The position numbers were made by a program, and so were the translations under genes. From contig NW_003314278.1 of NCBI RefSeq assembly GCF_000143415.4, positions 1,098,122 through 1,148,914 of the forward strand: a stretch of DNA of 50,793 nt. Direction: 5' to 3'. This document shows positions 1-50,793 of this stretch, piece after piece. Source of the stretch: Selaginella moellendorffii. Lineage: Eukaryota > Plantae > Lycopodiophyta. Numbering within the stretch: position 1 is the first letter of the stretch; each line of letters begins with the position of its first letter. The notes beneath the pieces were generated by a model. The model searched no databases. It saw nothing but the letters and a program-made list of their open reading frames with translations, and had not been told where the DNA came from.

Positions 1-262
1 AAGCAAAAGTAATCCAACTAACTGGACACTTTTCAAGATGTTTTCACCTGATCCTAGAGTAATTTATGAGGAATTCTATTTGAAACTCTACACATATTGG
101 ATTGAACTTCTATCACAAGCGGTACCAACAAAGCAATTAGCCTATTGAATGAATCCCAACATACAAACCAAAGTCAAGGAAGAACTTAACAAACTTGAAA
201 ATGTTAAATTCATTTTCCCAATTCAAAATCCAAAATAGCTATTACCACTAGTTATTGTTCTC

Positions 263-1657
263 TGTAAGTGACTAATTTTTCCATTCTACTTTAGTTACTT
301 AACCACACTTCCGACCACTTGGAGGAGTTTCATTCACAACCTCCATAAGTCCAATTTAGGACTTGGGGCTTGTTAGCCCCAAGAATGGCATCCATGCCAC
401 TCAACCTTTGCATTTGGTCCAAGTGCTTCACATGTTCGATCCCATGATTGACACCCCAAGGTACCATTGACATATTGGCCCATTACACTAAAGCCATGCC
501 CCTTCACCTTGGTCACACTAGTGGTCTACCACCACTTGCATCACAATCCCGTCTCTTAAAAACTAGGCCATCCATCCATGAGTGATCATCCCAGATACTC
601 CTTAGCATCCTTAGGATGCCTGCAGACATAGGGAATAATTTTCCCCAATGTCCCTTTTCTGGTCCCCACCAAGTCCCTTTTTGTCCATGGCCATGTTCGT
701 CAACACTGCCACTGGATCAAGGCCCACAGGCCCGACCACTAAGTCCCACGGTCCTCTGGGACTTCCTCACCACATGACCGTATCCTTGGTCATTGCCCCA
801 GAGGACTGCTCCTCTTCCTTTCCACAATCTAGGACTTTGGGACAACATTTCGAAACACCGTGGCCTTATGCGAGTCTCATGGGTACTCTCCCCACCTTTT
901 GCCTTTGGGTGCTCTAGCCATGGGCTTAGAGTGAGGTTCCATTGAGCCACGCTAGGTATCTAAGTAGGTAGTGCCACCCATACTTGGATTGGGAGCATCA
1001 ACCATTTGATCTCTCGGGGGAACTAGAGCCACCTCTTGAACACTTCACCAAGATGCCCCACTTGTCGGTCTGCATTCATTCTAGTCTTGGACTTCCCAAT
1101 GGTCAACTCATCACCCAACACCTAGGTATAGCCTTCCTAGGCCAAACTGGCTCCACTGGGCTCCAACCCTCACACTCTCCCTACTATACTTTTGGAACCC
1201 CCTGTAGCGCCCCCCCCCCCCCCCCCGGGGGACAATTGTTTTGGGCTTTCACCCAATAGCCTGTATTAGTATTCGGACTCGGACTCAGACTTGATCTAAG
1301 TCTTGGTCTCGACCTTGGACTTGGACACGGGCTCGGTCTCGGTCTCGGGCTTTGGCTTGGTTTCATCTCGGACTCCATATCTTGGGTCCATCTCAGATTC
1401 CATCTCAAGTCCATCTCAGACTCCATCTCGGGTCCTTCCATGTGTCCTGTGTTGGTCCTCTTGTGTCCCTTTTCTAGAGACTCATTTATTGCTTGTTTTG
1501 TGCTTATTCTTCAAGCACTCTGTTGGGAGTTTACTCTTGACCTTTCAAGTTGGAGCTTTTAGTCCAAACGTGTTACACTCGTTTGGCTTTCACTTTGGGC
1601 ACCACTATGTGGTGCTCCTTCGGGTCCACTTTGGGGTTTAGGGATTTGTGTCTCACA
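263..1657 (-). mobile_element. Solo LTR (1395 bp) of a gypsy family related to the element at 48213-50656
   Basis: TG...CA ends; 5-bp TSD ttctc (258-262)/tcctc (1658-1662); terminus tgtaagtgactaatttttcc resembles tgtaagccacaaatttttcc at 49926 next to a minus-strand PBS; internal motifs shared with that LTR. Confidence 0.85.
1272..1435. repeat. Degenerate hexamer array (GACTCG/GTCTCG/CCATCT) in the LTR U3 region
   Basis: Visible short tandem units. Confidence 0.7.
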
Positions 1658-3775
1658 TCCTCAAGAAAAACAACAAGCTTAGGATTTGTGTCAACTATAA
1701 AAAGCTCAACAATACAACTCAAAAGGAGACATTTTCAATTCCATTCTCTGATGAAATTCTTGATGTAGTTGCAGGATATGAGATGTACTCCTTTCTCAAT
1801 GGCTTCAGTAGACACAATCAAGTACACATTGCGCCTGAAGATCAACACAAGATGGCTTTCATTAATCCATGGGGAGCATACGCCTACGTTCACATGCCTT
1901 TCAGTCTCTCCAATGCACCATTCATGTTTCAATGGATCATCATTGACACTTTTCGAGAATACTTCACCGAATTTATGCAAGTATTTATGGATGACTTCAG
2001 AGTCTTCAGCAACAAAAAAGATCATCTCCAATGCTTAGAGAAATGCTTCATCAAATGCCATGAACACAATATCACATTGAACCTTGACAGGTGCATTTTC
2101 TTTGTCAAATCAGGAATTCTACTTGAACATGTAGTATCCAAAGAAGGAATCCTCATTGACAAGGACAAGACTTTCACAATCACCAACATACAACATCCAT
2201 TCAACATTTCAAGCCTTCGATCATTCCTTGGTAAGATGGGATACCATTGAAGATTCATCAAAGATTACGCCAAGATTGCAAAACTTATCACCGAACTCCT
2301 CAAGAAGAATTACGCTTACAACTGGACTCAAGATTGTCAAAATGCCTTCATCAACCTCAAGAATTCCCTCACCCAAGCTCCAATACTTGCTCAACCAAAC
2401 TAAAACAAAGAATTCAACATCTAAATCGACACCTCCAACTACACCCTCAAAGCAATCCTTTTACAACAACAAGAAGATCATAAAGACTAACTAATCTACT
2501 ATGCAAGTTGAAGACTCAACTTAGCCAAAATGAACTACACTACAACTGAAAAAGAAGCTCAAACAATGATCTATGCACTCCAAAAGTTTCAATACTACCT
2601 ACTCGGTAACTTCCTCCACCTTCTCAACAAAACAATCCTCATCGGCAAAATTGCACGATGGTTTTTACTACTTCAAGAATACAACTTTGAGATCATCTAC
2701 AAGCTTGGGAGAGAACATGAACACCTAAGCCGCATTACAACCGATGAACAACTGAAACACAACATGGATGATTTTCTTGACTCCAATATCCATTGAATCC
2801 ACACATCACCAACCTAGATGGACAACATCTACTACTACCTCACAACAGCAACAATACCAAGTTGATATTTAACCTACGACAAGTGCAAGCAATTTGTCTT
2901 GAGGACAAGACCATACTCAGTTATGGGAAGAAAACTGTACAAACAAGGAAGAAACAACATTTTCCGAAGATGTGCAAGCCTAGAAGAAACACAAGATCTA
3001 CTTGAAGAAGCCTATTGTGGACAACTAGAAGGACTTTTTGCTGAAGAAATCACAGCTCAAAAAATTTTACAAACAAGACTTTGGTGGCTAACACTTTGGC
3101 ACAACTAAGCCAAGTTTTGTAAAAAATGCAACACCTACCAATGAACCAAGTATGCACTAAAGAAATAAACTCAAGAATTTCATCCAAAAACTCAATTTGA
3201 ACCTTTTCAATGATGAGGACTCGACTTTGTTGGTCCACTTATGACAAGCTCCAAGCAAAACTAGTACATTCTAATTGCAATAAATTATATCACAAAATGG
3301 GCTGAAGCTCAACCAATAAAGACTATTACAACAAAAAACACAATAAAGTTCATCTATGAAAACATCATCACAAGATATAGTTTACTTTGAAAACTCATCA
3401 CTGATCAAGGAACACACTTTATCAATAAAACCATCAAGATTCTAATTCATGAATTCACTATCCAGCACAAGGTTTCAACACTGTACTACCCTCAAAGCAA
3501 CGATCAAGCAGAGTCTACAAACAAGACATTAAAAAACATTCTCATGAAAATCGTGAAAATAAATCAGAAAGACTAGGACAATCACATCTACGATGCCCTG
3601 TTATCGAACCACATATAAGGTTTCAACAAATTTGACACCATTCATGCTCACCTACGGCCTTGAAGCTTTGACACCACTTAAGTATATCGTTCCATCACTA
3701 TGAATGGCAATATAATATGAAATCAACCAAGAAGAATTGATCAAAAGAAGACTAGCCATGCTAGAACAACTTATT

Positions 3776-6625
3776 GCTAGCTAAGATCCTTTGACTATCT
3801 CATTTTGAAGCTTTGGAATGCTCAAGGAGTCTTTTCTAACTCGGCAAAGATGTTGCTTCATATGATGGCCGAGGCTAACTATTATCAAACAGTTCTTTTG
3901 ATAGAGTTATGCAATCTCATGTGCAAGGCACTACTTTGATGATGTCCTATGACTAAGGAGGAACATGAGATGTATGTGAGGCAAATGTTGCCACTATTGA
4001 GGGAGAACAAGCTGTATTCTAAACTGTCAAAGCATGAGTTCTTCTTGGAGGAGATCAACTATCTCAGACATGTGGTGCCACAAGATGGTGTGCGGGAAGA
4101 TCCTCAAAAGACTCAGATAGTCGTTGACTAGCTTGTTCCCCCTACTGTGCATGGGTTTCCTTGGTATGGTGGGAGTCTTTTGCCGGTTTGTGAAGGACTT
4201 CTCCTTGGTTGCTGCTCCTTTGATGGATATGCTTTGAAACACCACCAAGCATGCTAAGTTGGTGTGGGGTGAAAGTGTCAAGAAGCATTTGAGCGGTTAA
4301 AGCAATCATGTATATTCTACAGAGATTTGCTTGTGATAAGCCACTTGTGGTAGAAGGCTAAGGCTCACGCTATGGAGTCTATGCATTCAGAGGGTATGGC
4401 TCATAAGTCCTTTTCTCTTTCTGATCCTAGTGAGGCCATGGGTGTCAGTGTGGACCAAGGAGAGAATGTATCTACTCGTGTTCTAGCTGACACTGCTGTC
4501 ACTAAGCTTTCTGAAGGAGTGAAGAAGAATTGTATCAACTCATCTAAGCTGTACAGTTGTTTGTGCAATGAGTTGTGCATAGCCAAGTGCTCAGTGTCCT
4601 CTGCTATGCATACTTTCATTAACAAGGCTAGTGATGAGGGTATAGGAGCTGTTTTGGTGCAAGACTGCTGTCCTATTGCGTACATAAGCCACAAGTTTGA
4701 CGCAACTTAATTGAACTGCCAATTCGGGATAGGAAGTTGTATGTTGTAGTTGTTGCGGTCAAAGAGTGGAGCCATTATCTGTATGGTTTGGATTTTTCAT
4801 GTGGATAACTTTACCACTTGTCATTCTTTTCACTCGCCAGATGGAGCTTCAAGGCTGGCTAGCTCATTGACTGGAGTTTTTGCAGGAAATGGATGTGCAG
4901 ATTCCAAACCACCAGAGGAGTTTAGCTCTGGGGTTTAAGGTGACAAAAACCAATTTCCCCGAGGATTCCCGAGTAAAAGTCAAAGGGTAATTTTGACCGC
5001 AGATTACTCGTGAATACGGAAGATTGATGTTTAAAGCAAAGTTGCTAGGTTTTCCAAGATCTACAACTTTTCTTTAAGACAATTTTCCTGTTTCTGAAAG
5101 GAGTAGACAGTAAAGGTGGTTGTTTCTCCATTGTCTAGGATGGTGAACTCTATCTCGTTTGGGAAGCTCTCCAGTGGTTTGCTGGATGAAATTAAGGAGC
5201 TTGCTGACTTTGACTCTTTGTAGTGAAGGCATGTGCAGTTGTTTTGAAGGGGGACGCCTCTTCCAATGCGATTGTGCTTCCTTTGATGTACAAGATGGTT
5301 TCCTAGTCAAGATAAATTGGGCTATGGTTCCTAGAGATGATGTTCTTTTACAGTGGATTCTGTAAGAGTGTCCGTTGCACCAAGTGCAGGACATCGAGGA
5401 CGTGTGTTCTGGTAGAGACGCATTTATTTTGGCCTGGAATGAAGTCAGGTGTTGATAAGTATGTGCACAGTTGTTAGACTGGCCAGACGGTCACAATGGA
5501 TTGTCAGAAGCATGAAGGTCTCTACCATAGTTAACCTCAGCGGAAGTGGGATAGCATTTTCTATGAGTTTCATAGTAGGCATTTCAAGGCAATGATGCTA
5601 TCTGGGTTGTTGTGGATTGTGTGATGATGTTGGCTCACTTCTTTCTTGTGAAGACAAATGCTAACGCTTTTGACCTTGCTCAGCTGTATTTCTCTATGGG
5701 CTGCCTAAGGATGCTGTAAGTGATCGGGATCCCACGTTCACTTTGGAGTTTTGGCAGACAGTGTTCCTGAAGCTTGAGACAAAGCTGAGCATGAGCATCC
5801 ACAGTCAGATGGACAAACAAAACGAGTTAATTAGGTGCTGGAAGACATGCTGAGATCGTTTGTTGGTCATCTGAAGAGGCAAGGTATTTGGGAGAAGTAC
5901 CTGCCTTTGTTAGAGTTTGCCCATAACTGTGCCTTCCATTTGGCTATTGCAATGGCTCTGTTTATGGCAATGTATGGCTTTCAACCTCGGTCCCCCTTGG
6001 TATGAACTTGGCTTCTCTTAAGGTGCACCAGGCAAAGGAGTTGGCTGATGAGCATCGTCAGCACAAGCAGTTTCAGGTTGGAGACAAGGTTTTCCTTCGG
6101 TTGTCTAAAGCTTAGTGAGCTCTTCAAGGTGGAGGTAGTTCTAAGTTGTTGCCATAGTACTATGGGCCTTGGATTATTCTCAAACGAGTTGGAGACCTTG
6201 CCTATCAACTAGACTTACCTAGTGGTGTGAAGGTTCATCCCATCTTCTATGTAGGAAGTTGAAGGCGTGTTTGCATTCTGGTAATATCTTGGACCAGTCT
6301 GCAATCAAGATTCCAGAGATAGATGTTTGAAGGTTGGCCCTACTTGTGTGTTATAGCAACGGCTAGCGCACACACATCATAAGACTTGGAGAGAGTTACT
6401 TGTTCAGTGGAATGGTTATTCTCCATATGATGCTACATGGGAAGTTGAGGATGATGTTGTTTCCTAATTTTGAGTATGACTTGGATGACATTCCAGAGGA
6501 AGAGGAGAAGTAGTCGCTTGCTCCTATCCTTTCTTTTCTGACCCCGTTGATGGCTGGAGGTGTTGTGTCACGTGAGACAGTGGTTTTGTTAGCAGGATGC
6601 TTTGCTAGCTTCTCTCTCCTCAGCT
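3776..6625 (+). mobile_element. Decayed chromovirus-type Ty3/gypsy (RT, RNase H, integrase, chromodomain-like C-terminus, PPT)
   Basis: LRENKLYSKLSK RT; ASDEGIGAVLVQ..PIAYISHKF RNase H; integrase remnants; LLVQWNGYSPYDATWE chromodomain-like ~6390-6450; purine tract ~6494-6510. Confidence 0.8.
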
Positions 6626-8140
6626 ACTGTTCATCATAGTTGGAGCAGAGGGAAAAATGTCACCGTATTTCGTGATGAACCAGCTGATTCTGGACCTAGG
6701 TCTCTGATCAAAGAGCCAAATACCAACTGCAAATTTGCATGTGAAGAGGTGTTCAAGCATGTCCACGGGGTTTTCATTGCATAGAATACATAGAGTTTTG
6801 TGAACTGTGAGCCAATCACCAACAGGGATGCTGTCCTGCACAAGAAGCCAGCTTACCTTAGCTTCCACCAGTGTCTTCCACATGTTCACAATGTACTTCT
6901 GATTCTTCAACTTTCGCATAAGCTTGGTGTCAATTTTATCCATCAAAAGCTCTCTGCCATGCTTAAACCTGTACATAAAAAAAGACACACTGAACTCATT
7001 ACCTTCCCAGGATAACTGAGCCGGATCCTATATAAGATCAGATATAGGTACTTCCCAAACTAGTGTATTGCAGAGCATTCTCCCAGTTCAGTTCAGTGTA
7101 TTTCCCTCTCTGATGTATCGTCCTGATCCTTTTACCGAAGGCCATCCTGGGAACTGGGACCTCCTCAGGAACTATACATGGAAACAGTGCACCACTGTTA
7201 TGGGATAAAAAACAATACCTTGAGGTGATGGGGTTGTTTCCATAACAAAGATGATTTGAGTCTCAGCACCATCAAGCATTATCCAATCACGAACCTCGAT
7301 AACTTCAGTTTGTAAAGCAAGATGAAGGCGATCACAAGCGATGCTGCCTTAAGCTTTGATGTGGAGTTTTCATCCTGGGTTGTAATGGGTTGTCATGAGG
7401 CCATGTTTGCTCCAAGCGGACGTTAAACAAATACCTGACTTTACCTTTTTCATTGTATCATAGCTTGTCCACTGCTGAGGAAGAAAAACAAGATCCCAAC
7501 AAGAACTTTGCTGTAAGTGATGGCTTGCTAGCTCTTTGTAGATCCAATAAGTCTTTGATCGAAGCCTATGCCACCTAGGCCAAAGATCTCCAGCTGAACA
7601 GTCACCTATATACTGTTGATTACTGTTCTTATGCGCTACGTTGAAGAACAAGCGATCAGCTAATGCCTCTGTCAGATGGTCTGGTTCTTTCTGACTTAAC
7701 CTGGGTAGGAGTGACTTCCATATCTTCAACATCTCTTTTGCTATTCCATCCTGGACCTTCTTTGTGTTGAGAGGAGCAGTGCCAATCGATTCCTTGTTTC
7801 TAGTTACCACCTTGTCTAGGCAAGATCTTCTGTAGCTGAGCTCTGAAGAGGAGGTGCCAGGTTTTGTGGATATAAACCTGACACAAGCACTTTGAAGAGA
7901 AGAGCTTTGGATTAAATTTCTGGTGTGGCACATTCCGAATAACTGAATTCCACTCTACTTTTGCCCGGACTTTGCACCTGCTGGAGTTTCTAAAGTTTCT
8001 ACATATGTCGTTGGTGATCAAGTGTTGGTGAGTTATCGGGTGTTGTGGATCCAAGGTTTTTGCTGTGTAGGTCCTTATCACGTCGTCCAACAAGTTGGTC
8101 CACAAATCTATGTGGTGACACTCAATGCACAACGTCAAGA
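6626..8140 (-). mobile_element. LINE ORF2 3' fragment (zf-RVT), decayed
   Basis: CILCNENPVDMLEHLFTCKFAVGIW CCHC zinc motif typical of plant L1-clade ORF2; broken ORFs 7370-8150. Confidence 0.7.
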
Positions 8141-8143
8141 GAA

Positions 8144-8189
8144 GATCCATGTGAAGCGGTTAGCTCGATCCATGTGAAGCGGTTAGCTC
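8144..8189. repeat. 23-bp perfect tandem duplication
   Basis: gatccatgtgaagcggttagctc x2. Confidence 0.85.
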
Positions 8190-8949
8190 AATATTGTGTG
8201 TGAACAGATTGATGTAAGGATTCTACCATATATTCTATAGTAGATATAGATAAACTCAACAAGATTGGAATACACTAACTTTTTAATAATAATAAATTAA
8301 CAAATTTTTAATGTGTATTTATGGAGCCCACAAGAGTAGGAGTGAGGTGTTATCATATTATGAATCCCACAAGATCAAGAGTGAGAGGTGTTAATCACAT
8401 TATTTATATGCTCCATATGATCCTGAGGTTTAGGGGGCCCAGGTAAGTTAGAGGAAGGAAAAAAAAGAATTAATTAGAGTTATTGTGAAATTAGAGTATA
8501 AATGTGAGTTAAGAGTTAACACGAGCTAAGAGCAAAAACGTGACGTAGCAGCTTAAAAGAGGGAACTAGGAATGCTGGGATGGAGTTCCACCAGGTAGAA
8601 AAGACAAGTCATACCTCAAGCCTCGGATTGCTCCCAACCCCCGGTTGCCTACTTTAACCAAGCCCCGAACCACCCAGCCGTCTTCAGGGATGACATCAGC
8701 CCTAACCTCTTGCTCCACTGCTCCTACTTCTGAGCTGCTAGCAGCTTCTCCCCTCCTTAAAAAAAAGGTCTGTTGTTCTCTTGGAGTTCAAGAGGCATCC
8801 TCTTCACCGTCTCCTCTGTTTTTGCTAGCTAGTTAGCTCTTACAAGAAGGAGCACAAGCCAAGTTCAGCTCCATGCTCAGCTCTATCATCTCCTCTTTAA
8901 GACACCTCACCTCTTTGAAGCCATTCAGGAGAGCTAGCACGCTTCACGT

Positions 8950-9381
8950 CTAGACGTCCCCCCCTTTTTTTCTTTTTGCGATTGTCTCTTCAAACTCATC
9001 ATACTTATTTAACTCACCAAACCTTACCAAGCCGAGTGCAGGTTTTGAAACCCCATGAGTCACCTTGGCCTTTTTCCATCTTCCAGTTGAGCTCTCCAAC
9101 AATCTTGATGTGCGGATGCGTGCAAACTGCTCCTTGAGCCAGGACCATTTCTCCAGGAGATAACTTATGCTACAACACTCTCCACTCGATGATCTCAATG
9201 TGGAAAGATCCACAGAGCTGTCCCACTCATCATAGTTGTAGAAGAAATCATCCTCATACTGCATCTGCAACCTTGCTCGAGCCCAAGCCTCCACCATCGC
9301 AAGCTTCTCCCTCATCTTGATCAGCTCACACTTGAGGCGGCAAAACAAGTCCAGGTCCTGAGGAACAACAATGGAATACAC
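8950..9381 (-). other. Uncharacterised ORF or gene fragment
   Basis: 143-aa ORF; no family recognised. Confidence 0.25.
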
Positions 9382-10042
9382 CTTTCCCGGGTACCTGTCT
9401 CGAAACCTGTGAAAGTACAGTGGACGATGTGGTGTTTCAGATCACAGCGGAATGATAACTTGATGAAAGCAACAAAACCATTGAGCTCGCTCTTTGGGGA
9501 TCAATTATCATCTCCTCCTTTGAAGCAATGAGCAGCAGGCCTTGATCGCATCCAGAAGTACTAGAGATAGTCTGCAAAAGCAAGTTTGACACCAGTTATT
9601 TTGGCAACACAGAAGAAAAAGGAGAAAAATAAACTCAAGTTTCAAAATTTATAGAGATCCATACAATCCAAAATCCTCCATGAACTTAATGCCGCTTTCA
9701 GCACCTCCAAGCTCTGCTGAAAAACGTAGCCACGGTATGCCACAATCGTTTGCTTGAAAATCTGAAGATGTCAATCGAAGCATGCAAGCAAAAACATGAA
9801 GTAAAGAAGCGCAGGTGGACAACAAAGGAGATAAACTGAGCAAGGCCAAGAACACATATAAGGACTGAATGTAAGCACGTGAGGCCTCGCGTGGTTTTTT
9901 CCTCCGTGTGTGGCTTCATGTGCGAAGAGTTTGGTGTGGTAAGGTATGTTGTGGAGCAGCCAGAAGCCCAGGGTGAATATAAGTACGTGAGGCCTTGTGA
10001 GGTTTTACCACCACCCGAGGACTCCTGTGCATGGGCCCCGGG

Positions 10043-10578
10043 CAAGAGTCATTTGCGAAAGTGTTCTGCATGAAACTGGTGCCCTGAGGCTTCTGGCCGT
10101 GTAGCCCCATGAAGAGCATTTTTTATTTAATTTGTGTAGAGTGTGGTTTATTTTTGCATATTGAGTGTATCGATATCTTTTAGTTAGCAGATTATATTGA
10201 AGAACTGACTACCTACAGTTAAGTGCATGCAGCAACAGATCATATAAAAAATGAATGCAGAGAATAACAAATCGGGATTCTAGGAAGTTCGTGTTGTTAG
10301 TAATAATAATAATAATCATAAAAACCTGATGTTCAGCCAGTTAGAAGATTGTCTGAAAATTATGCATGTACTGATTCTTCAGCTGTGACATTGTAAAGTT
10401 TAAAAAGGAAGAAAAAACAGAAAACACGAGCTTTTTACTACTACAGTTAAGTAATAACAAATCGGGATTTCTAGGGTATGCATGTGGTGCTAGGGTTTGT
10501 GTGGTGTGTGTGTATCTCAACAATCTCATGCAGTGGAAAACGTTTTTCAGGGATCCCACTTTCTGGTGGGACAACAGG
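10043..10578 (+). repeat. Duplicate of the PPR gene upstream region and first PDF-motif codons (paralogous to 14612-15049)
   Basis: Near-identical blocks (gagtcatttgcgaaagtg..., (taa)n, ...gggatcccactttctggtgggacaacagg). Confidence 0.85.
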
Positions 10579-10582
10579 TTGG

Positions 10583-13500
10583 GAGCTTCGATCAAAGACT
10601 TATTGGATCTACAAAGAGCTAGCAAGCCATCACTTACAAAGTTCTTGTTGGGATCTTGTTTTTCTTCCTCAACAGTGGATGTCTGCTTGGAGCAAACCTG
10701 ATAGCCTCATGACAACCCTGACACGAACCACTGAAATATTTTAAGAATGTTCTATGGCCTGTGGGATTTAAGGCTGTAATGCCTCAAGGGTTGGGAGGTT
10801 GGCCTAGGGTTCACTCTCTTGTTCATTTCATTGGTATCGGAGCAACACATTCTTTTGGGGATGGCGGGTGAGCAAGGTATTGATCTTGATAAAGACTATG
10901 GTGTTAGTGATGATAGTCATGATGATGCGGAAAAGACTCTTGATGATGTCGTTGTGCAGCAAGGATGCCAGATTTCTAAGGTTCAGAGTGACATAAAGAA
11001 GGTTAAGGATTCTGTCAATCTCATTAAGGATTTCTTGTTTCACATGGACCCTCAAGGGTTGAATCGATCTCATGTCCGTGATTACCATTGGTACATCAAA
11101 CATGTTAAGGATTATGGTATCGTGGAATGGAAATCATCACCAAATGTTTGTGATAGTTAAGAGGTTGATTCTTGGTTGGAATTGTTGGAAAATTGTTGGT
11201 TTTATAATCTTTGTCAGGATAAGGTGAAGATAAATTTTTTTGTGACGAAGCTTATGGGTCATGTTTTTTCGTGGTGGAAGAACTACATCAAAGCTAATCC
11301 AAAGCTAACTTCTTGGACTAATTTGACAAAGGTTTTCTGCACTTCATTTGTCAAGAAGTTTGAAGAGGTTGGTCTCATAAACCAACTGTTAGAGATCTAG
11401 TAAAGGACTTTGTCTTTGGATGCGTATGCCCGCAAGTTCTGCGATCTTTGCCTTAGTTTCACGGGCACTTATATGAATTGTTAAAGGTGCAATGTTTCAT
11501 TAAAGGATTGAATTCTGTGGATGTGCAATAGAAGGTCAAGAAGGATTTTCTAGCAACATTGACTGATGCTATCACTAAGGCTTAGATCTTTTCGCCCGAA
11601 CTGTCAGTAAACTTGGTCAACTCTGGTCAACGAGATGGTCTACGGAGTAGTCAATGTGATGACCAGCTCACCAATGCTTCATATTCGGGGAAGAAACTAT
11701 CTTTATTTTGTTGTGGCTCGAAGCATGAAGATGGCAGTGAGGCTAAGAAACTTCATTTGGACTAGTGAGAGAAGGACAATGTGGAGGGCAATTGTTTTCG
11801 TTGCCGCAGGGCTACATATTAGAGCAAAGATTGTTTTGAAGGGGTTAATGAATGATAAGATGATTGTGGTGGAAATTATAGGCAATGATGTGAGTGATAG
11901 TGTTTTTGAGGCTGTATTGCTTCAAGTTAGGCATTCTCTCATAGTCATAAGCCATAAGTTTGATGCCACATAGTGGAATTGACCTACTCGAGAATGGCAA
12001 TATTATCTATATGGATTGGACTTCCATATAGATTCAAATCATCAATCTCTCTAGATATGGATCTTCGAGGCCGTTTTGCTCGTTGGCAAGAGTTCCTGCA
12101 GGAAATGTTTATTAAGATCCAGTACAAGCATGAAGATGACAATAAAGTGGTTAATGCATTATCTAGGATGGTAAATTTTATCTCGTTCGTGAAGCTATCC
12201 AACAATCTCTTGGATGAGCTTAAGGAGTTTGCTGACTTTGACTCTTTTATCACTGATATTCGTGTGAAGGTTTTGTTGAAGGACGCCTCTACAGATTTGA
12301 AGGGTGACAAGTTTGCGTCATTCTAAATACAAGATAGAATCCTAGTGAAAAAGGGACGTGTAGTGGTTCTTCATGTTGCTAAACTCATTAAACAGATTTT
12401 AGTCACATAGAATGTTGGATGAATCTTTAAGCTAACTAGTAAGTCCAAAGGGTATATAAGATCCCCCACATGCTGTATAATTGTCCAAGGTCCACAATAC
12501 CGTGGAAACAATTTAGCACTGCCACCTCCTTTTAGAGACCATTGTGCATCCAATAGCTTAAGGAAAACCTTGTCACCAACTTTGTATTCTTGATGATGAT
12601 GATGCTTATCACCCAATCTTTTGTCTTGCTCTTGAGCTTGCCTTATGTTCAACTTTGCCAACTTAAGCTTGTCTTGCATATCCTCCAGGAAATCATAAGC
12701 ATAAGGTACCCGAAACAAAGCCAAATTCAAACTCACAAAAGACTTAGGCTCATAGCCATACATCACCATAAAGGGAGAGCCAATAATTGATAGATAATAG
12801 CAAACTGAAGCAAAGGCAAGTACTTTTCCCATACTCTTTATTGAGTCAAATTTCCCACAAAAGACCTTAGCATATCTTTTAATAACTAATTCATACGCTC
12901 TATCTACCCATTAGATTGTGGATGCTCACCACTACTTATGCTTAGCTTAGTCTCTAGCTTCTCAAAGACCGTTTGCCAAAACTTAAACGTGAACTTGGGA
13001 TCCTAATCACTTACAATGTCACTCGGCAAACCATAGAGACTGAATAACTGGTCTACAAATAACTAAGCAAGTTCAGAAGCATTTATCATCATCTTCATAG
13101 GGAAGAAGTAAGCCATCTTCGTCAAGTGATCCACAACAACCCAAATAGCATTATTTCCTCAAAAAGTTTTGGGCAAATCAACTTTGACCGCCTGGTAGGT
13201 CAAACAACCACATATGTACTTCTCAACATCTGATTTCATCCCAGGACAAAAGAAATGCCTCTTCACCAACATATACATTCTCAATAACCCCAGATGCCTA
13301 GCACTTGGCACATCATGACACTCAAGCAAGCTTAAAGCATGTTTGCACTCTAGTGATATCATGGATCAGTTCATCATCCAGGTCCCAGAGATTGATGCAG
13401 AGAAGGCTGGTCCAGCCAATATTCTTGCTCAAAGATTGGTGAAAACATACTAGAAGACAACTAAAGAGTTGTTAGTTCAGTGGAATGGTTATTCCATGGA

Positions 13501-24945: not shown

Positions 24946-25546
24946 TGCGGCGATTGTTCAGAGACACTGGCGGGGGCCCCGGGAAGAGTTATCTTTTCTT
25001 TTTAACAGCCTGCCGACCCTAAAATCGGTTCAACCGGAGATAGGGTCTCACAGCTGGCAGAGCACCGCACGTCCTGTGGTGTCCGGTGCACCCTCGGCGG
25101 TCCTTGAAAATCTGGAGGAGCAAGTGCTGAGCTTGCCCAGTCGTACTCATAACCGTATCAGGTCTCCAAGGTGAGCAGACTCTAGTTGATGGAACAATGT
25201 AGGTAAGGGAAGTTGGCAAATGGATCCGTAACTTTGGGAAAAGGATTGGCTCTGAGGGTTGGGCTTAGGGGTGTGTGGCTTGACCTTGTAGGCTGCTGGC
25301 GGTCTGCCTGAGCTGCTTGTGTGGCAAGGGCAGGCCACGGCGTGCCGACCTGGTGATGGACACAGAACACCCCTCCCCGCAGGGGGCATTCCCTAGGCAT
25401 CGAACAACTGACTCAGAACTGGAACGGACAAGGGGAATCTGACTATTTAATTAAAACAAAGCATTGTGATGGTCCCTGTAGATGTTGATGCAATGTGATT
25501 TCTGCCCAGTGCTCTAAATGTCAAAGTGAAAAAATTCAACCAAGCA

Positions 25547-25581
<35 letters not shown>

Positions 25582-25746
25582 AGTAGCCAAATGCCTCATC
25601 ATCTAATTTGTGATGCGCATGAATGGATTAACAAGATTCCCACTGTCCCTATCTACTATCTAGTGAAACCACAGCCAAGGGAACGGGCTTGGAAGAATCA
25701 GCAGGGAAATAAGACCCTATTGAGCTTGACTCTAGTCCAACTTTGT
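24946..25746 (+). rRNA. 25S/26S rRNA internal fragment (into domain V), degenerate
   Basis: ggcgggagtaactatgactctctta(a)agtagccaaatgcc, cccactgtccctatctacta, aagaccctattgagcttgactctagtccaactttgt. Confidence 0.95.
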
Positions 25747-27803
25747 TAAACGGGGCTTTTATTCACCAAAAAAACCAACTCTAGGCTGAGTTTCGTTAAG
25801 GCATGAAACCAGCAAAGAGCCGCGACAGAAAGTTTCATTGTGCACGAAACCAACAAAGAGCAAGAAGGGGGGTCTTCATGTGGAGGTACTTTGTAGAGAA
25901 CTCGTCGCAGACTTTTATCTCAAGCCATGGTCTTGAGTAGAGCCAGCAGAAAGATGATGGGAGAAGCTCCAAGTACCAAGGAACCAACCTTTACGACTTG
26001 AGAGTGGAGTTGCTGAAGAACTTGTCTCTCTTGATCCCTTAAGGAGAAACTCCAGGTGCCAAGGGGTCAGTCTTAAGAGGGGAATTGCTCACAAGCTTAA
26101 CAGCCCATGCTATCGCGATTGTGGAATCCAAAACCATCTGTCCAGCGGCGTCCACAATCACTTATGAGTACTTGCTTCTCTTGATCCCCTCAAAGGGCAT
26201 GCCTTACACCGTCTTTGTGCCTCGTTGAGTCTCTGAACTGAAGTGTATCTAACCATAAGTATTTTTTGAAACCTTGGAGGTACCCCATGGACGTACACCG
26301 CTCTCCCTTGGTTTCTTCTTGTGCACTTTCATATCTGCCCCCCACTGTAAGCGTCTGATGATCGGACCCTATTGAGACTCAGTACCATCTTGTCGCTCAT
26401 CGGTGTTGAGTGCTCTTGTTGGTGCCTTTGCTCTGGTCCATGTCTTTATCTTGAGTGTCTTCGTAGCTAGGGCCAAAAAACTCGTTCATCGTGACCACAC
26501 TAAACACCCTCAATTGTCATAGAGAAGTTGGATGTTTGCCCAAGTGTTGGTGACGAAATCCTCCTCATGTGGGGAGCCTTGTTTCCAAACCTCCACTATT
26601 GTCGACCTTGAAGAAGCCCACAAAGAGAACCACCTCCTTGAGAAGTCATCAAGATCGACAAACTTGAAGCAAGATCGCGTACGACACCATCACTTCAAGC
26701 TCCCAATCCTTGGGAAGAATCTCCTTACAAGTCTTGGGGATGAAAAGGATCTCCTTCACCTTGCTTGAGTTCACCACTGTCCATGGAGCAGGCCTCCAGA
26801 CCCCCAGAAAGAAAACCGTGGAGTAACGAAGGACAAGTCTAAGCAATAAGCCGAGGACTCAAATACTTAGATCTCCTTACTCCACCGTTTGATCTTCCTG
26901 AAATTCTGAAGGCCGACTCTCCATATCCAGCTCCAACTTCTTACCGACGTGATCTCGAAACGAGTGCATCAGCCAGGAGAACCAGCCGCTTGAACTTACA
27001 CTGGACTTCACTTGAACCACGAAACTTGAGCAGACAGATCTTGCAGCCCAGCTGTTAGATCTTCGTGAAACCTTGTAGGCGCAATCTCCCTAGCGTCTTC
27101 TAGCTTCTTACCAGAGCGATTTTCAGTCCAATGGCACGTAAAGCAGCCACAGCTGACCCATTCTCGCCTCAAACCTTAGCCACCCAAGTGCCTAGGATCA
27201 CTTGTATCTTCCTAGGTCTTTATCCAAACGGCCTGCTGCTAGTGACAGAGTGTCTTTGCCTTGTAGAACCCCAGCTGTGGAGAAGAAAAGAGAAGCACAG
27301 CCAGTGATGAGTGCCAGACGCTCAAACTTCCACTGGCCCATACTTGCTTGAACCGTGAACTTCAAGCAGATGGATCTCGCAACCCAGCCGTTATTTCTTC
27401 TTGAAATCTTGTAGGTGCAGTCTCCCTGATGTCTTCTAGCTTCTCACTGGAGCGATCTCAGATCGGATGGCGCATATAGCAGTTGCAGCCAACCCTTGCT
27501 CACCCCAAACCTTAGCCGCTGACATGACTAGCGCCACTTCGATCTTCTCAGATTTCAATCCAAATGGCCTGCAGATAGTGACAGAGTGTTTCCTTGCATT
27601 GTAGGAGCCCAGCCGTGGATAGAACAGAGAAGACCAGCCAGTGATGAAAGCAAAACAAAAGATCTTTCGATGAAGTGCCCAATATTGCTTGTGCCTTCGA
27701 TTCTTGAGGGGGTGCCTTTATTTAGCAGCTCACATGACTCCTACATACTAGATCTGGCCACAGAAGTCGACTCTCAATGCACCATCTCCTCCTCTTCGTC
27801 TAG
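25747..27803 (-). mobile_element. Unknown 2.06-kb non-coding insert in 25S rDNA; probable non-autonomous non-LTR element
   Basis: Flanked by identical ctctagtccaactttgt (25730-25746, 27804-27820); left-end motifs shared with the adjacent LINE; internal ~335-bp duplication; no long ORF. Confidence 0.7.
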
Positions 27804-27820
27804 CTCTAGTCCAACTTTGT

Positions 27821-30071
27821 CAATGGGGTTTTAATTTATCCTCTATAAACCATAGAGTCCGATTTTGACCTACTCGAAACCGGGAAAGAGTTCTTCAAGA
27901 TTTTTAGGGGGGGTGGGACGAGGGGGACAAAGTAGAACTGGTACTCGAGTCCTTGACATCCAATCTCCAAGCTTCCGAAGTTCCTGGTGTTGAACTCTGT
28001 CGACTCGGGGAGGTACACGTACCGTCGTTGCTGAACATGTGCTGCCAAATCCATATTGGTGGTTTCCACGTCCATTCTTCTTCTCCAGCCTCACTTCTTC
28101 CTCTAAAAAATGACCACAGCTCCTTCTCCTTTGCTATCTTCCCTTCCTCGCCTCGTTTGATCAGCGTGTCCAGGCGGGCCGCAAGTGAGATGATCAATCT
28201 GGACCAAACCTTTGAGATAGTTGCTCGAGCTGAGGGGTCCGTGTCATCGAATAGTTTGGCGCAGCGAGCCTTCCATATCTCTGCTAGTGTGCATCCCCGA
28301 AACGCATTGAAGAGCTCCTGGTGGAGATGCTTAATGTGTGTCCAAGTTTGGTTGAGTTGATCAAAGTGTGGGGCCTCGTTGTGTCTCCACTTCTATGCAT
28401 CAAGATTCTTTATTTTTCCCTGGATGAAGCTACCCCAGAGCACTGATTCGTATGTGATTGCAGCTCCTCTGGTTGACGTTTGTTTGAGTACCGTTGCTGC
28501 ACCTTCCCATACTTCTTGTGCTGCTGGACATTCCCATAAGATGTGTCACTGTGTTTCTATGGTGCCACAAGTCTTGCAGGCTGTGTTCGGGAGATGTATG
28601 GCCGCCAGAGAGGGAAGATGTTCTTGTTGGGCCAGCCACATGAAGTAGCGGTTCTTAGCTGACCAGTGTCCCTTCCAGATCTTGTTGATGCAATGTGAGT
28701 GGTTCCTGGAGTGGATCTGTTGGGCCTTTGCTTTCTGGATGAGGGAGGATTGAGTCAGCACCCTGATCAGTTTTCGGCCCAGCTTGGTCTTGTACTGGAA
28801 GAAGTCCTTGCACATGGTTCCTCTCCAATGCCACTCTGTGGGATCCCACTTGAGTTCATCCAGGGTTTGTTGGTGGAACCAGTAGAGGCGAGCATATTGT
28901 TTTTCTGGGATCAATGGATTAACGTTGGCAGTTTTTTTCTCCATTTGAATCACTCTGATCGGTTTAGCTCTGCTTATATCGGGGAGGTCCTAGTACTCAA
29001 GGGTGACAATGGGGTATAAGCATCCAGCCTGTCCTGCCTCAAAGATTAGTCCCAATGCCATATTGGGGAGGGCACATACAATCGACTTGTCCACCTTCCA
29101 CCATTGATGGTATTGGTCTTCTTGCAGGTTTAGTCGTTTAAGGCATGTGTGTTTGGCTGCTAAAAAGGCTGTCTGGAATTTACGCATCCTGTGTTCCGAG
29201 ATGGTTAATCTGTAGAAGGCACTGATTTGGTCATAGTTGTTGGCCGTCTGGTTGGGCTGGATCATGGTGTCTGCCTCTGCAAAGGTTCTCATCCTTGCTC
29301 TGTGTAGGTCTCTACATGTTTGGTCCAGGCCGCGATCCTCTGAAGCTCTGAGCATTTTACCTTTGACAGCGAAGAGTTTGCTCAAGAAAATTGGCTGCTG
29401 GTCCAGTTGTTCTTTGGTACGAGGTGGTTTACGTTCCAGCTTGCATTTGAATTGACTCCAGAGCTTGAACAGCTTTCCTGAGAACATGTGAGCCTTTGTC
29501 ATTTTGAGTTTGGTGTCCAAGAAAAGCCATTGTTCATCTGTTGCCCAGTTTTTTCTGGTGTGCTCGTTCTTGTCTAGGAGGACTTTTAAAAGTTATGCTC
29601 ACAGGAGTGTTCTCCAGGGTTGGTTGCCAGGCATGAGCATCCTCGTGAAAATCTTGAAGAGGAGAGCCTTGCATTGTTCTTCGATGTCAATAATATTGAG
29701 GCCCCCTTCGTGCTTCGGAAGTGTTCTTGACCGCCAGTTAACCTTTGCTCCACCACGTGAGATGCAGGAGGAGCCTTTCCAGACATAGGTTCAAATGAGT
29801 TGGTTCATTTCCTGGATCGTTCGCCTGTCCATGTTCCAGCATGCTGCCAGGAACCAGATTGCTCCAAGCAAGATGCTGTTTGCCACCACGCAGCATGCTG
29901 AGAATGATAGTTTTCTGCTCACCCAGAACTTGAGTTGATCCCTTAGTTTTGTAACTGCTTTTTGGTTCTGAGGTTCTGGATCATATTGGCGTCCGACTTG
30001 GAATCCAATGTAGCGGGTGGTCTCCTCCGTGTCAAGCCATTTGAAACCCAGCTCCGTGCCCCATGTTGGAG
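27821..30071 (-). mobile_element. 5'-truncated LINE copy 1 (RT C-terminus, zf-RVT, 3'UTR)
   Basis: Homologous to 30302-32545; bounded by target motifs 27804-27820 and 30072-30087. Confidence 0.9.
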
Positions 30072-30087
30072 TCTAGTCTGACTTTGT

Positions 30088-30285
30088 CAATGGGGTTTTA
30101 ATTAATTTATCCTCTATAAAAACATAGAGTCCGATTTCGACCTACTCAAAACCGGGAAAGAGCTCTTCAAGATTTTAGGGGGGGTGGGACGAGGGGGACA
30201 AAGTAGAACTGGTACTCGAGTCCATGACTTTCGATCTCCAAGCTTCCGAAGTTCCTGGTGTTGAACTCTGTCGACTCGGGGAGGT
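30088..30285 (-). mobile_element. Severely 5'-truncated LINE copy 2 (~200 bp 3' end)
   Basis: Same 3' terminus as copies 1 and 3; bounded by tctagtctgactttgt and tctagtccgactttgt (30286-30301). Confidence 0.9.
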
Positions 30286-30301
30286 TCTAGTCCGACTTTG
30301 T

Positions 30302-33300
30302 CAATGGGGTTTTAATTAATTTATCCTCTATAAACCATAGAGTCCGATTTCGACCTGCTCGAAACCGGGAAAGAGCTCTTCAGGATTTTTAGGGGGGGTG
30401 GGACGAGGGGGACAAAGTAGAACTGGTACTCAAGTCCATGACGTCCGATTTCCAAGCTTCCGAAGTTCCTAGTGTTGAACTCTATCGACTCGGGGAGGTA
30501 CACGTACCGTTGTTCCTAAACATGTGCTGCCAAATCCATATTGGAGGTTTCCACATCCATTCTTCTTCTCCAGCCTCGCTTCTTCCTCTAAAAAACGGCC
30601 ACAGCTCCTTCTCCTTCGCTATCTTCCCTTCCTCGCCTCGTTTGATCAGTGTGTCCAGGCGGGCCGCAAGTGAGACGATCAATTTGGACCAAACCTTTGA
30701 GATAGTTGCTCGAGCCAAGGGGTCCATGTCATTGAACAGCTTGGCACAGCGAGCCTTCCATATCTCTGCTAGTGTGCATCCCCGAAGTGCATCGAAGAGC
30801 TCCTGGTGGAGATGCTTAATGTGTGTCCAGGTTTGGTTGAGTTGATCAAAGTGTGGGGCCTCGTTGTGTCTCCACTTCCATGCATCAGGATTCTTTATTT
30901 TTCCCTGGATGAAGCTACCCCAGAGCGCTGATTCATAGGTGATTGCAGCTCCTCCAGTTGATGTTCGTTTGAGTACCGCTACTACACCTTCCCATACTTC
31001 CTGTGCTGCCGGACATTCCCATAAGATGTGTCGCTGTGTTTCTGTGGCGCTACAGGTCTTGCAGGCTGTGTTCGGGAGATGTATGGCCACCATAGAGGGA
31101 AGACGTTCTTGTTGGGCCAGCCACACGAAGTAGCAGTTCTTAGCCGACTAGCGCCCCTTCCAGATCTTGTTGATGCAATGTGGGTGGTTCCTGGAGTGGA
31201 TCTGTTGGGCCTTTGCTTTCCAGATGAGGGAGGTTCGAGTCGAGTTTTCGGCCCAGCTTGGTCTCGTACTAGAAGAAGTCCTTACACGTGGTTCCTCTCC
31301 AATGCCACTCTGCGGGATCCTACTTGAGTTCTTCCAGGGTTTGTTGGCGGAACCAGTAGAGGCGAGCATATTGTTTTTCCGGGATCAATGGATCAACATT
31401 GGTAGTTTTTTTCTCCATTTGAATCACTCTGATCGGTTTAGCTCTACTCATATCAGGGAGGTCCTCGTACTCAGGGGTGATGATGGGGTACAAACGTCCA
31501 GCCTGTCCTGCCTCAAGGATTAGTCCCGATGCCATGTTGGGGAGGGCGCAGACAATCGACTCATCCACCTTCCACCATCGATGGTATTGGTCTTCTTGCA
31601 GGTTTAGTCGTTCAAGGCATGCGTGTTTGGCTGCTAAAAATGCTGTCTGGAATTTACACATCCTGTGTTCCGAGATGGTTAATCCATAGAAGACCCTGAT
31701 TCGGTCACAGTTGTTGGCCGTCTAGTTGGGCTGGATCATGGTGTTTGCCTTTGCGAAGGTTCTCATCCCCGCTCTGTGCAAGTCTCTGCATGTCTGGTCC
31801 AGGCCGTGATCCTCTGAAGCTTCGAGCATTTTACCTTTGACAGCGAAGAGTTTGCTCAGGAAAACTAGCTGCTGGTCCAGTTGTTCTTTGGTACAAGGTG
31901 GTTTACATTCCAGCTTGCATTTGAATTGCCTCCAGAGCTTGAACAGCTTTCTTGAGAATGTGTGAGCCTTTGTCATTTTGAGTTTGGTGTCTGAGAAGAG
32001 CCATTGTTCATTTGTTGCCCAGTTTTGTCTGGTGTGCTCATTCCTGTCCGGGAGGACTTTCAACAGTTGTGCTCGCAGCAGTATTCTTCATGGTTGGTTG
32101 CTAGGCATGAGCATCCTCGTGAAAATCTTAAAGAGGAGAGCCTTGCATTGTTCTTTGATGTCAATAATACTGAGGCCCCCTTCATGCTTCGGAAGTGTTA
32201 CTGACTGCCAGTTGACCTTTGTTCCCCCTCGTGAGACACAGGAGGACCCTTTCCAGACGTAGGTTCAAATGAGTTGGTTCATTTCCTGGATCGTTTGCCT
32301 GTCCATGTTCCAGCATGCTGCCAGGAACCAGATTGCTCCAAGCAGGATGCTGTTTGCCACCACGCAACGTGCCGAGAATGATAGGTTTCTACTCGCCCAG
32401 AACTTGAGTTGATCCCTTAGTTTTGTAACTGCTTTTTGGTTCTGAGGTTCTGGATTATACTGGCATCCGACTTGGAGACCAAGGTAGCGGGTGGTCTCCT
32501 TTGTGTCCAGCCATTGGAAACCCAGCTCCGTGCCCCATGTAGGAGGTCTGCCAGGGGGGAGCCTTAGTCCTACCGTTTTGTGCCAGTTTATTTTTTATCC
32601 CATGGCCTCATTGAAGAAGTCCAGGTCCTTTTCGACGTTTGAGAGGTTCTCAGGTGATCCCTCCATGATCAGGCTTGTGTCATCTGCAAAGGCTGATGAT
32701 AGGAGGTCCTCCTTTGAGGCTTCGTTCATGTCCCGGAGAGCGGAGCCACAGCCTGGAAGGGGCATACCTTTCGGGCCCTCTGGTCGGGCGAGGTAGTAGG
32801 CCAGAGCATCCGCAACGAACAGGAATAGGTATAGTGCGAGGGGGCAGCCTTGGTGGACCGATCTTTCAAGTTTGAAGGGCTGTCCCATGGTTTTGTTGAT
32901 TGTAACCTTGCTCGATGGCGAGTGGTACAGGGACGCTGTCCATTCCACGAACTGCAGAAGGACTCCTTGCTTGATCATTATGGCCTAGAGAACTTTCCAA
33001 TCCACCTGGTCGTAAGCTTTTTCAAAGTCCAGGAGAATGATTGCAATCTGCTCGGCCATGTCTTTGGTGTGTCCTTGTGCCAAAAGGACTGTTAGGAGGT
33101 TGTCCACAATTTGCCTGCCATCCACGAATCTGTTCTGTATCTCCTTGATCGTTTCGCAGGGGCTTGAGGCGTGATGCCAAGGCTTTTGCTACGATCTTGT
33201 ACATGGTGTTCAGCATAGAGATGGGCCTCTAGTTCTTGAGGTGGGACATATCTCCTTTTTTTGGTATCAGCGCAATGATCCCATCCGTAGCTCCTTCCGG

Positions 33301-34620
33301 CCACTTCCTGGTTCACATGGTTTCTTGCCACATCTTGAGAACTTCTGGTCCAATCCATTCCCAGTTTTGTTTATAGAAAGCTGGTGGCATGCCATCCTCC
33401 CCTGGCATCTTGTCGTCCTTGAGGTCATCCAGGGCGTCCTTTAATTCTCGCAACGTGAAAGGTCTCATTAGTCTGGTGTTCATTGCCGGGGTGTACTTGG
33501 TCGGGATATGCTCTAGCACTTGTTCAAGTTTCTCTTGCCTGACCTTGTCCCATGGTTCCTCCTTGAAAAGCTGGGAGTAGTAGTGTTTTGCCATGTTGTG
33601 CATGTCGTTGATCTCTGTGTGCAGTTGCCCTTGTTCATCCTTCAATCCGAACATTGGTGGGGAGACCACTTTAGATCTTATGGATCAATAGAACTCCCTA
33701 TTCAGCGCAAGCTCGCTTGCATGCCATCTGATGTGTCCTGCTTTTAGGAAGGGTTCCATCTTGTCAGCCTCTATCCTTTCCAGTTGGCGCTTAACTTGGA
33801 TTTTTTGAGCTTGTAGCCACGGGTCATCTGGGTTATTGCAAAGGTCTGTGTTAATCGAGGTTAGGACTCTCCAGACCTTTTGGATTGTGTTAAAGACACC
33901 TCTCTTATCTTTCTGGATCTTGGTTCAAGCCTCCTGAGCGAGTTGAAGGGTGAAGGAGTGTAGGTCCCCCTTGTGTTTTTTCCATTTCTCATGCGCCCGG
34001 TTATTGTTGGCTTGCTCCTCAAAGAACTTCTTGGGTGTGGCAACTGGCTTCCTTGGGCCTCTCGATTTTTGAAAGGGAAGTGTGAGTCTAATTGGATGGT
34101 GGTCCGAGAAGTCCGTGTAGGTGTTGTTGATGTCCAACTTTCCCCCTTGCATGCACAGGTCCATGGTGAGGTAGAAGCGGTCCAGACGATGTTGTATGCC
34201 TCTGCGTTGACGTTCTTGCCATGTGAAGCACAGTTCATGTGTCACGAAACCTGGGATCTCATAAGTGTCGCAGGTTCCAATTTGTAAGAGGAACGAGTTC
34301 CATGCAAGGCGTTCCGCACGTGTACATCTATCCTGGATTATGCCTCCCCGTTTATCCTCCTCGTGGTCCACGAAGTTGAAATCACCGGCCAGGATCCAAT
34401 CATCGATTCCAGTTGGAAGACGACGCTGCAGAATTCGGAAGAAGTGTGCTCGTGAGGTGGAGCGGGATGCTGGGGCGTAGATGTTCAGTAGGCCTATGGT
34501 TCGGGCATTTACTTTTATCACTATCATGTGAGCACGTCCAGTGATTAGGATGTGGTGCGAGGTGCCTAGGGATTGCCATGGTCCTTTAGCGATGATGAGG
34601 GTTCCTCCTCGCCGCAAATT
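30302..34620 (-). mobile_element. LINE copy 3: L1/Tx1-clade ORF2 (APE endonuclease, RT, zf-RVT), decayed, 5' end missing
   Basis: NIYAP, AGDFNF, FTW..RLDRFY, SDHHPI (33925-34617); PGEDG, MLNTMYKIVAKALASRL, QGCPL, AFADD; CKTC..ETQRHILWECP. Confidence 0.93.
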
Positions 34621-34839
34621 GGTCCTTTCTCAACATAAAAGATAATGTTTTGCCAAGCTTACCACAACCACTGGCAACCTTGATTGCCAATGATGTTGTC
34701 CTTGGCTATGGTATCTATAACTATACATCTAGGGCCAAAGTTACACCACCAATGGCCCATAGCAAGCACAGCCATGGTGGCACAAGGTCTTGGCCATGGC
34801 TAGCACTACCTTGGCTGGCCTTAGCCGTGGCATAGCCAT

Positions 34840-35240
34840 CTACTAGAGGAGCTAGAGGAGAGCTGTTGTAGGAGGAGTGCTAGAGGAGTTGGAGGAGAGC
34901 TGTTGCAGGAGAAGTGTTGGAGGAGCTGGAGAGCTGTTATAGGAGGAGTGCTGGAGGAGCTGGAGGAGACTCAATGCACAAGGGGTTTTGGAGGAGCTAA
35001 AGGGTGAGAAAGAATGATTTGATGAAAATAAAAAAGAAATTGAAAAATCCAAGAGTAGGATTGGCAAAAGTACAATGTGGAAGAGAGTTGTTGCAGGAAG
35101 AGCACTACAGGACATGGAGGAGAGTTGCTACAGGAAGAGTGTTGGAGGGAGGAGATATGTTGCATTGGAGGAAAGTAAGAGCCACTAGAGGAGTTGGGCA
35201 CTAGAGGAAAATAAAAGTTGCTAGGTGGAGAGTTGGGCAT
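34840..35240. repeat. Degenerate GGA/GAG-rich low-complexity repeat
   Basis: ggaggagtgctagaggagttggaggagagctgttg units. Confidence 0.7.
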
Positions 35241-36169
35241 TATACACAATACCATCTACACTAACTAACCTAACCGAACTCAAATAGATATAATTTTCTG
35301 TATTGCACTATGCAACAACGTTTGGTTTGCTTTGATATTGTCATTTTCTATATAAATAAAAAATTTATATAATGTACTCATTTTAATGCATTTTTTTATT
35401 CATATATAATTTAGAATTTTAGTACTTCTTGTTTATCTCTCAAAGAGTTCAACTAATGTTTTTGTATCAATTTTATTCTTCCTATATCAAGCTTAAAGCA
35501 AGAATATAAGGAAGAAGTCCTACACTCTTGCAATACTAAAATCTTGCAAACTTTCCTTTAAGAACATTATTACTAGTCAAAAAGTTCACTTTTTTTTAGT
35601 AGTCTGATGTGTTTGTCTTTATAGCATGTCCATAAAGAGAAAACAAAGAACTTTTTACTTGCTCCTCATAGTAGAGTATCACAGTGATAAAAGAAGTTTG
35701 AGCTTCTTCTCCATGCCATGGGCAACAATATAATCAAGTGGCTGTAGTGATTGATGCAAAAGTTCTCCTGGTTCTTGCTTGTTAGGCTGGCATGGCTAAG
35801 ACACTGATAAAGGTAAGTTCTGCAAAGAAATAAGGTTTTGCTGGATTGTCCTTACTGGGCTTACAGTTAGATCATGGGTGATCAAGAGCTCACAGTTTTG
35901 CACAAGATTTGATCAAACATGTTTCTTGCTTGACCTAGGATCCTTGATCTGCCATGGGTGGTGATCAATGCATTCACAAAAGATGCCGGAATGAAATCCA
36001 ACAGCTTAAGCACTTTCAAAAGACACCCATTCTAGCCATTTGCAGTGATCATTGCATTCCAAGAGACCAAGGTCCTCTTGCTCAAAACTTCCTGCTATGC
36101 TCATGATCACATTTCCAAGATTGAGTTCCATGTTTCTAGAATTCTTGTGTGAATCGTCACTTCTTTTTC

Positions 36170-38360
36170 ATACTGCACAGGTCACAAATCACCCAAGAAA
36201 TCACCTCATGGAGGCTGCAACACTCAATAGTTCTAGGACTGGCAGACAAGCCCTGTCCCATGGACAGCCACTGCTCCTTACGTGGGGAATGTGCACATTA
36301 CAGAGGTTCGTTTCTGTTTTCAAGTCTGTCTTTTAACTCCTCAAATGTCTTGATCATTATGAAGAAGAGAACCCATTGAGAAAATACAGTGTTGGGCAGA
36401 CTGTTCAAGCTAAAATCCTTTCAAAACGCAAAACCAGCAGAAAGCACAGAAATGCTGCCACTTTGGATTTATCTCTACGTCCATCTGAGCTTGCAGGTCT
36501 ATATGGTGGCCCTTTGAATTAGCTTACTTATCATGACTTGCAGGAAACGATGCTGCATGCTTAGTGATTACTGCGTAACCATTGAACAGTCGATTATCAG
36601 ATACAAAGGACAACTGGGCATGGCTAGTCCTCTCACCCCATCTTAAAGGCTGCCTTTTTTCGGAGCTTGAACGTTTTAAAGAGCGCTTCAAAGTCGGTAA
36701 CCCGTTCCAGTGCCATATAAGAAGTGTTAACCACGAAAGGAAGCAAGTGGATTTGTCTCTACACCTGAAAACAAGTGACGAACAATTCAAGAAAGGCGAC
36801 CTGTTAGGCCGACGAATCACACGAGTTTTTGCTGGTGTTGGCGGACATACTGTGCAAGGCAGATGGGAAAGTTTCGGAAAAGTTCATGTAACGATACATG
36901 GATTGATGACCCAGCCAGTTTATTTACAGAGGGACAGTTCGTAAGGTCTTGGATTTAAAACGACCAGGGAGGGGAAAGATGAGCTTGGAACTTTCAGTAA
37001 GTTGGTGGACGTGGTAGTTTTGAGTCCCTTCCGAGCTATCAAACACTTGAAAGGTAACTTCCGAGATTTGCATTAAATTTTTTTGACTCTGCATCCAATG
37101 CTCGTATTGTCAATTCCGTGTTGGAACTTAAGCAAGATATGAAGTGCAAGTAAGCAGAAACCTTGCATGCTGTGGACGTGACTTGTTTTTGTGTTGCAGG
37201 GTTTTGTCAAGAATGTGACGGAGAAAGGCTGTTTTGTGGTCCTGGCACCTTCACTTGAAGCTAGAATTCAACTGAAGAACCTATCGAACTCGTTTGTACA
37301 AAACCCTGCAGAAATGTTTCCACCAGGCAAGGTGATATCGGGAAGGTATGAACTTTTCTCCGTATGGAAGTGTTTGCTGATATCTTCTTCTTCATCAGAA
37401 TTTTAAGCATCGAGCCATTGTCTGGGCACATTGAAATGTCTTTGGCGGCAACAACATCACAAGATTCAAGTGGCTGGAAGAAGTTTGGTGCTGGAGAGAT
37501 CGTTAGTGACTGCATACACAACATTGAAGCATTTGGGATCTTCATCAGTCTTGCCAAGAGTGATGTGGAAAGCTCTCTCTCTATCTTGGTTTCAAGTTCT
37601 TAGTCTGTGCTCCAGGTTGCTTGTGTCATGTCGCTGAAGTGTCTTACGATTTTATTCAAGACTTGTCAACACTTTACAAAGTCGGCCAATGGGTTCAAGT
37701 AAAGATTCTAAAGGTGAGAACGAAAGCTTTAGTAAAACCACAGGGTTATGATTTCCCTCTACAGGTTGATGCAGAAACCAAACGTATATCTCTTGGAATG
37801 AAAGCGTCATATCTGACCCCTGAGGATGGCATTGAGCCGATGGAGGAAGAAGCTATAAATGAAGAGCCTTCAAACACAAATGTGCTCATGGATAATGATG
37901 CGAGGGTGGAGGAGGACTACTTGGATCTGGGATCAAAACGATTCCCACAGCTATGCATGTCGATCCACTCTCAACAAAGACGTTGAGGATACAGTGCCAA
38001 TTGACTCGAAAGAGCAGAGTTACTTCTTGTTTATATTTACTCTTCTCATGTCCTGCTTCTCAACAGGGAGGCTGCAGCAAAAGAGAAGTTATTACAGAAG
38101 GACCAGCCTCCAGAGACCAAGGACGACTTTGAAAGGCTTGTAGCAGCGTCACCAAATAAGAGCTACATGTGAATCAAATGCATGGCTTATTGGTTGTGTC
38201 TTGCGGACCTGGAGCAGTGGCTGAAAGGTAACACTCTACTCGCATTTGATTCTATTTTTCTTGAGGTGTTACAATCCAAGCTCTTTTTTATAGGGCATTG
38301 GAGAAGATAATTTATCGAGAAGAAATGGAAAAGATGAACATATGGATGGCTTATCTAGCA
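36170..38360 (+). pseudogene. RRP5: RRP5/PDCD11 rRNA biogenesis protein fragment (S1 domains and start of the HAT/TPR region), intron-containing
   Basis: GFVKNVTEKGCFV, KVDAETKRISLGMKASY, PETKDDFERLVAASPN, INYREEMEKMNIWMAYL; in-frame stops; both ends missing. Confidence 0.85.
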
Positions 38361-38521
38361 TTTGAAGAGGAAATGGCAATTACTTTAGGTGGTTATAATG
38401 ATCATGGAAACTATTATAGTAAGCATGCTTGTGTTTGGGGATGGAGATCAAGGGTATGGTAGAAGACCTCAATGTTTTGAGTGCTAATGTTGGGGATATA
38501 TTACAACAAAGTGTGGCAATT

Positions 38522-41500
38522 TGTTAGGTGCCAACTTTGACCACATGGTCAATATCGGTCAAAGGGAGGCTCAAGGGTTTATGAAGGCATGTTAGGGTAA
38601 GGAACTTAAGAGTGATAGCATAGAGGAGCTTTTGAGGTAGCTTGAGGGTGGTTGGGTTCAAGAGGAGGTGTAGTCTAATCTAGGAAGACTAGATTGTTGA
38701 TTCTTCATGCTAGGTCATAAAATTCATATCAAAGGTGTTGGCCAACCAAGTTGAATGCTAGAATCCTATTGTCGATGGTAGTACTAATATGGTGCTGACA
38801 GAGCTATAGAGGTTTGGACCATAGAAGATGTTGTTCACAAACTGTGAGCCTTTAATAAAAGTCAGCAAAAGATGCAAGACAAGATGCATGGCATGATGGG
38901 TACCTTGCATGAGTGTGTTGAGGCACTTGAGGCTGGTTGTGATAACACTCCAAGTAAACCTTCCTTGGTGGATTAACTCAAGATTCTAACCTTTTTCGGT
39001 GATGGTGGTGTGGATGAGTGTCTAGCTTGGCTAGCCAATATGAAGAAGTTCTTGACTGCTAGAAGAACTCTGGATGCAGAGGCTTTAGTGGCTATTCTAA
39101 TAGTTTTATGTGATGTGAGTCTTTGGTGGTGGAATTGGCTTGAGGAGTCTTGTGCTGTGGATAAAAAACCATTAGTGCCTACAATGGATGAGTTTGAGGT
39201 TGCTTTCCATTTATGTTTTGCCTTTCACTATGACATGAAGAATGCTCACACCGAATTTTGACATTTTCAGCAAGGGAAAATGAAGCTTGGGGACTATATT
39301 GAGAAGCTAACTCACTTGATTAGCCATGTTCTAACGAAGGATTTAGATCAAAACAAGTCCTACTTCATTGATGGCATTTATAATGAGAGCATGTGGCAAC
39401 ACTTGCGTCATTCTCAGCCTACAAAAAGTTTGGAAGAGCTCTTTGATGCTGCTTGTCGACTTGACAATGACAAGTATAAGTCTCACAAACGTTCGAGGAG
39501 TCCTTCTGTTGAGAATCGCCGTGATGATCATTGTGAACACAAGGATGGGAATAAACATCACAAGCTGAAGTCTATGGTGGCTACTTCGGGTACACAAGGG
39601 TCAAAGAAGTAGAAATTCTTTGTGAAGAATTATAGATAAAGTTGTCATCATTGTAGCAAGCTGAGACATTACAAGGTTGATTGTCCATAGTGAAGAGCAA
39701 ATAACATAGTAACAAGAATGGCCAATCTTCTACTAACAATAAATCAGATACTAAAAAGTTGCAAACTTTGTAGCATAAGGATGACGGGGATGACCATTCT
39801 GGTTGGAGGAAGAGGCTTTCGATTGTTGCTCGTCAGCTTAACTGTGTGTGGAACAAGATAAAGGTCAAAGACATTGATGCATTAGCTTTAATGCTAGAGG
39901 GTGTGTTCCATGGCGGTTCAGTGTGGATTTTACTGGACAGTGGGAGTGATGACAACTTTGTTTCCACAAAGTTTGTTGAGGAGCATGGCCTGGTGACACG
40001 AGGAGTTCTTCCATATACGGTAGAAAGTGCAACTATCTCTACTCAGCATTTCGATACTTGTGTAGAAAGGCTAGAAGTGTTGGTTGGCAAACCCACACTT
40101 GTGGAGACTTTTTATCTCATGGATCTTCATCATGTGGATCTCATTCTTGGGATGCCATGGTTAGTGAAGGTGGATTTGGAGATAAAGTGGAATATTAAGT
40201 ATGTCTCGTTGAAATATAGTGGCATTAAAGATGTGTGGTTTGGAGAGGGAGTTCAACCTCTAGTTGTTATGCTCTCTGCTACATTTTTGAAGCAGGTTTG
40301 TCGTAATGGAAAAGCACTTTTGAGTTACTTGCTGTTTGTTCGTGACTTGGGGGACCAAACCACATGTGGAGGAAAGGCAGTAGTGCGGACTATACTCGAA
40401 GAGTTCTCCGATGTTTTTCCCTCTAAACTTCCTCATGGATTGCCTCCGTTATGAGGTGTGGAGCATAAAATTATGTTAGAACCAGGGATGTGGCCAATTT
40501 ACTAGTGTCCATTTTAGTTGAGTTATGCTGAGGAGCAAGAAGTTTAACAACAAATCAGGGACTTACTTGAGTTTGGATTTATTCAACTAAGTAAGTTTCT
40601 GTTTAGTGCTCCGGTTTTGCTTATGAAGAAGAAGGACGGTTCAATGAGGATGTGTATTGACTACTGTGCCTTGAACAAGAAGACCGTGAAGGACAAGATG
40701 CCGATGCCGCATGTGGATAATATCTTAGACAAGTTTGGTGAAGAAAGAGTGTTTACTAAGATTGGTTTGAAGAGTGGATATCATTAAATTGCCATGGATG
40801 ATGCATCTATCTCCAAGATGGCATTCAACACGAGTATCGGGCATTTTGAGTTTACGGTTATGCCATTTGGTTTGACAAATGCACCAGCCACATTTACTCA
40901 GTTGATGACAAAGGTCTTTAGGCATTATTTTCATGAGTTTGTGGAGATTTTCTTAGATGATATTCTTGTTTTCAGCAAAAATATGGAGGAGCATAAGGTG
41001 CATTTGTACAAGGTTCTTTTGTTACTCCGTGACAACAAACTTTATGTGAAGAAGAGCAAATGTGAGTTTGGAAAGTCAGAGGTGGAATATCTAGGCTATA
41101 TTATGACATCCAAGGGTGTCAAGACGGATCCAAGGAAGGTGGCTATGGTGGAGAATTGGCCTACACTGATTTCAGTGGCTAAGTTATGCAATTTCCTTGG
41201 TATGCTAGTTACTACCGATATTTTCAACATAAATTTGCAGAGGTGGCTATTCCTTTGACACGATTTTTGCACAAGAACGTGCCATTCGTGTGGAAGAAGC
41301 CACATGAGGATAGTTTGTGGCATTGAAACGATTGTTGAGTGAGGCTTTAGTGATTCCCATTGCTGATCCATCAAAACCTTATGAGGTGACTTGTAATGTG
41401 AGTGGTTAGGCACTGGGAGGAGTTCTCATGCAAAAGGGATAGCCTATTGCATATGAAAATTGAACTTTGAATCCCGCGGAGCAACACTATTCCACATATG

Positions 41501-43379
41501 AACAAGAGTTACTCTCCATAGTTCATGCTTTGCGGACATGGCAACATTATCTTTATGGTGCAGTGTTCACGGTGTTGACGGATCACATACCCCTTATATA
41601 TATCTTTTCATACAAAAGGAGTTGAACACTAGGCAAGCTTGTTGGATGGTCAAACTCATGGAGTTTGGGGAGTTTCCTATTGAGTATCATTTGGGAAAAT
41701 TGAATGTGGTGGCAAATGCTTTATCTCATGTTTGCCATATGATGGCATTACAAACACGGTTTTGTCATCATTTAAGTAAAGTGGTTAACGAGTTTGGGTA
41801 GTTGGTTGAGTGTGCTCAAGTGCAAGATGCTGAGGTGGTCTTGTTGCAAGGCCCAGATGGAAGCACTTTTCTCATTGGTGGATGGGATTCTTTACTACAA
41901 TAGCCATGTGTATTTGCCACAGGTGGATGCATTAATTACTTAAGTTTTATTTCACTATCATGATTGTCCAAAGGCCAGTCATTTTGGAGGGAAGAAGATA
42001 TATGAGTTGATTAAGCACAATTTTTATTGGAGGAATATAGAAGCTGATATCCTCGAGTACTATAAGTCATGTGAGCTTTATCAGCGGGTAAAGGTGCCAT
42101 GGGAGAAGTCGGGGGGACTTTTGCAACCTTTACCTATTTCTTAGAGTATCTCTATGGACTTCATCATTTGTTTGCCACGAACACAGAGACAAAAGGAGCA
42201 AGTATGGGTCATAATGGATCGTTTGACAAAGTATATGCGGTTGTTGGCTCTTCGGAAGACTGTCACTGCCTTAGACTTGGCTGCGGTTTACTTGGAGAAA
42301 GTTTTTTCTGATTTTGGTTTGCTAAAGGACATTGTTAGCAATCGAGATTCAAAGTTCACTAGTGGATTTTGGAAGAGTTTTGCAAAGGCTATGCAAGTGA
42401 CTTTGAAACTCTTGAGTGGAAATCATTCTTAGATGAATGAGCAAATTAATCATGTGAATCAGGTGGTGGAGGATATGCTATGTTATAGCATTGGTCAAAG
42501 GCAGGAATAATAGGATCTATATCTTCCGTTAGTGCAATTTGCCTACAACAATAGCCAATACAGTGGAACCAAGCTAAGTCCTTACTTTGCCATGTTTGGA
42601 AGGCATCCTTGAACAATGGTGGAGTTGAACATTTAAATATGGATGTTCAAGAAAAGCTTGATTCAAAGGCGATTGATTTGGCCACAAAACTTGATAAGAT
42701 TCTGGTAGTGTGCAAATGGAATTTGCAAGCAACTCAGGATAAAGCGGAGAAGTTTGTTAATGAGCATTGCTAATTCCGAGAATATAAGGTGGGTGATCTT
42801 ATCTTTATGTGAATGATCTTTCTGTCAAGTGAGTAGTGGAACACCTTAGTGCCTTTGCGGAATGGGAAGAGTGATAAATTTTTTCATCGGTATGCTAGTC
42901 TACATGAAGTGTTGGAGCGCATCGATAAGGTGGCTTATCAAGTGCGGCTGCTAGCTAAGGTGAAAGTTCATCCGGTATTTTATGTTAGCCAATTGAAAGG
43001 TGTACTATCTCAGAGTGATAGGCCCAATGCCTCTTTGATGTATATGGCTATGGAAGATGAATCAGGAGCTGGAGCAGGGTTCTTCAGAAAGGGTGATCAC
43101 TAGTACAACTTGTCCTTGGGACAAGGACTTTGTTGAGGGGAAGAATTGTTAAGCACCAACTTTGACCACGTGGTCAATGTCAGTCAAAGGGAGGCTCAAG
43201 GGTTTATGAAGGCATGTTAGGGTAAAGAATTTAACCTACCCTAGGGCTCACAGTGGAGGGGCAGTGTAGAGGAGCTTTTGAAGTAGCTTGGGGGTGGTTA
43301 GGTGGTAAGGAACCTCAAGAAAAGGCATAGTTTAGTCTAGGAAAATTAGATTGTTGACTTTTTGTTCCATGTCATAACA
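38522..43379 (+). mobile_element. Full-length decayed Ty3/gypsy LTR retrotransposon
   Basis: LTRs 38522-~38722 and 43147-43379; TSD caatt on both sides; gag, protease LLDSGSDDNFV, RT VMPFGLTNAPATF/FLDDIL, RNase H, integrase; PPT gaggggaagaa. Confidence 0.93.
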
Positions 43380-43704
43380 CAATTGTTGTTCATGATGTGA
43401 GGAATGTGATGGATGGGGACATAACATTAGAACTTGTGTCATGCTAAAAAATATTCTTATGCTCTTTTGACATTTATAGATAATAGCACAACATGCAATA
43501 TAGAATTAATGGAGGATGAATAGTTTATGTTTGTTTTTGCTGGAGTCATAAATAGTATAAATGTGATGATCTTGGTGGACTTTGGCTTAGCAATTTCCTC
43601 TATTCAGTGTTTAATTGTTTGAAGTTTCATTATAGAAAGTCTCTTGTACTTGACCTTTATGACTTGTGTTTACTAATCATAAGTCATCAGTATAGATATT
43701 ATGT

Positions 43705-44262
43705 ATGGAAACACTGGTTGTCTATGTGTGGTGTGGGCATTTGGAGGAATCAAGAAGGATCTTTGATGCATTTCTGGCCAAGAACATTGCATCATGGATG
43801 GCGCTCGCGAGTGCATATGCCAAGAGTGGGCATCCGGGCGAGGCCAAGGCAGCGTTCGATCGAATGGCGGTGCGGGACATAGTTTCCTCCACTGGGATGG
43901 TCAAGGCACTGGGCGATTGCGGGCGGATTGGATCGAGCAAGGCGGTGTTTGATGCGATGCCCAAGAGGAACTGCAAGACGTGTTGTGGGGATTTGCTCGC
44001 GGCGGAGAGATTGGGCGAGCAAAAGAGGTGCTGGATTGGATGCCCAAGACGAATGTGGTAGCATGGACGATCCTTGTGCAGGGTTTCACACAGTGCGGGT
44101 GAGTGGGCGATGTGAAGGCCGCATTTGATTCCATGCCCGAGAAGAACAGCATCACTCGCTCAGTGATGTTCGTCATGTTTGTGGAGAATGGATTCATGGA
44201 GGAGGCGGAGGATGTCTTTCAGGAGATTGTCCACCGAAACGTGATCCTCTGGGGGGCGATAT
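43705..44262 (+). pseudogene. PPR (short S-type repeats) pseudogene fragment
   Basis: AKAAFDRMAVRDIVS, AVFDAMPKRN, AFDSMPEKNSI; frameshifts. Confidence 0.8.
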
Positions 44263-45113
44263 ATGACCTGTTTAGTATTTGCACACATATCAATTTTGTT
44301 ATATTTATATTCTTTATTTTCCACAATACCTATCTTTTATGGCTTCAGTTAAGTTATAGTCATTTACACCTTTGAGTGTTTCTTCAATTTAGGCACTATA
44401 TTTTTTGGTTTGCTTAAGCAAACCAGCATAGAATATACCTGGGTATTCTTGAATATTCTATAATTTAATTATTGATATTTATTTAGAATAATTTTGTGTT
44501 TATAAATTAAAAACATTTTAATACTGGTCATCATGTTGTATAGTTGACTGACGGTTTCGGTAAAAAGAAGTTCTAATTTATTTTCAAACCTTTTAATTCT
44601 AAGAATTACCAGTTCAAATAAGTTGCACGGATCCTCGTCTTTATCATTTCCCAAGTGGCCACTAATCCTTTATTAACCTCTATTGTTCTCCACCAAAGTT
44701 TAATATTATCTGTCAAGTATAGTTTAGCATATGGGACCTTCTCCAAACTCAATAATAAAAACACTCAAAAATAATCCTCCATATCGTAAAATCAATCTTC
44801 TACCACCTTATAGTCATTCATGTTTGCAAGTGTGATTTTGTGGTGATGAAGCAGGAGCAACAGAAGATCCTCCAGACGAGCTAACTTCTCAAATTTAACC
44901 AGCTGCCACCCCCATGCAAGGGTACTTTCCACGAGCTCAAATGATAGAGGGCTAGCTCTTGATTTTTTTTGGTTGTTCTCTAGGCTCCAATCTATTAGGA
45001 GTGATGCAAAGAGACTGTTATTGATCAGGCCAGGGATTTCCAACCCAAAGCTATGTTTCTCATACCTGAAAACTGTATCCATGAAATATACATATCCTCT
45101 TGTAGTTTCTCTT

Positions 45114-46734
45114 CTAAATAGAAGACAAGTGCCTAAGGTTGTACATATCAAAGTACAAACCAAAGAAGCAGATCAATGGATCTCCCTCCGACGCATCAAT
45201 CAGCAGTTGAACAAGGCGAGCAGCGCATACTTGATCCTCTTCCAGTCGATCCACTTTCCTGTAACCAATGGTGCTACCGTTGCTCACCAGGTACCAGCCC
45301 AGCTCGCTGTCCCATGCCTCGACGAGATATTCCATGACCCTTTGTCCCATGTTTACTGGCTCTTGGATCTCCAGTGCGTTGAACTTTGAGACCTTGCCAA
45401 GATCAAGCTCGATCCAGCCAGTCGACTCCCCTTGCATTGGAGCCAGAAAGTTTCCATATGCTCGTCAAGGATTTTCTTCGGCCCGAACGAAGAGCTGCGA
45501 ATGCTGCTTGCTGTCACGGACAAGGGATTCCCTGCTAAGTTGACGCTGAAGATGGAATCTATGGCGGAGCTAAACCGCTCCAGCGTCTGGAAGTCGGATT
45601 CATTGATCAGTCCTGACGAGTTTGGAGGGACGTTCAGCAGGAGCAAGCAGTTCCTGGTGGATGATTTATAGAAAACGTCGAGCAGCTGCTCCAGGGATTT
45701 TGGAGCCTCGTTCCTGTGCCAAAACCAACCGGGCCTGATGGAGATATCGCACTCCGGAGGGAGCCAGTCGGTTCCAGCACTCTCTCCAGACATCAAGTAC
45801 CTGTTGATGTTGCGAATTGGATCGAGTTTCACGAGAACGAAGGTTTCATGGAAGGATGGATTTTACGTACTGGCCATCGCTCCTGCCGATCGTAATGGAA
45901 GATCTGTTCGCCATCGCCCAGCATCGGAAAAGATGTTAGCACCGGGAATGAATCGTGTCAAACCAGAGCTCAAAATCGTAGCTCATGTTCACTGCAGTGG
46001 GTGATTTCGCACCATCCAGCCACACCTCGGAGATCGGCCCATATCTGCACGCCAAAACAAAATGCCGCGTCAAGGCATCTGCTGCTAGAGATGAAAACTA
46101 CAAAAGCCCACAAGCTCGCGAGCTCCTAATGCTAAAACCGTTTGATGGGCTGGAGGAAATGCAAACGTATCACACAGTGATCATGCCACCAAGAAAAATG
46201 CGTGAAGAAGAAGCAAAGAATGTCTCACTCACCCTCTCGGAGCTGAGCCAAGTAGAACTCGTTGTAGAGAAGAGTGTCGCCATAGCAGCTCTCGTGCAAA
46301 TCCCATGGCGAGAAGTAAAAGCCCACGTCCAATCCACGCTCCCTGGCGGCGGCCACGAACTCGGCCACCACATCCCCCTTCCCTCCTCGCCAAGAGCTGC
46401 TAGCCACGGAGAAATTGGTGTAGGCCGAGGGCCACAGGCAGAACCCGTCGTGGTGCTTGACCGTGAGGATCACGAGCTGCGCGCCCGCGGCTTGGGCCGC
46501 GTCCATCTACTGCGACGCATTCAATCGCTCCGGGTTGAAGATAGAGGGCGATTCGTGGCCGGATCCACGCTCCGAGTCCGTGAATGTGTTGACGCCGAAG
46601 TGGAAGAACATCGAGAGGCGGCGCGAGTGGAACTGGAGCTGGCGCCATAGGAGAGGGAGCGGTGGGGGCGAATTTAGGGCGACAGCTCTCAAGAACACTA
46701 TCTCGAGGAGCAAGAAAGAGAGATGGAAATTCAT
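45114..46734 (-). pseudogene. FUC1: Alpha-L-fucosidase 1 (GH29) pseudogene
   Basis: Signal-like N-terminus; MFFHFGVNTFTDSE, LTVKHHDGFCLWPS, SPWD, WLPPECDISIRPGWFWH, LLLNVPPN, TIGYRK; stop at ~46507 and frameshift near 45430. Confidence 0.9.
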
Positions 46735-47029
46735 TGCTATAGAGAATGGAGGAGAGAGCCAATCTTATAAGCCCAGTGGAGTAGAGGAATTGTCACCAGA
46801 GAGTAAAATCTTTGCTTCTTCCAGGGTGTCCTTGTTCTTGCAAGGCAAGATGGATTATCTTCTTCTTCTTAGCCCAAGCTAGATTGGAATGTTCTTTCTC
46901 CGTCCAGGATTCTCGGATTCTCGCAAGGAATACCTCGCGAATCGCGAATGTGTGTGAGATCCAGCAAAGTTTATGGCATTGCTCTTCCCCAATTCGTGAT
47001 TTCCACAGACACCTCAGAGGATTGCTTGC

Positions 47030-47180
47030 TCTCCTGGGGAGCACTGCTCAGAACTGCCGGGATCTGTCACAGGGGAGGCAAATCCACGCCCGCATTGCGC
47101 AGAGCGAGCACCGCCGCAACGAATACCTCGCGAATCTGCTCGTCCTGATGTATGGCAAGTGTCGCAGCGTCGATGAACTG
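47030..47180 (+). pseudogene. PPR N-terminal fragment
   Basis: CRDLSQGRQIHARI...NEYLANLLVLMYGKCRSVDE. Confidence 0.75.
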
Positions 47181-48212
47181 CATTTGAGGTGAAAAGGCTA
47201 CTGATTGCCGGAAAGCAGAAAGAGGCTTTACGGGCTGCTCAAGACGGGCAACTTTGGGGATGTGCTCTTCTTATGGCCGAGAGAAGGTACCTTGTCTTGT
47301 AGCTTTGATGTATAGACCGTTAGTGATGGTCTTGTGGTTTTTAATAGGTCTACACCGACACTACAGCGGAGATGGCTCAACCAGGGTTTCAGCAGCAGTA
47401 CAAAAGCTGTTTTGTCTCATGGTGCTACACGACGGGAACAAATATGTCCTTGGTTCTAGCTACATAATAGCGCTTCAACCTCAACCGGTTCCAGCATCTG
47501 CTGTAGATGGTGCAACACAGGTAAAATACTTTTATCAAGCTACTCTCTTGCTTAAGGAGTGCATGTTGACTTGCAGGACCCAGTAGAAGGAATGCTTGAA
47601 GAATGGCAGGAAAACCTGGCTATAATGGCAGCTAACCGAACTAATGGGGACGAGAGAGTGATTATGCATCTTGGTGATTGTCTCTGGAGACATCAAGATG
47701 AGGTATATACATGGTCACACTTTCATGTTTCTCATAGTTTTAACTTGCAGATATGTGGAGCCCATATTTGCTATCTTGTTGCAAATGCTAGTTTTGAGCC
47801 TTTCCCCTTCTGCCAGACTTTGTCTTATAGATGCCGACCATTGTAAGTATCCATGCACGTACGCTAGTCCAGAAACTATCCAGGTAAGCTGTGTTTGTCC
47901 TCAATAACAATTGTTAACCTTTTCTTCATCAGCAAATGGAAGTGTACGAATTTGCAAGAGTGACTGGCAATTCCCAGTTTATTTTACTTCCTTTTCAGCC
48001 ATACAAGCTTATTTATGCGGCAATGCTTGCTGAAGCTGGAAAGATAAATGAAGCTTTAAGGTTGGTAGTGATTTTTAACTGTATCCTTAAGGTTTCTCTT
48101 CGAAGGTATTGCCAAGTGGTGTTGAAAACATTGAAAACAGTAAGCCATGCAGCTGATGTGTGCAAAGAAGCGGCTGTAGCCTTGGAAGAGCATCTTCATA
48201 TCCACTCTGAGG
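47181..48212 (+). pseudogene. SEC16: SEC16 (protein transport) conserved-domain fragment with introns
   Basis: EEWQENLAIMAANRT, HLGDCLW, AHICYLVA, YASPETIQ, EVYEFA..GNSQFILLPFQPYKLIYA; truncated by the gypsy element. Confidence 0.85.
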
Positions 48213-50656
48213 TTTGTAATCGGACACTCGGCTTTTATACTCACTTTCCTGTTCCTGGGCATTCGCCAGTACCACAAGGTTCCTACCTTGTCCATGCAGG
48301 GCTACCACGAACCGATTGAACCAATCCATTCCAAAGATCACGTCAAATCCCGCCATGTCTAGCACAGTGAAATCCATGTTTACTTTCCATGTCCCTACTT
48401 CGACTCTCACTTGTCGAAGTACCTCATCAGTGCTTTGGTTACCTTGAACAAACTCTATAGTCCTTGGTTCGCCTAGCCGCTGCACCGTTAGTCCGGCTTG
48501 CCGGACTATGTCTACAGCCACAAAATTATCCGAAGCACCCGTGTCAATAAGGATCTTAACAAAGCTACCTCTGAGCTTCCTTCGAAGGGCTAGTAGATGT
48601 CGCGAACGACTCTCTACCAAAGTTGCTCGTGTAATGAGTAACTTTGAGTTAGGGATTAGATCACATACCTCAATTTGGACTTCACCCGACTTGATGACTA
48701 TATTCTGGCCTCTGGCCTTCTTCGAGTAGGGACATTCCCTCGAAAAGTATCCCGCTTCACCGCAGTTGTAGCATATGTTGTTTCCCACGCTGCTATACGA
48801 TTTGACCTTCTTATCCGTGGGTTTGTCTTTTTTCGCTTGACTCCCCCACGTACTCGCTTGCTGGGCACTGAATTTGCCTTTCCGGAACCCCGAAGACTCA
48901 TTCTTAGAGAAACTCTTCTTGAATTTCCCTCTGCTATACGTTCCTCTTGGATTGGCCCCTTTGCTAAACATGGATCCCGACCCCGTCGTGTTCCCCTTTC
49001 ATAGGTTATCATTGAAATGCACCTTGATGGCCGCATCCAACACTTCCTTGTAGTTGGTTTCAGCACATCACCTCACCGCGAGCCCAGGTTTGCAAACCTG
49101 ATATGAAGGCATGGAACGCATCCATATCCCCCATGTCCGTGACAAGTATCGTCTTTTCCATGAACCCATTCACATATTCCTGGATGGTTCCAGTCTGCTT
49201 CAGCCTACTCAACTCATCTCTCAGATGTAGAGTGGCATTCGGAGGAATGTATGTTGCACGGATCCTCGCCTTCATCATGTCCCAAGTGGCCACTGGTCCT
49301 TCGTTGGCCTCCGTCGTTCTCCACCAAGACTTGGCATTATATTCCAAGTATGGTTTTGCACATGGGACCTTCTCCGAGCTCGGTAATCGCAACGCTCGGA
49401 AGTAGTCCTCTATATCGTAAAACCAATCCTCCACCACCTTATAGTCATTCACTCCCTTGAAGACCGGTGGGGGCTTTGGTTTGTACTTGGGAACTGCCTG
49501 AGGGACTGATTCTACTTCGGTCTGTTTGACCTTGTTTGGTTCTGCCTCAGTCCCTGCTGAAGGGTCTGCACCTTCTGTGCTGCCAGCATCCGCAGTCTTT
49601 CTCTTTTTCTTCTGCTTTTCATCACGCTTTAGCTTGCGTACGAGAGTCTCCAGCAGGGCATTGGTCTGTGCCAACTGTCCTTCTAACACATTCAATCGAG
49701 CCTTGGACGACCGAACCTCGCCACCAGACTCCTGTTTGGAAGTTTCCTCACTAGAGTCCTCCTCATGCAAGGATTCCTCACCCATAGCCTCTTGTTCGAC
49801 TGGAGGCTCCAGCTCCGGCGGAAGTTCCGTCTCCGCCTGGGTTTGCTTACGCCCTGCCCTTGCCATCTCCCAGCAATCCGCCTCTATCTTTCGCTAGAAC
49901 TGGGGAAAAGGCTCCGATACCAAATTGTAAGCCACAAATTTTTCCTTTCTAATTTGCCAACTTACCTCGTCTATCCGACCTCCACTGCCTTGGCTTGTGC
50001 TAAGTTCCCTTTCCAAGGTTCTCGCCTATTGTACCAGCTCCTACTTGGTCCTACTTGCTTTCAGCTACTCACTGCATGAGCAACAGAGTGTTAGCCATCC
50101 ATCTACGGATTCCCAAATCTCTCCCAATCCCCCTCCCCGGGTTAGACTGGACTTAAGGTTCGGCTACACTCCCCACAAGCACAAGCAGCCAAGCACACTA
50201 AGCCTCTAAGTTCCTAACACCCCTTGGTACAACAAGACTTGATCATGGGACCCTCTAAATCCCAAGCCTTGGGTGCAGCACTTGCTTCGGGACATCGGGG
50301 CGAAACACCGTGGCCTAACGGCCCGGTATGGGTACCTCTACCCCCCCACTTCCATCCTGAAGGGAAGGCCCAAGCCCCTAGGAAGGGCGAGGACCAATGA
50401 GCCGCAAGGTACTCAAGTGGGGCACCACTCCACATGAGCCGGGAGCACCGCAGTCGGTTTCCCTTTCGGGAGTGGGAGCTGCTCTTGAACACTTCCCTGG
50501 GTGGCCCCTCCGGCACCACCCAAGCCCATGCTCACTCCCACCCAAGGCCCCTCGGTCCCAGTCCCAACCTCAAGTCAGTTTGGGAGCCCCACTGGAGAGT
50601 CCCTTCTAAACTGGTTCCTGGACCTCACTATCCCTACTATACTTTTGGAACCCCCT
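48213..50656 (-). mobile_element. Ty3/gypsy element 5' portion (LTR, PBS, gag, zinc knuckle, protease), 3' truncated
   Basis: gag 49060-49866; CYNCGEAGYFSREC; ILIDTGASDNFV; tRNA-Met PBS 49911-49922 (rc tggtatcggagc); LTR from 49926. Confidence 0.9.
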
Positions 50657-50793
50657 TGTAAGGAACCAACTCGCCGAGGTGTCGTACGCTAAAGGAACCC
50701 CGAAAGCATGACCAAAATGACAAAGAGTTCATCGGATGGGACCAAGTCAAAGATGTTCGAGTCCAAGACCGACTCTAGGACCGAGTTCGAGAT

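What the first reader, a model, noticed from the sequence alone, without database searches (positions are those of the whole stretch)
25730..34620. Candidate 25S-rDNA site-specific LINE inserted in tandem, antisense, at one domain V target
Seen: 25S homology stops at ...gagcttgaCTCTAGTCCAACTTTGT (25746). The same 16-17-mer recurs at 27804-27820, 30072-30087 and 30286-30301, each time joining the variably truncated 5' end of one insert to the fixed 3' end of the next. Three inserts are copies of one APE-RT-zf LINE (2.25 kb, 0.2 kb, >4.3 kb) with no poly(A) tail. Knowledge: 5' truncation plus TSD is the signature of target-primed reverse transcription. Tandem arrays separated by target duplications occur for insect R1, and sequence-specific APE LINEs exist in the Tx1 and R1 clades. 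The R2 (~25580) and R1 (~25650) sites are present here but empty; this site is ~165 bp downstream of the R2 site and is used in antisense orientation. Inference: a plant rDNA-targeting LINE family that nicks near TTTGT/GAAA. I do not know of a described land-plant equivalent but cannot search. The distal TSD and the downstream 25S are absent from this window.
Basis: partly seen in the sequence, partly recalled or inferred. Interest (0 to 1): 0.93.

Follow-up and report, generated by a model that had tools for sequence, protein, structure and literature searches.

The report
Spikemoss LINEs homing to 25S rDNA
A decayed ribosomal RNA gene copy of the spikemoss Selaginella moellendorffii carries four retroelement insertions stacked backwards at one exact nucleotide, and other loci show the same, so a plant L1-type jumping-gene lineage strongly prefers, but is not restricted to, one site in the large-subunit rRNA gene.

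Summary
25S homology ends at 25746 in a 17-mer, CTCTAGTCCAACTTTGT. That 16-17-mer ("T") recurs at 27804, 30072 and 30286. Each copy joins a truncated 5' end to a fixed, tail-less 3' end.

The genome is Selaginella moellendorffii. Inserts B, C and D are dead copies of one APE-RT-zinc-finger LINE (family F1). Insert A is a non-coding element whose 3' end resembles a second family (F2).

I examined 16 3' junctions in the window and ten other loci:
- 11 carry the full T.
- 3 of those run on into 25S.
- 7 lead into differently truncated next units.
- 4 F1 copies lie outside rDNA and keep only ACAA(AG).

One non-rDNA copy has a clear ~47-bp duplication. Its nick site, TTGT|GAA, resembles the 25S site. 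T is therefore target-derived, and homing is a strong preference, not an absolute rule.

F1 and F2 sit beside angiosperm L1 elements, not Tx1 or R1. One F2 copy at the T site has intact ORFs.

I found no paper describing a plant rDNA-homing LINE. Craig et al. 2021 describe a Penelope-like rDNA-homing element in spikemosses.

This scan has already noted the same system on other pieces of this genome.

The parts
24938..25746 (+). Decayed orphan 25S rDNA fragment (Rfam LSU model about 1640 to about 2442) that ends at the insertion site. It is part of a scrambled 5S/18S/25S pseudo-unit.
   Evidence: Rfam hits at 24938-25125 and 25190-25692. Alignment to the 25S of L007 and L009 runs up to 25746. 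5.6% of positions are changes private to the window, mostly G>A.
25730..25746 (+). T1: the 17-nt 25S target sequence CTCTAGTCCAACTTTGT in its native 25S context. The inferred first-strand nick lies after 25746.
25747..27803 (-). Insert A: a 2057-bp non-coding element. Only its last ~80-110 nt resemble the family F2 3' end. It is a putative non-autonomous partner.
   Evidence: No tblastn match to the F1 or F2 ORFs; 78% identity to the F2 3' end over 81 nt. It shares the 3' hairpin.
27804..27820 (+). T2: a 17-mer identical to T1. It lies between A's 5' end and B's 3' end.
27821..30071 (-). F1 copy B. It is 5'-truncated at position 2096 of D and covers the RT C-terminal part, the zf-RVT domain and the 3' UTR. 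It is broken by stops and frameshifts.
30072..30087 (+). T3: a 16-mer, TCTAGTCTGACTTTGT (CpG changed to TpG).
30088..30285 (-). F1 copy C: a 198-bp 3' end only, truncated at position 4142 of D.
30286..30301 (+). T4: a 16-mer, TCTAGTCCGACTTTGT, the undecayed 25S sequence.
30302..34613 (-). F1 copy D: 4312 bp, 5'-truncated inside the APE domain. It contains APE at 34099-34613, RT at about 32472-33267 (FADD at 32679-32690), zf-RVT at about 30992-31126, and a tail-less 3' end. It has many stops and frameshifts. Its 5' end abuts unrelated DNA.
30345..30367 (-). Conserved 3'-UTR hairpin (9-bp stem) of copy D. The same hairpin is present in B, C, A and all F1 and F2 copies examined.
   Evidence: Alignment A1, columns 30-38 paired with 45-53. 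93% of cells are paired and 4 pairs show compensatory changes. Slid controls give 19-54% paired.

Best explanation
The window holds an orphan, decaying rDNA unit of Selaginella moellendorffii. Its 25S gene was hit at least four times, at one nucleotide, by retroelements that use target-primed reverse transcription.

Shown:
- Two related L1-type LINE families (F1 and F2, about 70% identical in the RT) and a non-coding element that shares their 3' end all join their fixed, tail-less 3' ends to ...CTCTAGTCCGACTTTGT.
- All of them are antisense to the rRNA.
- Successive units are separated by a 16-17-nt copy of that 25S sequence and have different 5' truncation points.

Inferred mechanism:
1. The element's APE nicks the rRNA-sense strand between TTTGT and GAAATG.
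2. The freed ...TTGT-3'OH pairs with ACAA(AG) at the RNA's 3' end and primes cDNA synthesis. A conserved 3'-UTR hairpin is probably the RT's handle, and it lets the non-coding element A be mobilised in trans.
3. The second strand is cut 16-17 bp upstream. This duplicates T, so the target is regenerated on both sides.
4. Each new T copy can be hit again, which builds head-to-tail arrays.

The specificity is a strong preference, not an absolute rule. During the same burst, F1 also landed at non-rDNA sites that share only the nick motif TTGT|GAA.

Inserted rDNA units are dead and decay together with their inserts.
For: Anatomy in the window.

Genome identity: (99% match to SELMODRAFT_412222).

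Independent loci:
- F2 3' ends abut the same 16-mer with 25S continuing beyond it in L007 and L009.
- L010 holds a mixed F1/F2 array with T at every joint.
- L002 holds an array with T joints.

Census of 16 3' junctions:
- 11 carry the full T.
- 3 of those continue into 25S.
- 7 lead into units with distinct 5' truncation points.

T is not an obligatory element tail:
- L001, L004, L005 and L006 keep only ACAA(AG).
- L005 has a ~47-bp TSD that begins ACAA. Its pre-insertion site reads ...TTGT|GAAC on the primer strand.
- A T-to-G variant of T (GCTAG...) is shared by three joints of one array, next to both F1 and F2 ends. The variant is therefore locus-specific, not family-specific.

Other CTTTGT or TTGTGAA sites exist in the 25S but are unused.

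Star-like F1 tree: rDNA-linked and dispersed copies are the same age, and B and D are not sisters.

Coding capacity:
- L009 F2 has ORF1 of 749 aa with a CCHC knuckle.
- Its ORF2 is stop-free with APE, RT (FADD) and zf-RVT domains, and the APE catalytic residues are conserved.

3' hairpin covariation.
Against: - No insert was seen with 25S on both sides and a complete TSD pair. D's distal junction is with unrelated DNA.
- By locus, 4 of 7 F1 loci are outside rDNA.
- The L002 and L010 arrays have no recognisable rRNA next to them.
- L007 and L009 may be copies of one insertion, because both abut a gypsy LTR end at the 5' side. However, the elements differ by 11% while their 25S flanks differ by 4.4%.
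- The identical CCAAC variant in T1 and T2 is weak evidence. About half of the CpGs in this fragment have decayed (my estimate is p~0.16).
- The 25S sequence just downstream of the nick (GAAATG...) comes from my memory of plant 25S, not from a tool.
Confidence: 0.75

Rival explanations
1. The 16-mer is carried by the element itself, either as a 3' tail or as a short 3' transduction from a master copy sitting in rDNA. Arrays then arise by RT template jumping between read-through RNAs or by self-targeting. On this reading there is no endonuclease-level recognition of 25S.
For: - T always sits directly after the 3' end.
- ACAA(AG) follows every copy, even outside rDNA.
- L002:9042 carries 10 nt of T and then unrelated DNA.
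- The L002 and L010 arrays lack an rRNA context.
- No complete TSD pair with both 25S flanks was seen.
Against: - Four F1 copies lack T beyond 4-6 nt.
- In L005 the ACAA lies inside a clear TSD, so it belongs to the target.
- F1, F2 and A have different terminal sequences yet the same T.
- T variants track the locus, not the family.
- In three cases T continues seamlessly into several hundred nt of 25S, in units that keep 5S/18S/25S or 5.8S/25S order.
Confidence: 0.12
2. The elements have only a short nick-site preference (TTGT|GAA). The 25S site is hit repeatedly simply because rDNA is present in hundreds of copies.
For: - The L005 off-target site shares only TTGT|GAA.
- F1 copies occur at four unrelated loci.
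Against: - The 25S 5' part alone holds other TTGTGAA and CTTTGT sites on both strands, and CTTTGT occurs about once per kb in the loci. Even so, every rDNA-linked junction is at the same nucleotide.
- Two families that differ by ~30% in the RT use the identical site.
- 11 of 16 junctions are at T, although the assembly under-represents rDNA.
Confidence: 0.08
3. A single ancestral insertion in one rDNA unit was multiplied by unequal crossing-over and segmental duplication. There was no repeated targeting.
For: - L008 and L010 share an identical end structure and are duplicates.
- L007 and L009 share a 25S flank and an LTR flank.
Against: - At least seven different 5'-truncation/T joints exist: D positions 877, 1718, 2096, ~3958 and 4142, F2 position 5800, and A. 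Recombination cannot create these.
- B and D are no closer to each other than to copies on other scaffolds.
- Three element types are involved.
Confidence: 0.05

Closest known systems
R1 elements of insects (R1 clade, APE-type, 28S-specific)
   Same: - APE-type LINE without a poly(A) tail.
- Inserts at one nucleotide of the large-subunit rRNA gene with a fixed-length TSD (14 bp in R1, from my knowledge).
- 5'-truncated copies occur, and tandem arrays are separated by the duplicated target.
- Inserted units are inactive.
   Different: - The site is different, about 85 bp downstream of the R1 site at the start of domain V.
- The orientation is antisense, so co-transcription with rRNA is impossible.
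- The lineage differs. The RT tree, the PDB sequence search and the APE fold all point to L1, and R1Bm EN is not among the top 50 fold matches.
- Specificity is leaky.
Tx1-clade sequence-specific LINEs (Tx1L, Keno, Mutsu and others; Kojima and Fujiwara)
   Same: - L1-superfamily APE LINEs with sequence-specific insertion into repeated genes.
- They use target and RNA 3'-end homology.
   Different: In my tree, F1 and F2 sit with environmental relatives beside angiosperm L1 (SH-aLRT 87), not with Aedes Tx1-3 or the fish element. Sampling of curated references was limited. The Tx1-clade targets I recall are not this 25S site.
Plant L1-clade LINEs (for example the Vitis and Gossypium LIb-type elements found)
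   Same: - Domain order is APE, RT, then a CCHC (zf-RVT) domain.
- ORF1 has a CCHC knuckle.
- The nearest named relatives are plant L1 elements, and the nearest solved structure is human L1 ORF2p.
   Different: - There is no poly(A) or A-rich tail.
- A conserved 3' hairpin suggests the 'stringent' type of RNA recognition.
- There is a strong preference for one 25S site.
PLE-X (Chlamys-clade Penelope-like elements) of S. moellendorffii and S. tamariscina (Craig et al. 2021, PMC8557442)
   Same: Same genus, and targeted insertion at a precise 28S/25S position. The authors call these the first known plant TEs with this habit.
   Different: PLE-X is an unrelated element class: a telomerase-like RT with no endonuclease. 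Its 28S position could not be read here, because the supplementary figure is not held.
R2 elements (RLE-type, 28S-specific)
   Same: An rDNA safe-harbour lifestyle, TPRT, and 5' truncations.
   Different: R2 has a C-terminal restriction-like endonuclease, a single ORF and sense orientation, and its site lies ~159 bp upstream. Similarity of F2 ORF2 to R2 proteins is far weaker (E 1e-13 to 1e-16) than to L1 ORF2p (E 2e-42).

Membership tests
Target-specific APE LINE (in the sense of R1 and Tx1-clade elements) | Independent insertions at the same nucleotide of a repeated target | tested here: met
   11 of 16 3' junctions are at T. At least seven have distinct 5' truncation points. Three element types are involved, across four or more scaffolds.
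Target-specific APE LINE (in the sense of R1 and Tx1-clade elements) | Nearly all copies reside in the target | tested here: not met
   For F1, 4 of 12 junctions (4 of 7 loci) lie outside rDNA without T. For F2, 3 of 3 are at T, but the sample is small and two may be duplicates.
Target-specific APE LINE (in the sense of R1 and Tx1-clade elements) | A constant TSD flanking an insert that has the target on both sides | tested here: inconclusive
   16-17-nt T copies flank A, B and C, but the distal 25S was never seen. D's 5' end abuts unrelated DNA.
Target-specific APE LINE (in the sense of R1 and Tx1-clade elements) | The endonuclease cleaves the target sequence specifically | not testable with these tools
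   This needs recombinant APE and a 25S oligo. Only conservation of the catalytic residues was shown.
L1 clade (plant L1-type) | N-terminal APE, RT and C-terminal CCHC domain in ORF2; ORF1 upstream | tested here: met
   In L009, Exo_endo_phos covers residues 77-314, RVT_1 covers 589-857 and zf-RVT covers 1286-1354. ORF1 is 749 aa with a CCHC knuckle.
L1 clade (plant L1-type) | RT groups with L1 elements in a phylogeny | tested here: inconclusive
   F1 and F2 are sister to angiosperm L1 (SH-aLRT 87, unstarred) and apart from Aedes Tx1-3. The best PDB sequence match is human L1 ORF2p, and the APE fold is closest to L1 EN. No curated L1, Tx1 or R1 reference set was available.
L1 clade (plant L1-type) | Poly(A) or A-rich 3' tail | tested here: not met
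   All F1 copies end ...AAAACCCCATTG and F2 copies end ...CCCCGTTTA.
R1 clade | Insertion at the R1 site of 28S in sense orientation | tested here: not met
   The R1-site sequence at about 25640-25670 is uninterrupted. The elements are antisense and lie ~85 bp downstream (the site was placed from memory).
R2 clade | C-terminal restriction-like endonuclease, no APE | tested here: not met
   An APE domain is present at the N-terminus.
PLE-X / Chlamys Penelope-like elements | Penelope/telomerase-like RT with no APE | tested here: not met
   The elements have an L1-type RT and an APE.

The most novel reading that the evidence does not exclude
Selaginella harbours a still-functional native plant L1-type LINE, family F2. 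The copy on GL377659 has intact ORF1 and ORF2 and sits at the T site. On this reading its APE recognises a ~16-bp 25S sequence, which would make it the first rDNA-homing LINE of land plants and the first such LINE outside the Tx1, R1 and early-branching clades. It works in antisense orientation from its own promoter, and it mobilises a non-coding partner through a shared 3' hairpin. A further speculation is that its nicks supply the 3'-OH used by the endonuclease-less PLE-X elements, which home to 28S in the same genus.
Probability: 0.25. Interest if true: 0.85.

Novelty: new variant of a known kind. Interest (0 to 1): 0.7.

Why it matters
Sequence-specific LINEs are textbook cases in animals (R1, R2, the Tx1 clade). 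Kojima and Jurka 2015 (PMC4640811) place nearly all of them in the early-branching, Tx1 and R1 groups. The only published plant TE that homes to rDNA is a Penelope-like element (PMC8557442).

A plant L1-type lineage that repeatedly hits one 25S nucleotide would show that rDNA homing evolved independently in plants, within the otherwise promiscuous L1 clade. This lineage also works antisense and has a leaky specificity with a readable nick motif. It would give a natural series, from on-target sites to TTGT|GAA off-target sites, for studying how APE specificity arises.

It is also topical. Avian R2 is being engineered to place transgenes in plant 25S rDNA (bioRxiv 10.1101/2025.08.22.671877; PMC13580325). 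A native plant element with intact ORFs would be an obvious alternative to test.

The arrays also mark dispersed, dead rDNA units, which is useful for understanding rDNA turnover in lycophytes.

Tried and rejected
- **Read census.** Afterwards I sent none of those letters to any search tool. Local scripts used pieces beside them or a masked copy.
- **HMMER search of 1.84 billion representatives with D's C-terminal piece.** It returned only 22 hits. All close ones were S. moellendorffii, so it gave no cross-species test.
- **Nearest non-Selaginella relative with DNA.** L011, an ENA contig at 36% aa identity, has an A-rich tail and no rRNA flank. There is no evidence that homing is conserved outside Selaginella. 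A second relative could not be fetched.
- **L003.** This is a third family (70% nt identity), but it is 3'-truncated and therefore uninformative.
- **Distal 25S or a 5' T copy upstream of full-length F2 and F1 copies.** I found gypsy LTR ends instead.
- **T1=T2 (CCAAC) as proof of duplication of an already mutated target.** I rejected this as weak, because about half the CpGs here have decayed.
- **3' transduction of 25S as the source of the orphan fragments.** I rejected this because the 5S-18S-25S order and strand are those of an rDNA unit.
- **Pfam on F2 ORF1, the linker and the C-terminal tail.** No extra DNA-binding domain was found.
- **Literature.** Nine searches found no plant rDNA-homing LINE. 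Repbase and Dfam cannot be searched here.
Full report
**Observation**

Rfam finds a scrambled rDNA remnant on the + strand:
- a 5S gene at 20320-20438;
- a heavily deleted 18S at 24336-24997;
- 25S pieces at 24938-25125 and 25190-25692.

Alignment to other Selaginella 25S copies carries the homology on to 25746. There it ends in CTCTAGTCCAACTTTGT.

The 17-mer recurs exactly at 27804-27820. It recurs with two mismatches at 30285-30301 (none expected in 100 shuffles). A 16-mer variant lies at 30072-30087.

After each of the last three copies comes the same sequence, CAATGGGGTTTTAATT... This is the reverse complement of a fixed element 3' end with no poly(A).

A self-BLAST defines the units:
- B, 27821-30071, equals D positions 2096-4339 at 91.3%.
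- C, 30088-30285, equals D positions 4142-4339 at 94%.
- D runs from 30302 to 34613.

On the minus strand, D carries a partial APE, an RT with FADD, and a zf-RVT domain. All are riddled with stops and frameshifts.

The first insert, A (25747-27803), is different. It is non-coding. Only its last ~80-110 nt resemble another family's 3' end.

Beyond D's 5' end there is neither a T copy nor any 25S sequence.

**Organism and relatives**

D's APE piece is 99% identical to SELMODRAFT_412222, so the genome is Selaginella moellendorffii. Through annotated protein fragments I fetched ten other loci of the public assembly.

Two families emerge.

F1 is the family of B, C and D. Its best copy, in L010, has a 1109-aa open frame, then one stop, then 295 aa.

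F2 is about 65% identical to F1 in nucleotides and about 70% in the RT. One F2 copy, L009 (GL377659), has full coding capacity:
- ORF1 is 749 aa with a CCHC knuckle.
- ORF2 overlaps it and is stop-free, with APE, RT (FADD) and zf-RVT domains.
- The APE catalytic residues are conserved.
- Its 5' UTR is cut off by a gypsy LTR.

**The test that matters: what follows the 3' ends**

Across the window and loci I found 16 3' junctions.

Eleven are followed by the full 16-17-mer T.
- In three, T runs on into several hundred nt of 25S: A in the window, and F2 in L007 and L009 (Rfam).
- In seven, T is followed by the 5'-truncated start of the next unit. The truncation points all differ: D positions 877, 1718, 2096, ~3958 and 4142, F2 position 5800, and A.
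- In one (L010, duplicated in L008), T is followed by 8 nt and a second T.

L010 is a mixed array: F1, T, an F2 fragment, T, F1, T. Three of its T copies share a private T-to-G variant, next to both F1 and F2 ends. The variant therefore tracks the locus and not the element family. This is what serial target-site duplication predicts.

One junction (L002:9042) keeps 10 nt of T.

Four F1 copies (L001, L004, L005, L006) lie outside any rRNA context and keep only ACAA or ACAAAG. Of these, L005 is informative. It is flanked by a ~47-bp duplication that begins ACAA. The pre-insertion site on the primer strand reads ...TTGT|GAAC, like the 25S site TTTGT|GAAATG (the 25S bases after the nick are from my memory of plant 25S).

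So the 16-mer does not travel with the element, and the element does land elsewhere.

Short motifs cannot explain the recurrence. Other CTTTGT and TTGTGAA sites exist in the 25S and are unused.

**Mechanism**

The data fit TPRT with these steps:
1. A first nick on the rRNA-sense strand, after ...CTTTGT.
2. Priming helped by 4-6 nt of homology (ACAA(AG)) at the RNA's 3' end.
3. A second nick 16-17 bp upstream.

The duplication regenerates the target on both sides of each insert. That explains the head-to-tail stacks.

A 9-bp hairpin about 50 nt from the 3' end is conserved in F1, F2 and A. 93% of cells are paired, four pairs show compensatory changes, and slid controls give 19-54% paired. This is the likely RT recognition signal, and the reason a non-coding element can share the site. 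The nick positions, the role of the hairpin and trans-mobilisation of A are inferences.

**Age**

F1 copies form a star phylogeny with terminal branches of 0.04-0.07. B and D are not sisters, and rDNA-linked and dispersed copies are the same age.

The window's 25S fragment carries 5.6% private changes, mostly G>A. L007 and L009 carry 2.4% and 2.0%. So the unit died at about the time of the F1 burst.

The shared CCAAC variant of T1 and T2 is only weak evidence for insertion into an already mutated target, because about half the CpGs here have decayed.

**Classification**

- In an RT-centred tree, F1 and F2 form a clade (100). That clade sits within a group of unnamed environmental sequences (100). 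The group is sister to angiosperm L1 elements (87) and apart from Aedes Tx1-3.
- The closest solved protein is human L1 ORF2p (E 2e-42, against 1e-13 to 1e-16 for R2).
- An AlphaFold model of the F2 APE (pLDDT 88) matches L1 EN best (TM 0.75-0.80).

These are therefore plant L1-type elements, not Tx1, R1 or R2. The atypical features are the absence of an A-rich tail and the 3' hairpin. The nearest non-Selaginella relative I could read has an A-rich tail and no rRNA flank.

**Literature**

Nine full-text searches found no plant rDNA-homing LINE. Kojima and Jurka 2015 assign target-specific LINEs to the early-branching, Tx1 and R1 groups.

Craig et al. 2021 report that endonuclease-less Penelope-like PLE-X families of two Selaginella species insert at a precise 28S position. 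They call them the first plant TEs with that habit. Their site could not be read here. The claim 'first plant rDNA-homing TE' therefore fails, but an APE-LINE with this habit appears undescribed. Repbase and Dfam were not searchable.

**Earlier scan notes**

The same system has been flagged on several other pieces of this genome, and two notes were followed up with similar conclusions. I used them only as leads.

**Limits**

- Occupancy of functional rDNA arrays, present activity and the distal junction therefore remain unknown.
- L007 and L009 may not be independent. L008 is a duplicate of part of L010.

Noticed in passing
window 20320-20438 (+), 24336-24997 (+): A 5S rRNA gene lies about 4 kb upstream of a heavily deleted 18S remnant. 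That remnant is fused directly to 25S starting at model position 1640. All are on one strand, so this is a decayed L-type (5S-linked) rDNA unit outside the NOR.
   Followed up: partly
L009 (GL377659.1:250474-272341) 5208-11953: An F2 copy sits at the 25S T site with ORF1 (749 aa, CCHC knuckle) and a stop-free ORF2 (APE, RT with FADD, zf-RVT). Its 5' UTR is replaced by a gypsy LTR end.
   Followed up: partly
L007 about 13085-15953 and L008 about 11223-13321: Two orphan 25S copies share a ~1.8-2 kb insertion between LSU model positions ~1170 and ~1220, near the GTPase-associated centre. It contains only small ORFs (two of 145 aa). Scan note s1-388291 may describe the same feature.
   Followed up: no
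L008 about 16950-16990; L002 15808-15823: The leader of a gypsy element, just after its tRNA-Met-type PBS (TTGGTATCGGAGC), contains a 12-nt match to the core of the 25S target (TAGTCCGACTTT). This could be chance (about 0.03 expected) or a decoy or off-target site.
   Followed up: no
L001 14287-14296 and L004 11249-11258: Two unrelated non-rDNA F1 copies share the 10 nt ACAAAGGGTA after the 3' end and then diverge. This is unexplained. It could be a 4-nt transduction, a target preference, or chance.
   Followed up: no
L006 7416-7485 and L008 9559-9628: F1 copies with different 5' truncation points (D positions 829 and 2980) abut the same repeat end (...AACGAAATAGAGCTT). Likewise, F2 in L007 and L009 abut the same gypsy LTR terminus (...TTACA) at different F2 positions. 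LINE 5' ends and this LTR or repeat end are joined recurrently.
   Followed up: partly
   Followed up: no
window 48252-50793: A gypsy retrotransposon piece, 90% identical to L001 6444-8850. A short inverted piece starts at 50657. Its LTR region has subrepeats that also hit window 1175-1347 and 22179-22286.
   Followed up: no
window 34820-35152: A degenerate ~34-37-bp tandem repeat (GGAGGAGCTG...-rich), a few hundred bp beyond D's truncated 5' end. It was found in none of the other loci.
   Followed up: no

Follow-up and report, generated by a model that had tools for sequence, protein, structure and literature searches.

A decayed ribosomal RNA gene of the lycophyte Selaginella moellendorffii is interrupted, at one exact nucleotide of its 25S sequence, by a 2-kb segment that has no long open reading frame and that is followed by several copies of a LINE. 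The question that this locus raises is what this segment, which we call X, is, and how it came to lie there. The LINEs of animal rDNA (R1, R2 and their relatives) are found as insertions at fixed 28S sites, and their copies include 5'-truncated ones. In Drosophila, the R2 SIDEs and the R2/R1 hybrid SIDEs are non-coding, non-autonomous elements that occupy the place in rDNA at which a site-specific LINE inserts (Eickbush & Eickbush 2012, PMC3414825). They show the target-site duplication of the LINE together with 3' end sequences thought to be recognised by the LINE protein, and they are short internal-deletion derivatives that carry the R2 5' ribozyme, have the same orientation as the 28S gene and are transcribed together with it (PMC3414825). 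The pairing of an rDNA LINE with a passenger is known from animals, and we found no report of it for plant ribosomal genes: the table of transposable elements in rDNA in a 2024 review has no entry for a plant LINE within the 26S gene (PMC10946416), and the literature that we covered (Repbase and subscription journals lay outside this scope) describes neither a site-specific LINE in the plant 26S gene nor such a passenger. From the analyses reported here we consider it probable, with some reserve, that X is a decayed, 2.06-kb member of a non-coding, non-autonomous Selaginella retroelement family whose copying relied on enzymes of an L1-type LINE favouring one 25S site.

The window, that is, the whole stretch of DNA that was analysed (50,793 nt), contains a decayed orphan rDNA unit of the plant L-type, in which 5S, 18S and 25S parts are present:

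20320-20438: 5S gene (Rfam)
24336-24997: fragment of the 18S (SSU) gene, fused to the 25S fragments (Rfam)
25190-25746, plus strand: decayed fragment of the 25S (LSU) gene that stops at the insertion site; the Rfam family LSU_rRNA_eukarya matches 25190-25692 with 480 bits and the sequence runs on to 25746

The unit is rearranged, with an internal 18S-25S deletion, and spacer sub-repeats are also found within it. The 25S sequence of the window, read by eye, has undergone numerous CpG>TpG/CpA changes.

At the point where the 25S fragment stops, a 17-nt string of the 25S gene (CTCTAGTCCGACTTTGT) begins a series of four copies on the plus strand, at 25730, 27804, 30071 and 30285 with up to 3 mismatches allowed; 0.12 copies were expected, and none of 100 shuffles gave four. 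The copies alternate with X and with three copies of the LINE:

25730-25746, plus strand: left target copy (CTCTAGTCCAACTTTGT), adjoining the 3' end of X
25747-27803, minus strand: element X, 2057 nt, non-coding, in LINE-like orientation and antisense to the rRNA
27804-27820, plus strand: right target copy, matching the left one including the derived CCGAC>CCAAC
27821-30070, minus strand: LINE copy 1, 5'-truncated, about 2.25 kb, decayed, with zf-RVT
30071-30087, plus strand: third target copy (GTCTAGTCTGACTTTGT)
30088-30284, minus strand: LINE copy 2, consisting of no more than the 3'-terminal 197 nt
30285-30301, plus strand: fourth target copy (TTCTAGTCCGACTTTGT)
30302-34613, minus strand: LINE copy 3, about 4.3 kb, exceeding the others in length and retaining RT, zf-RVT and a remnant of the APE

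Each of the four target copies directly precedes the low-coordinate end of a minus-strand element, in the order X, LINE, LINE, LINE. Since the remnants of the LINE ORFs lie on the minus strand, these low-coordinate ends are the 3' ends, and all four elements are antisense to the rRNA. Compared with the animal insertion sites, the one found here is, as we take it, displaced downstream by roughly 165 bp from that of R2 and by roughly 90 bp from that of R1. The identical 17-bp flanks that the original prediction had pointed out around X were recovered in full, the string at 25730-25746 agreeing with that at 27804-27820 at all 17 positions, and from their sequence and placement they read as the target-site duplication of X. 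The derived G>A that both flanks share was considered as a proof of true duplication and was set aside as weak: parallel decay is plausible, given that the CpG is lost in three of the four flank copies.

The neighbouring LINE is, judging from its domains and from the ends of its copies, a real retrotransposon family of the L1 type (APE, RT and zf-RVT). The ORF pieces that derive from LINEs in the window share 83-92% identity with annotated S. moellendorffii proteins; Exo_endo_phos was found with an E-value of 4e-6 and zf-RVT with about 1e-3, a value under Pfam's cut-off, and RVT_1 reached 5.6e-24 in a sister copy at another locus. Even the longest copy in the window has broken ORFs, is missing the N-terminal third of the APE and shows no rDNA flank on its 5' side. 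Six further copies were found in five S. moellendorffii loci, and they end at one 3' nucleotide and have differing 5' ends, a combination that we take as the signature of target-primed reverse transcription. None of the nine copies is intact, so none of them can stand for an active driver. Only one of the six additional copies (locus L004) lies at the rDNA string, in an arrangement of flank-GAGAGAGG-flank, while the other five are outside rDNA, next to ACAA(AG); given these five, the LINE prefers a short motif that is contained in the 25S site and is not strictly specific for rDNA.

Evidence on other copies of X was obtained from public contigs of four runs belonging to four studies, which were placed on positions 25730-28330. 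In each of the four runs X was covered over nearly its entire length, by contigs that fall into several variant classes, from more than 99% to less than 90% identity; one run, for example, gave 26 contigs with at least 99% identity, 44 with 95-99%, 33 with 90-95% and 2 below that, and up to six different contigs were present at one place. The family also has a variable segment around 26372-26481. The differences are mainly of the kind in which the window has A and the contig G, or the window T and the contig C (in one example 29 and 24, against 8 and 9 in the reverse direction), and because these dominate, the X of the window is a member decayed by C>T and G>A changes and the commoner copies are less decayed; the copy of the window is a fossil. 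In two runs, from two differently labelled organisms, contigs join position 27803 to 25731, that is, the 5' end of X is followed by the flank and then by the 3' end of X, once with 7 extra letters. From these junctions it follows that X is repeated head to tail at this flank as a complete unit whose two ends are unchanged. Other loose contig ends show flank-short spacer-flank arrangements, which, like the one at L004, look like abortive insertions. The original prediction would have been refuted by X being single-copy filler DNA; the variant contigs in four runs and the X-flank-X junctions in two indicate that it is multi-copy. The 5'-truncated copies of X that were also looked for did not turn up, none being evident in the contigs of the four runs. 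X was not found in the five 20-kb LINE loci, and no copy at an unrelated site was seen, which is a weak test as it did not include a genome-wide DNA comparison.

The contigs also differ in depth. In three runs (guessed to be RNA, or untyped, with strandless contigs), X-like contigs have a word depth of about 100 to 10,000, and the same three runs contain no contig for the adjacent 500 nt of the LINE, despite at least nine genomic copies of it at about 90% identity; in the fourth, a large run, X and the LINE are both covered, at a depth of 2-10. As a lead, the depth of the X-family contigs fits strong transcription, the alternative being a DNA copy number much above that of the LINE. It is possible, though we hold it doubtful, that X represents a living and abundantly transcribed long non-coding family that depends on a plant L1-type LINE and inserts antisense into 25S rDNA, the pair being largely confined to one nucleotide of the rRNA gene and the passenger being far more expressed than its driver.

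Multiple copies within rDNA can have another origin, and this weighs against reading X as a passenger, for copies in an rDNA array can multiply by recombination without new retrotransposition. X could thus derive from a single event, for instance a jump of the LINE reverse transcriptase onto an abundant cellular RNA, and have spread afterwards only by rDNA recombination or segmental duplication, without propagating itself. It is general knowledge that rDNA arrays homogenise inserted units, and the very deep X contigs in the three LINE-less runs would fit an abundant RNA or a large number of rDNA units; in addition, there is published evidence that rDNA LINEs make template jumps (PMC3414825). 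Nonetheless, duplication of whole rDNA units does not produce head-to-tail junctions of X, 17 nt and X, the 7 extra letters in one of these junctions are of the kind often seen at LINE 5' junctions, and the presence of its own variant of the LINE terminus at its true 3' end, together with a duplicated module (see below), suggests that X has evolved as an independent element. For these reasons we regard an origin by one event followed by passive spread as unlikely.

The stop codons of X amount to 23-33 per frame in 685 codons over the six frames, which corresponds to a random density, and its longest open stretch has 93 codons, compared with a shuffle mean of 122; segments of comparable length taken from the LINEs of this stack have open stretches of 162-221 codons. 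No Pfam family exceeded its curated cut-off in ten open pieces of X, no Rfam family, ribozyme families included, matched the region 25700-27900 at E-values up to 1, and no tRNA was detected in X. A head of the tRNA, 7SL, 5S or snRNA kind was not found either. Three pieces of X were compared with proteins (two word-index searches and one full HMMER search) and gave no credible relatives; a 778-aa protein that matches X in 9 short stretches with 30% identity and an E-value of 1e-4 was taken as low-complexity noise, and an exact look-up of the 78-aa ORF of X returned no match. When X was compared by blastn and tblastx with the LINE, the rest of the window and the five LINE loci, nothing was found outside the tail except its own internal duplication:

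26970-27647, minus strand: internal direct duplication in X, about 336-340 bp with 75% identity (26970-27310 against 27298-27647)

Both halves of this duplication are covered separately by contigs of the family. In its present state X is non-coding and is no recognisable piece of the neighbouring LINE, as had been proposed from the lack of LINE similarity and of a long ORF; the tblastx comparison, suggested as a way of detecting a decayed ORF, revealed nothing against the LINE or the five loci.

Other sources for the body of X were considered. The idea that it is the 5' region of the LINE (5'UTR or ORF1), named in the original prediction as an outcome that would refute it, found no backing, as blastn and tblastx were blank against six other LINE copies and their flanks; no similarity was detected upstream of LINE copy 3 or in the LINE loci, a set of sequences with no full-length LINE in it. 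The 5' end of X has no similarity to any of the LINE 5' regions compared, and its resemblance to the sequence that follows the flank in L004 was not significant. A part of the rDNA spacer or promoter was likewise rejected, X having no similarity to the spacer or the start-site block of the window (the 25S-5S spacer lies outside it).

X could also be the 5'-truncated and decayed 3' part, with a long 3' UTR or a ruined ORF, of a different autonomous LINE that uses the same site, in which case it would be a sister of the neighbouring LINE instead of its passenger. The tail of X is related to that of the neighbouring LINE yet clearly different from it, as would be expected of a sister, and the X of the window is decayed, so that an ORF could have been lost. 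However, truncation points vary, and yet two other runs have the flank attached to this very 5' end of X (27803); stops are distributed at random in all frames of X, in contrast to the open stretches of 162-221 codons that survive in LINE pieces of the same stack; and neither Pfam nor tblastx gave any RT, APE or zf-RVT signal in X. We consider a truncated sister LINE quite improbable, and retain the reading of X as a non-coding passenger.

The connection between X and the LINE lies in the 3' tail, where the following features were recognised:

25747-25823, minus strand: 3' tail of X, LINE-tail-like, comprising the terminus AAUAAAAGCCCCGUUUA and hairpin module 1 (alignment, match of the LINE-only model, Smith-Waterman, fold)
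about 25785-25822, minus strand: hairpin module 1 (GCUCUUUGCUG-GUUUCA...CGAAAC-U-CAGC; fold)
25827-25863, minus strand: hairpin module 2 (GCUCUUUGUU-GGUUUCGU-GCACA-AUGAAACU), in which the LINE-type module occurs for the second time (motif and fold)

On the plus strand X starts with TAAACGGGGCTTTTA at 25747 and the LINE copies with CAATGGGGTTTTAA at 27821, 30088 and 30302, so the parallel between the two termini that had been proposed holds. In the orientation of the elements, the terminus of X is AAUAAAAGCCCCGUUUA and that of the LINE AAUUAAAACCCCAUUG. About 10 nt from the end there is a hexamer that resembles a poly(A) signal, AAUAAA in X (11 nt from the end) and AUUAAA in the LINE; despite this hexamer, a reading of the sequences shows that all copies are devoid of a poly(A) tail. 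The motif AAAGAGC is found in X at 25814-25820 and 25855-25861 and in two LINE copies at 30157-30163 and 30370-30376, the copy at 27821 having AAAGAGT. Before each motif of this type there is a hairpin of the TTTCG/CGAAAC type, about 45 nt from the element end, and the succession of hairpin and AAAGAGC occurs twice in X (25791-25820 and 25833-25861), with its LINE counterpart about 46 nt from the end; the two motif copies of X and the one of the LINE were all located where they had been predicted. Over about 75 nt, the last 80 nt or so of X are about 60% identical to the LINE tail in element orientation; GCUCUUU, a hairpin with a GGUUUCG/CGAAAC stem, a U-rich stretch and a similar terminus are common to both, and a run of C is found just upstream of the GCUCUUU-hairpin modules in X and likewise in the LINE.

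When single sequences were folded independently, hairpins were obtained at matching positions in the LINE and in X. The LINE hairpin is CCGGUUUCGA-GCAGG-UCGAAAUCGG and that of module 2 of X is GGUUUCGU-GCACA-AUGAAACU, both with 5-nt loops of the GCA type, and module 1 folds as GCUG-GUUUCA...CGAAAC-U-CAGC. Between the stems of X and of the LINE, the closing pair A-U is turned round to U-A, and module 1 has U-A where the LINE has C-G; the sole mismatch of module 1 (A opposite C) fits the G>A type of decay.

The tails were also compared with a covariance model built from the nine LINE tails, X being left out, with which the whole window was scanned unfiltered. Only the three LINE tails ranked above X at 25748-25823 on the minus strand, which was matched over the full length of the model, with 13.1 bits and an E-value of 0.95; the next, unrelated match had 11.2 bits. 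The match in X ends 1 nt from the boundary between element and flank and lies on the predicted strand, out of about 100,000 possible positions. In a Smith-Waterman comparison with the LINE consensus, the tail of X scored 40, against 16.3 +/- 3.2 for shuffles (maximum 30 in 2000; z about 7), and this was the top score among the 33,312 windows that exclude the LINE tails, the best unrelated place having 34. In the reverse scan, over about 155 kb, the best matches of the X tail include the LINE tails at loci L001, L003, L005 and L004, although one unrelated place also scores 40, as high as some LINE tails. Taken alone the match of the tails is modest, and the relationship is convincing mainly because it appears at the one predicted position and strand; our reading is that the two tails are related, truly but distantly. 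Of the LINE-like 3' tail that the original prediction ascribed to X, the likeness itself stands by model rank and by shuffles, but it is a likeness of only about 60% identity. That the likeness is due to chance, X being unrelated DNA (a piece of spacer or of some other transposon) caught between the flanks when the stack was rearranged, would agree with the model E-value of about 1, with unrelated places that score nearly as high and with the rearranged state of the orphan rDNA unit, in which there is an internal 18S-25S deletion. It is very improbable, though, in view of a best non-LINE match that lies on the strand predicted and no more than 1 nt from the boundary among about 100,000 positions, of the exact flanks of X, and of an X-flank-X junction that recurs in other runs.

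The description of X as a LINE-dependent passenger at an rDNA site, put forward in the original prediction, is supported by the site, the strand, the duplicated flank, the absence of coding capacity, the tail and the variant copies; from these we infer that it was mobilised in trans by LINE protein. The driver may be the neighbouring LINE or a sister LINE family, the latter being conceivable because the tail of the neighbouring family is only a distant match. The RNA of X, corresponding to the minus strand of the window, would end in a tail of about 80-125 nt that contains one or two modules of the LINE type (GCUCUUU and the GGUUUCG...CGAAAC hairpin) and the terminus AAUAAAAGCCCCGUUUA, which resembles AUUAAAACCCCAUUG of the LINE. 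A LINE protein would bind this tail in trans and nick the rRNA-sense strand after ...CTTTGT, and reverse transcription would be primed on the 3' end of the RNA. A second nick 17 bp away would then generate the 17-bp target-site duplication, this order of the nicks being presumed. Every insertion would re-create the site beside the upstream 25S sequence, and elements would in this way pile up head to tail; the stacks run in one direction because it is there that the site is regenerated. The sequence downstream of the nick would not be required, given that X was inserted beside the 3' end of a LINE, or a LINE beside X.

Several traits relate this locus to systems already described. Like the insertions of R1 and R2, those of Selaginella have occurred repeatedly at one exact nucleotide of the LSU rRNA gene and include 5'-truncated copies; unlike them, they are antisense, and the LINE is also found outside rDNA at ACAA(AG) sites. 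X resembles the SIDEs in being non-coding, in its location at the rDNA site of a LINE, in its target-site duplication and in its LINE-like 3' end. In contrast to SIDEs, X is 2 kb long, has a body unrelated to the LINE, shows no ribozyme that could be found and is antisense to the rRNA; furthermore, its driver would be an APE-type, L1-like LINE and its host is a plant. X was rejected as a SIDE, that is, as an internally deleted derivative of the LINE, on the grounds that only its 3'-terminal 80-125 nt or so are LINE-like and that no ribozyme was matched, in a comparison with LINE copies none of which is full-length. The pairs formed by SINEs and LINEs that share a 3' tail offer another comparison, an example being the snRNA-headed SINEs that are discussed alongside Tx1 LINEs (PMC4494074). 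As in the pairs that involve 'stringent' LINEs, the tail of X is similar to the tail of the partner LINE, has a stem-loop close to the 3' end and lacks poly(A), but X differs from the SINEs of such pairs in having no tRNA, 7SL, 5S or snRNA head, in its length of about 2 kb compared with under 0.7 kb, and in being tied to one rDNA site. As a SINE in the strict sense X was also rejected, since no Pol III head was found and its 2057 nt contrast with a size below about 700 nt.

For RNA-guided insertion at safe places in a genome, the chief natural models are site-specific LINEs together with their hitchhikers, and to our knowledge such models have so far come from animals. The plant pair would add an enzyme of the APE type by which a short rDNA site is read in the antisense direction, and a compact candidate RNA recognition module (GCUCUUU, the hairpin and the C-rich terminus) that could be defined by comparing driver and passenger. 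It would also test whether plant L1-type LINEs are "stringent", that is, whether they recognise their own tail, and would explain the head-to-tail stacks of retroelements in Selaginella. With the copy of the window being a fossil, the value of the finding lies in the X family, in its tail module and in its possible high expression.

The non-coding element X (2057 nt, minus strand) and the LINE copies stacked behind it follow an rDNA remnant:

20320-25746, orphan rDNA unit of the L-type arrangement (5S upstream of 18S and linked to it)

Ordinary genes are found on both sides of this unit, in which an 18S fragment is fused to fragments of 25S domains through an internal deletion. At L004, one of the other loci carrying LINE copies, a pair of copies of the flank (the 17-nt 25S rDNA target string) is followed by about 100 nt of purine-rich sequence and then by an antisense piece (L004:11140-11300), which, read by eye, would correspond to a different 25S region; because of this 25S-like piece, it is suggested that the LINE stacks hold further rearranged rDNA fragments.

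In two cases the flank copies are almost contiguous: at L004:11000-11040 just 8 nt (GAGAGAGG) lie between them, and in the public sequencing run X9, at loose contig ends at window position 25742, just the 2 nt CA. These pairs look like abortive insertions, in which the target was duplicated and almost no element was left.

In three runs that are probably RNA (X1, X8 and X9, compared with 25730-28330), the depth of contigs similar to X lies between 100 and 10,000, and no contig of the neighbouring LINE was found in these same runs. One possible reading is strong transcription of the X family. Between 26372 and 26481 the X-family contigs diverge or break in two runs, with loose ends at both sides; judged from the contigs, this is an indel-rich or variable segment of the family.

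At the 5' side, the similarity between LINE copy 3 and the L001 copy stops at the same nucleotide (window 34613; L001:6429), within the APE domain at about position 69 of the 225 of the Pfam profile, and the DNA upstream of this breakpoint is unrelated in the two copies. The common breakpoint may go back to a subfamily that lost its 5' part and then spread, or mark a hot spot for truncation. Just past the 5' side of copy 3, degenerate repeats resembling GGAGGAGCTG form a block (34850-35200), with no match in any of the LINE loci compared.

The LINE 3' junctions located outside rDNA are:

L001:10748
L002:10995
L003:11010
L005:11241
L005:11778

In all five, the LINE 3' end is directly followed by ACAA or ACAAAG, the same letters with which the rDNA flank starts. 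Either ACAA(AG) would be part of the true 3' end of the LINE, or ...TTGT would be needed by its nuclease or for primer annealing. Two of these junctions are followed by a common longer string, ACAAAGGGTAAATAAAGCC..., and besides the rDNA site there seems to be a second target of the LINE that is repeated.

Follow-up and report, generated by a model that had tools for sequence, protein, structure and literature searches.

The stretch of Selaginella moellendorffii DNA analysed here (the window, 50,793 nt) holds a decayed rDNA unit, a solo LTR and a retrotransposon with gag and protease ORFs, and all three carry a motif that resembles a plant rRNA transcription start site. This raises the question of why a protein-coding LTR element should contain such a motif, and whether its RNA is initiated there. 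A sequence-only reading of the locus had reported a 20/20 match between the LTR of the retrotransposon (element B) and the rDNA spacer, had described the motif as selectively conserved and placed where the genomic RNA should initiate, and had implied the use of RNA polymerase I (Pol I). The match itself was confirmed: positions 50626–50645 on the plus strand are the exact reverse complement of 22269–22288, a third copy with one mismatch is present at 1173–1192, and the number of matches expected by chance for the 20-mer is 0 (100 shuffles). The 20-mer was absent from the metagenome and viral contigs scanned. The features of element B are as follows.

50626–50655, minus strand, core block of 30 nt, identical to the rDNA spacer copy at L002:643–672
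49927–50793, minus strand, 5′ LTR of element B (LTR B), ending ..CTTACA at 49927, with the U3 end beyond the end of the window
49910–49924, minus strand, primer binding site (PBS), tRNA-iMet type
49060–49866, minus strand, gag ORF (Retrotrans_gag)
48087–48971, minus strand, zinc knuckle and aspartic protease ORF (RVP_2)

The core block is located inside the 5′ LTR, in sense orientation and upstream of the PBS and gag, as would be the case for an LTR core promoter. Element B lies on the minus strand with both gag and protease ORFs, and the motif is in the rDNA sense on the same strand, hence it is directed toward gag as had been claimed, at a measured distance of 702 nt from the PBS (49924–49910; previously given as about 700 bp). 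The PBS is one mismatch away from TGGTATCAGAGC, the usual tRNA-iMet-type sequence, and the element is truncated after the zinc knuckle/protease ORF. A search for 5S rRNA-like sequence with Pol III boxes (Rfam) found none in LTR B or the solo LTR, the sole 5S sequence being at 20320–20438. A gag fragment of 204 nt at 44618–44821, 80% identical to 49250–49451, is the remnant of a second related element.

The true match to rDNA is longer than 20 nt. A second spacer copy (L002), a 1290-nt Logan contig retrieved via an ORF across the spacer module, is 93% identical to window positions 21650–22950, and LTR B matches it at 30 of 30 positions (50655–50626 vs L002:643–672), covering about −20 to +10 around the presumed start (32/33 by blastn). 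The additional length was revealed by L002 because the window’s own spacer has acquired mutations immediately before the 20-mer; there, the bases of L002 agree with the LTRs and differ from the window’s spacer, and the mutated stretch (22250–22268 vs L002:624–642) hid 10 further bases of LTR identity. Within the core block, TATAGTAGGG is found at 50641–50632 (minus strand), the same 10-mer being present in the rDNA spacer copies, with the presumed +1 A at 50635 and the TATA at 50641–50638. A chance origin of the match was rejected, as no matches were expected in the shuffles and none of 20,000 column shuffles of the LTR alignment described below reached 30.

Whether rDNA was the donor depends on what the motif is in the spacer, where the following features were annotated.

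20320–20438, plus strand, 5S rRNA gene in the spacer, linked arrangement (Rfam)
22182–22310, plus strand, promoter-like module of the rDNA spacer, with the 20-mer at 22269–22288
24336–24997, plus strand, 18S gene remnant with an internal deletion (decayed rDNA unit)

The unit is decayed, with the 5S gene followed by the internally deleted 18S and then 25S fragments. The presumed +1 A of the spacer is 22279, which is 2057 nt before the 18S start, and the motif is flanked by upstream tandem subrepeats (20718–21726) and a 5′ ETS with repeats of 336–384 nt. Moreover, the window and L002, whose spacer copies are independent, both have it where a start would be expected. TATAGTAGGG has been described as the TIS sequence for rDNA in Avena (PMC5407837), and it fits the plant rRNA start-site consensus TATATA(A/G)GGG, in which transcription initiates at an A (PMC7928365; also PMC4043768, PMC5560572). 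From position and consensus we infer, on good grounds, that the spacer motif is a true rRNA start; taken together, the spacer position, the Avena sequence and the fit to the plant consensus favour rDNA as the donor of the motif. A telomere-type repeat (CCCTAAA, 2.7 units), similar to a telo-box, was also observed at 21828–21846, ~430 nt upstream of the presumed rDNA start, and it is kept in L002.

The conservation of the block was assessed by comparing three LTR sequences, namely LTR B, the solo LTR and the LTR of L001, a Logan relative of element B that is 77% identical to it over LTR, gag and protease.

263–1657, minus strand, solo LTR (S), carrying an rDNA-like module of ~120 nt with its core at 1203–1173

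The solo LTR shows TG..CA termini and a target duplication of 5 bp in which a single position differs (ttctc/tcctc), and is inserted in an RVT_1 reading frame. Its sole blastn match to LTR B is a 31-nt block (97%). The two LTRs are homologous nonetheless, having common termini (..CTTACA) and collinear islands at equal spacing in a global alignment, and an independent capture of rDNA by LTR B was rejected on these grounds. Identity over the whole alignment is 47.6% vs 30/31 in the block, and the next-best 31-nt window scores 25/31, a marginal value that was reached in 620 of the 20,000 column shuffles. None of these shuffles reached 30/31 (maximum 28). The core block contains 14 G/C positions and no CpG, hence its conservation is not explained by a lack of mutable sites. 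The earlier description of two LTRs that are patchily similar yet have an exact string in common was thus accurate, the string being 25 nt long (50632–50656 = 1179–1203). Two more islands of LTR B and the solo LTR, at 50302–50318 (16/16) and 50484–50497 (14/14), lie at equal spacing from the block.

The comparison with L001 gave a different picture. Here the block shows four changes and is 87% identical, vs 80% for the flank, hence it is barely better kept than its surroundings. Selective conservation of the motif is therefore supported by the deep comparisons, with the solo LTR and with rDNA, but not clearly by the closer one, in a sample of three LTRs. In the DNA run X1, among the best 40 of 127 rows of differences, a 79-nt gap free of listed differences surrounds the block; it is no longer than other such gaps and so does not bear on conservation. 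A protein-based collection of LTR copies yielded one relative by gag search and none by a search with an ORF inside the LTR, and exact look-ups of the window’s gag and protease ORFs returned no matches.

The LTRs also differ in how much rDNA-like sequence they hold. The solo LTR has 119 nt in common with the rDNA spacer (80%) and L001 has 97 nt (76%), both keeping the upstream part of the promoter, whereas LTR B upstream of 50656 has no blastn match to the spacer and is 36–39% identical to the modules of the solo LTR and L001. As LTR B is unrelated upstream of the block and 80% identical to L001 downstream of it, it is a mosaic that retains no more of the rDNA-like module than about −27 to +12. 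L001 is likewise a mosaic, S-type upstream and B-type downstream, with the changeover at the block. Furthermore, a copy with a B-type U3 joined straight to gag (49568–50654 missing) was observed at L001:1677–1767.

Transcripts of the element were sought in sequencing runs, of which X15 was guessed to be RNA; 26 Mb of contigs and one spliced contig agree with this guess. Contig 10 of X15 covers 50614–50111 and contig 9 covers 50084–49966 joined to 49899–49003 (depth 7.9–8.0), with nothing upstream of 50620 in the X15 contigs. The sequence skipped in contig 9 is the following.

49900–49965, minus strand, leader intron of 66 nt (GTAAGT..CCCCAG), skipped exactly in X15 contig 9

The GT-AG skip shows that the RNA strand is the minus strand, which is the element’s sense, and indicates spliceosomal processing, on the evidence of one contig from a run guessed to be RNA. 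The leader intron contains the last LTR bases and the whole PBS, hence a spliced RNA without the PBS could serve gag translation and could not prime reverse transcription. Its donor is not conserved in L001. Contig 10 reaches 5′ to 50614. This position lies downstream of the 20-mer by 12 nt, of the presumed +1 A by 21 nt and of the first T of the TATA by 27 nt. A contig gives the minimum upstream extent of the RNA, and 50614 is compatible with an initiator-type and a TATA-directed start alike. Consequently, the claim that the motif is placed where the genomic RNA initiates is compatible with the data, insofar as X15 is RNA, but falls short of proof.

Raw reads of two RNA-seq runs (X21 and X22, 59 and 24 reads) all fell at 50111–50468 and came from a variant copy, with no pile of read starts found among them. 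Beyond 50111 and 50468, where their ends are loose, these reads continue into unrelated sequence, which indicates an LTR fragment inside another transcript or in a rearranged LTR variant.

On this evidence, we consider it probable, with appreciable room for doubt, that 50655–50626 is a core promoter/start-site element of the LTR derived from a captured rDNA promoter, and that Pol II is the polymerase most likely to use it. An ancestor of these LTR families would have taken up ~120 nt of a host large-rRNA gene promoter, roughly −90 to +30, most of which the solo LTR and L001 still carry. On the way to LTR B, unrelated U3 sequence would then have taken the place of the upstream part, with about −27 to +12 surviving. 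The block would have persisted because copies losing it presumably fell silent and died out. The element would be transcribed from a point at or shortly downstream of the block, through an R-U5 of ~700 nt into gag, with part of the RNA being spliced in the leader and so losing the PBS.

Two observations favour Pol II. Intron removal has been treated as a marker of Pol II transcripts, and Pol II is reported to be able to transcribe from a plant rRNA promoter (PMC7928365), hence the splicing of the element’s RNA points to Pol II, which may use the TATA/initiator-like rDNA core. In addition, the Arabidopsis Pol I promoter needs, and is satisfied by, −55/−33 to +6 (PMC7928365); LTR B possesses the start-site motif but lacks the upstream part (−55/−33), which argues against Pol I for this LTR. 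The use of Pol I implied by the earlier reading is therefore unsupported, the RNA being spliced and the upstream half of the rDNA-like promoter having been lost. One point counts against Pol II, which is that 30 nt of identity to rDNA exceeds the needs of a Pol II TATA box or initiator.

That same excess is an argument for the alternative in which the block is a target of Pol I and its core factor, and the element is transcribed by Pol I, either exclusively or in parallel with Pol II. The block would then stay identical to rDNA in order to remain usable by the species-specific machinery that serves both. Identity at all 30 positions from −20 to +10 would be accounted for, the shortfall of 21 nt between the presumed +1 and the contig end is typical of RNA-seq assemblies, and Cassandra elements provide a parallel, as their LTR copy follows changes in the host-gene promoter of 5S (PMC10946416). 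Against this, the spliced form is the sole RNA form seen, LTR B is without the −33 to −55 region needed by the Arabidopsis Pol I promoter, and an uncapped RNA would give poor gag translation. We therefore regard transcription by Pol I as unlikely here, and give an equally small chance to the wider proposition that a protein-coding LTR lineage uses the host Pol I start-site element as its initiator and keeps it identical to rDNA base for base. A role outside transcription is improbable, though it touches on the mosaic structure of these LTRs: the block could have been kept as a short homology for strand transfer or template switching, for example between co-packaged RNAs of different LTR families, and would thus be a recombination junction. 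All three LTRs are mosaics, with the switch in L001 falling at the block. In run X1, divergence sets in exactly at 50656 in 27 contigs, numerous rare joints stop at the block edges (50622/50625 or 50655–50658) and one variant has 50623–50655 replaced by two letters. However, families that are 50% different can cross over nowhere but in the one stretch they have in common, hence the conservation may have dictated the breakpoints instead of resulting from them, and the junction variants are rare (depth 100–460 vs ~1.4 million summed).

The direction of transfer could also be reversed, with the rRNA genes having taken their promoter from an LTR, or the premise could be wrong and the motif not be an rRNA start at all; the spacer would then hold a fragment derived from an LTR. 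The presumed start site of the spacer was placed from position and consensus, and short repeats of the GAGTCCGAG type border the common module in spacer and LTR alike, either of which would fit such a history; we nevertheless judge it quite improbable, as the motif bears the signature of rRNA start sites found in distant seed plants and stands where expected in both spacer copies. Least credible, and in our view very improbable, is the absence of any selection, whereby the block would be a recent patch (micro-conversion) or a chance survivor in a few copies. The ordinary decay of the block in L001 and the small sample would be expected in that case, but the flanks are ~48% identical on both sides and offer no homology to support a conversion tract, and neither the column shuffles, with their complete failure to reach 30/31, nor the base composition of the block suggests that it was spared by chance. 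The reading we favour thus remains that of a captured rDNA core serving as the LTR promoter, probably for Pol II.

Elements that carry a piece of a host rRNA-gene promoter inside their LTRs are already known in Cassandra (TRIM) and in Ajax of ribbon worms, and element B resembles them in this respect. Cassandra is non-autonomous and contains the internal Pol III promoter of 5S, whereas the piece in element B comes from the upstream promoter/start site of the large rRNA genes, its LTR is without 5S similarity, and the element encodes gag and protease. Compared with the plant Pol I core promoter, the block of LTR B likewise has TATAGTAGGG and is identical to the spacer of its own species from −20 to +10, but the LTR is unrelated upstream of about −27 and its RNA was seen spliced. 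An ordinary Pol II core promoter in U3 would share with LTR B the conserved island in sense orientation and the spliced RNA, and the contig that begins 27 nt after the TATA would be compatible with it; LTR B differs in that the block reproduces the start region of host rDNA exactly, with 30 nt conserved rather than a short box. Pokey, a piggyBac element of Daphnia, also holds sequence derived from the rDNA spacer, but this is a DNA transposon whose IGS repeats are internal, with no start-site block in an LTR.

A 2024 review of relations between rDNA and transposable elements covers LTR elements with 5S promoters (Cassandra, Ajax), the spacer repeats of Pokey, and SINE28, and lists no 35S/45S promoter in any transposable element. 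Our own literature search found no published case of a Pol I promoter in LTR elements, and the only host rRNA-gene promoter that transposable elements are known to have borrowed is that of 5S (Pol III). Dependence of an LTR family on a start-site block of the large rRNA genes would, if confirmed, be a new route to a strong promoter, one that may be hard for the host to silence. It would also provide a natural test of the minimal plant Pol I promoter (about −27 to +12 in this case) and of its use by Pol II, and a marker for co-evolution of rDNA and transposable elements. Were Pol I to prove the polymerase, the family would parallel, with Pol I, the Cassandra elements and their use of Pol III. 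Loss of the PBS with the leader intron further suggests that separate RNAs serve translation and replication.

In run X1 the family is very abundant, with a summed LTR depth ~2× that of gag. Short repeats of the GAGTCCGAGACC type fill the U3 of the LTRs (1274–1440, 50750–50793 and L001:1760–2040), and are found too in the rDNA spacer just downstream of the motif (22310–22335). L002 has an extra 18-nt unit of the GGAGTCCGAG type downstream of its start-site motif.
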